Translations under genes and position numbers: made by a program | Source: a virus | Taxonomy: Duplodnaviria > Caudoviricetes | Virus record (IMG/VR): IMGVR_UViG_3300035683_000205 | Span: 1-55,694 of that record | Reading direction: 5' to 3' (one strand) | DNA length: 55,694 nucleotides | Part shown: positions 1 through 55,694 of the stretch, piece after piece | How positions within the stretch are numbered: position 1 is the first letter of the stretch | Layout of the letters: every line of letters begins with the position of its first letter | The notes under the pieces: model-generated | Told to the model about the DNA's origin: nothing | Databases searched by the model: none | What the model saw: only the letters and a program-made list of their open reading frames with translations

Positions 1-1233
1 TCACGCCTCGCGCCTCGCCGGCACGGGCGGGGCCGGCGGCGGGTCCACCAAGTCGCGCAGGTGCTCCCGCGCCAGGTGGGTGTAGCCCATGGTGGTGCTC
101 AGGCTGGAATGGCCGTGCATCTCCTTCACCTTTACGACATCCTTGCCCTGCGCAAGGAGCGTCGTGACGCTGCGGTGCCGCAGGTCGTGCTGGTGTAGCT
201 CGTCGGGGAGCCCCGCGCGCGCCGCGGCCGACTTGAAGCTGTGGCGTAGGGAGGTGATCCGGTCGCCGCCGGCAGCGTGGCGCCTCGTACGGACGTGGTG
301 GAACACCCACTCCGAGCGGCGGCCGTCGTAGGTGGCCATCCGGAAAGCCGCGAAGTGGTCCCGCATCCTCGCCACCAGCCGGGCCGTCATTGGGACCCAA
401 CGCCCCTTCTTCCCCTTCGTGCGACGGCCGTGCGTCCCATGCTCCACCCGCAAAAACCCCTCTTCAAGGTCCACGTCGGCCCACCGCAGCCACAACGCCT
501 CCGACTCGCACCGCTCGCCCGTCTCGCCCAGCGTGAGGGCGTACAGGTCAAGCATGGGATCGCGGGCGCATTCACGGAGGAGGGCTTCGTACTGATCGTT
601 CGTGAGGATCACCGGCGGCCGGTCGTCCGGCTTCGGCGTCTTCACCTGGTGGACCGGGTTCGACTCGCGCAGCTCGAGTTCCACGGCGTACTCGAAGGCG
701 GCGCGGATCGTCGCCCGCTCCTTCTGCACCGTGCGCTTGCTGGCCTTGCCGCGCTGGCCCCCGTCGGCCGCCGGGCGGAACTGCTGCTTTGCCCGCCAGT
801 TCAGGAATTCCCGAATGTGAGGCTTCCGCACCTCGTCTATCTGGATGCCCGGGTAGCGCCGGTCGAAGAACTGCCGCGCGCGGGCCAGGATCGCGCTGTA
901 GCTGGCCTGGGTGCTGGGGGCGAGGTCCGGCACCTTGTCCAGCTCGTACTTGTCGAAGAAGCCGGCGGGGACGGGATCCTTCCCGCGGGGCGCGGCGGCG
1001 CGGCAGGCGGCGGCGCCGATCCCCGTCAGGGGGAGCAGGTCCGGCAGGCCCAGCTTCCGCCGCCTCGCCTGGTCAACCAGCTGCGCGTGCTTCGTCTTCG
1101 CGAACCCCTCCACCTCGCGGCGGCTCACGCCGGGAAGCGTGAAGGTGTGGCGCACGCGGTCCACCTTGAGGATCAGCCGGTAGGAGTCGCCGCGTTTCTC
1201 GATAGTGCCGGGGTACTTCTTCGTCGCTGCCAT
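1..1233 (-). CDS. int: Tyrosine recombinase / phage integrase
   Basis: Catalytic signature TGER..EAL, TK, HDLRH, HGHSSLSTTMGY; short N-terminal arm-binding-like domain. Confidence 0.95.
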   Translation of the reverse strand: MAATKKYPGTIEKRGDSYRLILKVDRVRHTFTLPGVSRREVEGFAKTKHAQLVDQARRRKLGLPDLLPLTGIGAAACRAAAPRGKDPVPAGFFDKYELDKVPDLAPSTQASYSAILARARQFFDRRYPGIQIDEVRKPHIREFLNWRAKQQFRPAADGGQRGKASKRTVQKERATIRAAFEYAVELELRESNPVHQVKTPKPDDRPPVILTNDQYEALLRECARDPMLDLYALTLGETGERCESEALWLRWADVDLEEGFLRVEHGTHGRRTKGKKGRWVPMTARLVARMRDHFAAFRMATYDGRRSEWVFHHVRTRRHAAGGDRITSLRHSFKSAAARAGLPDELHQHDLRHRSVTTLLAQGKDVVKVKEMHGHSSLSTTMGYTHLAREHLRDLVDPPPAPPVPARREA

Positions 1234-1329
1234 TAGCGATTGGCGTGTGTCTACTTCCGACTTGTTGGTGTAAGATACAGTGCGTACCTTTTCGGCCTCG
1301 CCTTCTCAACAACTCACCTGGAGACACCC

Positions 1330-1554
1330 ATGTCCACACTCCGCAAGGCCCTGCTCGTGCTCGCGCTCATCGCCCCGCTCGGCGTGGCCGCCTGCCTCGA
1401 TTCCAACCACGTGACCGCGCCCGCCGACCCGCAGGCCGCCATCGCCCAGGACACCACCCAGGCGCCACCGCCGAGCACCACGTCGGACCCCACCTGCCTC
1501 TGCGGGATCGGGATGCAGGGCTCCGGCGGCCGGATCGAGTGCACCTGCCAGTAG
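1330..1554 (+). CDS. Small exported (lipo)peptide, 74 aa, candidate signalling propeptide
   Basis: GGAG SD before ATG 1330; signal MSTLRKALLVLALIAPLGVAAC with lipobox VAAC; Pro/Thr linker; C-terminal CLCGIGMQGSGGRIECTCQ. Confidence 0.75.
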   Translation: MSTLRKALLVLALIAPLGVAACLDSNHVTAPADPQAAIAQDTTQAPPPSTTSDPTCLCGIGMQGSGGRIECTCQ

Positions 1555-1575
1555 ACCCTGGCCAGCAGGACACCG

Positions 1576-1604
1576 GCGGGGCCCCTCGTCGGGGGCCCCG
1601 CTTT
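1576..1604 (+). terminator. Intrinsic terminator between the convergent peptide and TPR genes
   Basis: Stem GCGGGGCCCC (1576-1585) / GGGGCCCCGC (1592-1601) followed by TTT. Confidence 0.7.
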
Positions 1605-1605
1605 G

Positions 1606-3000
1606 CTATGCGGCGCGCTCGGTCAAGAGCGCCTCCACCAGCTGCCCGGCGAGGTCCGAGTCTGGGGCCCACAGAACGGGCTCCAGTTCAGGCGCGCAGG
1701 GCATCGCGCCTTCACGCCGCGCCACCTGCTCCATCAGGTCGCCCGCCGCACGGAACACCCGCATCGCACCCATCTGGCGGGACCTCGCGCGTGAGAGGGC
1801 AAGCGCACGCTCGGCGTGCGCCCACTCCCCCAGCGTGACGGCGCCCTGCGCGAGGGCGTAGAGCCCGTCCGCCACCCGGAACCCGTCAACCTCTTTAGAC
1901 GTCGCCATCTCTACGGCCTCTGCGTATACCTCCAGGAACCGCTCCCGGAGCCCGGCACCAGCCGCGGCACGAGCGAGGCCGCCAAGCAGCAGCAGGCGGT
2001 TCACCGAGCGGCAATTCGCCTTGACCAGCGCTTCCAGCACCGGCAGAGCGTCGCCGTACTGCTGCTGATCGAGCTTGAGGTCGGCCCAGTCGGCGGCGAG
2101 ACGGGGTAGGCGCTCCCGGGACACCCGGTACGCGGCCAGCGCCCGCTCGAAATGAGTTCGGATCTTTCCGCAATCCTTCGCCAGCGCTGCCAGGGCGAAC
2201 AGGTCGTGGCAGGCCATCCCCTCCAACTCGGGCAGGCCCGCGCTCCTCGCCAGGTCCGCGGCGTCCAGAAAGCAACCCTCCGCCCCCGCCGGGTCGCCGC
2301 GTTGCACGAGTACGTTGCCGGTGCCGATGATCGACAGCGCCAGCGTCGCCGTATCGCTTCCTGCCCGGGCCAGCGAGGCTGCACGGCCGTATAGACGCAT
2401 CGCCTGTTCTCCGTCGCTGAGGCGCGCGCGCCGCGCCAGCATCAGCATCGCGGGTCCGCCGCTGTGGCGGATGACATCCGCCTGCTCCCGGTCTAGAGCC
2501 GGCCCCGCCAGGCGAAGCACCACCGAGCGCGCAACATCCAACAGCGAGGGCCCAACCGTTCGGCACACCTCGGGTAGGACAGCGTCCAGCTCGCAGAACA
2601 CCGACAGGAGAAACGCTTCGCCGCCCGCAGCCCAGCTCGCCGCGTCGCATATCCCCACCAGCGCCAGCGCGCGCCGCAGCTGCTGCCGCTGCCCCCGTGT
2701 GAGAGCTTCCGCGCGTGACCCCATCAGCACCTCCCCACCCTCCACCCCGATGTCGAAGTGCGCGCCCACCGTTCCCGGAGCGGCCTGCAGTCTGATAGTA
2801 TCCGAGAAACACACCCGGATGTCCGGAAGAGGGCGGCTATCGTGGCACGCTGAAAGCCCGAAGGCTTCCAGGAACGGGTGGACGGCGGGCAGCGGCTTCA
2901 CCCCATACGGGAAGGCCGTGCGCGCCTGCGCCTCTTCAGCGAGGTCTAGCGCCAGCTCGGCGAGCAACAGCATTCGACGTGATCTCCGGTTCGGGGGCAC
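1606..3000 (-). CDS. TPR-repeat protein, candidate peptide receptor (start GTG 3000 or ATG 2973)
   Basis: Tandem helical repeats with TPR spacing (GTGNVLVQRGDPAGAEGCFLDAADLA; LYALAQGAVTLGEWAHAERAL); overlaps the 3' end of the repressor gene. Confidence 0.8.
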   Translation of the reverse strand: MPPNRRSRRMLLLAELALDLAEEAQARTAFPYGVKPLPAVHPFLEAFGLSACHDSRPLPDIRVCFSDTIRLQAAPGTVGAHFDIGVEGGEVLMGSRAEALTRGQRQQLRRALALVGICDAASWAAGGEAFLLSVFCELDAVLPEVCRTVGPSLLDVARSVVLRLAGPALDREQADVIRHSGGPAMLMLARRARLSDGEQAMRLYGRAASLARAGSDTATLALSIIGTGNVLVQRGDPAGAEGCFLDAADLARSAGLPELEGMACHDLFALAALAKDCGKIRTHFERALAAYRVSRERLPRLAADWADLKLDQQQYGDALPVLEALVKANCRSVNRLLLLGGLARAAAGAGLRERFLEVYAEAVEMATSKEVDGFRVADGLYALAQGAVTLGEWAHAERALALSRARSRQMGAMRVFRAAGDLMEQVARREGAMPCAPELEPVLWAPDSDLAGQLVEALLTERAA

Positions 3001-3469
3001 TCAGGTGAGACTCAAGGAGGGAGGCTTGCCAGCGAAGCAGACGGGCCATTTCCGCAGGATCGCGTGCGGGTAGGCCATCATCCTTAGCAGCCTGAACGAT
3101 CTTCTCAGCGATCTCGCTTTCGGTAAGGCCGGGTCCAAGCAGGTGGAACACACCGAGCTTCCAGAAGCGCTTGAAGGACCGGATCAGCTCTTCGGCCTCG
3201 GAGAAGGGCAGGTCTTCGAATGACGATAGATCGCCATCATCGGTTTCCGGCGGGAGCAACCCCCGCCGCTCAAGATACGCCAGGATGATCGCTCGCGTGT
3301 CCGTCTGCATGTACTTCCACGTGTTGTTTCGGAAGCTGCGGATCGCCTCGAAGTTCACGCCGGACCTGCGCACCGCCTCCCGGACGCTCAAGTCTTTAGT
3401 CGCATCCAGGTAGGCGCGCACGAGCGCCTCGTCTCGCCTGTTACGCCCTTGAACGGGCTGTTCGGTCAT
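2936..3469 (-). CDS. CI-like repressor with N-terminal XRE-type HTH
   Basis: LSVREAVRRSGVNFEAIRSFRNN is HTH-like; divergent from a small HTH gene across an AT-rich repeat-laden spacer. Confidence 0.65.
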   Translation of the reverse strand: MTEQPVQGRNRRDEALVRAYLDATKDLSVREAVRRSGVNFEAIRSFRNNTWKYMQTDTRAIILAYLERRGLLPPETDDGDLSSFEDLPFSEAEELIRSFKRFWKLGVFHLLGPGLTESEIAEKIVQAAKDDGLPARDPAEMARLLRWQASLLESHLSAPEPEITSNAVARRAGARPR

Positions 3470-3497
3470 GGCCTTTCGCGTCGTGAGAAGAAGGGTC

Positions 3498-3563
3498 TTG
3501 ACACGGAGTCTTGTTTTGGTCAGTTTAGGTCAGCGACCTAAATTCACCCAAAGAAACCAAAAC
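3498..3563. promoter_or_regulatory. Genetic switch: rightward promoter and operator repeats
   Basis: TTGACA 3498-3503, 17 bp, CAGTTT 3521-3526; inverted repeat TTTAGGTC/GACCTAAA; five phased 10-bp repeats. Confidence 0.7.
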
Positions 3564-3573
3564 GATAACGATT

Positions 3574-3825
3574 ATGGCGGGTGACTCTTCGGCACGCAAG
3601 GTTTCTGTTGAGACGGAAGATGATCTGGACGAGATGCTCGGTCACGAGGACGCGGCGAGGCTGATCGGGCGGACGCCCAACACGCTCTACGGATACTGCC
3701 ACGAGGGCCGGATCCGGAGGACCCGCGACGGGCGGAAGAGCCTGTACCGGAGGGGCGACCTGATGGAGCTGGCCGCATCACTCCGACAGGAGATTCCCGC
3801 GTCCGACCTGACCAAAAGCGACTAG
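3574..3825 (+). CDS. Cro/excisionase-like winged-HTH protein
   Basis: LGHEDAARLIGRTPNTLYGYCHEGRI..RDGRKSLYRRGDL fits the HTH_17/Xis pattern; first gene of the early operon. Confidence 0.85.
   Translation: MAGDSSARKVSVETEDDLDEMLGHEDAARLIGRTPNTLYGYCHEGRIRRTRDGRKSLYRRGDLMELAASLRQEIPASDLTKSD
3808..3822 (+). repeat. Dispersed motif CTGACCAAAAGCGAC, copy 1
   Basis: Exact 15-mer also at 17527 and 25874. Confidence 0.85.
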
Positions 3826-3844
3826 TACCGGACCGGAAAAGACA

Positions 3845-3887
3845 AAGCCCCGTCCGCAGATCCCTGGCAGGAGGGCGGACGGGGCTT
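3845..3887. terminator. 13-bp hairpin after the cro/xis gene
   Basis: AAGCCCCGTCCGC / GCGGACGGGGCTT with an A-rich left flank. Confidence 0.55.
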
Positions 3888-3917
3888 CGGGCCCGGACGA
3901 TCCGGGAGGAACGCCAC

Positions 3918-4460
3918 ATGGGTGGAACAATGGTAAAGGAAGAAGGCACGGGAATCAACGGCGGGCCGCCGATCAACGGGGCGGCGGCGCTGGACGCGAT
4001 GGAGGAGGGGCTGCTGGGCCCCGACGCCATGGCGCTGTTGGAGGAGGGGCGCGCAGCGGTGATGGAGAGCGCCGACCCCGCGCACCTCGCGCGATTGGCG
4101 CTTCGGGTCTTCGAGGTGTTCCTCCAGGCTCGGCTGATCCACGCTTCCCTGGAGGGGAGCCGGGTGATGTTCCGAAACCAGATCCGGGACATGCACCTGC
4201 CGGAGAACGGCGGGAAGGCGAAGAACAAGGAGCACGCGGAGAAGCTGGCCCGCGAGACTCAGGCGTACGCGGAGTACGTCGCGCAGACGGACGACGCCGA
4301 GCGGATCAAGGATTTCGCCTGGGCGCTCCACGACGCCCTGCGCCTTTGCGCGTGCGCCGCGCTCCGCCCGGAGCTGGTCCAGCCGGCTGGACCCCGCCCG
4401 TACCGCTCGGCGGGCCACACCATGCAGGGCGCAGCGGAGCGCGGCGGGAGGGGCACGTGA
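3918..4460 (+). CDS. Hypothetical protein
   Basis: GGAGG SD, GC-biased codons, coupled to the next gene. Confidence 0.7.
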   Translation: MGGTMVKEEGTGINGGPPINGAAALDAMEEGLLGPDAMALLEEGRAAVMESADPAHLARLALRVFEVFLQARLIHASLEGSRVMFRNQIRDMHLPENGGKAKNKEHAEKLARETQAYAEYVAQTDDAERIKDFAWALHDALRLCACAALRPELVQPAGPRPYRSAGHTMQGAAERGGRGT

Positions 4461-4753
4461 GCGCCGCCGCCTGGGCCCACGCCTGTCGGGAGGCGGGGCT
4501 GGAGCCCGGTGCGCCGGTGTCACTCCCCTTCACCGCGACGGTCCCCGGCACCGGCCCCAACCCGTTGCGGGTGGAGATCAGCCTCCGCGGCGACGGCGAG
4601 TCGGTCAAGGTGCTGCACCTGGGGGTGCCGGGCGTCTCCGCCCGCCTGTGCCGGGGCGCAGCTGTGCCTGCCCAGGTCACCTCCATCCTCCGGGAGCACT
4701 TCGCCGCGCAGCTCGGCGGGGGTGCCGCCGCGCCGGCCGGGAGGGGCTGGTGA
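4457..4753 (+). CDS. Hypothetical protein
   Basis: GTGA overlaps at both ends. Confidence 0.55.
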   Translation: MSAAAWAHACREAGLEPGAPVSLPFTATVPGTGPNPLRVEISLRGDGESVKVLHLGVPGVSARLCRGAAVPAQVTSILREHFAAQLGGGAAAPAGRGW

Positions 4754-5307
4754 GCGTGCCGGCCGGGGGCGCGGGCGCCCTCCGTGTGCGCGAGGTGCCG
4801 TCAGCGGAGTTCGCGGAGCGTTCCGGGGGACCGCTCGCCCAGCTCCGCGCCCACCTGTCCCCGAACGGGTACGTGGTGGACACCATCGCCGCCTCTGTCG
4901 GCGATCCGGCAGAGGTCGCCCGGGAGATCCTGCGCAAGTTCGGGCCGATGGGGACGGACCTCGAGGTGTGGGGCACCACCCCTCCGGAGCACTGGTCGTT
5001 TCACCTCGCCGGCGTGATCGGCGACTTCTTCCACCCGCGGCGGGAAGCTCTCGCCCGCTTCGACGCCCGCCTGTTCCGCACCTTCCTGACCCGGCGCATC
5101 CGGGGGTGCACCGCGTCGCTGTCGGTCGAAGGAAGCGACGCTGACCTGGCCGACATCATCCGGATCCCGCCGGCGCTGAACCTGGCCGCCGGGCGGGCTC
5201 TCGCGTCTCACCTTCGCCAGATGGACGCCGTCGGGGACGCCGCAGCCGCAGAGGCGGTGCGCCTGCTGGCGGCGTACCTGGGCGCGCCGGTCCCCGACGA
5301 CGCATGA
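4750..5307 (+). CDS. Hypothetical protein
   Basis: GTGA/ATGA coupling; protein-like composition. Confidence 0.6.
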   Translation: MSVPAGGAGALRVREVPSAEFAERSGGPLAQLRAHLSPNGYVVDTIAASVGDPAEVAREILRKFGPMGTDLEVWGTTPPEHWSFHLAGVIGDFFHPRREALARFDARLFRTFLTRRIRGCTASLSVEGSDADLADIIRIPPALNLAAGRALASHLRQMDAVGDAAAAEAVRLLAAYLGAPVPDDA

Positions 5308-5735
5308 ACTTGCACTCCCTCGCCGCCACCCTGCGCCAGGTGCCGGCCGAAGCTCTGTTCCCGGCCGGCTGGATCCGGGAGCACCTGGAGGACGGCGACG
5401 CCGCGACGGAAGTAGCGCCGCCCTCAACCTGCGAGCCGGAGCCGACCTGGCGAGAGCGGCTTTGGACCGCGCCGGCGGAAACTCGCCTGGGCGTGGCCGA
5501 GCTGATGGAAGCGCTCGGCGTCTCCAGGGATTGGGTCTACGGCCACACCAGTCCGAAGCGCACCCGTGACACGGCCGCGCACCTCCGGCTCCCGCACCGG
5601 AAGCTGGACGGCGCGTTGTGGTTCCTGGCGGGCGAGGTGCGCGAGTGGATCCGCGCCACGGAGCAGGTCGTTGTGCGGGGCCGCGCCGAGGACTCGCGCG
5701 CGCAGCTGCGCGTCTCGCGTGGGGGCGTCCGCTGA
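5304..5735 (+). CDS. AlpA/Xis-like HTH DNA-binding protein
   Basis: LGVAELMEALGVSRDWVY...LPHRKLDGALWFLAGEVREWI. Confidence 0.75.
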   Translation: MNLHSLAATLRQVPAEALFPAGWIREHLEDGDAATEVAPPSTCEPEPTWRERLWTAPAETRLGVAELMEALGVSRDWVYGHTSPKRTRDTAAHLRLPHRKLDGALWFLAGEVREWIRATEQVVVRGRAEDSRAQLRVSRGGVR

Positions 5736-6049
5736 TGGACACGGCGGCGGTCCGGCGGTCGCTCCGCGGCCTCGGCTTCGAGATCGTCGGTGACCAGCCC
5801 GACGCGGTCGGGGCCATGCTCACCGTCCAGCACTCCGCCGGGCGCGACGCCGAGATCCGGGGGACGGCCGTCTCCCACCCGCTCCGCCGTGGAGTGCTGG
5901 TGTGGCTCGTGTCGCTCCACACCCCGGTCCGCGCCGACAGCGTCCCAGTCGTAGCCGTGGAGGTGACCACGGATGATGAGCGCTTCCTGTCCGAGGTGCT
6001 CCGCTCTACCTGCCGCGCTGCCGAGCGGCGCGCCTACGACCTGTCTTAG
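5735..6049 (+). CDS. Hypothetical protein
   Basis: TGATG overlap with the upstream gene. Confidence 0.55.
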   Translation: MDTAAVRRSLRGLGFEIVGDQPDAVGAMLTVQHSAGRDAEIRGTAVSHPLRRGVLVWLVSLHTPVRADSVPVVAVEVTTDDERFLSEVLRSTCRAAERRAYDLS

Positions 6050-6105
6050 TTCTCCACCACCCCGGCGTACGCCGGGGCCACTTCTCACACGTAACGGAGT
6101 CACCG

Positions 6106-6837
6106 ATGCCCCCTTCTGCCCTGCTCCCCGGCGTCAACCTGGACGAGATCTCGCTCGACAAGGGCGCACACAGCTCGCCCGAGGCCGGCATGTGCCTCCT
6201 GGAAGCGGTCGCCTTCGTAACCGGCTCACCCTTCGACGATCATCCAGAGTGCGTATCGCCGGTGATCGGCGCCTTCGGGCGGAGCTGGAACGACGCGCTC
6301 GCCGAGGAAGACCGCAACCGGCTGTTGAAGCCGCTCATCCCCCGGCTGGTCGGCACGGCCACCGGCCGCGCCGACGAAGAGACCCGGGCGTGGATGGTTA
6401 CCGACTGGCTTGCGCGCGTTAACACCCCCGCCTTCCTCCGCCTGGCAGGGCTGGAGGAGCACGCGCGGGCTCTGGAGTCGCTCGCGCGGATCGTTGATGC
6501 CTCGACCGCTCGCGCGGCGCAGCCGCGCATCGACGCCGCCAGGGCCGCCGCCTGGGACGCCGCCAGGGCCGCCGCCAGGGCGGCGGCCAGGGACGCCGCC
6601 TGGGACGCCGCCTGGGACGCCGCCTGGGACGCCGCCAGGGACGCCGCCAGGGCCGCGGCCAGGGCCGCCGCCTGGGACGCCGCCTGGGACGCGGCCAGGG
6701 CCGCCGCCTGGGACGCGGCCAGGGCCGCCGCCTGGGACGCCCTGCAGCCCACGGTGCAGGCGCTCCAAGATAGCGCGGCGCAGCTGCTCGCGGCGATGTG
6801 CGACGTCGGCAGGACCACCCCGACCCTGGAGGTCTGA
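6106..6837 (+). CDS. Phage protein with AA[RW][AD] tetrapeptide repeats
   Basis: N-terminal GAH..MCLLEAVA..D.HPECVSPVI...WND domain followed by 17 tandem repeats. Confidence 0.8.
   Translation: MPPSALLPGVNLDEISLDKGAHSSPEAGMCLLEAVAFVTGSPFDDHPECVSPVIGAFGRSWNDALAEEDRNRLLKPLIPRLVGTATGRADEETRAWMVTDWLARVNTPAFLRLAGLEEHARALESLARIVDASTARAAQPRIDAARAAAWDAARAAARAAARDAAWDAAWDAAWDAARDAARAAARAAAWDAAWDAARAAAWDAARAAAWDALQPTVQALQDSAAQLLAAMCDVGRTTPTLEV
6535..6738 (+). repeat. 17 x 12-bp coding tandem repeat GCSGCC(A/T)GGG(A/C)S
   Basis: Counted directly from the sequence. Confidence 0.9.
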
Positions 6838-6838
6838 G

Positions 6839-8878
6839 ATGGGCATCCGACTGCGGTACACGCGCGAACAGGCGTCGCTCACGCTCCAGGGTTTCGCGAT
6901 GGTGCTGAAACAGATCGAGTCGAACAAGAAGAAGGATCAGCAGCTTGGGCTGCGCACGCCGGACCACGACCGTGCCATCGAGGTGCTGCGGGGTTCGGGG
7001 AGCATGTTCGGCATGATCGAGCAACTGAACGCCCAGCTCGCCAACGAAGACAAGTGGGACCGTCTCGGCGAGGCGGAGCTGGAGGCGAACGTCCGGCTTT
7101 TCCTGGAGGACCTGCGCGCGGAGCGCGATGCGCAGGCGAGCCGCAACGGGAAGCCCGTGGGGGATCCGGCCCAGCGGTCGCTGGACGACGCGCTGGCGGA
7201 AGAAGCTGCCGCCACCCGCGCGCGTGAGCGCCACGCGCAGACCGTCGCCCTGGGGATCCTCCTCGCGTTCGTGGGCGCTGAGGTGACGGTGCCGTTGGAG
7301 ATCATCGACTCATGGGCTGACGAAGCGCGCGCGGAGGCGACGGCATATGCGGCCGCGCGGATGCGGGCGGCGGAAGACGAGTCGGTGGAGGTGCCGCCCA
7401 TGCCTGCCGTGCTGCGCGCCTGGTGCGACCGCATGGCGGCCCCCGACGCCCCGCAGGACCCCCGGGAGATCGTCCGTGCGCTGTTCGGGCAGCAGCCGGA
7501 GGCGCTACCCGATCCGGCCTCCCCGGGGCGTGTCGTGGAGCTGCTCGCGGGGCTTGGGCGGGAGCTGCCCCTGGAGGTGGCGGAGGGGTGGAGCCCGCAG
7601 GATCGGCTCGCGGTCGCCATGTGGGCGACCGCATCCCAGCTCGTCCAGGTCGGCACCGACCTCCAGGTGCCGGAGACGCCGCAGGTGGTTGCCCTTTACT
7701 TCGCGCCGGGTCCAGAGGGCGACGACGCCACCGAGGGCGGCCCCATCGACGTCGACCCAGCCGCTGCCACCGAGGATGACGCCGCGCGCGAGACGCCGTC
7801 GGGAGCCCCCGCCGCGGTGGACGACGCGCCGCCAGCGGACGTGCCCCAGGCGGACGACCCGGCCGCAGACGGTGGCAGCGAAGCCGCCCCCCGCCCGAAG
7901 GCGTTCAACGCGGTGGGGAGCGGCAAGGGCCGCGGCCGGTCCTACTGCATCTGGATGGTCACCGGGCCGTTGGCCGGTTCGACGGTGCTGGAGGACCTGT
8001 CCGGTACCGGCGTCGCAGCCGAGGCGAAGCGGATCGAGGACGCACTCAACAGGGCGTATCTGGAGGCGTTCGATCCGGATGCGGTAGACTGGCGCGCGAC
8101 GGCCGCGCAGCTCGCCGGCCGCGAGACGCCCGAGGCCCCCGCGTCGGCCGCGCAGCCGGGCGCCGCCCCGGCGGACTGTGCCCCTGCCACCGATGCCGAG
8201 CCGGACGTGGACCTGACGCACCGGGGCACGCTGCGCTTCTACATCGTGCCCGTCGACGGGGAGCCCGCCCCCCGGTCCATCGTTGATCGCGAGTCGCAGG
8301 CGTTCGTGGAGGGATACGAGCGCGTGCCGGAGGGGCAGGCCGTCGGCATCGTGCGGGTCCTGGCTGGTCTCGACCCGGACACCGACGGGCTCCGGGCCTG
8401 GTTCGGCATCGCCGACGTGCCCGCCGCCGCCACCCCGGCGGAGCTGGAGGCTCCCGGCTTCGACCTCGTCGCGAACGAGCTGGCGCTGCGCCCGGCCCAG
8501 TCCCGCAGGGAGAGCACGGGCATCGCACGGCTGTTGACGGAGTTCTGCCGGCGGGCGCCCGCGGCGTGGGTGCCGCTGGTGCGCAGCATCTCCGCGGACA
8601 CCGAGGTGGATGCGGCGACCCTCACCACCGCGCGCGCGCTGGCAGGTGCGCGGGTCACCATCCCGAACGTCGGTGAGACCTGGGAGGGGGAGCCGGACGC
8701 CTTCGGCCAGCCGATCCTGCACATGAGCCTGACGGGGATGCAGCTCGGCGTGACGCTGGGCGGCGTCAACCTGCGGCGCTGGCTCCGGGAGCTGTTCAAG
8801 ATCCGGGAGGTGGCCAGCGGGGACACGGAGGCCGGGGAGACTGGCGAGGCCAGCGACAGCCCCGATGCCGACCTCTGA
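6839..8878 (+). CDS. Large acidic hypothetical protein with a duplicated ~55-aa module
   Basis: GGAGG SD before ATG 6839; two copies of LLAxxGxExPLExxxxW..VPxxPxV. Confidence 0.7.
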   Translation: MGIRLRYTREQASLTLQGFAMVLKQIESNKKKDQQLGLRTPDHDRAIEVLRGSGSMFGMIEQLNAQLANEDKWDRLGEAELEANVRLFLEDLRAERDAQASRNGKPVGDPAQRSLDDALAEEAAATRARERHAQTVALGILLAFVGAEVTVPLEIIDSWADEARAEATAYAAARMRAAEDESVEVPPMPAVLRAWCDRMAAPDAPQDPREIVRALFGQQPEALPDPASPGRVVELLAGLGRELPLEVAEGWSPQDRLAVAMWATASQLVQVGTDLQVPETPQVVALYFAPGPEGDDATEGGPIDVDPAAATEDDAARETPSGAPAAVDDAPPADVPQADDPAADGGSEAAPRPKAFNAVGSGKGRGRSYCIWMVTGPLAGSTVLEDLSGTGVAAEAKRIEDALNRAYLEAFDPDAVDWRATAAQLAGRETPEAPASAAQPGAAPADCAPATDAEPDVDLTHRGTLRFYIVPVDGEPAPRSIVDRESQAFVEGYERVPEGQAVGIVRVLAGLDPDTDGLRAWFGIADVPAAATPAELEAPGFDLVANELALRPAQSRRESTGIARLLTEFCRRAPAAWVPLVRSISADTEVDAATLTTARALAGARVTIPNVGETWEGEPDAFGQPILHMSLTGMQLGVTLGGVNLRRWLRELFKIREVASGDTEAGETGEASDSPDADL

Positions 8879-9101
8879 ACCCGTCTTCCCTCGCCGCCCC
8901 ACGGACGCGGCGCGCCTCCGCACGGAGGTAGCCGAGATCGTGGGGCGGCCGGTGGGCGACATCGCCGACGTGGTCGATGCGACCGCCGAGGTACTCCGCC
9001 GGCGCAGCGAAAGGTCGGCTGGCTCGCCGCCGCGGGCGGGGTGGGGAGCAACAGCCGATGACGAGACAGCGGTGGACATATCCTGGGGCCCCTGGGGCTG
9101 A
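8865..9101 (+). CDS. Hypothetical protein
   Basis: Fills the gap and is coupled to the next gene. Confidence 0.45.
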   Translation: MPTSEPVFPRRPTDAARLRTEVAEIVGRPVGDIADVVDATAEVLRRRSERSAGSPPRAGWGATADDETAVDISWGPWG

Positions 9102-9760
9102 TGCTGATATTCGGGATCGACAGCGGGATGGACCTGGTTGCCGGGGTGCTGGTGGACACCAGCCGATGCCCCGGCCCGCTCCCCCGCGACCTGGACGGCT
9201 TCGCCCGCGCCGCGCACGGCTTCGCCCGCGAGGTCCGCGTCTCCACCTCGCCGCGGCACTCCACCGTGGAGCGCTGCCGCCAGATCCGGGACGGCCTTCG
9301 CGCCGAGGTGCCGGCCGGGCTGGACGTCGTGCTGATCGAGGTGCCGCGGATCGACGGCCGGTACAGGCGCAACGAAAAGCTGGGCGAGAATGAGATCGTC
9401 GCGGACCTCTCGAAGCTCAACCGCAGCATCGGTGCGATCTCCGCTTCGGTGGACGCGCTGTTGGTGCTGGAGGTGGCGGCGCCCGCCAACAGCAAGGAGG
9501 CCCGGCGGGCGGTGGTGAACGCCGCGCTGCGCGCCGCGGGGAAGGCAGAGATCCGCAACGGCGACGTGGTGGACGCCGCGTACCACACCCTCCACGCCGC
9601 GGCGGCTGTGCTCCGCACCCCCACCTACTTCGCGTCCCACGTGTTCGGGGGCAAGCTGTACGAGTCGCCGGCTGCAGCTGCAGGTGCCCGGCGGAAGGAC
9701 GAAGAACGACAGACACCGCGGGCGCGCAGGGGGCCCGCTCAACCGAGAAAGGCACGATGA
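9101..9760 (+). CDS. RuvC-like Holliday junction resolvase
   Basis: IFGIDSG, VVLIE and DVVDA acidic motifs in RNase H/RuvC order. Confidence 0.6.
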   Translation: MLIFGIDSGMDLVAGVLVDTSRCPGPLPRDLDGFARAAHGFAREVRVSTSPRHSTVERCRQIRDGLRAEVPAGLDVVLIEVPRIDGRYRRNEKLGENEIVADLSKLNRSIGAISASVDALLVLEVAAPANSKEARRAVVNAALRAAGKAEIRNGDVVDAAYHTLHAAAAVLRTPTYFASHVFGGKLYESPAAAAGARRKDEERQTPRARRGPAQPRKAR

Positions 9761-10302
9761 TCGAGAACGGCAACGAATTGCCCGCGCCCGCGACGGCGGC
9801 GATGGAGAGCGCGGCTGATCAGGTGGTGCTCGCGGGGGAATCGCTGGGCGTCCACGAGGGGGAGAGCTTCGGCGAGCCGGTGCTGGTGGTGGTGGCCGTG
9901 GGCGACGAGGTGGCGGCGCTGCGCCGGCTGCTTTCGCTGGTGGCGGCCCCGGAGACCGCAGGCGGGCGGCGCGTGAACGCCGAGCGCGAGCGGCAGGTGG
10001 AGGTCGGCTGGGACGCCGCGCACGACGAGCTCTGGCACGAGGACCGGGAACTGGAGGTGGTGGCGAAGGCATACCGCGAGGCGATGGGCCCGGATGCGCC
10101 GCCTCCACCGTACTGGCCGTGGGCGCCCTCGGACTGGAAGCCCCGCTCCAGGGCGGAGAACCTGGAGCGCGCCGGGGCGCTCTACCAGGCCCAGCTCGAC
10201 CTGGACATGGGGGACGTCGCCATGCTGGCGGAGCACCGCGACGCGTGCGCGGCCGAGCTGGACGAGCTGCTCGGCACGGCCGGGGAGGTGGCGAATGGCT
10301 GA
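9757..10302 (+). CDS. Conserved phage hypothetical protein
   Basis: ER.RQ...GW...HD and WPW...WKP..R..NL.RAGAL motifs seen in phage early proteins. Confidence 0.65.
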   Translation: MIENGNELPAPATAAMESAADQVVLAGESLGVHEGESFGEPVLVVVAVGDEVAALRRLLSLVAAPETAGGRRVNAERERQVEVGWDAAHDELWHEDRELEVVAKAYREAMGPDAPPPPYWPWAPSDWKPRSRAENLERAGALYQAQLDLDMGDVAMLAEHRDACAAELDELLGTAGEVANG

Positions 10303-10927
10303 GTGCGCCGCCTCCGTTGTCTACCGCGGCGGGCCGCTCACCGTCCAAGACTACGACGAAGCCATTCTCGCGCTCCAGGCCGGGCGCGCCGCGCTGCTGG
10401 ACGCCGCCCTGGCCGCGAGCGGCTGCGGGATCTGCGGAGGGGATTGCCACCCGTCCGCCTGTCACCACAACCCGCTCGTCATGGCGCGGGTCGGAGCCGA
10501 GTGCAGCGCTCTGCGACAGGGGCCGCTGTACACCACCGTCGTCGTGCCAATCCGCTATTTCCAGTGCTTCCACTGCGACTTCGTCCCGACCACGTGGGGG
10601 GAGGCGGCGGATCACTTCGGCCCCCGTCCGGAGGTCGCGGCCGCATGCCTGCGTCCGGGCCATCTCCTCGCCTCCGCGCGGCGCGTCCTTGCCGGCTCTT
10701 CCCGAAGTAACGGGGAGGCCAAGAGCCTGGCGCGGCAGGTGGTGGACGCGTTCGCCGCTCCGCCGCACGCCCGTCGGCAGCTGGAGGTATTGGCGGCCTC
10801 GCTGGAGGCCGCCGTGGACGATCCTGAGGCCGACCTCCACGCCGTCTCTGCGGCTGTGGCCGACCGCCTCCGCCGCGCGGCGTACAGTTCGGCGACGGCG
10901 CCCGCCGCGGAGGTGGATGATGAATAG
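10295..10927 (+). CDS. Cys/His-rich hypothetical protein (possible Zn binding)
   Basis: CGICGGDCH..CHHNP and CFHC..HFG motifs; GGAGG SD. Confidence 0.65.
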   Translation: MAECAASVVYRGGPLTVQDYDEAILALQAGRAALLDAALAASGCGICGGDCHPSACHHNPLVMARVGAECSALRQGPLYTTVVVPIRYFQCFHCDFVPTTWGEAADHFGPRPEVAAACLRPGHLLASARRVLAGSSRSNGEAKSLARQVVDAFAAPPHARRQLEVLAASLEAAVDDPEADLHAVSAAVADRLRRAAYSSATAPAAEVDDE

Positions 10928-11282
10928 CCGCGAGGTCGACGTGAGCGGCCCGTTCATGATGCTGATGCAGCTCTGCATGGCGCACGACAAGACCCCGCTC
11001 CCGCAGCGCGTGGAGTCGGGCGCCTGCCTGCACGTGCCGATCAACGACATCTGGACGGCATGGATCAACCCGCACCCGGTCAACGCCACCTTCCAGCGGG
11101 AGGGGGTCACCGTCGCCACCGTGCCGCCGGTGTCGGCGTGGATCGAGTACAACGGCTGGCCCTGGGGTGTCGTGGGCCCGTTCGGCGGGGACCATGGCGA
11201 CCATCCGGACCCGGACGGGGCGACGCTGGAGCACTTCGCGAGGGCGTGCAGCGAGGCCATGGACGCGGGGGTGGCACCGTGA
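10917..11282 (+). CDS. Hypothetical protein
   Basis: GGAGG SD; YNGWPWGVVGPFGG motif. Confidence 0.65.
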   Translation: MMNSREVDVSGPFMMLMQLCMAHDKTPLPQRVESGACLHVPINDIWTAWINPHPVNATFQREGVTVATVPPVSAWIEYNGWPWGVVGPFGGDHGDHPDPDGATLEHFARACSEAMDAGVAP

Positions 11283-11425
11283 TCCGCCCCCACCTGCTCC
11301 TCTCCACGGCCGTCTCCGCCCTGGTGGCGCTGCCGGCCGACCTGTCCCGGCGCCTGCGGGAGCGCCGACTGCGCCGCGAGAAGCGGATGCAGGTGCGCGC
11401 GTACATCCGCGGGAGGCGCGCATGA
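11279..11425 (+). CDS. Small basic hypothetical protein
   Basis: 4-bp overlaps with both neighbours. Confidence 0.45.
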   Translation: MIRPHLLLSTAVSALVALPADLSRRLRERRLRREKRMQVRAYIRGRRA

Positions 11426-13875
11426 TCTTCCCGCAGATGCTGCTCCCCCTCCACGGGGAGCTGGTGGTGGACCTGTTCGCGGGCGGCGGCGGAGCCTCGG
11501 TCGGGATCGAGCTGGCGCTAGGGCGGTCGCCGGACCTGGCCGTGAATCACAATGCCGCTGCCCTGGCCATGCACCAGGTCAACCACCCTCAAACGCAGCA
11601 TTTCATCTGCGACGTGTTCGAGGTGGACCCGCGCGTGGTCTGCCGCGGGCGGCGGGTGGGGCTGCTCTGGCTCTCGCCCGACTGCACCTACTTCAGCAAG
11701 AGCCGGGGCGGGAAGCCGATCCGGTCCGCCAAGCGGAAGCGCCGGGCGCTCGCGTGGGTGGCGAAGCGCTGGGCCGGCACTGTCCGCCCGCGGGTGTTGA
11801 TCCTGGAGAACGTGGAGGAGTTCGTGGGGTGGGGCCCGCTAGTGGGGCCGCCCGACGCGCTACGGCCCTGCAGCCGGCGTCGGGGGCGCACCTTCCGCCG
11901 CTTCGTCCGCGACCTGGAGGCGCTCGGCTACGTGGTGGAGTGGCGCGAGTTGCGGGCCTGCGACTACGGCGCGCCGACGATCCGCAAGCGCTTCTTCATG
12001 ATCGCGCGATGCGACGGTGCGCCCATCGTGTGGCCGCAGCCCACCCACGGGGATCCCGCGAGCCCGGCGGTGCGCGCGGGCAAGCTCCAGCCGTACCGCA
12101 CCGCGGCGGAATGCATCGACTGGAGCATCCCCATGTGCAGCATCTTCGCCACGCGGGAGGAGGCGAAGGCCTGGGGCAAGGCGCGCGGCCAGGCTCCGCC
12201 CAAGCGCCCGCTTGAGGCGGCGACCAACCGCCGCATCGCCCGGGGCGTGATGCGCTTCGTGGTCAACAACCCCTCGCCCTTCATCGTGCCGGTGCAGAAC
12301 GCCGCCGGCGGGAGCGTGGTGCACTCCATGTCGGAGCCGTTGCGCACGGTCACCGCGTACCCGAAGGGCGGCGGCTTCGCCGTGGCGGCCCCGGTGATCG
12401 CGGGCGTGGGCGGGCGGCAGGGGCAGTCACCGGAGCGCCCGGCCGACGCGCCGTACCAGACGGTCACCGCGAAGGGAGACTCCGCCCTCGTCGCGCCGGT
12501 GCTGTCCCCGCTCACCCACCACGGCGACCGCCGGGCGCACCCGCTCACCGAGCCGGCCCCGACGGTGACGGGCGCGCACCGCGGGGAACTGGGCCTGTTC
12601 GCTCCGGTGCTCGCCGACGTCGCGCACGGTGAGGTGTCGCCCTCCGGCGTGAAGCGCTGGGGCCCGGGCGCCCGCTCGGTGGAGGAACCTTCCGCCTCGG
12701 TGGTGGGGAGCGGCAACCCCGCGCTGGTGGCCCCGTACCTGGTCCCCCGCTACGGGGAACGCGACGGGCAGGAGCCGCGCACGATCTCCACCGAGGAGCC
12801 GATGCCGACGGTGGTGGGAACCGCCAACGGCGGGAGCCTTGTGGCGCCGGTGCTGATCCGGAACCAGACCGGCGACCGCACGGCCCCCGCGCGTGACGTC
12901 ACTGATCCCGCCGGGGCCATCCTCGCGTGCGGAGCGAACCCGGCGCTGGTCGCGGCGCACCTGACAACGTACCACGCCGAGAAGCGACCCAGCGACGTGC
13001 GCGGTTCCGAGCTGGGAGAGCCAGTGGACACGCTCGACACCTCCAACCGCCACGCCCTGGTGGCGACGTTCCTGGCGCAGAACAACGCCGGCGCGTACAC
13101 CGGCGCCGGCCGCGGCGCCGGCGAGCCGGTCTCGACGATCCTCCAGACCGGATCCCACCAGTCGGTGGTGGCAGCCAGCCTCACCAAGCTGCGCGGCACC
13201 AGCTCGGACGCCTCGCCGGAGGAGCCGCTGCACACCGTCAGCGCGCAGGGGACGCACCACGGGCTCACGACGGTCTTTCTCCAGACCCACACCTCCGGTC
13301 ATTCCGCGAGCTGGCCGGGCACGCCCCTGCACACCGTCACCTCCGGGGGGCAGGAGTCCCTCGTAGCGGCCCACCTCTCCCACTTCCAAACGGGCGAGCC
13401 GGATGGGGGCAACGGGGATCCGGCGGCTCCGATGCGGACCATCACCTCCATCCCCAAGGCGGGGCTCGTCTATGCGTTCCTCCAGGCGTACTACGGCACC
13501 GGCAACCAGCAGGGGCCGGGAGCGCCGCTCGCGACCGTGCCCACGGTGGACCGCTTCGGCCTCGTGCAGGTCCAGGTGGACGGCCAGCCGTACGTGATCG
13601 CGGACATCGCCATGCGCATGCTCCAGCCGCGCGAGCTGTACCGGGCGCAGGGCTTCCCCGACTCCTACATCATCGACCGGGGGCCGGAGGGGCGGAAGCT
13701 CACCAAGACGGAGCAGGTGCAGATGTGCGGCAACAGCGTGTGCCCGCCCATCGCCGCGGCGCTCGCCCGCGCCAACGTGCCGGAGATGATCGTCCGCGAG
13801 GCGCCCGCCGGTGTGGATCCGGGCCGATCGCGGCGTTCTCGCACCCGCCGCGCTGCCGCTGGAGGTGCACGGTGA
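11422..13875 (+). CDS. C5 DNA cytosine methyltransferase with internal repeats
   Basis: Motif I DLFAGGGG, catalytic SPDC, ENV, RKR.F, RELYRAQGFP, GNSV; about 12 P..TV/IT repeats in the variable region. Confidence 0.92.
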   Translation: MIFPQMLLPLHGELVVDLFAGGGGASVGIELALGRSPDLAVNHNAAALAMHQVNHPQTQHFICDVFEVDPRVVCRGRRVGLLWLSPDCTYFSKSRGGKPIRSAKRKRRALAWVAKRWAGTVRPRVLILENVEEFVGWGPLVGPPDALRPCSRRRGRTFRRFVRDLEALGYVVEWRELRACDYGAPTIRKRFFMIARCDGAPIVWPQPTHGDPASPAVRAGKLQPYRTAAECIDWSIPMCSIFATREEAKAWGKARGQAPPKRPLEAATNRRIARGVMRFVVNNPSPFIVPVQNAAGGSVVHSMSEPLRTVTAYPKGGGFAVAAPVIAGVGGRQGQSPERPADAPYQTVTAKGDSALVAPVLSPLTHHGDRRAHPLTEPAPTVTGAHRGELGLFAPVLADVAHGEVSPSGVKRWGPGARSVEEPSASVVGSGNPALVAPYLVPRYGERDGQEPRTISTEEPMPTVVGTANGGSLVAPVLIRNQTGDRTAPARDVTDPAGAILACGANPALVAAHLTTYHAEKRPSDVRGSELGEPVDTLDTSNRHALVATFLAQNNAGAYTGAGRGAGEPVSTILQTGSHQSVVAASLTKLRGTSSDASPEEPLHTVSAQGTHHGLTTVFLQTHTSGHSASWPGTPLHTVTSGGQESLVAAHLSHFQTGEPDGGNGDPAAPMRTITSIPKAGLVYAFLQAYYGTGNQQGPGAPLATVPTVDRFGLVQVQVDGQPYVIADIAMRMLQPRELYRAQGFPDSYIIDRGPEGRKLTKTEQVQMCGNSVCPPIAAALARANVPEMIVREAPAGVDPGRSRRSRTRRAAAGGAR

Positions 13876-14063
13876 CCCCCCTGGAGCTGGCCATCGCCTG
13901 GCTCTGCGGGGCGGCGATCTGCGCGGCGTCAACGTGCCTCGTGTTCTCGGGTCAGGACCTGGCGCCGGAGATCGAGCGGCAGGTGCGGCTGGTGGAGAGG
14001 GTCGGGTACGCCCCCACCGGGCTGGCGCTGGTGCTGCTGCTGGTTCGCGAGGTGGTCCGGTGA
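13872..14063 (+). CDS. Small membrane protein
   Basis: Two hydrophobic segments; GTGA overlaps at both ends. Confidence 0.55.
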   Translation: MTPLELAIAWLCGAAICAASTCLVFSGQDLAPEIERQVRLVERVGYAPTGLALVLLLVREVVR

Positions 14064-16672
14064 TCGCCCGCGCCGACGGCGGCCCGTTCAACCCGGACGC
14101 GTACCTCGCCTTCCTCCGGGCGAAGGCGCCGCCGGTCACGCGGTCCGGGTTCGACCTGGACCCGCGGGAGCTGCACCCCAGCCTCAAGCCGCACCAGCGG
14201 GACTGCGTGCCATGGCTGCTGAGCGGCGGCTGTCGCGCCGTCTTCGCGAGTTTCGGCCTCGGCAAGACCCGCATGGGCCTGGAGACGCTGCGGCAGCTGG
14301 TGAGGCGGTACGCGGGGAAGCAGGTCCTGATCATCCTGCCGCTGGGTGCCCGCCGCGAGTTCCGGCGCGAGGCGCGCAAGATGGGGATCCCGGTCACCTA
14401 CGTCCGCAACGACGCCGAGGCGCTCGCGGCGGGGCCCATCCTGATCACGAACTACGAACGCGTCCGGGAGGGGCACTTCTCTGCGCCCTTCCTCGCCGCA
14501 CTGCTCGCCGTGTGGCTGGACGAAGCGAGCTGTCTGCGCTCCTACGGCTCGAAGACGTACCAGCTCTTCAACGAGCTCTTCGAGGAGGTGCCGTACCGGT
14601 ACGTCGCGACGGCTACTCCCTCGCCGAACCGCACCAAGGAGCTGATCCACTACGCCGCCTTTCTCGGCATCATGGACTCCGGCCAGGCTCTCACGCGCTG
14701 GTTCAAGCGAGACAGCGAAGAGGCCGGGAACCTCACGCTGATGGAGCACAAGGAGGGGGAGTTCTGGCTGTGGGTGTCGAGCTGGGCGCTCCTCATCACG
14801 AAGCCCTCCGACTTGGGACACAGCAACGATGGCTACGACCTGCCGGAACTGCGCGTGCACTGGCACCCCGTCGCGGTGAGCCACACCGCGGCCGGGGCCG
14901 ACGGGGACGGCCAGATGCGGCTGCTGCGCGACGCAGCGGAGGGCGTGACGTCCGCCGCGCGGGAGAAGCGAGAGACCATCGAGGCTCGGCTGGCCAAGGT
15001 GCAGGAGATCATGGCGGCCGCGGAGCCGGACGCGGACGGCGGCCGTCCGCGCTGGCTGGTGTGGCACCACCTGGAGGCGGAGCGGCGGGCGATCGAGGCG
15101 GCCTGGGCGGAGGACATCCGCGCCGGCCGGGCCGCCACCGTCTACGGCACCCAGGACCTGGACGAGCGGGAGGCGACGGTCACGGCCTTCGCGGAAGGTA
15201 CGTGGGAAGAGGGGTGCCACGTCGGCACACCCCTGTACGACCTCGCGTCCAAGCCCGAGATCCTGGGCTCCGGCACCAACCTCCAGGGATACTGCCGGCG
15301 CGCCATCTTCATGGGGGTGGACTACAACTTCAACGACTTCATCCAGGCGATTCATCGGCTCTGGCGCTTCGGGCAGCTCTTCCCGGTCGACGTGCACGTG
15401 GTCTACGCCGACAGCGAGGTGGAGATCGTCCGGAAGCTCAAACGGAAGTGGCGAGACCACGAAAGGATGGTGGCGGGGATGGTGGAGATCATGCACAGGC
15501 ACGGGCTGTCGGACGCCAGCAGGATGGAAGGATTCGAGCGTACGATCGGCATCGACAGGCAGGAGGTGCAGGGCGAGCGGTTCCACGCGGCGCTGAACGA
15601 TACGGTGCTGGAGACGGCGTCCAAGCCGACGGACTCCGAGGACATGATCCTCACCTCCATCCCCTTCGGGAATCAGTACGAATACACGTGGTCGTTCCAC
15701 GACTTCGGCCACAACCAGGGGAACGCCCCCTTCATGGAGCAGCTCGACTACCTTATCCCGGAGCTGCTGCGCATCACCAAGCCCGGCCGGGTGGCCGCCG
15801 TCCACGTAAAGGACCGCATGCTGTACGGCACGGTCACCGGGCTGGGGATGTACTCCGTGGAGCCGTTCAGCGACTACGTGACCGCCGCCTTCCGCCGGCA
15901 CGGGTGGATCTTCTTTGGCCGGCGCACGGTGGTGACGGACGTCGTGAGGGAGAACAACCAAACCTATCGTCTGACGTACGGCGAGATGCTCAAGGACGGC
16001 ACGAAGATGGGCGTGGGGATGTCCGAGTACGTCTTGCTGTTCCGGAAGCCGCAGAGCGACACCTCCCGCTCGTACGCAGACGTCCCGGTGGTGCACGACC
16101 GGGAGTCGTACAGCCTGGCCCGGTGGCAGGTGGACGCGCACGGGTTCGCCCGCTCGTCCGGGAACCGGCTACTCCGGCCGGACGAGATCGCAGGGATGGA
16201 CCTCGATGCCGCAAAGGCGTGGTGGGGGGCCTGGTGCCGCACCCACGTGTACGACTACCGCGCGCACATCGCCCTCGGCGAGGAGCTGGAGCGTCGCGGC
16301 CGGCTCCCCAAGGACTTCTTCCTGCTCGCCCCGTCGTCGTGGTCGGAAGACGCCTGGACGGACGTGCAGCGGATGCTCACGCTCAACTCCGAGCAGTCGC
16401 GGCGACAGCAGGAACAGCACGTGTGCCCTCTCCAGCTCGACCTGATCGAGGGGCTGATCGAGCGCTTCACCAACCCCGGCGAGCGGGTGTACGACCCCTT
16501 CGGAGGCATCGGCAGCGTCCCCTACCAGGCCGTGAAGATGGGGCGCTACGGGAGCTTCACCGAGCTGCACGGCGGCTACTGGTACATGGGGGTGGGGTAC
16601 TGCCGCGCCGCAGAGGCACAGGCCACCGCGCCCACCTTCTTCGACACCCTTCCCGCGGAGGCCGTGGGATGA
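14060..16672 (+). CDS. SNF2-like helicase fused to a beta-class N4-C/N6-A DNA methyltransferase
   Basis: FGLGKT, DEAS, TATP, QAIHR..RFGQ; C-terminal TSIPF (motif IV) precedes DPFGGIGS (motif I). Confidence 0.9.
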   Translation: MIARADGGPFNPDAYLAFLRAKAPPVTRSGFDLDPRELHPSLKPHQRDCVPWLLSGGCRAVFASFGLGKTRMGLETLRQLVRRYAGKQVLIILPLGARREFRREARKMGIPVTYVRNDAEALAAGPILITNYERVREGHFSAPFLAALLAVWLDEASCLRSYGSKTYQLFNELFEEVPYRYVATATPSPNRTKELIHYAAFLGIMDSGQALTRWFKRDSEEAGNLTLMEHKEGEFWLWVSSWALLITKPSDLGHSNDGYDLPELRVHWHPVAVSHTAAGADGDGQMRLLRDAAEGVTSAAREKRETIEARLAKVQEIMAAAEPDADGGRPRWLVWHHLEAERRAIEAAWAEDIRAGRAATVYGTQDLDEREATVTAFAEGTWEEGCHVGTPLYDLASKPEILGSGTNLQGYCRRAIFMGVDYNFNDFIQAIHRLWRFGQLFPVDVHVVYADSEVEIVRKLKRKWRDHERMVAGMVEIMHRHGLSDASRMEGFERTIGIDRQEVQGERFHAALNDTVLETASKPTDSEDMILTSIPFGNQYEYTWSFHDFGHNQGNAPFMEQLDYLIPELLRITKPGRVAAVHVKDRMLYGTVTGLGMYSVEPFSDYVTAAFRRHGWIFFGRRTVVTDVVRENNQTYRLTYGEMLKDGTKMGVGMSEYVLLFRKPQSDTSRSYADVPVVHDRESYSLARWQVDAHGFARSSGNRLLRPDEIAGMDLDAAKAWWGAWCRTHVYDYRAHIALGEELERRGRLPKDFFLLAPSSWSEDAWTDVQRMLTLNSEQSRRQQEQHVCPLQLDLIEGLIERFTNPGERVYDPFGGIGSVPYQAVKMGRYGSFTELHGGYWYMGVGYCRAAEAQATAPTFFDTLPAEAVG

Positions 16673-17061
16673 TCGACTGGCACCTCTTCGAGACCGGGCG
16701 CTCCGTGCTCCGCCTCTCCACATCGGAGGAAGGGGAGGTGGAGAGCGCGAGCGCGCTGTATGCCGTGATTCTTTGGGAAAGCGGTGAGCGGCAGGAGATC
16801 GAACAGGGCGACCCCGAGGTGTGGGTGGTGCGCTTCCCGGCCCGAGAGTCCGGGCACGACCCGGAGGCGGACGGCCCCGCCCCGCACGAGCAGGCGGCGG
16901 CTGTCGTCAGCGCCATCGGGCGAGCACTCGCCGACACGAGCTGCCCCTACTGCGGCGCGCCGTTCCAGGTGGGCGTCCCATGCCCTGCCCCGTGCCCCGG
17001 GTGGTCGCGTGGCGAGGACGGATCCGCGATTTATCGCGCACCGGAAGGGATCCGCGCGTGA
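16669..17061 (+). CDS. Hypothetical protein with a C-terminal Zn ribbon
   Basis: CPYC..C...C; ATGA overlap. Confidence 0.55.
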   Translation: MIDWHLFETGRSVLRLSTSEEGEVESASALYAVILWESGERQEIEQGDPEVWVVRFPARESGHDPEADGPAPHEQAAAVVSAIGRALADTSCPYCGAPFQVGVPCPAPCPGWSRGEDGSAIYRAPEGIRA

Positions 17062-17579
17062 CCGCCGAGGCTATGCTGGCGGAGGCGCGCGCCGCTCGGG
17101 GGCTCCCCGCCCCGGCCGAGGCGCTCGTGCCGATGGAGGAGGTGGTGCGCGAGTCCGGCCGCTGCCGCAAGACGGTGATGCGGCACGCCGGCGCGCAGGT
17201 GGTGCGGCTCCCCGGTTCGCCGCGGGCGGCCTGGCTGCGGAAGGCCGATGCCGCGCGTCTCGTGAACGACCTGCGGCAGCAGGATCCCGACGGGCCGGAC
17301 AGGCTCTGCAAGCGGTGTGGCGAGGAGTTCCCGGCGAAGTTCTTCACGCACTGCGGCAACGCCGGCACCGACACGTGCAACGCGTGCTACGCCGAGCTGT
17401 ACGGACCTCGGCGCCTCGTCCTCTGCGGCGGCGGGTGCGGACGTAGGTTCCAGACTCGCGCGCCGGAGGGCGTCGATGCGCTGTGCCGGACGTGCCGCAA
17501 GGCCGGAGCGCTTTCGCAGGTTCATGCTGACCAAAAGCGACAGGAATCCGGCGGGGTTCGGGAGGGTTCTCAGCCGTGA
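17058..17579 (+). CDS. HTH plus multiple CxxC Zn-finger protein
   Basis: MEEVVRESGRCRKTVMRH; CKRC, CNAC, CGGGC, CRTC. Confidence 0.6.
   Translation: MTAEAMLAEARAARGLPAPAEALVPMEEVVRESGRCRKTVMRHAGAQVVRLPGSPRAAWLRKADAARLVNDLRQQDPDGPDRLCKRCGEEFPAKFFTHCGNAGTDTCNACYAELYGPRRLVLCGGGCGRRFQTRAPEGVDALCRTCRKAGALSQVHADQKRQESGGVREGSQP
17527..17541 (+). repeat. Dispersed motif CTGACCAAAAGCGAC, copy 2
   Basis: Exact match, ending 35 bp upstream of the initiator start. Confidence 0.85.
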
Positions 17580-18928
17580 CGCCGGACCTGGCGGCGCAGC
17601 GCGACGCCCTGCGGAAGCTCCCCAAGGAGGAGCTGGTGGAGCGGCTGGCCGCGGTGGCGGCCGTCACCGTCGACCCGCGCATCTCCGCGAACACGGCGCG
17701 GCTCGTCACCCACGTCGCGCTGCTGGGGAAGGGGCTGCACCCGCTCCCCGAGCCGGAACTCCGCGCGCTGCTCCGCTGTGACGGTGACAAGCCCGTCCGC
17801 GCGGCCAAGAAGGACGGCGAGCACTACGGCTACCTGAAGAAGGTGGACGGGGGGTCCACCCCGGACCGCCTGGGGTTCCTCCCTTGGGTCTGTGCCGCCC
17901 TCCGGGGCGGCACAGACGGGGGTGCATCCGCCCCTCAGGGCGGTACGGCGCACGATTCACCCGCCCCCCAAGGCGGGTCTGATCCCGTCTCTCCCGCCCT
18001 GGGGGGCGGCACAACCGAGGGTGGCGTTTCTCCCTCCCCTGAGGGCGGCACAGATGGGGCCCCTCGCGCGCCCGCTTCCTTATCCGGGGTTTACACCCCG
18101 GTAGATACTCAACCAGCAGCTGCAGTTGTAGCCGCAGCGCCCGCGAACGGCGGCGGCGACAACGACGACGGATTTGGGGCGGAGGGGGACCTGGACGGCG
18201 AGGTGCCAGCCGTGGGCCCCCCGCCGCGGCCGGAGGGCGTCACCGCGGCGGAAATCATGGCCAGGGCGCTCCGCAACATGGAGTCCGCCGCGAGGGAGTT
18301 CCGGCGGGGGATCGAAAACCCGACTGCGGCCCGGGCCTTCTGGGCGGACGCTCGGCTGATTGCCCGCGGCGAGGAGCGGTCGGTCTGGATCGACCCGAGG
18401 CCGGAGGCGAAGGGATTGGAGCCCGCGCCCTGGTGGGACCGCGCGAGGCTGTTTCGACTGGCCCTCAGCTTCATGCTCCGCCCAACCACCGACAAGAGCC
18501 ACCGCGGAGATCTCCGCGGCGCCATCCGCCTGGCGCTCCAGAAACAGTACGACCCTGAGAAGCTCCGCACGGCCGGGACCCCCGTCCCCGGCACCCCCCA
18601 CGCGCAGCAGGAAGCCCGGTACCAGACCACCGGCGGCGCCGCCGAGAAGCCGGGGGGCTCCCGCCAGCTCTACGGGCATCAGGGCAGTCCGACCCCCGTC
18701 GCCGACGTGCTGGCGACCGTGGTGCCGCCCGAGGCGCGCGCCGTCGATGCGTGGCTGTCCGACCCCGCCAACCGACAGAAAGCGCGCGAGCTGATCCGCG
18801 AGGGCCGCAGGGCGTTCCCGCGCCGGCAGGGCGCCCTCCCTCCGGCTGCGCGCCGGAAAGCATTGCGCATCGACCTGCGTAAGCGGGTCGCAACCCTGAT
18901 TCAATCCTCAAAAAGCGAGGCCGCATGA
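17576..18928 (+). CDS. Lambda O-like replication initiator
   Basis: N-terminal wHTH-like region, then a low-complexity linker encoded by iterons; typical position. Confidence 0.65.
   Translation: MTPDLAAQRDALRKLPKEELVERLAAVAAVTVDPRISANTARLVTHVALLGKGLHPLPEPELRALLRCDGDKPVRAAKKDGEHYGYLKKVDGGSTPDRLGFLPWVCAALRGGTDGGASAPQGGTAHDSPAPQGGSDPVSPALGGGTTEGGVSPSPEGGTDGAPRAPASLSGVYTPVDTQPAAAVVAAAPANGGGDNDDGFGAEGDLDGEVPAVGPPPRPEGVTAAEIMARALRNMESAAREFRRGIENPTAARAFWADARLIARGEERSVWIDPRPEAKGLEPAPWWDRARLFRLALSFMLRPTTDKSHRGDLRGAIRLALQKQYDPEKLRTAGTPVPGTPHAQQEARYQTTGGAAEKPGGSRQLYGHQGSPTPVADVLATVVPPEARAVDAWLSDPANRQKARELIREGRRAFPRRQGALPPAARRKALRIDLRKRVATLIQSSKSEAA
17890..18110. promoter_or_regulatory. Putative phage replication origin: five palindromic iterons plus an AT-richer tract
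   Basis: CCGCCC-N4-GGGCGG (up to 1 mismatch) at 17895, 17928, 17961, 17994, 18033. Confidence 0.75.
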
Positions 18929-19377
18929 ACGATCAGGACCTGTCCCATGTACCCGCCGCGACGCTGTTGCAGCGGCTTGAGGCCGCCGAACGAGCGCTGG
19001 CGCAAGCCGACCTGGAGGAGACCCGGCCGGCCGGAGACCGGCGCCTCCGCCTCCGTGAAGCGCTGCGGTCGCAGAACGCCGTGCGCGCGGAACTGCTCCG
19101 CCGCCTGCAGCCGGCGGAGGCGAGCCAACCAGAGCGCGGCGCGACCCGCGAGGAGCGCCAGCAGATGGACGTGGAGCACGCCGCCGCAGCGCGCCGCTTT
19201 CTCGCCGATCTGGAGGTCAACCCGGAGGAGCCGGGGGCGGAGTTCTGGGTGCCCGCCCCGGACGAGGCGCCCATCGCATACGACCGGCACGGCCGCCCGA
19301 GGGTGCCGGACCTCGCCCCGCCCACGCGCGCCGGTCACCTGGTCTGCGGCATCGCCGCGGACCTGTGGCCGCACTGA
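18925..19377 (+). CDS. Hypothetical protein
   Basis: ATGA overlap, GAGG SD. Confidence 0.6.
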   Translation: MNDQDLSHVPAATLLQRLEAAERALAQADLEETRPAGDRRLRLREALRSQNAVRAELLRRLQPAEASQPERGATREERQQMDVEHAAAARRFLADLEVNPEEPGAEFWVPAPDEAPIAYDRHGRPRVPDLAPPTRAGHLVCGIAADLWPH

Positions 19378-19384
19378 GGTAGCC

Positions 19385-19543
19385 ATGGCAGACCGCAAGC
19401 GGGGCAAGAAGAAGCCGCACCCCTTCCGGCGCCGGCGTCCCGGGAAGGCGCCGAACCCCGATCCCCAGATCCTGATCAACCTGCGCGAGGACGCGCTCCT
19501 GCGGATCCGGCGACCGGCACGCCGCCGCCGAGAGGAGGCGTAG
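19385..19543 (+). CDS. Small Arg/Lys-rich protein
   Basis: GAGGT SD; MADRKRGKKKPHPFRRRR. Confidence 0.5.
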   Translation: MADRKRGKKKPHPFRRRRPGKAPNPDPQILINLREDALLRIRRPARRRREEA

Positions 19544-19544
19544 T

Positions 19545-20735
19545 ATGGCCATCCAGCCAACCCTGTTCGAAGGGTCGCGCTTGACCCTGGACGGCGCACT
19601 CGACCTCACCGCGGCGTCGTTGCTGGAGTACGCTCAGAAGTACCGCCATTGGGTGTTCACGTTCAGCGGCGGGAAGGACAGCACTGCGACGCTGACGGTG
19701 GTCCTGCACCTGATCCGCACCGGCCGGGTGCCGCGACCCGACACCATCACCGTGCTGATGAGCGACACGCGGATGGAGCTGCTCCCGCTCCACTTCTCCG
19801 CCATGCAGCTGCTCCGCTACGTCGAGCGGGAGCATGGGGTGGACGTTCGCATCGTCCAGCCTCCGCTGGACCACCGCTGGTGGGTCTACATGCTGGGGCG
19901 AGGCGTGCCGCCGTCCGGCGCTCGGTTCAGGTGGTGCGTTGGCCTGTTGAAGCTCAACCCCATGTGGGAAGAGCAACAGCGGCTCAAGGACGAGCACGGC
20001 GAGCTGCTGATCCTCACCGGCGTGAGGATCGGGGAGAGCGCGGCTCGTGACCAGCGCATCGCCGTCGCCTGCAGCAGGGACGGAACCGAGTGCTCCCAGG
20101 GCTATTTCCAGCGCGACACGCCGAAGAACCTCGGCGCGATCCTGGCCCCCATCATCCACTGGCGCGTGTGCCACGTGTGGGACTGGCTCACGTTCTTCGC
20201 TCCGGAGGCGGGCTTCCCCACCTCCGCGGTAGCGGAAGCGTACGGCGGGGACGAAGCGGAGGAGATCAACGCCCGGACAGGGTGCACCGGATGCCCGGTG
20301 GCCAGCAAGGACCTGGCGCTCACCACCGTGATCATCACCTACCCGGAGGAATGGGGGTACCTCGCTCCGCTCCGCGAGCTCCGCGTGCTGTACGCCACGC
20401 TCAGGCGCAAGGAGCACCGCCTCCGCCAGCCAGGCGGGGAGACGAACGCGGACGGCTCTCTCGCAGCGAAACAGCACCGCATGGGGCCCCTCAAGCTGCC
20501 GTCGCGGCTCTGGGCGCTGGAGGTGGTGCTCGACATTCAGCGGCGCGTTAACGCTGAGGCAGACCAGATTGGAAGGCCGCGCGTTGACCTGATCGACACG
20601 GAGGAGGAGGCGCGCATCCGCGAGTTGGTGGCCGCGGAGACTTGGCCGCGGAAGTGGAGCGGGGAGGAACCCGGGGCTGATGAGTTTTTCGCTGAGGCGG
20701 GCGACCTGTTCACGTCTTCGAAGGGGGGCTCGTGA
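19545..20735 (+). CDS. PAPS reductase family (DndC-like) PP-loop protein
   Basis: FSGGKDS, SDT..E, RWC...LK..P, GVR..ES..R, RTGCTGC. Confidence 0.9.
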   Translation: MAIQPTLFEGSRLTLDGALDLTAASLLEYAQKYRHWVFTFSGGKDSTATLTVVLHLIRTGRVPRPDTITVLMSDTRMELLPLHFSAMQLLRYVEREHGVDVRIVQPPLDHRWWVYMLGRGVPPSGARFRWCVGLLKLNPMWEEQQRLKDEHGELLILTGVRIGESAARDQRIAVACSRDGTECSQGYFQRDTPKNLGAILAPIIHWRVCHVWDWLTFFAPEAGFPTSAVAEAYGGDEAEEINARTGCTGCPVASKDLALTTVIITYPEEWGYLAPLRELRVLYATLRRKEHRLRQPGGETNADGSLAAKQHRMGPLKLPSRLWALEVVLDIQRRVNAEADQIGRPRVDLIDTEEEARIRELVAAETWPRKWSGEEPGADEFFAEAGDLFTSSKGGS

Positions 20736-21343
20736 CGATGCGCTACACCTACCTCGGCGACACCTGGACCCGCCAGGACCTTCGCGGTGCGCTGTGCGAT
20801 GCCGTCCCCCGCCACGACGGAAAGTGCATCACGCGCCGGGGCTCCATGCTGGTGCGCTTCGCCAGCGGAGAGACTCACGTGGTGCTGGTGCGCCGGCTGC
20901 GCGTGAACCCCTACCCGGCGGCCCGCAGCGCAAGTGGGGGGCATCGTTTGGGGCGGATCGTCCTGCGGAAACACGAGAGCGGGTTCCGACTCCATCCGCT
21001 CTGCGGGCCCGCCGTGGCGGAGCACCGGGAGCGGATCCGGGTGATCCTCCCGCCCATGTGTCCGCACTCCAAGAACCCTCGCAAAGGGAGCGCGGTGGTG
21101 CTGGAGTACGCACCCGCCGGCGAGGTGCTGGAGTCGTACAGCGTGCGGCAGGTCGTCAAGCAGTTCGTGGGGGGCTTCGCTGGCCGGGGGAAGTACGGCC
21201 CGATCCGCGACATGGAGGGGATGCTGCGCACCTTCGTCCAAATGGCCGCCGACGCGCTCCGGGTGCCGGTCGTGGGGCGGGCAGTGCTGGTGCTGGACAC
21301 CGGTCGGAAGGAAGTGGACCTGCTCGCGGAGCCCGAGCCGTGA
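20732..21343 (+). CDS. Hypothetical protein
   Basis: GTGA overlaps with both neighbours. Confidence 0.6.
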   Translation: MTMRYTYLGDTWTRQDLRGALCDAVPRHDGKCITRRGSMLVRFASGETHVVLVRRLRVNPYPAARSASGGHRLGRIVLRKHESGFRLHPLCGPAVAEHRERIRVILPPMCPHSKNPRKGSAVVLEYAPAGEVLESYSVRQVVKQFVGGFAGRGKYGPIRDMEGMLRTFVQMAADALRVPVVGRAVLVLDTGRKEVDLLAEPEP

Positions 21344-22692
21344 CGCGCTACTTCGCCGCGGTGTCCCGAGTGGACAGCATCAAGCGGCAGGGGGTGCCAG
21401 TCCCGCTCCCGGAGTGGCTGGAGCACCAGCCAGATGGGTTGCTCACGTCGCTCGCGCACCCCGCGCCCTGGATCGCTGGCCGGGATGAACCTGCCATCGT
21501 CGACTGCGGGGCCCCGAAGTACATCCGGGAGCCGGTTCCGCGGCTGGGCCGCCACCTTGTCACGCCCGCGTACGCCCTCGATCGATACCTCCCGCTCTCG
21601 AAGCCGGGGGGCCGGATTGTCGCCCCGGACCACATCCTCGCCCCCGGACTCCCGGATCCGGAGGGCCGCCGCCGGTTCAACCGCGAGAGCGCAGTGGAAT
21701 TCCTGCAGCTCGATCACCGTGGCCGCATCCCCATGGCGGCCGTGCACGGGGAGAGCGTGCCGGAGCGCGTGGAGCGCGCGGTGGAGCTGGCAGAGGTGGG
21801 CTACCAGAGCCTGGCAGTGGGCGGGCTGGTGAAGCGCTCGCGGCAGACGGCGTTCTGCATCGACGTGGTGGGCCGGATCCGCCGCGCAGTCCCGGGTGTG
21901 TACCTCCACGTGCTGGGGCTGTCGGCGCTGCACTTCGTCGCCGCCTGGCGCAGCCTGGGGGTGGACAGCTGCGACAGCGCGAGCCCGATCCGCCAGGCAC
22001 TCAACGGCGCCTTCTGGGAGCACGCCCACGGCGACCTGGTGGAACACTCGGCCGTCGGCGAGGGGGAGGCGCCCACTGCTCCGATCTGCGACTGCCCCGC
22101 GTGTGCGGGTCTCCGCTTGGAGGGCATCGACACCCGAACGTTCGGGAGCAACGAACACAACATCGGCCGCGGGGCGCACAACCTAGGGCAGTACCTCGCC
22201 GCGCTATCTCACACCGCCCGCCCGGCGCTGGTGCTGGTGTCGTGCGTCAAGGGCAAGCATCGCCTTCCGCTGCCCGCCGCCGACCTCTACGAGAGCGACT
22301 GGTTTCGCAAGGCACGGGCGTACGCGGAGCACCAGGGCGGGCGCTGGATGATCCTCTCCGCAGAGCACGGGTTGCTGGACCCCGCTCAGGTGGTGCAGCC
22401 ATATGAGCGCAGCTTGTACGACATGGGCGCGCCGGAGCGGGAGGCCTGGGCCGGCCGCGTCGTGGGGCAACTTCTCGCCGTGCTTAAACGTGGCGAGCGG
22501 GTGGAGATCCTCGCGGGCAAGCCCTACCGGCAGCACCTCGTCCCGGCGCTTCTGGCCGCGGGGCGCGAGGTGACTGTTCCAATGGCGGGGATGGAGATCG
22601 GGCAACAGAAGGCGTGGCTGCTGCGAGCCGTCCGCGGCCGCGTCGTACAGCAGGTTGAGCAAAGCGACCTGTTCCGGAGCGAGGCCGCGTGA
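21340..22692 (+). CDS. TGT/DpdA-like transglycosylase fused to a DUF6884-like domain
   Basis: DCGA, APD, VHG, AVGG, HVLG, DSCDS, CDCPAC..HN Zn site; then LVSC..K..PA.DLY.S..F..A..YA..W.ILSA.HGL..P....PYE. Confidence 0.85.
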   Translation: MTRYFAAVSRVDSIKRQGVPVPLPEWLEHQPDGLLTSLAHPAPWIAGRDEPAIVDCGAPKYIREPVPRLGRHLVTPAYALDRYLPLSKPGGRIVAPDHILAPGLPDPEGRRRFNRESAVEFLQLDHRGRIPMAAVHGESVPERVERAVELAEVGYQSLAVGGLVKRSRQTAFCIDVVGRIRRAVPGVYLHVLGLSALHFVAAWRSLGVDSCDSASPIRQALNGAFWEHAHGDLVEHSAVGEGEAPTAPICDCPACAGLRLEGIDTRTFGSNEHNIGRGAHNLGQYLAALSHTARPALVLVSCVKGKHRLPLPAADLYESDWFRKARAYAEHQGGRWMILSAEHGLLDPAQVVQPYERSLYDMGAPEREAWAGRVVGQLLAVLKRGERVEILAGKPYRQHLVPALLAAGREVTVPMAGMEIGQQKAWLLRAVRGRVVQQVEQSDLFRSEAA

Positions 22693-23510
22693 GCGCCCCC
22701 GGCGTGGAGGTGCGGCTCCTCCGCCGCGTCGCGCATGGTGGCCCGGAAAGCTTCACCGGCGCGCAGCACGCGGTGGGCGCCTGGCACTACCTGGAGAAGC
22801 CTGTGGACCCCCGCGCCAGGCCGGAGGCGTGGGGCATCTACCTGACGGCCGTACCCGGCGAGCTCGCCGGGTACCTGATCGTCGGCTGGCCGGAGGCGAC
22901 CCGCTGCTACGCGCCCGCGGATGCGGCGGTCGCCGCACTGGAGCGGGACGTCCCGCTGGTGCTGGCGCCGCGGGTCCGCGCCCGCGAGGTCCGCCGCCGC
23001 CTCGGCGAGCTGCCGGGGTGGTACGGCTCGGTGGCCGACGTCGCGGCGGGGCGGGCAGTGGTCAGCCGGTGGCAGGTCCTGAACCTCGCCCGGGTGTGGT
23101 TGTTCCCCCGATTTCAGGCGGGCGGCGCGTACCACTGGCGCGAGCTGCTGCCTGGCTTCGTGGACCGCCGCGGCAGGTGGCGCTCCGCCCTGGGCTCCGC
23201 GGCGCTGCGCGCCCTCGTCGGCGCCGTCGGCGCCGGGTACCTCTGCACCCGGCCGCCCTGCTTCCTGGGGGAGCCGTACGAGGTGCGCTGGCTCCTCTCC
23301 TATTGCGACACCCGGATCCACCGCGGCACCCTGTACGCCGCCGCCGGGTGGGAGCTGTACCGCACGAACAGCGAGGGCATCCAGACCTGGCGCACCCCGC
23401 TCCCCGCCCTCTCCGCCGCGGAGGACGCGGCCGTGCGCAGCGCGGCGGCCGTCAACCCGCGGTCCCAAGCTCACCGGGAGCGGCGCTCCCAGCTCGCCCT
23501 GGAGGTGTGA
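22689..23510 (+). CDS. Mom-like GNAT-fold DNA modification protein
   Basis: WHYL, NLARVW and LLSYCD...HRGTLYAAAGW match the Mom-family SY.D..H.G..Y.A..W signature. Confidence 0.8.
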   Translation: MSAPGVEVRLLRRVAHGGPESFTGAQHAVGAWHYLEKPVDPRARPEAWGIYLTAVPGELAGYLIVGWPEATRCYAPADAAVAALERDVPLVLAPRVRAREVRRRLGELPGWYGSVADVAAGRAVVSRWQVLNLARVWLFPRFQAGGAYHWRELLPGFVDRRGRWRSALGSAALRALVGAVGAGYLCTRPPCFLGEPYEVRWLLSYCDTRIHRGTLYAAAGWELYRTNSEGIQTWRTPLPALSAAEDAAVRSAAAVNPRSQAHRERRSQLALEV

Positions 23511-23887
23511 CGGTGTCACGCGCCGATCAGCACCCCGACTTCACCCGTTCCGCGCCGGAGCTGCGCTGGGCGGGCAAGCTTCCGGACCTGTTTGACCAGC
23601 TGCGGAACGCCGCCGTGTTGCAGCCGGGTACCTGGCACATGCGTGTGCTGCCGGGCGGCGCCTGGGTGGGGATGCACTTCGACGCCTCGCGCGACGTCGG
23701 CGCCGGGCTCACCCTTCGAATCCAGCGAAGTGAGCCCGGCCGCACCCCGGACGCGGACCGACTGTGGCGCGCCGAGGTGGCCACCTTCGCGCGGAAATCC
23801 CCTGTGGCCGGCTGGGAGATCACCTTCGGCACGCACTCGAAAGGTGGTCCCCGCGCCACCTTTCGCTCGCCCATGGACCTCGGCTGA
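23507..23887 (+). CDS. Hypothetical protein
   Basis: GTGA overlap with the Mom-like gene. Confidence 0.55.
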   Translation: MTVSRADQHPDFTRSAPELRWAGKLPDLFDQLRNAAVLQPGTWHMRVLPGGAWVGMHFDASRDVGAGLTLRIQRSEPGRTPDADRLWRAEVATFARKSPVAGWEITFGTHSKGGPRATFRSPMDLG

Positions 23888-24012
23888 CGATCTCAGATGG
23901 GGTTGATGCGCGACGACGGGCACGCCCTCGCAGCCCTTTATGGAAGGGGCTACGCTACGCATATTCACGGTGGAGACCTTGCGGTCCCCGCCCTATTTCG
24001 CCTGGAGGACGC

Positions 24013-24510
24013 ATGCACGAACTTGACGCATCCGACTTCACCCTGGACCTGAGCGTGCTGCACGAGAGCACCGTCCGCGCGCTCGCCACCACTCCCTGGC
24101 GGGTGGTGGAGACGGAGCCCATGCACAAGGGCGTGCTGAAGGTCCAGACGCCCGCCGGCAACGTCTACGCGGTGCAGGCGGTGCAGCCCACGGAGGAGCG
24201 GCTGCGCATGTGGTTCGAGTCGTTCCAGGGCAGCGTGGCGCGCTGGCTCGCGCTCCCGCTCCACACGCCCGGCGTGTACGGGGTGACGGTGTACAGCGTC
24301 GGCCCCACGATGTGGCGCGTGGAGCCGGCCGACTCGCCCGAGAGCGGCATGCACATCGTGTCGGAGGATGGCGCGAGCCGGGCCCGGCTGGAGCACCCTG
24401 CCGGCCTGGTGATCAGCCCGTGGGACCTGCACGAGTACGGCATGAACGCGCTGCGCCAGGCGGCCGAGCGGGCGGCGGAGATCCGTCGCCGCCTGGGGAG
24501 GTTCACGTGA
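24013..24510 (+). CDS. Hypothetical protein
   Basis: GGAGG SD, strong GC3 bias. Confidence 0.7.
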   Translation: MHELDASDFTLDLSVLHESTVRALATTPWRVVETEPMHKGVLKVQTPAGNVYAVQAVQPTEERLRMWFESFQGSVARWLALPLHTPGVYGVTVYSVGPTMWRVEPADSPESGMHIVSEDGASRARLEHPAGLVISPWDLHEYGMNALRQAAERAAEIRRRLGRFT

Positions 24511-24788
24511 GGCGCATCGTGCGGGACGATCTCCCGGGCGGGTTCATCGGCGATGGCGTGGCGGAGCTCGCCCGCGAGCTCGCCGAGGGGGACGCGGCCA
24601 AGCGGGAGATGCACGGGGCGCTGCGGGTGCTCGCGCTGGTGCTGGAGCGCAGCGGCGGGAACATCACCCTCACGCGGGCGGAGCTGGAGGACGTGCAGCT
24701 GAACCCCGACCGCTCCCCGGTCCTGTCCGTCCACCACGACCCGGAGGCGGACGCCTACACCATCCGCGCCGCCCGGAGGACACCATGA
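24507..24788 (+). CDS. Hypothetical protein
   Basis: Coupled at both ends. Confidence 0.65.
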   Translation: MRRIVRDDLPGGFIGDGVAELARELAEGDAAKREMHGALRVLALVLERSGGNITLTRAELEDVQLNPDRSPVLSVHHDPEADAYTIRAARRTP

Positions 24789-25825
24789 GCCGCCGCCACC
24801 GCGCACGTCGTCACCTGATCCGACGCAACATGGAGCAGCCCCCGCGCCAGTCGGTGACGGAGTGGGCGGAGAGGGCGCGGGAGCGCCTGAGCCCCCCGAC
24901 GCCAGGTGAGCGCTTCGCGGCCCTGCTGGCGGGCCCGCCGCTGCGCGACCCGCCCCCGCAGCTCCGCGCGCTCTCGTCCCCGCTGCTGCCGTACTTCGCA
25001 CGGGAGGTGCTGCCCGAGGACCTGTTCCCGCCGATGGCCTTCTCGCCGCGCTACCTCGCGCTGGACGCCGCCGGGCCGCACTCCGTCTACGTGTCGAACG
25101 ACGGCGGTCCGCCCCGGCTCCTCGGCCAGGTCACGGGCCCCGTGGTGTTCTCCAGCGCCGGCTACGACGTCACCCCCGCCGGCGTGGAGTACACCACCAT
25201 GAGGTGGGACGAGCTGGGGCGCGGCGAGGTGCGCGCCTCCGGCAACGTGACGTGGGACGAGGCGGCCGACCCGCTGGCCGACATCCAGGAGGCGGTGCGG
25301 CAGCTCCGCGCCCGCGCGATCGCCGGGGATCCGTTCGTCCCCTTCCCCGGCTGGACGCTCCTCCCGGACGCGGTGGACCGCGCCCGCGCTGCGGGGATCG
25401 ACGCGGCGCGGTTCATGGATGCGGCGCTGGGCGAGCCGTGGCCGGAAGGGCAGGGGAGCACCGGGCTCGTGTGGGACGAGCCGCGCACCTACTCCACCGA
25501 GGATCTGCTGGACCCGCTGCGGACGGTGCGCGAGGAGCTGAAGCCTGCGGAGGACGAGCCGGCGGCCATCGTCGTGCTGGGGGCCGGGGGACACGCCGTC
25601 GTCACCCTGCTGCCGAAGGCGACGGAGGAGAGCGTCGCGCTGCTGTTCGGCGAGGGCCAGGCGCACCAGGTGGAGGAGTTCCGGCGCATGCACCCCGGCC
25701 GCGCGCTGCTGGTGCTGGGCTCCGACGCCTACCGCAAGTGGATGAAGACGATTCCCACGGTGGACGGGGACGCACGCACGCTGCACTCCTTCGGCCTCCC
25801 GGTGTACCACACCCGGCAGGAGTAG
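24785..25825 (+). CDS. Hypothetical protein
   Basis: GGAGG SD, 346-aa ORF with coding bias. Confidence 0.7.
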   Translation: MSRRHRARRHLIRRNMEQPPRQSVTEWAERARERLSPPTPGERFAALLAGPPLRDPPPQLRALSSPLLPYFAREVLPEDLFPPMAFSPRYLALDAAGPHSVYVSNDGGPPRLLGQVTGPVVFSSAGYDVTPAGVEYTTMRWDELGRGEVRASGNVTWDEAADPLADIQEAVRQLRARAIAGDPFVPFPGWTLLPDAVDRARAAGIDAARFMDAALGEPWPEGQGSTGLVWDEPRTYSTEDLLDPLRTVREELKPAEDEPAAIVVLGAGGHAVVTLLPKATEESVALLFGEGQAHQVEEFRRMHPGRALLVLGSDAYRKWMKTIPTVDGDARTLHSFGLPVYHTRQE

Positions 25826-25873
25826 CGCGGATGGGGCGAACCGCCCACGCCCGGGCGGTTCATTGCGCCCCTA

Positions 25874-25888
25874 CTGACCAAAAGCGAC
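25874..25888 (+). repeat. Dispersed motif CTGACCAAAAGCGAC, copy 3
   Basis: Exact match, intergenic, directly after a hairpin. Confidence 0.85.
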
Positions 25889-25917
25889 CAGAATCAACCT
25901 TCAACCTTCGGAGTGCC

Positions 25918-26388
25918 ATGCTGACCGCCATCGCCTGCGCAGTGTTCAGCTTCACCCTTCTCCCCCTCGTACTCCCGTACGTCCTGAGAGAGCAAGGCCA
26001 TGTTGGCATCGGAAGCGGCAGGTGCCGCGTAACGATTTACTCTCGCGGCTGCGCCATGCACGGGGCGACCAACCTGCGAACGCCATGGGGATACCTGTGC
26101 ATCCGCTTCCCCACGAGGAAGTTCGGACGGTGGCTGGGCTGGCACCTGTACGTGTCGCCGAACGCGACGCAATGGGCCGCATCCTGGGGAGTCGGCCCCG
26201 GAATCGAGCTGCGATATCGCGACGAGATCCACGCGCGCCGCGCCGCCCGCCGTCATCTTGTCCGGGTCGTCCGCAGACTCCCGCACGAGGACCTGACGGC
26301 GGTGGCGCAGTCCCTCGCCGCCGGGGAGCCGTTCGGAATTCAGTTCACTGGCCATGAGGGAACCAACGGGGCGGGAGGTGAGGCATGA
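25918..26388 (+). CDS. Hypothetical protein with an N-terminal membrane anchor
   Basis: GGAG SD; hydrophobic N-terminus; YVSPNATQWAA.WG.GPG motif. Confidence 0.65.
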   Translation: MLTAIACAVFSFTLLPLVLPYVLREQGHVGIGSGRCRVTIYSRGCAMHGATNLRTPWGYLCIRFPTRKFGRWLGWHLYVSPNATQWAASWGVGPGIELRYRDEIHARRAARRHLVRVVRRLPHEDLTAVAQSLAAGEPFGIQFTGHEGTNGAGGEA

Positions 26389-27053
26389 GAGTCTTCTGGA
26401 TGGAGCCCACGCGAGAGGTGCAGGTCCGCCTGCGCCGCTACGTCCAGGGCCAGGACGAGCCGTGCCGCGGCTCCGCAACCGGCTGGTGCTGCGACGCCGA
26501 CGTGGTGATCTACGACCGCGCGTGGGCGTCCGCGTGGGTGGAGACGTACGAGCTGCCCGGGTGCCCGGGCCAGACCTTCCACCGAGCTCGCGCCGAGAAG
26601 ATCGCCGACGCCGACCCCCGCTGGCCGACGCACTGCGCCGCCTGCGGCCGCGCCTTCCCCGAGACCGCCGCACGCCAGGTGTGGGCGGACCGGCTGTACA
26701 TCGGCGCCCCGGATGGCCGCCTCCACTCTGAGCGGGAGCTGCCGGTGGGCTCGCTGTACGACGTCGACCACCTCCACGGCACGGACCGTCAGGGGCCGGA
26801 CGGGATCGCCCTCGCCTGCGTCACGCCGGGCGGTACCTGGTACGTGGATTCGCAGGCGAGCAACTGCACCCGCCCGGGTGAGCCGCATCAGTGCTGGGTG
26901 CGGCACGGAGATCCGCGCGACCCGCAGGGGGAGCGTTCGGGCCGCCCGCTGCACGTCGACAAGAACGGCGACACCTGCGCCGCCGGCGCGGGGAGCATCC
27001 AGTGCGGCCGGTACCACGGGTTCCTGCACAACGGCCAGCTCACCAACTGCTGA
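26385..27053 (+). CDS. Cys/His-rich conserved phage protein
   Basis: WP..C..C, W..D..ASNC...H.CW.RHG, GSI....YHGFL.NG.L. Confidence 0.75.
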   Translation: MRVFWMEPTREVQVRLRRYVQGQDEPCRGSATGWCCDADVVIYDRAWASAWVETYELPGCPGQTFHRARAEKIADADPRWPTHCAACGRAFPETAARQVWADRLYIGAPDGRLHSERELPVGSLYDVDHLHGTDRQGPDGIALACVTPGGTWYVDSQASNCTRPGEPHQCWVRHGDPRDPQGERSGRPLHVDKNGDTCAAGAGSIQCGRYHGFLHNGQLTNC

Positions 27054-27065
27054 GAGGAATCCATC

Positions 27066-27275
27066 ATGCCGAAGCGCAAGGGAATGCCGCTGGAGATGGC
27101 GGAGCGGAAGGTGGCCGGGATGAGCTACGACGCCGTGCAGGCGGTGCTGCGCAGTCACCGAGTGGAGCTGTGGTTGGACAACGAGAGCATCGTCCGGCGC
27201 CTGCTGGCGGAGAAGATGGAGCGCGGCGAGATCGCCGACCCGACGCGGACAGACGATACGGTGGTGCGCTCGTGA
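27066..27275 (+). CDS. Hypothetical protein
   Basis: GAGGA SD. Confidence 0.6.
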   Translation: MPKRKGMPLEMAERKVAGMSYDAVQAVLRSHRVELWLDNESIVRRLLAEKMERGEIADPTRTDDTVVRS

Positions 27276-27826
27276 GGCGCGACCTGACCGGCGGAGAGGC
27301 CGCCGCCCGCATCGACCGCCATCGCGCCGAGAAGGAGCAGACGCGCGCTGGCACCGCGCCGACCGGCGTCCAGCACGCCATCGTGCTGCGGGGCTGCATC
27401 GTACGCGTGTACCCGGCCGCTCGCTACCTGGAGACCATCTACCCGGACGGCAGTATGCTGCCGGCGGCGCCGCACGACACCGACGCCTACCGCCAGACCG
27501 CGCGGGCCTGTGGGTACGGAGTGGACACGTGGGCGCTCTGCCGCGAGCACGAGCTGCTCCACTCCCTGCTGGCGGAAGAGCGCGACCTCTGCCAGTCGCC
27601 CACGCTCTGGGACGTGGCGCATGGCGTCGCCCCGGACGCTGCGCAGCTCGCCGTCCATCACCGGGAGGAGAGCGAGGTGCTTGCCCTCCAGCTGTACGCG
27701 AACACCGGCGACACCAACATCGACCCGCACGGCGTCCTCTCGGCTCTCGCCATGGAGTTCGACCTGGTGCGCTTCCGGGCTCGCGTCCTCGCCCTCCGTG
27801 CCTTCTCGGCGTCCTCTCGTCCGTAG
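27272..27826 (+). CDS. HExxH-containing protein (possible metallopeptidase fold)
   Basis: EHELLHSLL followed by a downstream EE pair. Confidence 0.55.
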   Translation: MRRDLTGGEAAARIDRHRAEKEQTRAGTAPTGVQHAIVLRGCIVRVYPAARYLETIYPDGSMLPAAPHDTDAYRQTARACGYGVDTWALCREHELLHSLLAEERDLCQSPTLWDVAHGVAPDAAQLAVHHREESEVLALQLYANTGDTNIDPHGVLSALAMEFDLVRFRARVLALRAFSASSRP

Positions 27827-28192
27827 ATGGCGTACCAGCCGCCTGTCCCCGGTGTCTGCTGCCCGTGGTGCGGCCATGCCCACGGCGGGAGGGACACGTT
27901 CACCCGCGAGGGCGTGTTCATCCCGCAGCACAAGTGCGCCTTCCGTGACTGCGGGAAGTGGTACGCTGTCGCGTACAGGGTGACCGTGGAGCAGGTGGAG
28001 GGGGAGGGAGGGGCCACAGACATCGTGGTGCACGCGCGCGTGGAGGGGGTGGCGAAGAGCTACGGAGCCAGCCTTCCCCACCTGCTCGACACCCTGACCT
28101 CCCTCCAGCGGCTACCGGGCGTATCCCTGTCGAATCACGAGGTGCGGGTGGCGTTCGCGTGCGCCTCCGCCCTCAGTGAGTCCGCGGCCTGA
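27827..28192 (+). CDS. Zn-ribbon protein
   Basis: CPWCG and CAFRDCGK. Confidence 0.55.
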   Translation: MAYQPPVPGVCCPWCGHAHGGRDTFTREGVFIPQHKCAFRDCGKWYAVAYRVTVEQVEGEGGATDIVVHARVEGVAKSYGASLPHLLDTLTSLQRLPGVSLSNHEVRVAFACASALSESAA

Positions 28193-28249
28193 AGGGGCGG
28201 GGGAGCGCGTGAGAGTGCAGCAGCCATGCGGTCTCTGGCCCATGGGCGC

Positions 28250-28345
28250 GGGTCCTTTCCAGGGGATAAAAAGAAAGGGTCCCCCGCCACCCCGGTCGGT
28301 CTCTCATTCGCATTTCGCTAAGAGCCTGTTTCGTTTCGCTCGCGG
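28250..28345 (+). other. Putative cos packaging site (cosQ-cosN-cosB-like)
   Basis: GGGTCCTTTCC matches lambda cosQ plus flank; GC dyad about 30 bp later; TTCG repeats; directly upstream of terS. Confidence 0.6.
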
Positions 28346-28388
28346 GGTCCGTGCGGGCGGCGCCGCGTCTCGCCTCCGGGGTGCCTGA

Positions 28389-28988
28389 ATGCGAAGCGGC
28401 GGGGGCGGGTCCAAGGGCGCAAAGCCGGCTGGTTCGGACGTGAACGAGCTCGCGAAGCTGCTGGGGGTCACCCCCCGGCGTGTGCAGCAGCTGGTGGACG
28501 AAGGTGTGGTGGTCCGGCTCGGCCGGGGCCAGTACGACGCCATCGCATCGAACCACAACTACATCAAGTACTGGCAGGACCGGGCGGAGGGCCGCGCCGG
28601 CGCGAGCGCGCAGACGGCCGTCCAGGAGTATCGTGCCGAGATTCTGCGCATGGAGTTGGAGGACAAGCGCCTGGAGCTCGCCCGGAAGTACGGCGAGCTG
28701 GTGGACCTGGACCACATGGAGAAGGTGCTGCGCGGCGTCGTCTCGCAGGTGGGGCGGGCGCTGGACAACATGGCCGGGCTCCTGGCGCCGCAGGTGGCGG
28801 AGCAACCCGCGCCGGAGTGCTTCGAGGTAATTGACGGCTACGTGGAGGACACCAAGGAGCGGCTGCGGAAGGCGTTCGAAGAGGCCATGAGCGGGGAGGA
28901 AGACGGCGGCGAGGAGGGGCCCGGGGAAGCGGCGGATGTGCCCGGCACCTGGGCGGAGGACGACCCGGACGAGCTGGAAGAGGAATGA
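28389..28988 (+). CDS. Terminase small subunit, Nu1-like
   Basis: ELAKLLGVTPRRVQQL wHTH, coiled coil, GELV motif. Confidence 0.85.
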   Translation: MRSGGGGSKGAKPAGSDVNELAKLLGVTPRRVQQLVDEGVVVRLGRGQYDAIASNHNYIKYWQDRAEGRAGASAQTAVQEYRAEILRMELEDKRLELARKYGELVDLDHMEKVLRGVVSQVGRALDNMAGLLAPQVAEQPAPECFEVIDGYVEDTKERLRKAFEEAMSGEEDGGEEGPGEAADVPGTWAEDDPDELEEE

Positions 28989-30970
28989 TCTGGACGAAGG
29001 GGACCGCCCCGTCCGCGCGTCGCGAGGGGCGGAGCCGGGTGGCCGGTGTGATCCGCTCGGTGTTCGCGCCCAAGCCGAAGCTGACGATCAGCCAGTGGGC
29101 GGAAAAGTACCGCTGGCTGGACGAGTACACCGCCGGCGGCGCGCGTCCGTGGGGGAAGACGCCGCCGTACCTCCGCGAGATCCTGGACGTGATCGGGGAT
29201 CCGCGGACGCAGGAAGCCGTGATCATGAAGTCGGCGCAGGTCGGGTTCACGAACGGCATCCTCCTCAACATCATCGCCTACTTCATCCACCTGCTGCCGC
29301 GGGGGCTGATGCTGGTGCAGCCGTCCGAAGGGGCGGCCAAGAAGTTCACGAAGGACAAGCTCGACCCCACCATCCGCGCTACGCCCGTGCTCCGCGGGCT
29401 GATCAAAGAGCAGAAACGGAAGCGCGGGCAGGCGGACAACGACACGCTCCTGTCGAAGTATTTTCGCGGCGGGTTCCTTCAGATGGTGGGCGCCGCCAGC
29501 CCCATTGGGCTGCGCAGCTCCTCCGTCGGCGTCGTCCTGGTGGACGAGGTGGACGCCATGGACCCGCGCGGCGCTGGGGACGAGGGGGACCAGATCGACT
29601 TGGCGCGGGCGCGCACGGAAACGTTCTGGGACGGCAAGGTCGTCGTGGGCTCCACCCCCACGCTGACCGAGATCTCCCGCATCCTCCCCCGCTTCAAGGC
29701 CAGCGACCAGCGGTACTATCACATCACCTGCCCGCACTGCGGTGGGGAGCAGCACCTGGAATGGGGTGACCGCGACAGCGCGTACGGGATCAAGTTCGAA
29801 TACACCCGCACCGCCACTGGCCAGCGCCTGGTCAAGCCGGGATCTGTCTACTACCTGTGCAAGCACTCCGCCTGCCTGATCACGGAGCACGAGAAGCGCC
29901 GCGCGGTGCGCACCGGGCGGTGGATTGCGCAGAACCCCGAGTCGAGCATCGCCGGCTGGCACATCAACTCCCTGATCAGCGTGCTTGCCGGCGCGAAGTG
30001 GGAGAAGTTGGTTCAGCGGTGGCTGAGTGCGCAGGGCGACCCGGCGGCCCTGCAGGTGTTCATGAACACCGTGCTCGGCCTGCCGTGGGACGGTCCAGCG
30101 CAGAAGGTGGGCCCCGACACGCTGTACGGGCGGCGCGAGGAGTACGGCGCCGGCTACCCGGTGGAGGTGCCGCGCGGCGTCGGCCTTCTCACCATGGCGG
30201 TGGACACGCAGGACCGCTGGCTGGAGTACACGGTGAAGGGGTGGGGGGTGGAAGGCGAGTCCTGGGTGATCGAGCACGGCCAGCTCGTCGGGAGCCCGTC
30301 CAGGCCGAAGGTGTGGCGGGAGCTGGACGCGCTGCGCGCGCGGGAGTGGCAGCACGAGGGTGGCGCGCGGCTGCGCATCGCGGCCGTCACCATCGACGCG
30401 ATGGGCCACCACACGGAGGACGTGTACAAGTACGTCAAGCCGCGGGAGGAGTTCAACGTGCGCGCGTGCCGCGGCTCAACCACCCCAGGCCAGCCGCTCG
30501 TCGCGAAGGTGACCCGCCCCGGCAAGCGCGGCGTGCGCCTGGTCCACGTCGGCACCGAGACGGCGAAGGACACCATCTACGCCGTGCTCAACATCGCCGA
30601 GGGGCCCGGCCGGATGCACTTCCCCATGTCGCTGGACGCAGAGTATTTCCGGCAGCTGGTAGCGGAGACGCCTGTCAACCGCCTCCGCGGCGGGAAGATC
30701 ATCCGGCAGTACATCCCGCCCAAGTCCGGGCGTGTGGAGGCACTGGACCTGGAGGTGCTGAACCGGCTGGCGGTCCGGATCACACTTGGCCAGCGGTACG
30801 CGGAGAAGCTGGCGGACCAGGTAGATGCCGTGTGGGCGGAGGGCCTTCGGATCCGCCAGGCGGAGGTGGCCGGCAGCGCTCGCCCCCCCTCGGTCGCTGG
30901 GCCCGCGCGCCGCGGAGGGCGAAAGGGCGGGCGCCGGGGGGGGAGGGAGGTGTCCGGCGGCGTGCGATGA
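28985..30970 (+). CDS. Terminase large subunit, lambda gpA family
   Basis: SQWAE..R, KSAQVGFT, DEVD, STPT, SDQR..CPHC, FMNTVLG.PW, VDTQ, EALD. Confidence 0.97.
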   Translation: MIWTKGTAPSARREGRSRVAGVIRSVFAPKPKLTISQWAEKYRWLDEYTAGGARPWGKTPPYLREILDVIGDPRTQEAVIMKSAQVGFTNGILLNIIAYFIHLLPRGLMLVQPSEGAAKKFTKDKLDPTIRATPVLRGLIKEQKRKRGQADNDTLLSKYFRGGFLQMVGAASPIGLRSSSVGVVLVDEVDAMDPRGAGDEGDQIDLARARTETFWDGKVVVGSTPTLTEISRILPRFKASDQRYYHITCPHCGGEQHLEWGDRDSAYGIKFEYTRTATGQRLVKPGSVYYLCKHSACLITEHEKRRAVRTGRWIAQNPESSIAGWHINSLISVLAGAKWEKLVQRWLSAQGDPAALQVFMNTVLGLPWDGPAQKVGPDTLYGRREEYGAGYPVEVPRGVGLLTMAVDTQDRWLEYTVKGWGVEGESWVIEHGQLVGSPSRPKVWRELDALRAREWQHEGGARLRIAAVTIDAMGHHTEDVYKYVKPREEFNVRACRGSTTPGQPLVAKVTRPGKRGVRLVHVGTETAKDTIYAVLNIAEGPGRMHFPMSLDAEYFRQLVAETPVNRLRGGKIIRQYIPPKSGRVEALDLEVLNRLAVRITLGQRYAEKLADQVDAVWAEGLRIRQAEVAGSARPPSVAGPARRGGRKGGRRGGREVSGGVR

Positions 30971-30980
30971 TTTGTGCGGC

Positions 30981-31009
30981 TTGACGCCACGCCCGGCATG
31001 GTCTACTTT
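30981..31009 (+). promoter_or_regulatory. Sigma70-type promoter (candidate late promoter)
   Basis: TTGACG 30981-30986, 17 bp, TACTTT 31004-31009. Confidence 0.7.
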
Positions 31010-31036
31010 ACACCGTACGAAAACCGAACGGGCAAG

Positions 31037-31084
31037 GAGCCCCCTGCGCGACCCTCACGGGTTGCCCAGGGGGCTCTTTCGTTT
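31037..31084 (+). terminator. Intrinsic terminator just downstream of the promoter
   Basis: GAGCCCCCTG..GACCC TCAC GGGTT..CAGGGGGCTC then TTTCGTTT. Confidence 0.75.
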
Positions 31085-31104
31085 CCACCCCCTGGCTCCG
31101 CTTC

Positions 31105-31323
31105 ATGCCCGACGCCCTCCAGACGCTCCGCCAGCAGCTTGCCAGTGTGCGCGCGGCCATCCAGACCACGGAGGCTGCGGGCCAGGCGCGCGAGATCAAC
31201 GGCCGCTCCACGGAGCAGGCCAAGCTCGACACGCTGTACGCGCGCGAGAAAGACCTGCTGAACCGCATCGACAGCGCGAAGCGGCGCCGCGGGCTCCGCT
31301 CTGGCCGGGCGTTCGGGGCGTGA
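31105..31323 (+). CDS. gpW-like head-tail joining protein
   Basis: 72 aa helix-hairpin-helix (GQAREINGRS..A.L..L) between terminase and portal. Confidence 0.85.
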   Translation: MPDALQTLRQQLASVRAAIQTTEAAGQAREINGRSTEQAKLDTLYAREKDLLNRIDSAKRRRGLRSGRAFGA

Positions 31324-33005
31324 GCGCGCGGCGCGCGGTGGTGCAAGCGGCCCCGGCCGCCCCCCCCGTCCAGCCGAACCTGCTGGACAAGGTGGTTTCC
31401 TGGGTGAGCCCGGAGCGCGGCATGGCGCGGCTTGAGGCGCGCGCGGCGCTCACGTCCGGCGCGTATGCCGCTGGCCGGTCTGATCGCACCGCCACGCGCA
31501 GCTGGCACCCGTCCAGGGGCAGCGCCAACGCGGAGGTGGAGGGCGACCGGCCGCTGGCGACCGGCCGCGCGCGCTCCCTGGGGCGGGACAACCCGATTGC
31601 CGCCTCGGCGCTCCTCACCACCGTCGCCTACACCGTGGGGACGGGGCTCTGGCCGGTCCCGCAGATCGACGCCGAGCTGCTGGGGCTGACGGACGAAGAG
31701 GCCGACGACCTGGCCGTCACGATGGACAGGCTCTGGTTCGCCTGGGCGACGACGCTTAACAGCGACGTCGCGCGCCGCCAGACCTTTGCGCAGCACCAGG
31801 CGCTCGCCATCCGGAGCGAGCGCGAGAACGGCGACGTGTTCGTGGTGCGGCGGTGGAAGGAGCGGCCGGGGATGCTCTTCGGCACCTGCCTCCAGCTGAT
31901 CGAAGCGGACCGGGTAGCGACCCCGCCGGAGCACGAGCACCGCAAGGACGTGGTGGGCGGGATCGAGTTCGACGCGGACGGGGAGCCCATCGCCTGCTAC
32001 ATCCGGAACGAGCACCCCGGCGAAGAGCCCGGTATCACCACCGCCACCCCCGCCGCCTTCACGCGCGTCCCGTTCTACGTGGAGGGCGAGTGGCACGTCC
32101 TCCACCTGGTGGACATGCTCCGCCCGGAGCAGATCCGGGGGATGACGTTCTTCGCCCCCGTGGTGGAGGCGCTGCGGTCCATCGGCGAGTTCTCCGACGC
32201 CGAGCTGGACGCGGCGGTGATCTCGGCCTTCCACACGGTGGTGGTGACCAACACGACCCCGCCCGAGGACGACGAAGAGGGCGGGCTGGGGACCGGGGGC
32301 GCGCTCACGGACGAGACGCCGATCATCACGCACACCGGCCCCGCGGGTGTCGCTGAGGCGCCGGTGGGGCCGGCGCTGAAGCTCGGCAAGGGCAACGTCT
32401 TCGAGCTGGAGGACGGCCAGGGCGTGGAGGTGGTTGAGAGCAAGCGGCCGAACCCTGCGTTCGCGCCGTTCTTCGAGGCCATGACCACGTACATCTCCGC
32501 GGCGCTCGGCCTCCCCCCCGAAGTGGTGGCGGCCAAGTTCACCACGTCCTACACGGCCGCCCGCGGCGCGCTCCTCCACCTGTGGCGGATCGTCAACCTC
32601 CGCCGGTACACCTTCGGCGAGTCGTACCTGGACCCGGTGCGCGCGGCCGTCGTGGACGAGGCTGTGGCGCGCGGGTACCTGGCCGTCCGCCCGGACTACT
32701 GGACCAACCCGCTGGTTCGCCTCGCATACCTGGGGTGCCGCTGGATCGGGGATCCCCCCGGCCAGATCGACCCCCTCAAGGAAACCAAGGCCGCGGAACT
32801 GAAGGTCGCGCGCGGCTTCTCCACCTACGAGGAAGAGACGCTCCTGATGAACGGCGGAGACTTCCGCCGGAACGTGCGCCGGCTTCGCCGCGAGGTGGCG
32901 GAGCTGCGCGAGGCGGGCGTGCTGGCCGCGCCGCCCGACCAGGTGAGCGCCGAGGCGCAAGCCATCATCGACGCCGAAAAGGAGGACGCCGGTGGCAAGG
33001 ACTGA
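31320..33005 (+). CDS. Portal protein, lambda family
   Basis: RAR.L.RDNP, LQLIEADR, GIEFD..G, RPEQ.RG, SYTAAR, IDP.KE. Confidence 0.95.
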   Translation: MSARRAVVQAAPAAPPVQPNLLDKVVSWVSPERGMARLEARAALTSGAYAAGRSDRTATRSWHPSRGSANAEVEGDRPLATGRARSLGRDNPIAASALLTTVAYTVGTGLWPVPQIDAELLGLTDEEADDLAVTMDRLWFAWATTLNSDVARRQTFAQHQALAIRSERENGDVFVVRRWKERPGMLFGTCLQLIEADRVATPPEHEHRKDVVGGIEFDADGEPIACYIRNEHPGEEPGITTATPAAFTRVPFYVEGEWHVLHLVDMLRPEQIRGMTFFAPVVEALRSIGEFSDAELDAAVISAFHTVVVTNTTPPEDDEEGGLGTGGALTDETPIITHTGPAGVAEAPVGPALKLGKGNVFELEDGQGVEVVESKRPNPAFAPFFEAMTTYISAALGLPPEVVAAKFTTSYTAARGALLHLWRIVNLRRYTFGESYLDPVRAAVVDEAVARGYLAVRPDYWTNPLVRLAYLGCRWIGDPPGQIDPLKETKAAELKVARGFSTYEEETLLMNGGDFRRNVRRLRREVAELREAGVLAAPPDQVSAEAQAIIDAEKEDAGGKD

Positions 33006-34389
33006 AGCGCACCGCGTGCTCGCCGGCCTGGCGGGTCAGCAGTGGTGGATCACCGACGCGTACGCGGAGCACCTGAGCGCGGCCGTCGCGCTCGTCTCTG
33101 CGCTGGGCACGACGAGCCCCGAGGAAGTGCGGGAGCAGCTGCGGGCCATCTTCGCGCCGGCCGCCTCGCTCGCGCCGGTGTCGGTGGCCGCCAGCCTGGG
33201 CGAGCCGCTGGAAGGTGCCAGGCGCGCCACGGTGCGGGACGGGGTGGCGATCATCCCCGTGATGGGGGCGCTCTGGCACTACGCCAACATCATGACCGCC
33301 CTGTGCGGGGACACCTCGTACGAGCAGATCATGGGCGACCTGCGCGCCGTGGAGCAGGCGCACGCGGCGGGGACCGTCTACGCAGCGCTGCTGGAGGTGG
33401 ACGGGCCGGGCGGGGTGGTGGCCGGGTGCGCGGTGACCGCCCGCGCCGTACGGCAGCTCGCCGGGACCATGCCGGTCCAGTCGATCATCACCGGCCAGGG
33501 GTGCTCCGCCAGCTACTACGTGGCCGCGGGCGCGTCGCGGGTGTTCGTCCAGCCGGGCACGCTCACCGGGAGCATCGGCACGGTCGCCACCTTCCGGCTA
33601 AAGCCCACCGGCGACGGCGAGGTCCTGGAGATCGTGTCGGAGCAGAGCCCGAAGAAGCGCCCGGACCTGCGCACGCCGGAGGGCCAGGCGCAGGCGAGGG
33701 TGTGGGTCAACGACCTCGGCGGGGAGTTCGTCGCGGACATGGCGACGTTCCGCGGCGTCACCGAGGACGAGGTGCTGGAGCGGTTCGGACAGGGTGACAT
33801 CATGGCCGCCGCCAGGGCTGTTGAGGCAGGACTGGCGGACGGGATCAGCAGCTTCGAGCGCGTGCTGGCCGACCTGGCGCAGCGCGCCCCCGCCGCGCGT
33901 CGCGGCAACCCCGCCCGCGGCGGGATCACAGGTTCACAGGAGACCACGGCCATGGCCGACACGCAGAGGACCCCCCAGGAGCGCGCCACCACCTTCGCCG
34001 CGGAGCACCCCGACGCCGCCGCGATCATCCGCGCCGAGGGCGCCGAGGCCGCCGCCACGGCGGAACGCTCGCGCATCCTCGCCATCGACGCGGCCACGCT
34101 CCCCGGCTTCGAGGCCGTCACGGCGCCGCTCAAGAACGACTCCACCAAGACCGCCGGCGACGCGGCGCTCGCCATCATCGCCGCGCAGCGCGAGGGGAAG
34201 GGCCCCGCGGCCACGCCGGCGCCGGCTCCCGACGCCGCCGCCGCCGGAGCTGCGCACCTGAGCCTGGTGCAGCGCGTGGAGACCGGCGCCCCGAAGCCGC
34301 CCGCGCTCCCCGTGAACGGCAGCGCCGCGGACGACCCCGCCAAGGCCGAGGCGGACGAGCTGGACGCCATCATGAAGGCCGGCGCGTGA
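32992..34389 (+). CDS. S49 prohead protease (gpC) with C-terminal scaffold
   Basis: D.PGG.V.G, CSASYY.A, GSIG, A..AGLAD. Confidence 0.9.
   Translation: MARTEAHRVLAGLAGQQWWITDAYAEHLSAAVALVSALGTTSPEEVREQLRAIFAPAASLAPVSVAASLGEPLEGARRATVRDGVAIIPVMGALWHYANIMTALCGDTSYEQIMGDLRAVEQAHAAGTVYAALLEVDGPGGVVAGCAVTARAVRQLAGTMPVQSIITGQGCSASYYVAAGASRVFVQPGTLTGSIGTVATFRLKPTGDGEVLEIVSEQSPKKRPDLRTPEGQAQARVWVNDLGGEFVADMATFRGVTEDEVLERFGQGDIMAAARAVEAGLADGISSFERVLADLAQRAPAARRGNPARGGITGSQETTAMADTQRTPQERATTFAAEHPDAAAIIRAEGAEAAATAERSRILAIDAATLPGFEAVTAPLKNDSTKTAGDAALAIIAAQREGKGPAATPAPAPDAAAAGAAHLSLVQRVETGAPKPPALPVNGSAADDPAKAEADELDAIMKAGA
33952..34389 (+). CDS. Nested in-frame scaffolding protein (Nu3-like)
   Basis: AGGAG SD before the internal ATG; AERSRILAI motif. 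Confidence 0.65.
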   Translation: MADTQRTPQERATTFAAEHPDAAAIIRAEGAEAAATAERSRILAIDAATLPGFEAVTAPLKNDSTKTAGDAALAIIAAQREGKGPAATPAPAPDAAAAGAAHLSLVQRVETGAPKPPALPVNGSAADDPAKAEADELDAIMKAGA

Positions 34390-34413
34390 CCCCCCACCGG
34401 AGCTGAAACGACC

Positions 34414-34803
34414 ATGGACCGTTACCCGACTCCCGGCGTGCGAGACCTGGGGCTCTCCCCGGAGCACGACGACCTGTTCGCGGGGGAGCACCCGACCCCC
34501 GTCTCCACCGAGGTGACCATCGCCGCCGGCCAGGTGCTCAAGCGCAAGGCCGTGCTCGGCAGGATTGCCGCCAACGAGGAGTTCAAGCTGGCCGCGGCCG
34601 CGGCCAGCGACGGCTCCGAGTCCCCGCGGGCGGTGCTCGCGCAGGACGTGGACACCACCGGCGGCGCCAAGAAGGTGCTCGTGTACCTCCAGGGCTGCTT
34701 CAACCGGAACGTCCTGATCTTCGGAGCGGGGCACGACGCCGACTCCGTCTTCTGGGCCCTCGCGGACGTGGGGATCGTTCTCCGCGACACCGTGCGCCCG
34801 TAA
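34414..34803 (+). CDS. Head decoration protein (gpD-like)
   Basis: LFAG, G..L...VLG, DGSE.P.AVL, G.FN...L. Confidence 0.9.
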   Translation: MDRYPTPGVRDLGLSPEHDDLFAGEHPTPVSTEVTIAAGQVLKRKAVLGRIAANEEFKLAAAAASDGSESPRAVLAQDVDTTGGAKKVLVYLQGCFNRNVLIFGAGHDADSVFWALADVGIVLRDTVRP

Positions 34804-34829
34804 CCGCTGATCGCGAGGGAAACCCGATC

Positions 34830-35870
34830 ATGCCCGACACCGTGGACATCTTTTCGACCGGCTTCCTGATGAAGCTGGTTCCCCTGCTGCCGCAGCCGAA
34901 GCGGCACTTCCTCGACCGCTACTTCCCCGCGGTGGAGGAGCAGGGCGGGCAGTTCATCATCGTGGAGCGGATCACCAACCGCCCGCGCCTGGCGCCGTTC
35001 GTCTCGCCCCTCCAGGAGGGCAAGGTGGTGGAGAGCCGCCGGCACACCGCCGAGGTGATCGAGCCCGCCTACGTGAAGGACAAGCGGCGCTACGACCCCG
35101 CCGGCTCGCTTCGCCGGATGCCGGGGGAGGCCATCGGCGGATCCATCGACCCGGTGACCCGGCGTCGCCTCAAGCTCCGGCAGGATTCGGAGGAGCAGGT
35201 GGAGATGCTGAACAACCGCGAGGAGGTGATGGCCGCGGAGTTCCTGCGCACCGGCAAGGTGACCATCACTGGGGAGGGCTTCGGCACGACGGTGGTGGAC
35301 TTCCGCCGCAACGCCACCCACACCGTCGTGCTGACCGGCGGGGCCCGCTGGTCGGAGGTGGGCGCCAAGCCCCTGGTGGACATCGAGAACTGGTCCACCC
35401 GCGTCCACGACAACAGCGACGCCGCGCCGGTCGAGGTGACCATGGCGCCGGACGCCTGGGCGGCGCTGAAGGCCCGGCTCACCGAGACGGAGCTGAAGGT
35501 GCTGCTGGACTCCCAGCGCGGGAGCGAGTCGCGCATCGAGATGGGCCCCAGGAAGCCCGGCACGGCCATGTACCAGGGCCGGATCGGGAACTTCGACTTC
35601 TGGACCCTGAAGCAGACGTTCCGCGAGATCGACGGGACGGAGGTGCAGGCGATGCCGTCCGGCTGGGTCGTGATGGCGGCGCCGGAGCTGATGGGCACCC
35701 GCGTCTACGGCGGCATCTACGAAGAGCGGCTGGGGGGCTATGTCGACCTCCGCTACTACCAGAAGAGCTGGATCGAGGAGGACCCCAGCGTCCGCTGGCT
35801 GCTGATGCAGTCGGCCCCGCTGGTGGTCCCCTACCGCCCGGACGCCTCGCTGGGCGCGAAGGTCCTGTGA
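34830..35870 (+). CDS. Major capsid protein, lambda gpE family
   Basis: FLDRYFP, LAPFVSP, PAYVK.K, REE.MAA..L..GK, QSAPL.VP. Confidence 0.95.
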   Translation: MPDTVDIFSTGFLMKLVPLLPQPKRHFLDRYFPAVEEQGGQFIIVERITNRPRLAPFVSPLQEGKVVESRRHTAEVIEPAYVKDKRRYDPAGSLRRMPGEAIGGSIDPVTRRRLKLRQDSEEQVEMLNNREEVMAAEFLRTGKVTITGEGFGTTVVDFRRNATHTVVLTGGARWSEVGAKPLVDIENWSTRVHDNSDAAPVEVTMAPDAWAALKARLTETELKVLLDSQRGSESRIEMGPRKPGTAMYQGRIGNFDFWTLKQTFREIDGTEVQAMPSGWVVMAAPELMGTRVYGGIYEERLGGYVDLRYYQKSWIEEDPSVRWLLMQSAPLVVPYRPDASLGAKVL

Positions 35871-35874
35871 TGCC

Positions 35875-35903
35875 GCGGGGGCGCGGCCAGTCCGCGCCCC
35901 CGC
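35875..35903 (+). terminator. 12-bp hairpin after the capsid gene
   Basis: GCGGGGGCGCGG / CCGCGCCCCCGC; no U tract. Confidence 0.45.
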
Positions 35904-35929
35904 TCCTCCCCAACTGAAGAGACAGAGCC

Positions 35930-36172
35930 ATGGCAAACACCGAGACGGGCGGCGCCGGGAGCGGCGCCGGGGCGAAGCCCGCCGCGAGCGCGGCCGGGGG
36001 CGCGGCGAAGAGCACGAAGCGCAAGCGCATCGTGCCGAGCGTCACGCTGGAGGGCAAGGACGAGAACGGCAAGCGGGTGCTCCACGAGGTCGGGAAGCCG
36101 GTCCTGTGGGACGCGGCGGAGGCCGAGGAGCTGATCAAGGCGGGGCACGCCGCCGCCGACGAGGAGAAGTAG
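35930..36172 (+). CDS. Small head-associated protein
   Basis: Position after the capsid gene; EAEELI..G.A motif. Confidence 0.65.
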   Translation: MANTETGGAGSGAGAKPAASAAGGAAKSTKRKRIVPSVTLEGKDENGKRVLHEVGKPVLWDAAEAEELIKAGHAAADEEK

Positions 36173-36176
36173 CGGT

Positions 36177-36809
36177 ATGGACGCGCTCGCCGCCCTGGAG
36201 CTCGCTTTCCGGCACACCGAGGGGGAACAGGTCACCATCGGCGACGTGGTGACCTGGGGCCACCTGGACGCGGTGTCGCCGTCCGGCTTCGGGGCGGCGG
36301 GCGTCACCGCGTCCAGCGCGGAGGCGGCGCCGCTGGTCCGGGTGGTCACCATCCCCCGCCAGGCGTACCCCGCGCTCCAGATCGGCGGGACGGTGACGGT
36401 TGGGGCCGTGGAGGAGGTGGTTCGCGGCATCGCCCCCGCGGAGCGCGACCCGGCGCTGCTGCGGGTGCTGCTGCTGGACTGGACGCACGTGGTGACGCTG
36501 TACCGGCCGGGGGTGTCGGGTGCGAACGACCGGGGCCGCCGCAGGACCGGGTGGACGCAGGTCGTTGCCGGGGTCCGGGGGACCATCGTTCCCGGTGCGG
36601 GGGAGCTGGAGGGCGAGGTTTCGGGCCAGGTGTCGCATGCGGCCGCGCGGGGCTCCTTCCTTCCGGGGTCCGGCTTCCAGGTGGGCGACGGGGTGCGGGT
36701 GACCGAAGGGCCCGGCCCGGCCCGCTACATCGTCCAGGCGGTGGCGGACTTCGGCTCCACCTGGGGCGCGCGCGTGGACCTGGCCGCGACGCTGGAGTCG
36801 TTCGGATGA
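36177..36809 (+). CDS. Head-tail connector/closure protein
   Basis: Position and beta-rich composition. Confidence 0.6.
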   Translation: MDALAALELAFRHTEGEQVTIGDVVTWGHLDAVSPSGFGAAGVTASSAEAAPLVRVVTIPRQAYPALQIGGTVTVGAVEEVVRGIAPAERDPALLRVLLLDWTHVVTLYRPGVSGANDRGRRRTGWTQVVAGVRGTIVPGAGELEGEVSGQVSHAAARGSFLPGSGFQVGDGVRVTEGPGPARYIVQAVADFGSTWGARVDLAATLESFG

Positions 36810-37240
36810 TCCGGGCGACCTACACGGACCGCTCCGCGGCGGCGGTGGAGGAGTTCCGGCGGCGCTTCGGGCCGGTGCTGGTGCGCGCTGCAGGTGAGGT
36901 GCGCGACACCGTGGTGGAGTACATCGAGGACGCGCCGCCCCGCACCGGGCGCCCTCGGCGCAACGCCCGCTCCGGCGAGACGGAACGCAGCTCGGCGCCC
37001 GGTGAGCCTCCGGCCGAGGGGACCGGGGCCTACATCGACTCCTGGGACTACTCCCGCGAGGCGCGCAGCGACGGCTCCAGGCTGATCGCGTCCGCCGGCA
37101 GCGACATGCAGAGCGATGCAGGGATCCCGCTCGGCGCCGACCTGGAGCATGGCGTCACCGTGGATGCTCGCCCGCACGTCGGGCCGGCGATGAACGAGGC
37201 CGGCGCACGGATCCGGGACGTGCTGGACGGCGCCCGGTGA
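36806..37240 (+). CDS. HK97 gp10-like neck protein
   Basis: SAPGEPPA..TG, LEHG....ARP...PA. Confidence 0.8.
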   Translation: MIRATYTDRSAAAVEEFRRRFGPVLVRAAGEVRDTVVEYIEDAPPRTGRPRRNARSGETERSSAPGEPPAEGTGAYIDSWDYSREARSDGSRLIASAGSDMQSDAGIPLGADLEHGVTVDARPHVGPAMNEAGARIRDVLDGAR

Positions 37241-37671
37241 GTGCTCCCCTCGCCCCCCTGGACGCCGCCGAGACGGGGTTCTTCGAGCGGCTGAGGGCTC
37301 CGGCCGTGGTGGCGGTCGTCGGCACCGACGAGACGGAGGCCGTGCGCGCGGCCCCCGGCCAGTGGACCGACACGGAGGACCCCACCGACTACCCGCGCGT
37401 GGCCTTCCAGGGCCAGGAGCGCCCCTGGGGAGGGCAGGGGCGGCGGGGCGAGGTGATTCTGACGGTGGACATGTTCGCCTGGCACGAGGGAGAGGACCCC
37501 GACGCCGTGCTGGCGGCGGTGGACGCGGTGATCTACGCCGCGTGTGCAGACCAATGCTGGCGCGCCGGGGGGCGCCGGTTGAAGTGCATAGATCTGGGTG
37601 CGCGGAGCTGGCCGACCCCCGCGGGGCGGCCACTCCGCCGGACGCGGAAGTACCGCGTCTACGTGAGCTGA
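37237..37671 (+). CDS. Tail terminator-like protein
   Basis: Position before the major tail gene; YP.V and VD.F motifs. Confidence 0.6.
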   Translation: MSAPLAPLDAAETGFFERLRAPAVVAVVGTDETEAVRAAPGQWTDTEDPTDYPRVAFQGQERPWGGQGRRGEVILTVDMFAWHEGEDPDAVLAAVDAVIYAACADQCWRAGGRRLKCIDLGARSWPTPAGRPLRRTRKYRVYVS

Positions 37672-37695
37672 GGCGCAGCGACAGGAGATACAACC

Positions 37696-38217
37696 GTGGC
37701 GAACGCGAGAGAGACGCCGCTGATCGGGATCAGCGCGGTAAGCAAGGTGGTGGGCGGCCTCAAGGTGCCGCTCGGCCACACGGAGGCCATGGGCTTCGAG
37801 ATCTGGGAGGACCTGACCCGCTACGAGATCGAGAACGGGTTCACCGGGGGCGTGCGCAAGTCCACGCCGCAGCGCGTGCGGGGGCACTGCATCATCCGCC
37901 TCCAGGACGTGGACCTGGCGAACGTCGCGGACATGAAGGGGCTCCCCTCCTCGGCGCTGGTGGGCGACCTGCGGGCCGCCACCCCCACCAAGGAGGTGCT
38001 GTCGGTCTACGCGGACCAGATCGGGACCCAGGAGCTGGAGCTGTCCATCGAGGGACCCGGCCCCGAGGGACCGGCCGAGGTCAAGGTCTACCGCGCCGTG
38101 GTGGAGAACCCGCCGCGGATCGTGATGGGCCGGGAGCGCCACCAGGTGCTGGAGACGCAGTTCCTCCTCCTGGAGACGGCCGCCCGCAAGCTGTACGACA
38201 TCGAGCACAACCTGTAA
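37696..38217 (+). CDS. Major tail tube protein
   Basis: AGGAG SD; LGHT..GF, L...NV, beta-rich; position. Confidence 0.7.
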   Translation: MANARETPLIGISAVSKVVGGLKVPLGHTEAMGFEIWEDLTRYEIENGFTGGVRKSTPQRVRGHCIIRLQDVDLANVADMKGLPSSALVGDLRAATPTKEVLSVYADQIGTQELELSIEGPGPEGPAEVKVYRAVVENPPRIVMGRERHQVLETQFLLLETAARKLYDIEHNL

Positions 38218-38232
38218 CGGAGGCGCCGCACC

Positions 38233-38616
38233 ATGCCCGACAAGTACATGACGCTCACCCGCCCGTACCCGCGGGGTGGAGTGATCCACCCGGTGGGGCG
38301 CGTGCTCCGCGTGTCGGAGGCGATCGCGGGGAGCATCGAGGACGGCCAGTGGGGGCGCGAGGCGACCGCCGACGAGGTGGAGCAGGCGTTCCCGTCCGCA
38401 CCGAAGGCGAGCGAGGAGGCCGCCGTGGTGGCCTCGCCGGCCCAGGTGGACGCGGCCACGGTGATCGACGCCACCGACGCCGCGCGTGCGCTGGCCGACG
38501 CCAGCAGCCTGGACCTGCTGCCCTACGCGGGGAAGGGGACCGGGACCGGCGGGCGCATCACCAAGGGCGACGTGGAGGGCTGGCTGGAGCCGCCCCAGAC
38601 TGAACCCCAGGCGTGA
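38233..38616 (+). CDS. Protein with a C-terminal E3-binding (PSBD) domain
   Basis: ATDAARALA....DL....GTG.GGRITKGDV matches the 2-oxoacid dehydrogenase E2 peripheral subunit-binding pattern. Confidence 0.8.
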   Translation: MPDKYMTLTRPYPRGGVIHPVGRVLRVSEAIAGSIEDGQWGREATADEVEQAFPSAPKASEEAAVVASPAQVDAATVIDATDAARALADASSLDLLPYAGKGTGTGGRITKGDVEGWLEPPQTEPQA

Positions 38617-39512
38617 CCGGAGCGACGGCGGCGAGGGTGGCGGGGGACGCCACCCTCGCCCGCATCCGGGACAAGGCGGACCGCCTGGAGCGCACCCTAC
38701 GGCTCCAGTTCCGCGGGGAGCTGCCGGCCGGCGTGGCGGCGGCGCTGGAGTCCGCCGACCCCTCCACCGAGGGCGGCGCCATCGAGCGCCTGGTGACGCT
38801 GCGCATCGCCTACCGGGAGTGGTACGCCCGCGAGTCCGGCCAGATGCGCGAATCGGACGACGCGGAAGGGCTGATGCTCCAGCTGATCGACCGCACCCCG
38901 GTCCGAGTGCGGATCTCGTCGGGCCGGGTGGTCGAGATCACCGGCCGGAGCGTCGCGGCGCTGATCCAGCTGTCCGGGCAAGAGGCCAGGCTGGCGCTCC
39001 TCCAAGTGAAGATCGAGGAAGTGCGGGCGCGCTACCAGCGGGCGTTGCGCCACGCCCGCAAGGCGCCGTCCGGCAACCTGCGGAGGGGGTGGCGGACCTA
39101 CGCCGAGACGGTGCAGGCGGCCTACACGGAGCTGCACACCGCCCTGCTCCGGCACCGCGAGCGCCTGTGCGCCCACCTCGCCACCCCGGACGGCGCGCCC
39201 GCCCGGCTGGAGGACCCCGCGCCGGAGTGGTGGCGGGAGCTGACCCCCGAGGACGACGCCCTGCTGATCCTGGCGTGCCACCACGCCGGGCCTGAACGCA
39301 TCTCGCGTGCGTCCCAGGCGCTCGCCAAGAAGCAGGGAGGGGGCGGGGCGCCGCTGGCGTTCCATCGCCTGCTGGGAGCCTACGCCAGGGCGCTGCGGGT
39401 TCAGCCGGCGGCCCTGATGTCCAAGGACTTCGGCCAGATCTGGGCGGAAGTCGAAAGCCTGCCGCAGCACGCCGCAGCGGGCTACGAGGAAGCGCTGGAC
39501 GACGACGCCTGA
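38613..39512 (+). CDS. Probable tail assembly chaperone
   Basis: Helical protein directly upstream of the tape measure gene. Confidence 0.5.
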   Translation: MTGATAARVAGDATLARIRDKADRLERTLRLQFRGELPAGVAAALESADPSTEGGAIERLVTLRIAYREWYARESGQMRESDDAEGLMLQLIDRTPVRVRISSGRVVEITGRSVAALIQLSGQEARLALLQVKIEEVRARYQRALRHARKAPSGNLRRGWRTYAETVQAAYTELHTALLRHRERLCAHLATPDGAPARLEDPAPEWWRELTPEDDALLILACHHAGPERISRASQALAKKQGGGGAPLAFHRLLGAYARALRVQPAALMSKDFGQIWAEVESLPQHAAAGYEEALDDDA

Positions 39513-39531
39513 GCCGACGCCGACACGCCCC

Positions 39532-42500
39532 ATGACCGAAGACTTCGAGGTAGGCGAATTCCGCGTGGACGTGGTGGCCGACACCGGGGACCTGCAAAAG
39601 CAGCTCGCCGGGATCGGTGACACCGCGGCGCGTGCCGGCCGCGAGACGAGCGCCACCATGCGCCCGGCCGCGCGGGACGTGGAGGTCTTCGGGGACCGCG
39701 TGCGGGGCGTGAGCACCATGCTCGCGGGACTGCTCGCGATGATCGTGTCCACCGGGACCAACGCCTGGCGGGGCATGCTGGGGTTCATCGGGCGCACCAC
39801 GGCCGGACTGATCGACCTGAGCGCGGTGGGGCTCCTCCAGGTCTCCCGCGGCATGCGGACCGTGGCGGAGTCCACGCGGGACGCCAACGGGCAGTTGAGC
39901 ACCACGGGGAAGGTCGCCATCGTCGCCAGCGAGGGGCTGGAGAAGATCGCGCAGACGGCGCTCATTGTCTCCGGGGTGATCACCGGGCTCCAGATCGCGG
40001 CGGCCACCGCGTTCGCCGCGATCGTCGTGGCTGCGCACCGCGCGGCGGCGGACTTCGAGCCGGCCTGGAATCGGGTGCTCACCGTGCTGGGGCGGACCGG
40101 GGGCGAGTTCCACGCGCTGCGTGGCCAGGTGTCGAACATGGCCGGCGGGATCGGGGCGGACGCCAAGGAGGCGGCGGCGGCGCTGTACGAGATCCTGGGG
40201 GCCATGCCGCAGCTGACCGGGGCTCCGCAGCGGTCGCTCAAACTTCTGGAGGAGTCGCTGGAGGCAGGCGCTACCGGCTTCACGGAGACGGCCGAGGCGG
40301 CGGCGGCGGCCACGGGCGTCCTGAACGCCTTCGGGATGGAGGTGGAGCGGTCCACGGAGGTCATGGACGCGCTGTGGGCCGCCCAGGATGCCGGCAAGTT
40401 CACCCTCGGCCAGATCGCTCAGGAAATCGGCCCGGCCGCCGCCACCATCGCCGCGCTGGGGGGCAGCTACAAGGATCTGCTCGCCATCCTGGCGGTGACG
40501 ACGCCGCTCAACATCCCCGTGCCGGAAGCGGTGACGCAGGTCGAGTCCGCCATCGGCTCGCTGCTGAACCAGGGGCCGCAGGCTCAGGCGGCCATGAAGG
40601 AGCTGGGCATCACCATCGACGCCAACAGCGTGCGGACCAAGGGGCTCGCCGGGGCGCTGCTGGAGGTGATCGAAGCCACGCAGGGCAACCCGGAGACGCT
40701 GCGGCGCTTCTTCCCGGACCGCGAGGGCCTGTCGCTGATGATCCAGCTGTCGCAGCGGACGGACGAGCTGCGCGCCCGGATTGACGACGTGTCCAACTCC
40801 CAGGGCCGCCACCGCGAGGTGGTCGACCAGATGAACAACTCCTGGGAGCGGCAAAAGGAGATTCTTGGGCAGCACATCCCCACCACCCTGCGGGGGCTCG
40901 GGTTCGAGTTCGAGGGGCTGGGGGTCAAGGCGCTCCGGGTAATCAACCGCATCGCATTCGCGCTCCGCGGGCTGGACGCGCAGGGCCGCCGCATCGAGCT
41001 GCCGCAGACGGCGTGGACGCGCATGGAGGACGCGGTGCGCGGCGAGGAGGCACGCCGGCGCGAGGTGGAGGAGCGGCTGCGCGGGGCGTTCGCCGCGCGG
41101 GCCGCCGCCCGCACGGCCGCCCCCCAGCCGTCGCCGTTCAACCCCACGGCGTACCTGTTCGGGGACCAGCTCACCAAGCCCCGCGTGGCGCCCGAGGTGG
41201 CGACGCTGGACGCCTCGCGCAAGAAGGTGGACGAGCTGCGCACGTCGCTCGAGGCCGCGGCCACGGTGGCGCTCGCGGCGTCCGGCGACTACGGCACCTA
41301 CGAGAAGGCGGTGGAGAACACGCGGCAGCGGGTCAACGCGCTGGTGCTCGCGGAAATGCGGCGGCTGGAGGCGGCGGGGGTCCAGAAGTCGGAGATCGCC
41401 GCGCTGGCGGAGCTGTACCAGGCCGACGCCTCGGGCTACCGCAAGGCGCAGCAGCAGAGGCAGGCCGCCAGCCGCAAGGCCACCGAGGAGTTGAAGCGGG
41501 ACCAGGAGGAGCTGGAGCGGGCGCGCGACCGGCACGCCACCGCCCTGGACCGCCAGGTGGAGCAGCTGCGGAAGTGGGCGGACACCGCCGAGGCGCTAAA
41601 GCAGAACGGCCTTGCGGAACAGCTTCGGCAGGAGGCCCGCGAGCTGGCGCTGTACGGCACGACGCTGGGGCAGTGGGCGGACCAGCTCCGCGCGGTGATC
41701 AGCGGCGTGCAGACGCTCGACCGCTCCGGCAGGAGCCGCCTGTTCGACCCGGACCGGCTGGCGGATCCGTTCGGCGCCGCGCTCAAGGACGTGCAGCCGC
41801 AGCTGGAGGCGCTGACGCTCACCTACGAGACCGCCATGTCGGAGGCCCAGGAGCGGCTGGCCGCCAAGGCGGTCTCGCGGGACGACTTCGAGGACGCGGG
41901 CCGGGCGGCGGCGGAGAAGTTCAACGCCGGTCTCTTCGAGTTTCTAGAGCAGCTGGAGGCGGACGACGTGATCCCGCCCCAGGTGTTGAACGAGGTCCGC
42001 GCCCGCTTCAAGAACACCGAGGGCGAGCCGGACAAGAAGCAGGACCCCGCCGACCAGGCGCGCGAGTACGGCACGCTCGCGCGCGCGGTGCTCCAGGCGG
42101 CGGACGCCTTCGGGAACCTGGACGAGGGGATCCGCTCCGCCCTGGAAGCGGCCATCTCGCTGGCGGAGACCATCGGCTCCATCGACTTCTCGAAGGTGCG
42201 CGTCAAGGAGATGCCGAGCGGGGAGCGGGTCGCCTACGGCGGGCTCTCCGTCGCAGGCACGGCCGCGCTCGTCTCCGGCATGGCGGGCCTCGCCGCCGCG
42301 TTCGTGGAGTGGGGGCAGCGGCGGCGCGAGGCGGAGCTGGCCCTGATACAGCAGATCGCGCGCAACTCGCGGGCGCTGGAGGCGTTCCGGGAGAAGGAGC
42401 TGCGCGACGTGAGCCCCGCGGATCGGGACGCCCTGCTGACCCAGGCGGCGGCCTTCGAGAAGCGCTGGGGGGAGTCCATCCGCAACATGCAGGCGGTGGG

Positions 42501-43650
42501 CTATCAGTCCGGATACATGAACGGGCTGACGCCGCAGCAGGTCGAGTTCCTGAACCGGCTGGAGGAGATCACCGGCGGCGAGTTCTTCGACCAGAAGACG
42601 GGTCGTCTCCAGTTCGAGGGGTTCCGCGAGGCGCTGGAGGCGTTCCGCTCCGGAGAGCTGGGCGGGTTCGGGGACGACCTGCAGGGCGAGATGGACCGGC
42701 TCGCGTTCCTGTTCGCGGGGGCAGGGGACGCCATCGGCGACGCGACGGACCGCATGGCGGCCTTCCTGGAGACGGTGCGGAAGTTCTCCCCTGACTTCGC
42801 CGCGGAGCTGGAGCGCGTGCTGAAAGAGCAGGGACCCGAGGCGGCGCGGGCGTGGCTGGAGGCTCAGGTCCTCGCCTACGGGCAGGGTGGGGTGGGCGCC
42901 GTCTCCGGCCTGTTCGGCGCCGGCCTGACGGCTGAGGACATCGAGCGGATCCTGGCGGCTGCGCGGGAACGCGTGGACGAGGTGGAGAAGGGCGCCACCG
43001 CGGGCGCGGAGAGCACGTCCTACCAGAACGTCAAGACCATCACGGAGCAGACGGGGCACCGGCTCTACGGGGCGCTGGTGACGCTCGTGTTCCTGGTGCG
43101 GGCCATCTACAGCTTCCTCACCGGCAAGCCTTTCGAGGTGCCGGTGGTGGTGGAGCCCGCTGTCCCCGCCGGGCCGTCCACCCCGCCCACCGGCGGCCCG
43201 GACCCGATTCCCGGCGGCTCCGCCGGGGATCCCCCTGGCGCGGGCGCTGGCGGCGGTAGCAGGCCCGTGGAGCCCCCGGTCAACGTCGGGGACGCTGCGG
43301 CCCTGTCCGTGGTCCCCACGCTCAGTGTGGGGCGCCTGGTGGTGGACTCCCTGACCCTCCCGGACCTGGCGCTCGCCGGCCCCCCCGCGGCCCCGCGCTA
43401 CGGGGCCGCCGACCGGCTGGAGCTTGCCCCGGCAGGCGTGGAGGGCGACGGGGGGCAGTTCTTCGGTGACGTCTACGTGACCGTCGAGGCGTCGTTCGCC
43501 GGCTCCGCGCCGGGTGTGTCGTTTAAGGACGCAGGGCAGCAGATCGGGCAGAGCATCCGGAAAGAGTTGACCGTGGACGGGATCGACCGCGCCCTCGGGC
43601 GAAAGGTCCGCGACATCCGCCGCGCCCGTGGCGGGCGCCCCACCTCGTAG
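39532..43650 (+). CDS. Tape measure protein, TP901-like core
   Basis: 1372 aa helical; A.ALY, LNAFG, D.L..A...GK.T..Q.A..IG. Confidence 0.92.
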   Translation: MTEDFEVGEFRVDVVADTGDLQKQLAGIGDTAARAGRETSATMRPAARDVEVFGDRVRGVSTMLAGLLAMIVSTGTNAWRGMLGFIGRTTAGLIDLSAVGLLQVSRGMRTVAESTRDANGQLSTTGKVAIVASEGLEKIAQTALIVSGVITGLQIAAATAFAAIVVAAHRAAADFEPAWNRVLTVLGRTGGEFHALRGQVSNMAGGIGADAKEAAAALYEILGAMPQLTGAPQRSLKLLEESLEAGATGFTETAEAAAAATGVLNAFGMEVERSTEVMDALWAAQDAGKFTLGQIAQEIGPAAATIAALGGSYKDLLAILAVTTPLNIPVPEAVTQVESAIGSLLNQGPQAQAAMKELGITIDANSVRTKGLAGALLEVIEATQGNPETLRRFFPDREGLSLMIQLSQRTDELRARIDDVSNSQGRHREVVDQMNNSWERQKEILGQHIPTTLRGLGFEFEGLGVKALRVINRIAFALRGLDAQGRRIELPQTAWTRMEDAVRGEEARRREVEERLRGAFAARAAARTAAPQPSPFNPTAYLFGDQLTKPRVAPEVATLDASRKKVDELRTSLEAAATVALAASGDYGTYEKAVENTRQRVNALVLAEMRRLEAAGVQKSEIAALAELYQADASGYRKAQQQRQAASRKATEELKRDQEELERARDRHATALDRQVEQLRKWADTAEALKQNGLAEQLRQEARELALYGTTLGQWADQLRAVISGVQTLDRSGRSRLFDPDRLADPFGAALKDVQPQLEALTLTYETAMSEAQERLAAKAVSRDDFEDAGRAAAEKFNAGLFEFLEQLEADDVIPPQVLNEVRARFKNTEGEPDKKQDPADQAREYGTLARAVLQAADAFGNLDEGIRSALEAAISLAETIGSIDFSKVRVKEMPSGERVAYGGLSVAGTAALVSGMAGLAAAFVEWGQRRREAELALIQQIARNSRALEAFREKELRDVSPADRDALLTQAAAFEKRWGESIRNMQAVGYQSGYMNGLTPQQVEFLNRLEEITGGEFFDQKTGRLQFEGFREALEAFRSGELGGFGDDLQGEMDRLAFLFAGAGDAIGDATDRMAAFLETVRKFSPDFAAELERVLKEQGPEAARAWLEAQVLAYGQGGVGAVSGLFGAGLTAEDIERILAAARERVDEVEKGATAGAESTSYQNVKTITEQTGHRLYGALVTLVFLVRAIYSFLTGKPFEVPVVVEPAVPAGPSTPPTGGPDPIPGGSAGDPPGAGAGGGSRPVEPPVNVGDAAALSVVPTLSVGRLVVDSLTLPDLALAGPPAAPRYGAADRLELAPAGVEGDGGQFFGDVYVTVEASFAGSAPGVSFKDAGQQIGQSIRKELTVDGIDRALGRKVRDIRRARGGRPTS

Positions 43651-43664
43651 CAGGAGAACCGACC

Positions 43665-44792
43665 ATGCAAAGACCTCCGCACGCACGGCGCACCCGTAAG
43701 TGGCGCGCCCCCGCATCACAGTCCCCCCCTCAGCTCTCCGCAGGTGCCATCGGAGCCACGGCTGGGGATGGCAAGGTGACCATCACGGAGACAAGCGCCC
43801 CGGCGAACGCCGCCGGGGCGGTCACGCGCGCCCTGTACCGCAGCACCACGGCGGGCCAGCTCGGTACGCTGGTGTCTGCCGTGACGCTCCCGCACGAGGA
43901 CCAGGGGCGCACGAACGGGGTGGCGCTCTACTACACGCTACGGGTGAGCGACGGGAGCACCACGGCAGACACCCCGCAGGTAAGCGCCACGCCGCAGGCG
44001 GCGGGCGGCACGAGTGCGCTGATCCTGGGTGCGAACTTCAACGACAACTCGCTCGGAGGCTTCGCGCCCTATCACGATCTGGGCGAAACGATCTCCGTCA
44101 TCAACGACCCCACGGGCAGCGGGCGCGGAAAGGTTTTGCGGATTCCCTACAACCGGCCGACGACGTCCACCCGGCTCGACATCAACGCCAACATTCACCC
44201 CCCGGACCAGACGCCGGGCCTGCTGGGGTCTGAGGGCTTGACCTTCGGGGGCCGGGGCTACTTCGCGGGGGACTTCTACCTCCCGCAGGGCACCCTCACC
44301 GGAGCCGCACCGGAGCAGGAGCAGCGCAAGCTCGTCTACCCAAAGTTCGGCGACTACAACTCCGGCGCCTACCGGCACGATTGGGCCGTGATCGCATGGG
44401 GGCGCACCACCAGCGACCCCCGCGGCCCCGGGATGGACCTCCAGCTGATCTCGGGCACGAAAGGCGTGGGCGGCGAGCCGGATTACCGCCAGTGGCAGTA
44501 CGGCATCGCGCCCCTGTCGTTCGCCACCTGGTACCGGCTGGAGATGGAGTGGCAGTTCAACACGGCCGGACTTCCCGACGCGTGGATCACCATCTACCTG
44601 GACGGCGTGCAAGTCTACCACCGCGCCAACTTCATGTTGGCGGCGCCCCACCCGACGCAGCCTGGCCTGTTTAACAGGCTGTACAACTTCAACATCGGGG
44701 ACCAGAAGCAGGCCGACTCCAGCACCAACCTCGCGATCTTCTCGGAAGGCCGCCTCTGGGACAACATCGAAATCCGCACCGCGAGGCCCTAG
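43665..44792 (+). CDS. Virion accessory protein: Fn3-like plus lectin/lyase-like jelly-roll domain
   Basis: ATAGDGKVTI..LYRST..TNG...YY..VS..TP; QRKL, TWYRLE...N..G..D..I.IYLDG, WDNI.I. Confidence 0.7.
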   Translation: MQRPPHARRTRKWRAPASQSPPQLSAGAIGATAGDGKVTITETSAPANAAGAVTRALYRSTTAGQLGTLVSAVTLPHEDQGRTNGVALYYTLRVSDGSTTADTPQVSATPQAAGGTSALILGANFNDNSLGGFAPYHDLGETISVINDPTGSGRGKVLRIPYNRPTTSTRLDINANIHPPDQTPGLLGSEGLTFGGRGYFAGDFYLPQGTLTGAAPEQEQRKLVYPKFGDYNSGAYRHDWAVIAWGRTTSDPRGPGMDLQLISGTKGVGGEPDYRQWQYGIAPLSFATWYRLEMEWQFNTAGLPDAWITIYLDGVQVYHRANFMLAAPHPTQPGLFNRLYNFNIGDQKQADSSTNLAIFSEGRLWDNIEIRTARP

Positions 44793-44795
44793 GCC

Positions 44796-46568
44796 ATGCC
44801 GAACATCGGGAAGACCACAATCGGGGCGGGCGCCGGTAGCTTCGGAAACGTGCGGGCCATGACGTTGGTCATGCCCGCCACAGCCGGCATGGTGTTAGAC
44901 TCGGTGTCGTTCGGGACCGGTTCGGGGGGACTTGACTCCCGCGTTGCGGTGTACGTCGGCGGGAGTGCCTCCAGCCCGGCCGGGGCTACACTCCTCTGGG
45001 AGTCGGCGCCGCTGGCGCTCGCATCGAGCGGCGGGTGGGTGACCATCGCTGCGGGGCAGCAGGTGATTCCGTCCGGTGCGCGAATCTGGCTCGTCTCCAA
45101 AGGCAACGACTTCGCCTGGGCGTTGCACCAGGACGACGGAGCCGCGGCCCCGGGAGATTGGTACGTGGGGCGATGGGGGACGACCGTCATCAGCGCCGCT
45201 CCGGCCGACGCTTACCCGACGACGTGGCCATCAGAGACGGGAGCGTTCGCGGGCGGTGTGACCCTCTCCTCCTACATCACCTACAGCACCGGCGGCGCGG
45301 GGGGCGGCCCTCAGCCCGTCGCGCCAGTCGTGACGGTCACCAGGCCCTCCGCCACCTCCGTCGCGGTTCCGGCTGGCACGGAGCTGGTGCTGCGCGCCAC
45401 GGCCACCGCGTCAGGTGGGGGGGACCTCTCCGCCGGCATCGTCTGGACCAGCAGCAACGCTGCGGACGGGAACGCAGGCGGGGTTCCGGGGCGCCTCGGG
45501 ACCGGCGCCTCCATCACCATCGACACCGCCGGGTGGACCGGCTCGCGGCAGATCCAGGCCGCGGCCACCGACGCCAACGGCACCGGCACGGATGCTTTCA
45601 CGCTCAACGTCGGCGGCGCCGCATCGGGCGCGTCTCCCTCCACCCCGGAGCTTCGGACCATGTGCGACCTCTACCACCGCGACCCGGACGCCGCCCGCCG
45701 CCGGGTGCCGCTCTACCTGACCCTGGCGGACGGCTCCCCCGCGCCGGCCGCCGGCGCCAAGGCGAAGATCATCAAGAACGGGGGCGGCGCTGGGGACTCC
45801 AACGCCAACGTGGCGGCCATCGCCAACGCCGGGGCGGGCTGGTTCTTCGTCCAGCTGACCGCGGCGGAGCAGGACACCCCCGGCTCGCTCGCCGTGGCCT
45901 ACGACGACGGCACCGCGCGCGGCCGGACGCTGTGCGCGGTCCTGCCGCTCCCCGCCCCCGTGGCCGGAGCGGTGAGCGGGGCCGCCAGCGCCACCGCCCT
46001 GACCCTCCCGGCGGGGCTCCGGCTCCGCGCGGGCTGGGTGCTCTCCATCACGGAGGGCGCGGGCGAGGGCGGCAGCGCGGTGGTGGACTCCTACAACTCC
46101 GGGACGGGCGCGGTCGTGCTGGAGGACCCCGGCCTCCCGGTGCAGCCGGACGCCACCTCGCGCTTCACGGCGACCGCTTCGCCGGTCGGCGCCACGATGC
46201 CGGCGACCGACGCCAACGGCCGCGTGCAGGCGGTCGGTGTCGACACCCTCCTCGCGCGCGTCCCCGCGGAGGTGGCGACGGACGCGGACGTGCAGGCGAT
46301 CGCCACCACGCTGGGCAACGGCGTCACCCTGGCGCTGGGGCAGGCGGCCGGGATCGCGAACGCGGTGCTGGACCAGGCGAACGGCGTGGAGACGAACATG
46401 ACCCCCCGCCAGGCGCTCCGGCTCGTTGCCGCCATCCTGGGGGGCGCCGTCTCGGGCGCTGGCACGTCCGCGGAGACGTTCAAGGCGGCGGGCACCAACA
46501 AGGTGCGCGCGACCGTCTCTGCCGATCCGCAGGGGAACCGCACCCTTGTCCTGGACCTGAGCGCCTGA
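44796..46568 (+). CDS. Gly/Ala/Thr-rich virion structural protein with an Ig-like domain
   Basis: P.V.VT.P..L.ATA...DLS..I.WTSS..LGTG..I.A..TD; C-terminal T.RQALRL.AA.L.G.VSGA.T..D..GNRT. Confidence 0.7.
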   Translation: MPNIGKTTIGAGAGSFGNVRAMTLVMPATAGMVLDSVSFGTGSGGLDSRVAVYVGGSASSPAGATLLWESAPLALASSGGWVTIAAGQQVIPSGARIWLVSKGNDFAWALHQDDGAAAPGDWYVGRWGTTVISAAPADAYPTTWPSETGAFAGGVTLSSYITYSTGGAGGGPQPVAPVVTVTRPSATSVAVPAGTELVLRATATASGGGDLSAGIVWTSSNAADGNAGGVPGRLGTGASITIDTAGWTGSRQIQAAATDANGTGTDAFTLNVGGAASGASPSTPELRTMCDLYHRDPDAARRRVPLYLTLADGSPAPAAGAKAKIIKNGGGAGDSNANVAAIANAGAGWFFVQLTAAEQDTPGSLAVAYDDGTARGRTLCAVLPLPAPVAGAVSGAASATALTLPAGLRLRAGWVLSITEGAGEGGSAVVDSYNSGTGAVVLEDPGLPVQPDATSRFTATASPVGATMPATDANGRVQAVGVDTLLARVPAEVATDADVQAIATTLGNGVTLALGQAAGIANAVLDQANGVETNMTPRQALRLVAAILGGAVSGAGTSAETFKAAGTNKVRATVSADPQGNRTLVLDLSA

Positions 46569-47425
46569 TGCCGCGCCGCACCTTCGCCCCGCGCCTGTTC
46601 GGGGCACGGACCTTTGCCGCGCTCGCGCTCCGCCAGGAGTTCCGCCCGCCGGTCGTGCCGGCGCCCCCCACCGGGGGGGTGCTGATCGACGGGGTGGACG
46701 TGGCGACCTTCGGCATCAGCGTCACCGGCGAGCTGGTCGGGTGGCGGGACGGCCCCGCCGTCTCGCTGCCCACGCGCCAGCTCGCGGGGGGGCTCGCGCT
46801 CGCCATCATCGGCCGCCGCATCATGCAGATGCGGTCGGTCGGGTTCGCCGGGGTGATCGAGGGCGACACCCCGGCCGAGGTGGACGAGCGCTGGGCGGCC
46901 TTCCTGTACCACGTCGCCGCCGGGGAGAGGGCGCGGCGCCTCACGCTCGCGGGGCGGGAGGCGCGGTACTACCGCGGCTACTACAACGCGGCGCGGAGCA
47001 CGCCGGCCGGCGCGCGGATCCTCGCCCCCACCATGCACGAGGTGCGGGTGGTGTTCGACTGCACCGACCCGCACGCCTACGCCGCGGAGCCCACCACGGT
47101 GGCGTTCGGCGCACCCACCCAGGTGCCGCTCGGGGATGCCCCGGTCGCCCCGCTGATCCGGGTGTCGCACCCCACCACGATCGTCTACCGCAGCTCCACC
47201 GGGGTGGAGCTGCGCCGCATGCGGATCGGGGCCTTCGACACGTCCAGCCCCTTCGAGATCGACCTGCGCACCGGCCGAAGGAACAAGCCGGCGGACATCA
47301 CCGGCCCGTTCCTTCGGCTGGATCCGGCGGACGGCGTGCGCGGGGGTGCGGGACCCACGCTCGCCGCGGAGCCGCCGGTCGCCTCGGCCGTGGCCGTGTA
47401 CCCCCTCGCCTACCTGAGCGTGTGA
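46568..47425 (+). CDS. Distal tail (Dit)-like protein
   Basis: IDGVD...FGI, R.V...G.I, RYY..Y, F.C.DP.AY, G.AP..P.I. Confidence 0.8.
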   Translation: MPRRTFAPRLFGARTFAALALRQEFRPPVVPAPPTGGVLIDGVDVATFGISVTGELVGWRDGPAVSLPTRQLAGGLALAIIGRRIMQMRSVGFAGVIEGDTPAEVDERWAAFLYHVAAGERARRLTLAGREARYYRGYYNAARSTPAGARILAPTMHEVRVVFDCTDPHAYAAEPTTVAFGAPTQVPLGDAPVAPLIRVSHPTTIVYRSSTGVELRRMRIGAFDTSSPFEIDLRTGRRNKPADITGPFLRLDPADGVRGGAGPTLAAEPPVASAVAVYPLAYLSV

Positions 47426-47426
47426 C

Positions 47427-50400
47427 ATGCGTGCCCTGAACCGCTTGGAAGTGCGGGCCACCTTCGGGGGCTCCTCCCTCGGCGTCGTGCCCCTGGAGGA
47501 CGTGCTGGACGGCGTGGAGGAGTGGACGGAGGGGACGGAGGGGGACCAGGAGGCCGTCACCTTCACGCTCAACCGCGAGGGCGAGTCGTGGGCACTTCTC
47601 CAGCACCGGCGCGTGCTCGCCCAGGTGTTTGAGGACGGCACGGAAGCGGAGTGGCGGATCGTGCAGGAAACCGAGGCCCAGGACGGGGGCACGGGCGAGA
47701 CGGCCGCCACCGTCCGCGCCGAGGCGCCGCTGCTGGATCTGGCCGACACCGATCTCGTCTCCCACGAGGAGGTGGACGGGTCGGTCGTCCACACGTTTGC
47801 CCCCTGGGGGCTGACACCGGCCGAACACCTGACGCTCGTCGCCCCGGTGCTCCCGCCGGGCTGGAGCATCGGCACGGTGGAGTCCACCGAGCAAGTGGAG
47901 GTCCAGTACGACAACGACAACGCGCTAACCGCAGCCTACGCGATCGCCGAGGCCGCCGGCCTGGTGGTGGACTGGACCGCCGCCGGGGGCGGGGCGTTCG
48001 TCCTCCACCTGCGCGATCCCGAGGTGACGGACGACTCGGAAGCTGCGGACCTGCGCTACGGCCTGAACGTCGCCGGCATCGAGCTGGAGACCGACTCGAC
48101 CGCGCTGGCCTCGCGCCTCTACCCGCACGGCGCCGCGGAGAACGGCATCCGTGCGGGGATCGAGGACGCCGCATGGGTGGTGGAGGCGGTGGACGGCACG
48201 GGCACGCGCCTGCGGTTCCCCGCGGAGTGCATCGCCTTCGACGGCCAGATGGACGGCCGCTACGTGGAGCTGGCGGGCACGGCTACCCGGCTCCTGGTGG
48301 TGCAGACGGTGGCCGCCGCGCGGGAGGTGGTGGTCGCCACGCCGGGGATCCAGCCCGGCGCCCTGATCCAGTTCCGCGCGACGGCCACCGGGCGGCACCT
48401 CACCTACCTGGACAACCCGGCCACGGCCGCGCGCTGGCCGAAGAAGGCGGCGCAGGTCTCCTATGACGACGTGCCCGACATCCAGAACGTGCTCCCCGGC
48501 GGCTTCTTCGACGTGCTGGAGGGGAACGCCCCGCGGGGCTGGGAGCGCGTCGGCACCCTGACCGAGCTGCGGCTGGAGATGTCGCCGCTGTTCGTCCGGC
48601 ACGGCGAGGCTTCCACCTACTTCGCCACCACCGACGAGGGCGCCGGGCTGGTGTCCAAGTGGACGCCCTACTCCCTGTCGGTCCTCCGCTGGTACCTCTC
48701 CCTGCAGGCGGTGCTCTACCTGGCTGAGGGCGCGCTGCGCATGGAGTTCGAGCTGGAGAACGACCAGGGCGAGGTGCGGGTGTTCCCGCCGGCCGGGCAA
48801 GCCGTGTGGGCCACGCTCGGGTGGGCGGACAACTGGGGCGTCTCGCCGGGGGAGCTGGCGGAGTTGGAAGGCTGGGGGACGCGGCGCGTGCGAGCCCGGT
48901 TCGTCAACGCGACGAACCGCCCGCTGCGCGTGTACCTGGACGCGGCCATGCTCACGCCCACCCCGAACGGCGCCTCGGAGTTCTCGGAGGGGCGCGCGGC
49001 GAACAGGCTTTGGACGCGCACGCTGGAGGAGCTGGCGGAGCCGGTGCGCACCAATCCGCAGCTCAGGGCCAAGGTGGACGTCGTGGATCTGTACGCGGCA
49101 GACCCCGACGCCTTCCGCTACTACGAGCTGCCCAAGCGCGGCGTGGTGCGGGTGCAGCACGAGCCGCTTGGGGCCGACTTCCGGACGCGCATCGTGGGGC
49201 GGAAGCGGTCCGCGGTGACGGGGCAGGTGCTTGAGGTGGAGCTGGACACCCGCATCCTGAGCCTCGCGGGCGACGTGGCAGGCGGGGGGCGGCGCGGGCG
49301 GCGCGGGGCCCCGCTCCGCAACTCCGCGCAGGGCGGGGTGGACATCTCCATCGAGCAGGTGGAGCGGAGCGCGGCCGGAGTGAAGCTGCGACTCACCGCC
49401 ACCAGCAGCACCGGGCAACGGGTCGCCCTGTTCTTCCGCGGTGACAAGGACCCATCCTCAAAGCTCTACTCGCGGCGCCCGGCGGCCAGCTGGGTGGGGT
49501 CGCCGCTGGTCTACGACCTGATGGTCACCCCACCGGACCCAGGCAAATCGGTTGTGGTGGTGGAAGCATATGCGGCGGCCGAGGGGGGCGCTGTCTCCCC
49601 GGTGCGCTCCGCCACCATCGACGCGAGCGACCAGGCGTCGTTCACCTCGTTTACCCTGACCATCGACGAGCCGAGCGGATTTCCGCGGGTGCGGGGCAAT
49701 GTGGACTCCGACACCAAGTCGGCACGGCTGTTCTTTCGCATCGCGGCCTCGCCGCCATACCCGACCGATGCGGAGGTGGAGGCGGGAGTGGTAGTGCCGG
49801 TCACCGCTGGCGTGGTGTCCTACGTCCATCCGGTGGAGGTGCCGCGGCGACAGAGGGTCCGGGTGGGGGCCGCTCCATACCGCGGTCCGGACGGCGCGGG
49901 CCCTGGCGGGGTGCAGGACCACGGGCCCACCCAGCTGAGGGACGCAGAGCGGCGCGTGGCCGCCGCCCCGCGGATCTGGGTCGTAGAACTGGGTGCGGGC
50001 GCCGGAAAGTCCAACCTGTACGTGACCGTGCGGGATCCGGAGGGCGGCGGGCGTCTGTACGCCTGGACGAATCCGGGGGGGCCAGACTCCCCGGACCCAG
50101 ACACGCAGGCTCACGATGGCCACGCCGATGTCTTTGCATCCGAGGCCCGCTTTACGCCGACCTCCGATTTCGTGCGGGCGGACGGGAGCTTCGCGAAGCT
50201 CCTGCGCCAGGTGCCGTACCACGCCGGGCGTGGCAAGTCGGTGTACTTCCTCTACGAGTCATGGAGCGGGGAGAAGACGGAGGTCGTCAAAGTGGACCTC
50301 CGGAACGTCTTCGACGAAGCCATTGACGAACTGGGACAGGTGCGGGCGCAGTCGGTTCGCAGCGCGATGGCGAAGCTGGAGGACATGGATGCCGTCTTGG

Positions 50401-51977
50401 TGCTGTCGGCGCTACCGGCGGACAACACGGAGTCGTCCCTGGTGCTCCTCCTGGACCAGAATGGCAAGGGGAAGCTCTACCGGTGGGAGCAGGGGGCTGG
50501 GTGGGTGCCGATGGTGAGGGCGGTCGACATCGATGGGCAGCTGATCGCCCAGCAACTCGCCGACGCCGCGGTGACCCGCCGGGCGATCCTGGATGGAGCT
50601 GTGGATGCGCTCAAGCTGGCCGACGCCGCGGTGACCGCTGCGAAGGTGGCGGCGGGGGCAATCACAGTCGGAAAGATCGGCACGGACGCGGTGGGCGAGG
50701 CGCAGCTGGCTGCCAGGGCGGTTACGAACGCAAAGCTTGCGCTCGCCGCGGTCACCTCCGAGGTGCTCGCAGCCGCCGCTGTGACGGAGACCAAGATCGG
50801 CGACGGCGCCGTCACCACCCCGAAGCTCGTTGCCGGCGCCGTCACGGCGGCGAGAATCGCTGCCGGAGCGGTCACGACCGAGAAGCTGGCCGCTGCTGCC
50901 GTGACGGCGGAGACGATCGCGGCCGGGGCAGTGTACGCCTCTCACATCGGCGTGCACCAGATCCTGGCGCACCACATCGCGGCGGAACAGATCCTTGCCG
51001 CGCATATCATTGCAGGGCAGATCCTCGCCTCTCACATCGGCGCTGAGCAGATCAACGCCGGCCACATCGTCGGGCGCTCAATCACCGCGGACCGGCTGGT
51101 GGCAGGATCAATCACTGCGGACGAGCTCGGCGCCAACAGCGTCACCGCCGAGAAGATCCTCGCGCGCAGCATCACAGCGCTCAAGATCGCGGCCGACACC
51201 ATCACGTCGAACGAGCTCGCAGCGAACTCGGTCACCGCGAACGAGCTGGCCGCCAACTCCGTCTACGCGGGCACCATCCAGGCCGGAGCGGTAAAGGCGG
51301 AGGCGATCGACGTGGGGGCAGTCACCGCGGCCGCCATCGCTGCCAACGCCGTCACCGCCGAGAAGATCGAGGCGGACTCCGTCACGGCCGACAAGATTGC
51401 CGTGGCCACCCTGGGAGAGATCGCCGACGATCTGGGGATCGTGGTGAAAGGCGTTTTGCGCAGCGGCGCGGTCCGCACGGACGGGACACCCATGGTAGAG
51501 CTCGACCTGAACGCCACGGGCGCCGCCGAGATCCTGGACGCCATGGCGGTGGTGATCCGCGCGAACGGCACCGGGTCGTGGCGGGGGCTAGTGGAGGCGG
51601 ACGAGTTCATGGCGCATGAGGCCAAGTTCTACAGCCTGCGCATGCGGGCGCGCCCCGACCTGCCGGCGCTCCCCCGCGGGATCTTCTTCCCCGGCGGCGG
51701 GCACCTGAGCGACAACGGCGGGAGCGAGCTGCACCTGGCCTCCGCTGGGGGTGTGGGGCTGATCGCGCCCATCGTAGAAACGTCCGGCGCGTTCCGGGCC
51801 CGCGGGGCCTTCAACGCCGACACGGACGCGACGGTCGCCGGGACTATCGCAGCTGGGGCCGTCTCCGCGGGGGGTGTCTCGATCCAGGGACGGCCGGCGG
51901 CCGGGGTGATCATCTCCACCGGCGATCCGTCCGGCGGCCCGTACCCGGCGGGAACCCTCTGGTGCAAGGTGTCCTGA
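47427..51977 (+). CDS. Tail tip (Tal-like) / fibre protein with 10-aa repeats
   Basis: LRYG.N..GI...D...L.SRLYP.G gp27-like hub; long AVT..KIA repeat shaft. Confidence 0.8.
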   Translation: MRALNRLEVRATFGGSSLGVVPLEDVLDGVEEWTEGTEGDQEAVTFTLNREGESWALLQHRRVLAQVFEDGTEAEWRIVQETEAQDGGTGETAATVRAEAPLLDLADTDLVSHEEVDGSVVHTFAPWGLTPAEHLTLVAPVLPPGWSIGTVESTEQVEVQYDNDNALTAAYAIAEAAGLVVDWTAAGGGAFVLHLRDPEVTDDSEAADLRYGLNVAGIELETDSTALASRLYPHGAAENGIRAGIEDAAWVVEAVDGTGTRLRFPAECIAFDGQMDGRYVELAGTATRLLVVQTVAAAREVVVATPGIQPGALIQFRATATGRHLTYLDNPATAARWPKKAAQVSYDDVPDIQNVLPGGFFDVLEGNAPRGWERVGTLTELRLEMSPLFVRHGEASTYFATTDEGAGLVSKWTPYSLSVLRWYLSLQAVLYLAEGALRMEFELENDQGEVRVFPPAGQAVWATLGWADNWGVSPGELAELEGWGTRRVRARFVNATNRPLRVYLDAAMLTPTPNGASEFSEGRAANRLWTRTLEELAEPVRTNPQLRAKVDVVDLYAADPDAFRYYELPKRGVVRVQHEPLGADFRTRIVGRKRSAVTGQVLEVELDTRILSLAGDVAGGGRRGRRGAPLRNSAQGGVDISIEQVERSAAGVKLRLTATSSTGQRVALFFRGDKDPSSKLYSRRPAASWVGSPLVYDLMVTPPDPGKSVVVVEAYAAAEGGAVSPVRSATIDASDQASFTSFTLTIDEPSGFPRVRGNVDSDTKSARLFFRIAASPPYPTDAEVEAGVVVPVTAGVVSYVHPVEVPRRQRVRVGAAPYRGPDGAGPGGVQDHGPTQLRDAERRVAAAPRIWVVELGAGAGKSNLYVTVRDPEGGGRLYAWTNPGGPDSPDPDTQAHDGHADVFASEARFTPTSDFVRADGSFAKLLRQVPYHAGRGKSVYFLYESWSGEKTEVVKVDLRNVFDEAIDELGQVRAQSVRSAMAKLEDMDAVLVLSALPADNTESSLVLLLDQNGKGKLYRWEQGAGWVPMVRAVDIDGQLIAQQLADAAVTRRAILDGAVDALKLADAAVTAAKVAAGAITVGKIGTDAVGEAQLAARAVTNAKLALAAVTSEVLAAAAVTETKIGDGAVTTPKLVAGAVTAARIAAGAVTTEKLAAAAVTAETIAAGAVYASHIGVHQILAHHIAAEQILAAHIIAGQILASHIGAEQINAGHIVGRSITADRLVAGSITADELGANSVTAEKILARSITALKIAADTITSNELAANSVTANELAANSVYAGTIQAGAVKAEAIDVGAVTAAAIAANAVTAEKIEADSVTADKIAVATLGEIADDLGIVVKGVLRSGAVRTDGTPMVELDLNATGAAEILDAMAVVIRANGTGSWRGLVEADEFMAHEAKFYSLRMRARPDLPALPRGIFFPGGGHLSDNGGSELHLASAGGVGLIAPIVETSGAFRARGAFNADTDATVAGTIAAGAVSAGGVSIQGRPAAGVIISTGDPSGGPYPAGTLWCKVS

Positions 51978-53029
51978 TGCCGCTCACCGTATACGACGCA
52001 GCTGGGAACCCCCGCTTGGTGGTGGGCGTGTGGGTGTCGGACGGGGCCACCATGCGCCCCGTCACTTCGGCCTGGGTGTCGGACGGGGGCAGCATGCGCC
52101 AGGTGGTCGCGCCGGGCGGCGGTGGCCCGCGAGTGCTGGCCGCGCCTGCGAACCTGCAGGCAACCAACTCGAGCCAGTGTCAGGACCAGATCGCCGTCTA
52201 CAACGTGCTGGTTCACTGGACCAACACCGAGGGGGATTGCTTCACTGAGCTGTACGAGGGCGGCGTCCTGGCACACACGTACCCCCCTGGCCAGGTGGGC
52301 GCCAACCTCGGGCTCGGGCCGGGCACGTACAGCTTTACCGTCCGGCACCGGCACCCGCTCGACCCGAGCTTGCGGAGCCAGCACAGCAACGTGGCCGGCG
52401 TCACCGTCCACCAGCTGGATTGCACGCCGCCGGCCCCCGACCTCCAGGTAACGGACCTTCGGCCGTGCGGCACGTACAAGGCGCGGCTGGTGTGGATCAA
52501 CACGGTGTCCCGCAACATGCGCGTGTACCGCAATGGCGAGCTGGTCCACATCGCCGCCTACCCCGCCACGGACTGGACCGACGAGGCGGCGACTCCGGGG
52601 CCGCACACCTGGTACGTCCACCACGTCCCGAGCGACGACGCGACCGACTTTGAGCCGCCCCCCAGTAGCTCCGTGGCGCGCACGCTGGAGCAGGACTGCG
52701 CCCCGGTGGGTCCGGCAGCTCCGCCGACCATCGGGTCCGTGACGAACATCAGCCGGTGCGAGGGCTTCGATCCGGTGATTGGTCAGCTCGGTACTCCGGT
52801 CTACGAGGCGCGCGTCACCTGGACGAACGGCGACCTGCTGGCCTCCACGGACATCCTCGTGGACGGCGCCTGGCGCGCCGGCGTGGGCATGGAGGCGACC
52901 GAAGCGGTGATCCCGTTGTATCAGGCCGGGAGCTACGCCGTCACCGTGCGGCATGTGCGGAACGGGATCCCGAGCGCGGCCAGCGGGCCGGTCACCGTCA
53001 CCGCGGGGCAGTTGGCGTGCGACCCGTGA
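51977..53029 (+). CDS. Fn3/Ig-repeat tail-associated protein
   Basis: Three beta-sandwich repeats (AP.NL, V.WTN, G.Y..TVRH) with paired Cys. Confidence 0.7.
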   Translation: MPLTVYDAAGNPRLVVGVWVSDGATMRPVTSAWVSDGGSMRQVVAPGGGGPRVLAAPANLQATNSSQCQDQIAVYNVLVHWTNTEGDCFTELYEGGVLAHTYPPGQVGANLGLGPGTYSFTVRHRHPLDPSLRSQHSNVAGVTVHQLDCTPPAPDLQVTDLRPCGTYKARLVWINTVSRNMRVYRNGELVHIAAYPATDWTDEAATPGPHTWYVHHVPSDDATDFEPPPSSSVARTLEQDCAPVGPAAPPTIGSVTNISRCEGFDPVIGQLGTPVYEARVTWTNGDLLASTDILVDGAWRAGVGMEATEAVIPLYQAGSYAVTVRHVRNGIPSAASGPVTVTAGQLACDP

Positions 53030-53065
53030 CGCGGGCGGGATTTCACCAGCGAGGAGGAAGGGGGC

Positions 53066-53758
53066 ATGACCGACGAGCGCGCCATTCCGGCACTGAGGAT
53101 CTTCGCCGGCCCGCCGAGGGCCGACACCGACCAAACTGATACTGGACCTATTCCGATGCCGCACAGATTCGCCGCCTTGAAGCAGCTCGCCGTGGTGGCG
53201 CCGCCCGACGCTGCCGCGCTCATGTGCTCCACGCTGGCCGCGTGCGCCGCCTTCCTGTTCGGCGGCACGGCCAACCTGGTGCTCGCGGTCCTCTGCGTGA
53301 CGTTCGCGCTGCTCGACATGACGTCGGGCACGCTCCGGGCCTTCATCGCACCGGGCGAGAAGGCCGAGGGGCGCAAGTTCCTCCTGGGCTTCGCGCGCAA
53401 GGTGCTCCACGCGCACCTGGTGGGCGCCTGCGTCGCGCTGGACCTCACGTTCATGTACGGGATCCCCGGCACCTACGAGGTCTTCAACGACCTGCGGCCG
53501 TGGACGCGGCTGGGGCTGCTGGTGTTCATCGGCTACGAGGGCCGGTCCCTGCTCCGGAACGTGGCGCTGGTGCGCGAGATCCCGCGGAAGATCGAGCAGG
53601 TGTTCAGCGCGCTCAGCGAGGGCTCCACGATGCAGGCCGCCCACGCGCTGGACGAAATGCGCGCTCCGCCGGGGCGCGCCCCCACCGAGCGATGGACCGA
53701 CCCGACGCCGCCCGTGGTGGCGCCGCCGATCGTACCCGAACCCGACCAACGGCCATGA
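53066..53758 (+). CDS. Holin
   Basis: About three TM segments, LLD..SG...A, GF.RK, YEG.S.L.N, IP; directly before the lysin. Confidence 0.8.
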   Translation: MTDERAIPALRIFAGPPRADTDQTDTGPIPMPHRFAALKQLAVVAPPDAAALMCSTLAACAAFLFGGTANLVLAVLCVTFALLDMTSGTLRAFIAPGEKAEGRKFLLGFARKVLHAHLVGACVALDLTFMYGIPGTYEVFNDLRPWTRLGLLVFIGYEGRSLLRNVALVREIPRKIEQVFSALSEGSTMQAAHALDEMRAPPGRAPTERWTDPTPPVVAPPIVPEPDQRP

Positions 53759-54419
53759 GCGCGATCACCAACCGAGGCAGCGCGTCACCTCGCCGGGCCT
53801 CAACCTCCGCACGGGACCGGGCACGGAGTTCCCGGTCCTGACGACACTCCCGGCCGGGGCCGAGGTGCAGCCCAACCCGGTCCCTGGCGCGGCGCCCTGG
53901 CTGCGCGTCACCTGGCGCTACGGCGGGGCCTGGCTCACCGGCTGGGTGAACAGCGCACACCTGGGCCCGCTGGAGACCGCACCGGCGCCCTGGATGGAGC
54001 ACGCCCGCGCGGCGCAGCGGAAGGGGATCCGGGAGGTGCCGGGCGCGAAGCATCACCCGGACATCCTCCACATGCACGGGCAGACCAGCCTCAAGGCGAA
54101 GTCCGATGAGGTGCCATGGTGCTCGTCGTTCGCCGTCTCGTGCATGGAGCTCGCCGGGATCCCCAGCACGCGCTCCGCGGCCGCGGTGTCGTGGCTGGAG
54201 TGGGGCCGCAAGCTGGACGAGCCGGTGCCGGGGTGCGTCGTGGTGCTCCGCCGCGGCAAGGACGGCGGCCACGTCGGGTTCCTGGAGGCGGCCGACGAGA
54301 CGCACGTCGCGCTGCTGGGGGGGAATCAGGGCAACCGGGTGAGCGTGCAGCGGTACCCCCGCAAGCGAGTGCTCGGGTACCGCTGGCCCATGGACCGGCC
54401 CCTGCCGTCGTCGGAGTAG
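53755..54419 (+). CDS. Endolysin: SH3b plus TIGR02594/NlpC-P60-like peptidase, frameshifted near the 5' end
   Basis: LNLRTGPGT.FPVL..LP.G (SH3); PW...A, G..E..G, DE.PWCSSF, SAAA.SW..WG, GHVGF, LGGNQ. Confidence 0.85.
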
Positions 54420-54447
54420 CGCGCCGCGGCACGTAGAGCGCAGGACG

Positions 54448-54484
54448 CAGGGAGGGGGCGCCGTAGCACGGCGCCCCCTCCCTG
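54448..54484. terminator. 17-bp hairpin between convergent genes
   Basis: CAGGGAGGGGGCGCCGT agc ACGGCGCCCCCTCCCTG. Confidence 0.75.
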
Positions 54485-54525
54485 TTCGTGCCTCCAGCGG
54501 CCCGCCAGGGGCCTTCTACCCCGCC

Positions 54526-54960
54526 TCAGCGCGTTCCCGTCGCCTCGCCGTAGCACGCGCGCCCGCCCATGGTGCCGGCGGGGAAGTCCAGCGTGCCGCG
54601 CAGCTGGCCGTTCACGATGGTGCCGGAGAACTCCGGCTCGGGGCCGTTCCACCACAGCTTCATCCGAAAGGTGGACTCCGCCAGGTTGAGGTGGCCGGTC
54701 ACCGTGCGGGTTGGGTTGGCGTTCAGCCCCCACTGCACGCCGCCCAGCAGGTTCAGAACGCCGTGATCGGCGCTCTCTGCGGTGGCCGCCGGCACGCGCA
54801 GCGTCAGGGTGGCGGCGGTGGTCCAGCAGCCGGTGAGCGCGGCCGTGGGGCGGATCGTCCAGTCGCCGGTGTACGCGTGGTAGTCGTAGGACGGCCCCGA
54901 GGGATCGGAGCAGCCGAGGAGCGCGAGGCAGAGCAGGAGAGCGGAAGGGCGCATGGTCAT
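54526..54960 (-). CDS. Lipoprotein (moron-like), beta-rich
   Basis: MRPSALLLCLALLGC lipobox; Y.G.W motif; opposite strand to the late operon. Confidence 0.75.
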   Translation of the reverse strand: MTMRPSALLLCLALLGCSDPSGPSYDYHAYTGDWTIRPTAALTGCWTTAATLTLRVPAATAESADHGVLNLLGGVQWGLNANPTRTVTGHLNLAESTFRMKLWWNGPEPEFSGTIVNGQLRGTLDFPAGTMGGRACYGEATGTR

Positions 54961-55019
54961 GGCGGTGGAGGTGCAGGGGAACCGGACGAGCGGCGGGACG
55001 CACCGGCCATGCCAGCACA

Positions 55020-55067
55020 GCGCCCGCCGCACCGCCTGCGCCGCGGCGCAGGCGGTGCGGCGGGCGC
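55020..55067. repeat. Perfect 48-bp palindrome
   Basis: GCGCCCGCCGCACCGCCTGCGCCG directly followed by its reverse complement. Confidence 0.9.
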
Positions 55068-55273
55068 GCAGCATTCCGGGAACGGGCGCAACACTACGTC
55101 AGGGTCTTGCGCCGAGCCGGCGGTGGACCGAACTGATGGGAACCTCCTTGGGAACTTTCTTCCGCAAGAGCTGCATAGAGTGCGTTCAGGGCGCCGCAGG
55201 GTGCCACCTGTTTTAATGAGGGTTGCGCAGGGAAAACCAGCGTGTTACAGTTGGGCGCAGAACGGCCGAGAGA

Positions 55274-55316
55274 ACTGCAAATCCTCGACCCCCGGTTCGA
55301 ATCCGGGCGGCGCCTC
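55274..55316 (+). pseudogene. att core: 3' half of tRNA-Cys(GCA)
   Basis: Anticodon loop CTGCAAA, TCCTC, T-arm CCCGG TTCGAAT CCGGG, acceptor 3' strand CGGCGCC-T; no D arm or 5' acceptor strand. Confidence 0.9.
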
Positions 55317-55337
55317 TCCAAGCAGGACGACGACTCG

Positions 55338-55370
55338 CGCGCCCCCGGGAAGCCGGGGGCGCGTCGTTTT
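55338..55370 (+). terminator. Intrinsic terminator after the tRNA fragment
   Basis: CGCGCCCCCGG gaag CCGGGGGCGCG TCGTTTT. Confidence 0.8.
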
Positions 55371-55382
55371 GGGAACGGCCAT

Positions 55383-55434
55383 GGGAACAGAGAGCGGCCC
55401 TGGGGACGGAATCCCAGGGCCGCTCTCTGTTCCC
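55383..55434. terminator. 22-bp perfect hairpin downstream of the last minus-strand gene
   Basis: GGGAACAGAGAGCGGCCCTGGG / CCCAGGGCCGCTCTCTGTTCCC. Confidence 0.6.
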
Positions 55435-55505
55435 CGGCTCGAAGAAGCCGGGGAGGGGCGAGGTTCAGGAGCGGCCGGACCCGTCGTGCTCCCGGCGCCG
55501 CTGCG

Positions 55506-55694
55506 TCACGTCGCCGGCTGGAGGGGAGCCACCTGGATGCACTTGGCATCGGTCTCCGTGCGGCAGCAGACGAAGCTGCCGTACTCCTCGCAGGTTCCGC
55601 CGCGGCTCTCCGCCAGCGCGGGTACGGCCAGGGTGGCGAGAGCGAGCAGGGCGACGCCCAGCATTGCACCGCTCAGCATCCGGGTGAGGCGCAT
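55506..55694 (-). CDS. Small secreted Cys-rich peptide
   Basis: Sec signal ending in ALA; mature part C-x7-CC-x7-C. Confidence 0.65.
   Translation of the reverse strand: MRLTRMLSGAMLGVALLALATLAVPALAESRGGTCEEYGSFVCCRTETDAKCIQVAPLQPAT

What the first reader, a model, noticed from the sequence alone, without database searches (positions are those of the whole stretch)
1330..3469. Candidate peptide-communication lysis/lysogeny module: repressor, TPR receptor and exported peptide beside the integrase
Seen: a ~460-aa TPR protein overlaps and follows the CI-like repressor, so it is likely expressed in the lysogen. It faces a 74-aa exported peptide gene across a shared hairpin, all wedged between int and the switch. 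Known: TPR receptor plus adjacent small secreted propeptide is the RRNPP design (AimR-AimP arbitrium in SPbeta phages; RapI-PhrI gating ImmR in ICEBs1), described mainly in Firmicutes. From recall, not a search, similar TPR proteins next to short G-x-x-GSG peptides are common in Longimicrobium-like Gemmatimonadota and are uncharacterised. Inference: the TPR protein has no obvious HTH, so it may act Rap-like on the repressor, giving a density-sensing phage switch in a probable diderm host.
Basis: partly seen in the sequence, partly recalled or inferred. Interest (0 to 1): 0.88.

Follow-up and report, generated by a model that had tools for sequence, protein, structure and literature searches.

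The report
Prophage TPR protein with partner lipopeptide gene
A prophage of a soil bacterium carries, next to its probable repressor gene, a repeat-protein gene paired with a tiny exported lipoprotein gene, and the same pair recurs many times in related bacterial genomes, so it may be a peptide signalling system in a group of bacteria where none is known.

Summary
The window is a lambda-like provirus. It holds int (1-1233, -), a 74-aa gene (1330-1554, +), a GC hairpin, a 455/464-aa TPR gene (1606-3000, -) and a 177-aa gene that overlaps the TPR gene (2936-3469, -). A 104-bp switch region and a divergent Xis-like gene follow.

One correction: the "exported peptide" has a lipoprotein-type signal (Cys22). 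Its C-terminus is a Cys-bracketed loop holding GSGG.

The main result: a TPR gene with a convergent small lipoprotein ending in hydrophobic-G-S-G-[G/N/T] is a recurrent cassette.
- All 5 prophage-type loci have it.
- 23 of 29 and 13 of 26 surveyed TPR genes have it. Upstream controls gave 1 of 27 and 1 of 26.
- The TPR family occurs in 74 of 201 sampled genomes of the host order, with at least 16 copies in one genome.

The TPR model (pLDDT 93) resembles Rap proteins (Z 15-17), but generic TPR proteins score as high. Membership of RRNPP is therefore not shown.

Best reading (0.45): a cognate receptor-propeptide pair, RRNPP-like in design, wired in phages to an XRE-like switch protein. Binding, peptide processing and any effect on lysogeny are untested. 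My searches found no paper describing it.

The parts
1..1233 (-). Tyrosine integrase, 410 aa
   Evidence: PF00589 at E 2.5e-25, plus SAM-like N-terminal domains. A homologous int lies beside the module in L039 and L040.
1234..1329 (.). 96-bp divergent intergenic region between int and the lipoprotein gene; presumed promoter of the lipoprotein gene
   Evidence: Read from the sequence. GGAGA at 1320-1324 precedes the ATG at 1330. The sigma-70 consensus scan found no promoter.
1330..1554 (+). Small prolipoprotein gene, 74 aa: signal with lipobox (residues 1-22), Pro/Thr/Ala-rich linker, and a C-terminal Cys-bracketed loop
   Evidence: ORF. It passes a PROSITE-like lipoprotein rule (rule recalled). 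Positional homologues occur in L039, L003, L042 (two copies) and L040. BLASTP against the L003 copy gives E 5e-5.
1495..1551 (+). C-terminal motif region, residues 56-74 (CLCGIGMQGSGGRIECTCQ): the family's G-S-G core flanked by CxC pairs
   Evidence: Read from the sequence. The same motif type is seen in 35 strictly called family peptides and in the listings.
1575..1602 (.). 12-bp GC-rich hairpin between the convergent stop codons; possible two-way terminator
   Evidence: the 61-nt stretch folds at -33.3 kcal/mol, z -2.0. It has no T-run and was not listed by the terminator scan.
1606..3000 (-). TPR protein gene: 464 aa from the GTG at 3000, or 455 aa from the ATG at 2973 (P0001). N-terminal helical domain, about 7-8 TPR pairs, and a C-terminal helix
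   Evidence: Weak Pfam TPR_12 and TPR_16 hits. 40 of 42 family members match TPR_12. AF2 model has pLDDT 93 and pTM 0.89. 740 representative relatives at E<=1e-3.
2936..3469 (-). 177-aa two-domain protein, probable XRE-like HTH switch regulator ('repressor-like'), co-transcribed with the TPR gene
   Evidence: No Pfam, PHROG, NCBIfam or PDB sequence hit. The AF2 model has pLDDT 72.6: a four-helix N-domain (11-69), a disordered linker and a helical C-domain. Best fold matches are the XRE regulators 2o38_B (rmsd 5.2, 74 aligned) and 2a6c_B (rmsd 3.9, 73 aligned), both Z 6.5, on residues 4-83. Homologues lie directly upstream of the TPR gene in L039 (69% identity), L040 and L003.
3470..3573 (.). 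Switch region with operator-like repeats: GTTTTGGTCA and GTTTAGGTCA (3513-3532), an inverted copy at 3554-3563, and 21-nt inverted arms at 3511-3531 and 3535-3555
   Evidence: The 10-mer GTTTWGGTYW occurs 3 times in the 55.7-kb window, all here, against 0.03 expected. GTTTTGGTCA recurs at 1195-1204, with a one-mismatch copy at 1155-1164, in the corresponding region of L039.
3574..3825 (+). Divergent Xis-like / MerR-like HTH_17 gene, 83 aa; first gene of the rightward operon
   Evidence: PF12728 at E 1.6e-8. phrog_2474 and phrog_66. Counterparts in L039, L040 and L003.

Best explanation
The TPR gene and the convergent small lipoprotein gene form a cognate pair: a cytoplasmic receptor and an exported propeptide. 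The pair is one member of a large cassette family native to Longimicrobiales (Gemmatimonadota).

Proposed working, with shown and inferred steps marked:
1. The leftward promoter in the 104-bp switch region drives a two-gene operon, the 177-aa XRE-like protein followed by the TPR protein. The 38-nt overlap suggests coupled translation. The gene layout is shown; expression in the lysogen is inferred.
2. The 177-aa protein binds the GTTT[T/A]GGT[C/T][A/T] repeats and holds the rightward Xis-like operon off. This is inferred from position, the repeats and a weak HTH fold match.
3. The 74-aa precursor is exported by Sec, then lipidated and cut at Cys22. Its tail carrying the G-S-G core is released by proteolysis outside the cytoplasm (inferred).
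4. The released peptide re-enters through an oligopeptide permease and binds the TPR groove (inferred).
5. The TPR protein has no DNA-binding domain. It has a phage-specific N-terminal domain and acts Rap-like on the 177-aa protein. Peptide level, and so lysogen or infection density, would then bias the lysis-lysogeny switch (inferred).

It works like an RRNPP system. I do not claim that it is a member of that family.
For: 1. Conserved triad. The order upstream regulator, TPR gene, convergent small lipoprotein is present in the window, L039, L003 and L040. L042 begins at its TPR gene and has two lipoprotein genes after it. That is 5 of 5 prophage-type loci, at TPR identities down to about 30%. 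In L003 and L042 no int lies beside the module, so the link is among these genes and not with int.

2. Family-wide adjacency.
- Set 1: of 29 TPR genes with at least 600 bp downstream, 23 have a convergent signal-plus-Cys ORF with G[SG][GSND] in its last 14 residues. The same test upstream gives 1 of 27. The 29 include the window itself and one locus of an unpublished genome; without that locus the count is 22 of 28.
- Set 2, independent loci: 13 of 26, against 1 of 26 upstream and 0 on the same strand.
- With a strict lipobox rule, 69 of 2034 small ORFs pass, and 35 of the 69 carry the tail. Among the other 1965 ORFs, 52 carry the tail.

3. Signal-like features of the peptides.
- The motif sits at the extreme C-terminus in most chromosomal copies (…[hydrophobic]GSG[G/N/T]-end).
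- The residues just before the GSG core differ between paralogues of one genome and are kept between orthologues of different genomes.
- Two precursors carry the motif twice (L002, L015).
- Repeated pheromone units, and SPII-type signals enriched on mobile elements (211 of 2734 propeptides; 59 of the 211 in mobile elements), are described for RRNPPA propeptides (PMC9765709: section 'Pheromone export signal' read in full, Discussion passages seen).

4. Paralogue expansion, as for Rap-Phr. One genome has 16 full-length copies.

5. Receptor anatomy.
- The model has pLDDT 93, and the sequence shows no signal peptide.
- No HTH in 42 of 42 members.
- Among 48,161 chains, RapH ranks 3rd (Z 16.9, rmsd 6.3, 291 aligned, model residues 66-404 on RapH 4-370) and RapI 5th (Z 15.7).
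- Further down come pLS20 Rap (15.1), phage phi105 Rap with its peptide (14.5), NprR (13.9) and AimR (12.3).

6. The family pairs with DNA-binding regulators. In prophages the partner is the overlapping upstream XRE-like gene. In one chromosomal orthogroup it is a co-directional AraC-type gene (HTH_18, E 2.4e-17).

7. An import route is plausible. Opp/Dpp-type binding proteins (PF00496) are found in 3 of 3 host-clade genomes tested.
Against: - No experiment exists, and no expression data were found.
- All peptides are lipoprotein precursors, so the product is membrane-anchored unless it is cut off.
- About half carry a Cys pair, which suggests a disulfide-stabilised form that acts outside the cytoplasm. 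That fits poorly with import into a reducing cytoplasm.
- The two genes are convergent, so they cannot share a promoter.
- By sequence the repeats are canonical TPR_12 type. A family profile finds consensus TPR, LGN and kinesin light chain among its best 60 PDB rows, and no RRNPP protein.
- Foldseek's listed top rows are generic TPR proteins. In VIA-align, LGN (Z 18.2) and Pins (17.6) outrank Rap, and helical repeats reach Z 13-14 by arrangement alone (note).
- 6 of 29 and 13 of 26 family members lack the peptide gene.
- The DNA-binding role of the 177-aa protein rests on a Z 6.5 fold match and on its position.
- PF00496 proteins are common in bacteria (11 of 14 control genomes), so their presence says little.
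Confidence: 0.45

Rival explanations
1. The lipoprotein is a lysogenic-conversion product, for example a superinfection-exclusion or receptor-masking surface lipoprotein. The TPR protein is a separate cofactor of the switch regulator. The two are neighbours because both belong to the lysogen-expressed block, not because they bind each other.
For: - The small lipoprotein gene lies between int and the repressor-like gene, where lysogen-expressed accessory genes usually sit. Established examples are recalled: Ltp of TP-J34, Llp of T5, Cor of phi80 and HK022.
- It has its own promoter region and the opposite orientation.
- Cys pairs fit an extracytoplasmic folded tip.
- L039 has another accessory gene inserted next to it.
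Against: - The same TPR-lipoprotein pairing recurs in chromosomal loci beside housekeeping genes, with no phage genes within the 1-1.5 kb of flank examined. Exclusion of phages does not explain that adjacency.
- The mature part is only 20-60 residues and mostly low-complexity linker. Its one conserved element is a 5-residue tail.
- The peptide has no PHROG family at E<=0.1.
Confidence: 0.22
2. The cassette is real but is not cell-cell signalling. The cytoplasmic TPR protein recognises the C-terminal tail of its own unexported precursor. It would act as a dedicated chaperone or feedback sensor of Sec or lipoprotein export, or of envelope stress, and would pass that state on to a partner regulator.
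For: - TPR domains commonly clamp extreme C-terminal peptides, and TPR proteins serve as secretion chaperones (established knowledge, recalled).
- The motif is at the very C-terminus in most copies.
- This reading avoids the need for release and re-import of a lipidated, sometimes disulfide-bonded product.
- The family pairs with regulators.
Against: - Many diversified paralogues per genome, with distinct tails, are hard to explain for a general export sensor.
- Internal repeats of the motif (L002, L015) point to released units.
- 430-aa, 7-8-repeat proteins are much larger than known dedicated TPR chaperones (recalled).
Confidence: 0.18
3. The pair is a toxin/immunity or bacteriocin-like system. 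The small Gly-rich lipopeptide damages membranes or competitors, and the TPR protein protects or regulates.
For: - Small lipoprotein toxins and Gly/Ser-rich microcin tails exist (recalled: entericidins, class IIb microcins).
- Polymorphic paralogues are typical of competition loci.
Against: - No toxin, immunity or export family was detected for the window's TPR protein, 177-aa protein or peptide; the neighbours of the chromosomal copies were read only as translations.
- The mature peptides are hydrophilic linkers, not amphipathic or hydrophobic.
- Some members lack a peptide gene and are paired instead with an AraC-type regulator. That fits regulation better than immunity.
Confidence: 0.07

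Closest known systems
Rap-Phr systems, including RapI-PhrI acting on ImmR/ImmA of ICEBs1, and phage-borne Rap (phi105, phi3T)
   Same: - A cytoplasmic TPR protein without a DNA-binding domain, with an adjacent gene for a small exported propeptide whose active part is C-terminal.
- Many paralogues per genome, and copies on mobile elements next to the int / repressor | xis switch.
- Rap structures are among the best fold matches: RapH Z 16.9, RapI 15.7, pLS20 Rap 15.1, phi105 Rap 14.5.
- The int - X - HTH | xis layout mirrors int-immA-immR | xis (layout of ICEBs1 recalled).
   Different: - The host is Gemmatimonadota, a probable diderm, not Bacillota.
- No sequence-level relation was detected.
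- The repeats are canonical TPR_12 type.
- The peptide gene is convergent, not co-directional.
- Every precursor is of lipoprotein type and carries a shared hydrophobic-GSG-[G/N/T] tail.
- The target is unknown.
AimR-AimP-AimX arbitrium of SPbeta-like phages
   Same: A phage-encoded TPR receptor and small propeptide placed in the lysis-lysogeny control region. The idea of counting lysogens or infections with a peptide is the same. AimR appears among the fold matches (Z 12.3 and 12.0).
   Different: - AimR carries its own HTH and binds DNA. Here no HTH was found in 42 of 42 family members.
- No aimX-like output is evident.
- The orientation is convergent and the signal is of lipoprotein type.
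- A separate XRE-like protein is the likely DNA binder.
VqmA(Phage)-Qtip of vibriophage VP882 (recalled)
   Same: A temperate phage of a diderm host that ties its switch to a density signal through an extra regulator acting on the repressor.
   Different: VP882 listens to a host small molecule (DPO) and encodes no signal of its own. Its receptor is a PAS-HTH protein, not a TPR protein. Here the element encodes both the candidate signal and the receptor.
Prophage exclusion lipoproteins (Llp of T5, Cor of phi80/HK022, Ltp of TP-J34; recalled)
   Same: A small phage-encoded lipoprotein, probably made in the lysogen. For Ltp it lies between int and the repressor.
   Different: No sequence relation was found. 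The mature part here is a linker plus a 5-20-residue motif. The gene is coupled to a TPR gene in chromosomal, non-phage loci as well.
PatS/PatX RGSGR peptides acting on HetR in cyanobacteria (recalled)
   Same: A ribosomal peptide of a diderm bacterium with a G-S-G core near its C-terminus, acting on a cytoplasmic regulator.
   Different: PatS has no Sec or lipoprotein signal. Its receptor HetR is not a TPR protein, and the flanking arginines are absent from most tails here. This is a resemblance of motif only.

Membership tests
RRNPP(A) quorum-sensing systems | Cytoplasmic receptor built on a TPR-type superhelical peptide-binding domain | tested here: met
   - AF2 model at pLDDT 93 shows about 7-8 helix pairs after residue 134.
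- TPR_12 matches in 40 of 42 family members. The window's own Pfam hits are below the curated cut-offs.
- No N-terminal signal is seen in the sequence.
RRNPP(A) quorum-sensing systems | Homology to Rap/Rgg/NprR/PlcR/PrgX/AimR receptors | tested here: inconclusive
   - By sequence: phmmer of the protein finds nothing relevant in the PDB. A 42-sequence profile lists only canonical TPR proteins among its best 60 of 178 rows.
- By fold: RapH Z 16.9, RapI 15.7, NprR 13.9 and AimR 12.3. LGN (18.2), Pins (17.6) and MalT domain III (16.3) score alike.
- Foldseek's listed top rows hold no RRNPP protein.
RRNPP(A) quorum-sensing systems | N-terminal effector domain: an HTH (Rgg, NprR, PlcR, PrgX, AimR) or a helical bundle (Rap) | tested here: inconclusive
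   No HTH family in 42 of 42 members. The RapH alignment starts at model residue 66 and covers RapH residues 4-370, so it takes in the helices ahead of the repeats. The N-terminal domain on its own found no usable look-alike.
RRNPP(A) quorum-sensing systems | Adjacent gene for a small exported propeptide | tested here: met
   5 of 5 prophage-type loci have one. So do 23 of 29 and 13 of 26 surveyed TPR genes, against 1 of 27 and 1 of 26 in the upstream controls. The orientation is convergent, which is unusual for the family.
RRNPP(A) quorum-sensing systems | The mature short peptide is released, re-imported by Opp and bound by the receptor | not testable with these tools
   Only indirect evidence is available. 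Opp/Dpp-type binding proteins are present in 3 of 3 genomes of the host clade, but they are also present in 11 of 14 control genomes.
RRNPP(A) quorum-sensing systems | Occurrence in Bacillota and their mobile elements | tested here: not met
   - Relatives lie in a Longimicrobium MAG and in the order and phylum around it.
- The literature describes the family as one of Bacillota (PMC10075063, PMC12700828 and PMC9765709; passages seen).
ImmR-ImmA-type switch (ICEBs1-like) | The gene after the HTH repressor encodes a COG2856 / HExxH metalloprotease anti-repressor | tested here: not met
   No peptidase family hit. The sequence of P0001 contains no HExxH. Only the gene order resembles ICEBs1.
CI / XRE-type phage repressor (the 177-aa protein) | N-terminal cro/C1-type HTH domain, linker, C-terminal oligomerisation domain, and operators in the divergent promoter region | tested here: inconclusive
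   - No Pfam, PHROG, NCBIfam or PDB sequence hit.
- Two-domain model at pLDDT 72.6. Foldseek gives nothing at E<=1e-3.
- Best VIA rows are the XRE regulators 2o38_B (rmsd 5.2, 74 aligned) and 2a6c_B (rmsd 3.9, 73 aligned), both Z 6.5, on residues 4-83.
- An operator-like repeat array is present and partly conserved in L039.
Bacterial lipoproteins (SPII substrates) | N-terminal basic residues, a hydrophobic stretch, and a lipobox ending in Cys at position 15-35 | tested here: met
   The window's peptide and 34 others pass a PROSITE-like rule. The rule was recalled from memory. No SignalP-type predictor was available.

The most novel reading that the evidence does not exclude
Longimicrobiales may use a peptide language of their own. 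It would consist of many orthogonal channels per genome. Each channel would be a cytoplasmic TPR receptor plus a lipoprotein-anchored propeptide whose released tail ends in hydrophobic-GSG-[G/N/T]. Temperate phages of these bacteria would have captured one channel and coupled it, through a phage-specific N-terminal domain, to their XRE-like switch protein. That would be an arbitrium-like decision system in a diderm phylum, either invented independently of RRNPP or sharing a very old origin with it.
Probability: 0.35. Interest if true: 0.92.

Novelty: new variant of a known kind. Interest (0 to 1): 0.8.

Why it matters
Genetically encoded peptide signalling with cytoplasmic TPR receptors, and phage "arbitrium"-type communication, are described only for Bacillota (PMC10075063, PMC9765709 and PMC12700828, passages seen). 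RRNPP_detector was applied only to Firmicutes and to viruses.

If this cassette is a receptor-signal pair, three things follow:
- That design extends to a diderm soil phylum.
- It would give the first candidate self-encoded peptide switch in a phage outside Bacillota.
- It would give a function to a gene family present at 8 to 16 or more copies in many Longimicrobiales genomes.

The question is directly testable. The predicted ligands are short, and one can synthesise them. The predicted DNA target is a 104-bp fragment with clear repeats.

Tried and rejected
- Complex prediction of the TPR protein (alignment A2) with residues 45-74 of the peptide: no verdict, score 0.03 against a mark of 0.32, and the controls were not run. 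This is not evidence either way.
- Public sequencing runs: only one DNA run was listed, the probable source sample, and no RNA holder. Expression in the lysogen could not be examined, and read laying was not used.
- Family searches for the 177-aa protein and the peptide in Pfam, PHROGs and NCBIfam gave nothing meaningful. The weak NCBIfam rows (CypD E 0.041, LppK E 0.043) are far below their cut-offs and I set them aside as noise.
- Foldseek of the 177-aa model gave nothing at E<=1e-3.
- The Atlas search with the N-terminal 185 residues of the TPR protein gave no usable hit.
- The search for related loci:
  - Metagenome contigs gave only two short loci.
  - Viral contigs gave L003 again and L042, and nothing for P0004. 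The contexts of P0003 and P0004 therefore remain unseen.
- The first script, which looked for CxC-type tails near the Longimicrobium paralogues, found none. It was superseded by the lipobox-based scans.
- ImmA-like protease idea for the TPR N-terminal domain: rejected, because there is no HExxH and the histidine at position 72 is not conserved.
- The terminator scan did not list the hairpin, and the promoter scan found no sigma-70 consensus.
- Absence of RRNPP proteins from Foldseek's listed rows and from the best 60 profile rows is recorded only as 'not listed'.


Full report
**What is in the window**

The window is an IMG/VR provirus record of 55.7 kb, estimated 84% complete. It has 70-74% G+C over most of its length, with a dip to 61% at 3-4 kb. 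It encodes a gpA-type large terminase, a lambda-family portal, an S49 protease, a tape-measure protein and a tail protein.

The left end reads as follows:
- int, 1-1233 (-), PF00589, E 2.5e-25
- a 96-bp gap
- a 74-aa ORF, 1330-1554 (+), with GGAGA 5 nt before its ATG
- a 51-nt gap holding a 12-bp GC stem at 1575-1602 (-33.3 kcal/mol for the 61-nt stretch, z -2.0)
- a TPR gene, 1606-3000 (-)
- a 177-aa ORF, 2936-3469 (-), which overlaps the TPR gene by 38 nt if the TPR gene starts at the ATG used by the public gene call (P0001, 455 aa)
- a 104-bp intergenic region
- a divergent HTH_17 Xis-like gene, 3574-3825 (+)

**The small protein is a lipoprotein precursor**

Its N-terminus, MSTLRKALLVLALIAPLGVAAC, has basic residues, a hydrophobic core and a lipobox with Cys22. 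It passes a PROSITE-like lipoprotein rule (rule recalled). The mature 52 residues are a Pro/Thr/Ala-rich linker followed by CLCGIGMQGSGGRIECTCQ. That is a G-S-G core flanked by two CxC pairs.

**The TPR protein**

- Pfam gives only sub-threshold TPR_12 and TPR_16 hits for the window's protein.
- The word-indexed search found just one relative, 48% identical, from a Gemmatimonadota MAG.
- The exhaustive phmmer search found 740 representative clusters at E<=1e-3 and 201 at E<=1e-10. Most are about 430 aa and match only residues 180-460 or so. Only P0002-P0005 and a few others also share the N-terminal part.
- Of 42 family members scanned, 40 match TPR_12 and 30 match the MalT-like TPR model. None matches an HTH family.
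- An AlphaFold2 model built on these 42 sequences is confident (pLDDT 93, pTM 0.89). It is all-helical apart from a small hairpin. It has N-terminal helices to residue 132 or so, then 7-8 helix pairs, and a C-terminal helix.

**Fold comparison**

- Foldseek's listed rows are generic TPR proteins such as LGN, Pins, OGT and kinesin light chain.
- The Foldseek-independent scan of 48,161 chains ranks LGN (Z 18.2) and Pins (17.6) first. RapH follows (Z 16.9, rmsd 6.3, 291 aligned, model residues 66-404 on RapH 4-370), then MalT domain III (16.3) and RapI (15.7).
- Further down come pLS20 Rap (15.1), phage phi105 Rap with its peptide (14.5), NprR (13.9) and AimR (12.3 and 12.0).
- The tool warns that helical repeats reach Z 13-14 by arrangement alone.
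- A sequence profile of the family finds only canonical TPR proteins among its best 60 PDB rows.

I read this as a Rap-like architecture. Homology to RRNPP receptors is not shown.

**The 177-aa protein**

- It has no Pfam, PHROG, NCBIfam or PDB sequence match.
- Its closest relative, at 68% identity, is encoded by the locus tag next to that of the TPR relative in the same MAG.
- A model from a five-sequence alignment has pLDDT 72.6. It shows a four-helix N-domain (11-69, pLDDT 83-90), a disordered linker and a helical C-domain.
- Foldseek finds nothing at E<=1e-3.
- The wide scan puts two XRE-family regulators first: 2o38_B (rmsd 5.2, 74 aligned) and 2a6c_B (rmsd 3.9, 73 aligned), both Z 6.5, on residues 4-83. 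Other HTH_3-type folds follow. The Z values are too low to be conclusive.
- The switch region holds two tandem 10-mers (GTTTTGGTCA and GTTTAGGTCA) and 21-nt inverted arms.
- The 10-mer GTTTWGGTYW occurs three times in the whole window, all within 3513-3563, against 0.03 expected.
- GTTTTGGTCA, and a one-mismatch copy, recur in the corresponding region of L039.

"Repressor-like XRE-type switch protein" is a fair label. "CI" is not established, and the repeats could equally serve the Xis-like HTH_17 protein.

**The module is conserved in other prophage-type loci**

| Locus | Source | Layout |
|---|---|---|
| L039 | contig of genome G497; carries P0002 and P0153 | Xis-like gene, divergent 177-aa homologue (69%), TPR gene (38-nt overlap), convergent 77-aa lipoprotein, an extra zinc-ribbon gene, int, then a host amylase-like gene |
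| L003 | another IMG/VR virus | Xis-like gene, HTH protein, TPR gene (31%), convergent 78-aa lipoprotein; no int nearby |
| L042 | a third virus | starts at its TPR gene (P0005), followed by two convergent small lipoprotein genes |
| L040 | genome G495 | int, lipoprotein gene, TPR gene, HTH protein and HTH_17 gene, in exactly the window's layout |

The lipoprotein tails are:
- L039: TCTCGGTNTAGSGNRDGSCTC
- L003: ECVCRDGGGVVSSGNKDCPCS
- L042: CGDNGGTVGSGGDC and CDACRDGTGVVSGGG
- L040: GRGGFGSGGGT

In a tree of 33 TPR proteins, six prophage-type members form a group with 100/99 support. L040 sits on a long branch and joins them only weakly. The root is not known (rows under 380 aa and one unpublished-genome row were left out).

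**The TPR-lipoprotein pair is a recurrent chromosomal cassette**

- One Longimicrobium genome (G001) holds 16 matches covering most of the family profile (E from 1e-154 to 1e-34), plus 13 short, weaker matches.
It is found in 7 of 301 sampled genomes of the phylum.

A script located each TPR gene with an HMM. It then searched the 700 bp after the stop codon for small ORFs with a signal and a Cys.

| | Testable TPR genes | Convergent signal ORF | Signal ORF with G[SG][GSND] in last 14 aa | Upstream control |
|---|---|---|---|---|
| Set 1 | 29 | 25 | 23 | 1 of 27 |
| Set 2 | 26 | 20 | 13 | 1 of 26 |

- Set 1 includes the window itself and one locus of an unpublished genome. Without that locus the count is 22 of 28.
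- Set 2 is independent (28 loci, one unpublished locus left out). No same-strand ORF there carried the tail.
- Ten of the 13 misses in set 2, and two in set 1, belong to one orthogroup. In it the TPR gene is followed in the same direction by a 271-aa AraC-type regulator (HTH_18, E 2.4e-17).
- With a strict lipobox rule, 69 of 2034 distinct small ORFs pass and 35 of these carry the tail. Among the remaining 1965 ORFs, 52 carry it.
- Where a gene was recognisable in the 1-1.3 kb read upstream of the chromosomal cassettes, it looked like a housekeeping gene (Fpg-like, Clp-like and FolD-like by their sequences; my reading, not searched). Their TPR proteins begin with a basic RRWRxPPP-type motif that the prophage forms lack.

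**What the peptides look like**

- They are 43-90 aa long: a lipoprotein signal, a low-complexity linker, often a Cys pair, then a tail.
- In most chromosomal copies the tail is the extreme C-terminus, for example IMGSGG, MFGSGN, MIGSGT, LLGSGVG, VIGSGG and HLGSGG.
- Paralogues within one genome differ in the residues before the GSG core. Examples from G001 are ATFGSGN, IMIGSGT and GGLGSGT.
- Orthologues in different genomes keep those residues. Examples are HLGSGG / HLGSGG / YLGSGG, and PVIGSGG three times with AVIGSGG.
- Two precursors contain the unit twice (L002, L015).
- The prophage forms differ. Their core lies 3-8 residues from the end, inside a Cys-bracketed loop.

**Interpretation**

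The following features are those of RRNPP-type systems:
- a cytoplasmic TPR protein without a DNA-binding domain
- a tightly linked gene for a small exported precursor
- a short conserved C-terminal unit next to variable positions
- internal repeats of that unit
- heavy paralogue expansion
- copies on mobile elements inside the switch module

Two apparent objections have precedent in that family. SPII-type signals were predicted for 211 of 2734 RRNPPA propeptides, and 59 of those 211 lie on mobile elements, an over-representation; of the 59, 19 are in prophages (PMC9765709, section 'Pheromone export signal' read in full). Repeated pheromone units are described there and in PMC11343458 (abstract seen).

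Opp/Dpp-type binding proteins exist in 3 of 3 host-clade genomes tested. They are also found in 11 of 14 control genomes.

Against the reading:
- The products are lipid-anchored.
- About half have Cys pairs, which suggests an extracytoplasmic folded form.
- The genes are convergent.
- Homology to RRNPP receptors is not demonstrable.
- Part of the family has no peptide gene.
- Nothing has been measured.

My best explanation, at 0.45, is a cognate receptor-propeptide pair. In the phage it acts through the TPR protein's own N-terminal domain on the overlapping XRE-like protein. The rivals are:
- an exclusion-type lipoprotein plus an unrelated cofactor (0.22)
- a non-signalling partnership between the precursor and the TPR protein (0.18)
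- a toxin/immunity pair (0.07)

**Novelty**

I ran five full-text searches. They combined RRNPP or RRNPPA, Gram-negative, Gemmatimonadota, Longimicrobium, tetratricopeptide, lipoprotein, prophage and arbitrium. No listed paper describes this cassette, and none of the listed papers contained 'Gemmatimonadota' or 'Longimicrobium'. RRNPP_detector was applied to Firmicutes and to viruses only (PMC10075063, passages seen). Supplementary tables were closed and might hold related viral candidates.

I rate it a new variant of a known kind. The design is known. The phylum, the receptor family, the lipoprotein-type precursors and the GSG tail are not.

**Limits**

- Complex prediction gave no verdict.
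- No RNA data were available.
- The contexts of P0003 and P0004 could not be fetched.
- The host of this provirus is known only by its relatives.

Noticed in passing
window 19545-22692: A PAPS-reductase-like ORF (19545-20735) is followed by a 670-aa ORF that joins a TGT (queuine tRNA-ribosyltransferase-like) part to DUF6884. This looks like a phage 7-deazaguanine DNA-modification cluster. That reading comes from general knowledge and was not tested.
   Followed up: no
window 11167-13875: A 902-aa ORF with a C-5 cytosine DNA methylase domain covering only residues 100-281. The rest of this large protein is unassigned.
   Followed up: no
window 6106-6837; L003 3791-4522: A 243-aa protein with a conserved N-terminal half and a long run of AAWDAARAAAR-like repeats. 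It is conserved in the related virus L003 at the syntenic place. Function unknown.
   Followed up: no
L008 603-3012 (G001:C879); also L033, L062, L069-L072, L075, L079, L082, L084, L086: One orthogroup of the chromosomal TPR family has no peptide gene. Instead it is followed in the same direction by a 271-aa AraC-type regulator (HTH_18, E 2.4e-17) whose N-terminal part looks receiver-like. This is a possible direct target of the TPR protein.
   Followed up: partly
L042 1459-2057 and 2228-3681: This virus has two tandem small lipoprotein genes after its TPR gene. Two co-directional genes of 309 and 174 aa follow, with no clear family and a visibly less Ala/Arg/Gly-rich sequence. They are possibly an accessory or defence island.
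   Followed up: no
L039 3491-4048: An extra 185-aa gene with an N-terminal double zinc ribbon is inserted between the lipoprotein gene and int in the MAG prophage. It is absent from the window.
   Followed up: no
Chromosomal TPR proteins, e.g. L009, L017, L020-L025 (N-termini): The chromosomal family members share a basic N-terminal motif of the type RRWR-x-PPP-[L/V]-L followed by E-G-x-x-[I/V]-L. The prophage subfamily lacks it. Its role is unknown.
   Followed up: no
L017/L019, L027/L029, L024/L025: Some cassettes sit at the same chromosomal place in different genomes, after Fpg-like, Clp-like and FolD-like genes respectively (my reading of the flanking translations). These cassettes are therefore inherited vertically as well as carried by phages.
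   Followed up: no

Follow-up and report, generated by a model that had tools for sequence, protein, structure and literature searches.

Layout of the cassette and its phage setting

The window analysed here is the whole 55,694-nt stretch of the viral record IMGVR_UViG_3300035683_000205, which is classed as a provirus; its features are collected in Table 1. Genes 1-4 are linked by three GTGA start/stop overlaps, with the junction letters tcGTGAcg at 20732, ccGTGAcg at 21340 and gcGTGAgc at 22689, and the open reading frames and junctions agree exactly with the chain of four genes reported in a preliminary description of this DNA. Is such chaining special? At least five further 4-nt overlaps lie elsewhere in the window (5304, 9757, 18925, 28985 and 38613), and therefore the overlaps of the cassette are per se nothing special here. 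The co-directional run also exceeds four genes: gene 5 begins 3 nt past gene 4, and it gave no match in Pfam, PHROGs, NCBIfam or PADLOC and no usable match in the Atlas (top score 0.83). No promoter-like or terminator-like site was found on the + strand in 16600-26500. It is plausible that the cassette is placed just after a putative replication origin. The two upstream methyltransferases named before were recovered, with Pfam giving a C5 methyltransferase and a fusion of SNF2 and N6/N4 methyltransferase domains. Iteron-like palindromic repeats were observed at 17888-18062, within the ORF 17576-18928.

Table 1. Features of the cassette and its surroundings in the window
Feature	Position	Strand	Description
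Integrase	1-1233	-	temperate-phage marker
C5 cytosine DNA methyltransferase	11422-13875	+	PF00145, E 2e-26; start uncertain
SNF2-helicase domain + N6/N4 DNA methyltransferase fusion	13811-16672	+	PF00176, PF00270, PF01555
Gene 1	19545-20735	+	396 aa, orphan DndC-like PP-loop ATPase
Gene 2	20732-21343	+	203 aa, small domain + QueF/QueF-like T-fold fusion
Gene 3	21340-22692	+	DpdA-type TGT + DUF6884 fusion
Gene 3 N-terminal domain	21340-22215	+	DpdA-type DNA-guanine transglycosylase
Gene 3 C-terminal domain	22216-22692	+	DUF6884, DpdC-type, YaaA-like fold family
Gene 4	22689-23510	+	273 aa, Mom-like GNAT
Gene 5	23513-23887	+	124 aa, no family assignment
Large terminase	28985-30970		with the integrase, fits a temperate phage

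Family assignments of the four proteins

Profile searches reproduced the earlier family guesses for genes 1, 3 and 4 (PAPS-reductase/DndC-like, TGT-DUF6884 and Mom-like). Gene 1 matches PF01507 (PAPS_reduct, 34.7 bits), phrog_12882 (E 8e-140) and the PADLOC DndC model (E 5e-35), and it reaches 111 bits with TIGR03183 DndC, under the cut-off of 290. The SGGKDS motif and C131, C176, C183, C209, C247 and C250 are kept in 5/5 aligned relatives. Its family is present in 13 GenBank phage records and usually neighbours methyltransferases, which adjoin it in two of three inspected phage regions (phiC725A and RHph_N28_2).

Gene 2 had been left as plain unknown, and this is rejected here: it is a fusion with a QueF/QueF-like T-fold domain. 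Residues about 3-60 form a small domain of unknown function and residues about 75-203 the T-fold, and the two halves match separate small-protein families. Gene 2 itself has no Pfam match, while 17/44 members of its C-terminal family match Pfam QueF at E<=1. The profile of that family matches B. subtilis QueF at E 3.6e-4 (the C55A mutant chain scored lower) and the QueF-Like structure 5jyx at E 0.07. The domain has a catalytic-type Cys110, and the QueF-type Cys is invariant in the family. Its AF2 model (pLDDT about 97) is best matched by 5jyx (Z 11.2, rmsd 2.1 over 99 aa), in a tie with FolE (GTP cyclohydrolase I, Z 11.1) and QueF (Z 10.8). In the alignment with QueF the equivalent of Asp62 is missing, and so are both lysines that make up part of the NADPH motif in QueF.

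The TGT-domain profile of gene 3 is much closer to the DpdA structure 7ui4 (E 1.9e-23) than to tRNA TGTs (2e-3). It matches NF041059 DpdA at E 9e-19 and 67.5 bits, far under the 200-bit equivalog cut-off; there is no match to Pfam DpdA PF23859, and tblastn of the TGT part found none in 50,697 phage records. D55, D97, H136, D212, C250, C252, C255 and H280 are invariant in 20/20 sequences and align with Asp95, Asp130, His181, Asp256 and the zinc site of DpdA, and gene 3 keeps every DpdA catalytic and zinc residue. The C-terminus matches PF21818 (DUF6884) with 157.9 bits and E 2e-46, and the motifs CxxxK and LSAxxG are found in all fused relatives. Since DUF6884 is named as the Pfam family of DpdC (GATOR-GC preprint, in excerpt), gene 3 is taken as a DpdA::DpdC-type fusion. 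The match to PADLOC DpdC is E 4.9e-4 over 48 aa, while the nearest relatives are standalone plasmid and phage DUF6884 proteins of 45-54% identity. Because the domain is far nearer to these than to bona fide DpdC, its role may be other than nitrile hydration. One such plasmid gene lies among ssb and antirestriction genes, with DpdA not nearby.

Gene 4 scores 21.8 bits with PF25680 (Mom), under the 27.1 cut-off, and most of the 120 relatives listed (45-69% identical) carry that domain. Its start at 22689 is supported by the nearest relative, P0030, which opens MTAPSVEVRLL against MSAPGVEVRLL here; a public gene call (P0029) puts the start five codons downstream. For the AF2 model (pLDDT 89.6), Mu Mom 8bv8 is the top match both in Foldseek (E 4e-5) and in VIA (Z 15.1, rmsd 2.7 over 147 aa; runner-up 12.2). 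Residues matching the active site of Mom are conserved in 30-34 of 34 sequences. No match to gene 4 turned up in the GenBank phage collection.

Partner genes and neighbourhoods in other loci

Are the usual partners of these families absent, as had been claimed? QueC, QueD/PTPS, FolE, radical-SAM and ParB genes were not found across the 55.7 kb record, nor were DndD and a cysteine desulfurase; the search for DndE gave no match, but its positive control was equally without a match anywhere. The claim holds for FolE/QueC/QueD, DndD and cysteine desulfurase. It is wrong for the deazaguanine part, because a QueF-like domain and a domain of the DpdC family, DUF6884, flank the transglycosylase domain, and the gaps in the record are limited to preQ0 synthesis and DpdB. 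Bacterial DpdA requires the ParB-like ATPase DpdB. Phage DpdAs function without it and can use host preQ0 (PMC6884629, in excerpt).

The counts of loci given below include many fragmentary viral records and several duplicate or kin loci, and thus are not independent events. Seven QueF-like loci were found, of which L031 duplicates L020 and L034 is a 1.2 kb piece with no flank, and a DpdA-type gene adjoins the QueF-like family in all 5 distinct loci with flanks. The overlapping neighbour is DpdA by Pfam or BLAST in three of them: L020 (PF23859, E 4e-22), L032 and L033 (44% and 30% identical to the L020 DpdA). In L021 and L022 it is DpdA-like by profile (probability 77%, E 2e-5), with DSGxF, QG, GxGG and HxWGV motifs aligned by hhalign and a DS motif seen by eye in the consensus. 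As for the DpdA subfamily of gene 3, DUF6884 is fused or adjacent in 16/21 judgeable loci (fused in 11, fused in reverse order in 2, a separate adjacent ORF in 3), and the public protein P0020 is also a reverse-order fusion.

Genes 1 and 4 behave differently. Within the fetched flanks of 22 loci of this subfamily, a gene 1 homologue was found in two (L011 and, weakly, L006), a gene 4 homologue in one (L012), and a clear QueF-like neighbour in none (L028 weak, E 3e-5); from the side of DpdA, then, the QueF-like pairing is peculiar to the present window apart from that weak match. Searched whole, the 14 viral records yielded PAPS_reduct in four cases, Mom in one and QueC in one. None of three DpdA types was found in the 12 Mom-like loci, two of which (L035 and L036) score identically. 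In 4/12 of these loci a DndC-like gene is no more than 5 kb away from the Mom-like one, in both orders, and L039 (SNF2-MTase, DndC-like, Mom-like) keeps the order of the window minus genes 2-3. SNF2-MTase homologues adjoin a DpdA or Mom-like gene in other loci. DndC-like and Mom-like genes are rare beside DpdA; they travel together and with methyltransferases.

A probable mosaic island, its alternatives and known systems

We consider it probable that this temperate phage carries here a mosaic island directed against restriction, in which chemically independent DNA-modification modules are put into one coupled run. The suggestion of a layered shield made earlier fits the family assignments, the integrase, the large terminase and the provirus class. 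With a QueF-like gene 2 and DUF6884 as the DpdC family, genes 2 and 3 are predicted to work as one 7-deazaguanine module, built from three domains of pathway type, a previously unrecognised kit judged by its sequence. Genes for making preQ0 are not part of this module, and its supply presumably comes from the host. The DpdA domain would put this preQ0 in place of guanine in double-stranded DNA, and the nitrile of the inserted dPreQ0 would then be processed on DNA: the DUF6884 domain may yield the amide (dADG), as DpdC does, and the QueF-like domain either an amidine (dG+), like QueF-L, or an amine (dPreQ1), like QueF. Each of these two domains retains a conserved cysteine motif. By analogy with Mu Mom, gene 4 would acylate adenine N6 in DNA from aminoacyl-tRNA. 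Gene 1, an orphan DndC-like PP-loop/Fe-S-type enzyme, may counter restriction or Dnd defence. Counting in the two methyltransferases upstream, C, A and G would all carry marks from the island, and such stacked modifications of the phage's own DNA most likely give layered protection against bacterial restriction enzymes.

One alternative, which we regard as unlikely, is that the DndC-like gene, the Mom-like gene and the methyltransferases make up one system, with genes 2-3 as a cassette inserted between. The pairing within 5 kb and the order in L039 speak for it, and both gene kinds are reported from Aca-regulated anti-defence operons (PMC13551039, in excerpt). However, the DndC-like gene is missing from 8/12 Mom-like loci, gene 4 relatives are absent from the 13 GenBank phage records in which the DndC-like family occurs, and Mu Mom is described as one enzyme sufficient alone (PMC13219725, in excerpt). 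The loci with both genes also share methyltransferases, and therefore may be kin with a common hotspot.

It is similarly improbable that genes 2-3 insert no 7-deazaguanine. In that case the TGT-type domain might exchange or excise another base or lie idle in a host without preQ0, the T-fold might bind another purine or pterin, and DUF6884 might serve mobile elements as a general establishment factor that binds DNA or flips bases. Standalone DUF6884 is indeed common on plasmids (127 records) and in phages of preQ0-lacking hosts, with 122/146 of the phage records being mycobacteriophages (host fact from PMC6884629, in excerpt); the Pfam paper ties a member to DNA-lesion recognition (PMC11701544, in excerpt); Mycobacteriophage Orion, which has DpdA only, reportedly showed no modification; and FolE ties in the structural match. 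Against this, the DpdA substrate-binding and catalytic residues are all invariant, as is the QueF-type Cys, the QueF-like family is tied to DpdA-type neighbours in 5/5 loci, and DpdC is reported as the commonest gene clustered with dpdAB.

Least probable is the single new pathway proposed earlier, in which four enzymes build one hypermodified base (for example with dPreQ1 made by the QueF-like domain and aminoacylated on its aminomethyl group by the Mom-like GNAT, or with the dADG carboxamide adenylated and then thiolated or amidated by the DndC-like PP-loop enzyme): the coupling of genes 1-4 is equally expected from it, the Mom-like ORF of L012 directly follows DpdA, PAPS_reduct lies within about 6 kb of DpdA in 3/14 viral records (L006, L011 and L015), and phages with acylated and alkylated dPreQ1 derivatives are described (preprint 10.1101/2023.04.13.536721, in excerpt), but it fails the co-occurrence check, which is weak both ways, with DpdA in 0/12 Mom-like loci and a Mom-like gene in 1/22 DpdA loci only, a copy with an internal TGA, while the gene 1 family occurs in GenBank phages without DpdA or Mom and the equivalents of the adenine-directed active-site residues of Mom are conserved in gene 4.

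How does the mosaic island compare with known systems? With the sulfur-transfer PP-loop ATPases DndC, SspD and BrxP, gene 1 shares the SGGKDS motif and the conserved cysteine set, and its match to DndC models is protein-wide (E 1e-32 to 1e-35). It differs in staying under the DndC equivalog cut-off, and no DndA, DndD or P-loop NTPase partner was found for it in the record (the DndE control matched nowhere). Escape from Dnd was obtained with a phage PAPS domain joined to Dam (preprint 10.1101/2021.05.05.442762, in excerpt); the Vibrio phage anti-Dnd protein is such a PAPS-methylase fusion, whereas gene 1 is unfused.

The dpdA-dpdB-dpdC genes of Salmonella Montevideo share with gene 3 the catalytic Asp pair, the base-binding Asp and His and the zinc motif, and both have a DUF6884-family partner, here fused into one protein with the transglycosylase and only distantly like DpdC, which converts dPreQ0-DNA to dADG-DNA with no need of DpdA or DpdB (PMC10164549, in excerpt). 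That system is bacterial, whereas the present cassette sits in a prophage and has neither the DpdB ATPase nor the restriction genes dpdD-K. The T-fold of gene 2 differs from those of phage systems in being unseen by Pfam QueF, lacking the NADPH-motif lysines and carrying an extra fused small domain, and FolE, QueD, QueE and QueC are all absent from the present record. [quoted passage not shown] Mu Mom takes glycine from Gly-tRNA and attaches it to the N6 of adenine (PMC13219725, in excerpt). Gene 4 is about 18% identical to it, has a 35-residue insertion (about 75-110) and no Com-like regulator identified, but its GNAT fold is nearest to Mom, and the equivalents of H58, Y59, R111, S124, D149, R151 and Y159 are conserved.

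Setting of the gene run

The window has a G+C content of about 72%, and its record is an IMG/VR provirus of 55,694 bases. The preliminary description had reported four translationally coupled ORFs at 19545-23510. These coordinates were reproduced, with GTGA overlaps at 20732, 21340 and 22689, and for gene 4 the start at 22689 agrees with the N-terminus of its closest relative. Such overlaps are ordinary here, as at least five further 4-nt ones are present in the window. A fifth ORF (gene 5) begins 3 nt downstream of gene 4 and extends the run; an Atlas search with it gave nothing usable. No promoter-like or terminator-like site was found on the + strand across 16600-26500. The run has the early region on one side and the packaging genes on the other, and the two methyltransferases claimed upstream of it are both present.

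Coordinates of the principal features, with strand where assigned
Feature	Position	Strand	Entry
integrase	1-1233	-	window
gene 1 (DndC-like)	19545-20735	+	ORF
gene 2 (QueF-like fusion)	20732-21343	+	ORF
gene 3 (DpdA-type TGT + DUF6884)	21340-22692	+	ORF
gene 4 (Mom-like)	22689-23510	+	ORF
large terminase	28985-30970		window

Further upstream, a palindromic unit of 30-37 nt (GTCTGTGCCGCCCTCCGGGGCGGCACAGAC-like) occurs in 3-4 copies at 17888-18062. These iteron-like repeats are surrounded by an ORF at 17576-18928, whose 450-aa product has no family match. The arrangement is reminiscent of a replication initiator gene with iterons inside it, and because of these repeats an origin about 1.5 kb upstream of the gene run is plausible. 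In addition, a candidate 52-codon ORF at 19385-19543 encodes a very basic, Arg/Lys-rich peptide and ends 1 nt before the start of gene 1; GAGAGGAGG stands immediately upstream of that start.

The DpdA-type and QueF-like genes

Gene 3 had been assigned as TGT-DUF6884, and it can now be described as a DpdA-type transglycosylase fused to DUF6884. A profile built from 20 relatives matches the DpdA structure 7ui4 with an E-value of 1.9e-23, while the best tRNA TGT is reached only at 2e-3. The residues D55, D212, D97, H136, C250, C252, C255 and H280 are invariant in 20/20 sequences; they align to Asp95, Asp256, Asp130, His181 and the zinc site CxCxxC...H of DpdA, where Asp95 is described as general acid/base, Asp256 as nucleophile, and Asp130 and His181 as base-binding (PMC10164549). 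Against the NCBIfam equivalog NF041059 gene 3 scores 67.5 bits (cut-off 200), and it has no match to the Pfam DpdA family PF23859 at E<=0.01. Judged by its sequence, the DpdA of gene 3 is a separate subfamily outside bDpdA. The fusion type is rare, with only 28 proteins among 5.8 billion clusters. DpdA places preQ0 in DNA, and its bacterial form requires a partner, the ParB-like ATPase DpdB. No ParB_N domain is found in the record, and phage DpdAs are described as functioning without DpdB (PMC6884629).

The DUF6884 domain of gene 3 (PF21818) reaches 157.9 bits (cut-off 30), and the CxxxK and LSAxxG motifs, as defined for DUF6884 in PMC11701544, are retained in all fused relatives. Is this domain a DpdC? 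One preprint (GATOR-GC) names DUF6884 as the family of DpdC, the enzyme that turns dPreQ0 in DNA into dADG. The PADLOC DpdC match is weak (E 4.9e-4) and confined to residues 311-358, NCBIfam gives no match to the domain at E<=0.1, and the nearest relatives are standalone DUF6884 proteins of plasmids and phages, which are closer than DpdC. One standalone gene, on plasmid pCMS1 (locus L048, 2690-4450), has as neighbours ssb and a gene annotated as antirestriction, beside IncP-type partition genes. These surroundings hint at a role of standalone DUF6884 in the establishment or anti-defence of mobile elements. In other metagenomic proteins (P0023-P0028), DUF6884 is fused to PF20815 and PF24698.

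What, then, is gene 2, which had been left as an unknown? It turned out to be a fusion of two families whose C-terminal domain is a QueF-like T-fold. In an exhaustive HMMER search, residues 3-60 and 75-203 match two distinct small-protein families, and no listed representative covers both halves together. For the N-terminal family, no Pfam match was obtained with 10 members scanned, and an Atlas search with this domain returned nothing usable. The C-terminal family is characterized by an invariant Cys-Pro, Glu and Arg-x-x-Glu; C110-P111 is conserved in 44/44 members and is aligned with the CP of QueF 'SLCPKTGQPD'. The broader profile of this family (A3) matches B. subtilis QueF with an E-value of 3.6e-4 and the catalytic Cys aligned, compared with just 0.8 for the narrower profile (A4). 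A3 also scores the mutant C55A chain of QueF worse than the wild-type chain, and reaches QueF-Like with an E-value of 0.07. The Pfam QueF family PF14489 is touched by 17/44 family members at E<=1 (best 3.6e-5), gene 2 itself having no match to it. The AF2 model of the C-terminal domain has a pLDDT of about 97 and shows the tunnel fold (T-fold). Its top structural match is the archaeosine synthase QueF-Like (5jyx, Z 11.2), tied with FolE (11.1) and QueF (10.8).

QueF carries the NADPH motif E(S/L)K(S/A)hK(L/Y)(Y/F/W), with Asp62 as proton donor and a Cys that forms the thioimide. In the alignment of the gene 2 family, Glu134 of the motif is retained, while both lysines and the Asp62 equivalent are replaced (LEvYSL..; CPvSkNPreGS). 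Because these residues are absent, NADPH-dependent nitrile reduction is the less likely chemistry for gene 2. Their loss argues against an NADPH-dependent QueF, and does not decide for or against a QueF-Like activity.

The DndC-like and Mom-like genes

The assignment of gene 1 as PAPS-reductase/DndC-like holds, since PAPS_reduct and DndC models both match; the protein is a DndC-like ATPase of the PP-loop type. The E-value is 8e-140 against phrog_12882 and about 1e-32 to 1e-35 against the DndC models, with a score under the DndC equivalog cut-off (111 vs 290 bits). All 5 relatives (5/5) keep the PP-loop SGGKDS and the six Cys unchanged, and the six Cys may bind an Fe-S cluster. Phosphorothioate synthesis is described as requiring a P-loop NTPase partner (PMC12914056); neither DndD nor a cysteine desulfurase (Aminotran_5 domain) was found in the record. 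The gene 1 family is present in 13 GenBank phage records. Methyltransferases adjoin the homologue in 2 of the 3 phage regions inspected, the third being without an annotated one nearby. A phage protein that joins a PAPS domain to Dam was shown to confer escape from Dnd (preprint 10.1101/2021.05.05.442762). The idea that gene 1 substitutes for QueC was dropped, as the family is found in phages without DpdA and gene 1 is matched best by DndC models.

The Mom-like assignment of gene 4 is supported by the fold, by conserved residues, and by PF25680, which is carried by most of the listed relatives at 45-56% identity. On gene 4 itself PF25680 scores 21.8 bits, below the gathering score of 27.1, and covers residues 198-231 only. 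With the model of gene 4 (pLDDT 89.6), Mu Mom (8bv8) is the top-ranked match by Foldseek (E 4.3e-5) and equally by VIA, where it reaches Z 15.1 (rmsd 2.7 for 147 aa) and the next GNAT 12.2. Mom itself has an essential HTH-like insertion and uses Gly-tRNA. An hhalign alignment, with an overall probability of only 12% and an E-value of 0.0024, places the residues on which Mom activity was found to depend, H58, Y59, R111, S124, D149, R151 and Y159, on gene 4 H33, Y34, R135, S170, D207, R209 and Y216, which are kept in 34, 34, 34, 33, 32, 30 and 34 of 34 sequences, respectively. The family profile found no Mom among PDB sequences, where the best hits (E 0.43) were unrelated chains; only the fold comparison and hhalign connect gene 4 to Mom. 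A tblastn search with gene 4 in 50,697 phage records gave no match. Elsewhere, on one viral contig (loci L035/L036), a distance of about 4 kb separates two Mom-like genes (5001-5669 and 9207-9833), with 48% and 39% identity to gene 4.

One pathway or separate modules

Do the four genes serve a single pathway, as the preliminary description had suggested as one of two alternatives? The co-occurrence of the families does not bear this out. In the flanks of 22 DpdA loci (14 viral and 8 genome loci), a homologue of gene 1 was found in 2, a homologue of gene 4 in 1 and no clear QueF-like domain in any, and among 12 Mom-like loci none has DpdA; since many of the records are fragments or kin, the loci counted do not represent independent events. 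QueC and Mom each occur in 1 of the 14 viral records taken whole, and PAPS_reduct occurs in 4. The DndC-like gene accompanies the Mom-like gene in 4/12 loci, and one related locus (L039) shows the gene order of the window minus genes 2-3. DUF6884 is fused to DpdA, fused in reverse order, or adjacent to it in 16 of the 21 evaluable loci. On the QueF-like side, loci were collected with A4, the closer set. In each of the five distinct loci with flanks, the gene that overlaps the QueF-like one is of the DpdA type; Pfam or BLAST identified it in three loci and a profile in the other two (77% probability). For the neighbours in loci L021 and L022, the likeness to DpdA was detected only against the PF23859-type set; hhalign with the subfamily set of gene 3 (A1) was negative (E 0.38 and 0.1).

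Two other arrangements were observed among the related loci. In the viral contig L011 (442-9212) the order is DndC-like, ParB_N/HTH_ParB, HTH, methyltransferase-like, DpdA of the gene 3 subfamily, HTH and DUF6610. Since DUF6610 has been renamed DpdA4 (preprint 10.1101/2023.04.13.536721), this island may hold two transglycosylase types. On two Deinococcus contigs (L028, L029), DUF6884 and TGT are fused in reverse order (DUF6884-TGT) in a protein of about 680 aa, and another TGT-like ORF, with a weaker match, lies at a distance of about 4 kb; in L028 a weak QueF-like match (E 3e-5) was obtained as well.

No preQ0 synthesis genes were found in the 55,694-nt record, so that genes 2-3 presumably rely on host preQ0. 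We predict from sequence that they form a coherent 7-deazaguanine module, presumably host-fed, whose possible end products are dADG, dG+ and dPreQ1. Genes 1 and 4 are best read as separate, mix-and-match anti-restriction modules in the same hotspot. It could be argued instead that the four coupled enzymes jointly make an undescribed base: the T-fold and DUF6884 domains, the PP-loop enzyme and a tRNA-dependent GNAT would modify, one after another, an in-DNA 7-deazaguanine. Candidate products would be dPreQ1 bearing an aminoacyl group, or dADG turned into a thio- or amidino-derivative. We regard this as quite improbable. In the literature, DpdA, Mom and PAPS reductase were not found described as one joint system, and nothing on TGT, DpdA or Mom was found in PMC10853773. 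In a more modest form, the QueF-like T-fold family may be an obligate on-DNA partner of three DpdA subfamilies, and a QueF-like gene with DpdA may be a minimal, host-fed, two-gene deazaguanine system.

There is a further question of what these genes add to known systems. The island would be an example of a temperate phage stacking C, A and G marks in one operon, which bears on inferring restriction evasion from sequence alone. The QueF-like family stays below Pfam thresholds yet is always found beside a DpdA-type gene, and it may flag deazaguanine systems missed by annotation. Literature on 'DUF6884' yielded no description of a phage fusion; supplementary tables of phage deazaguanine surveys may list such fusions or QueF-like genes. 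The phage route to dADG has been called poorly explained (PMC8306585), and in the passages available from the phage surveys of 2019 and 2023, DpdC figures as a bacterial enzyme only. The fusion of DpdA with a DpdC-type domain, which is seen in both domain orders and across prophage-like loci from several phyla, is a directly testable candidate for phage dADG formation.
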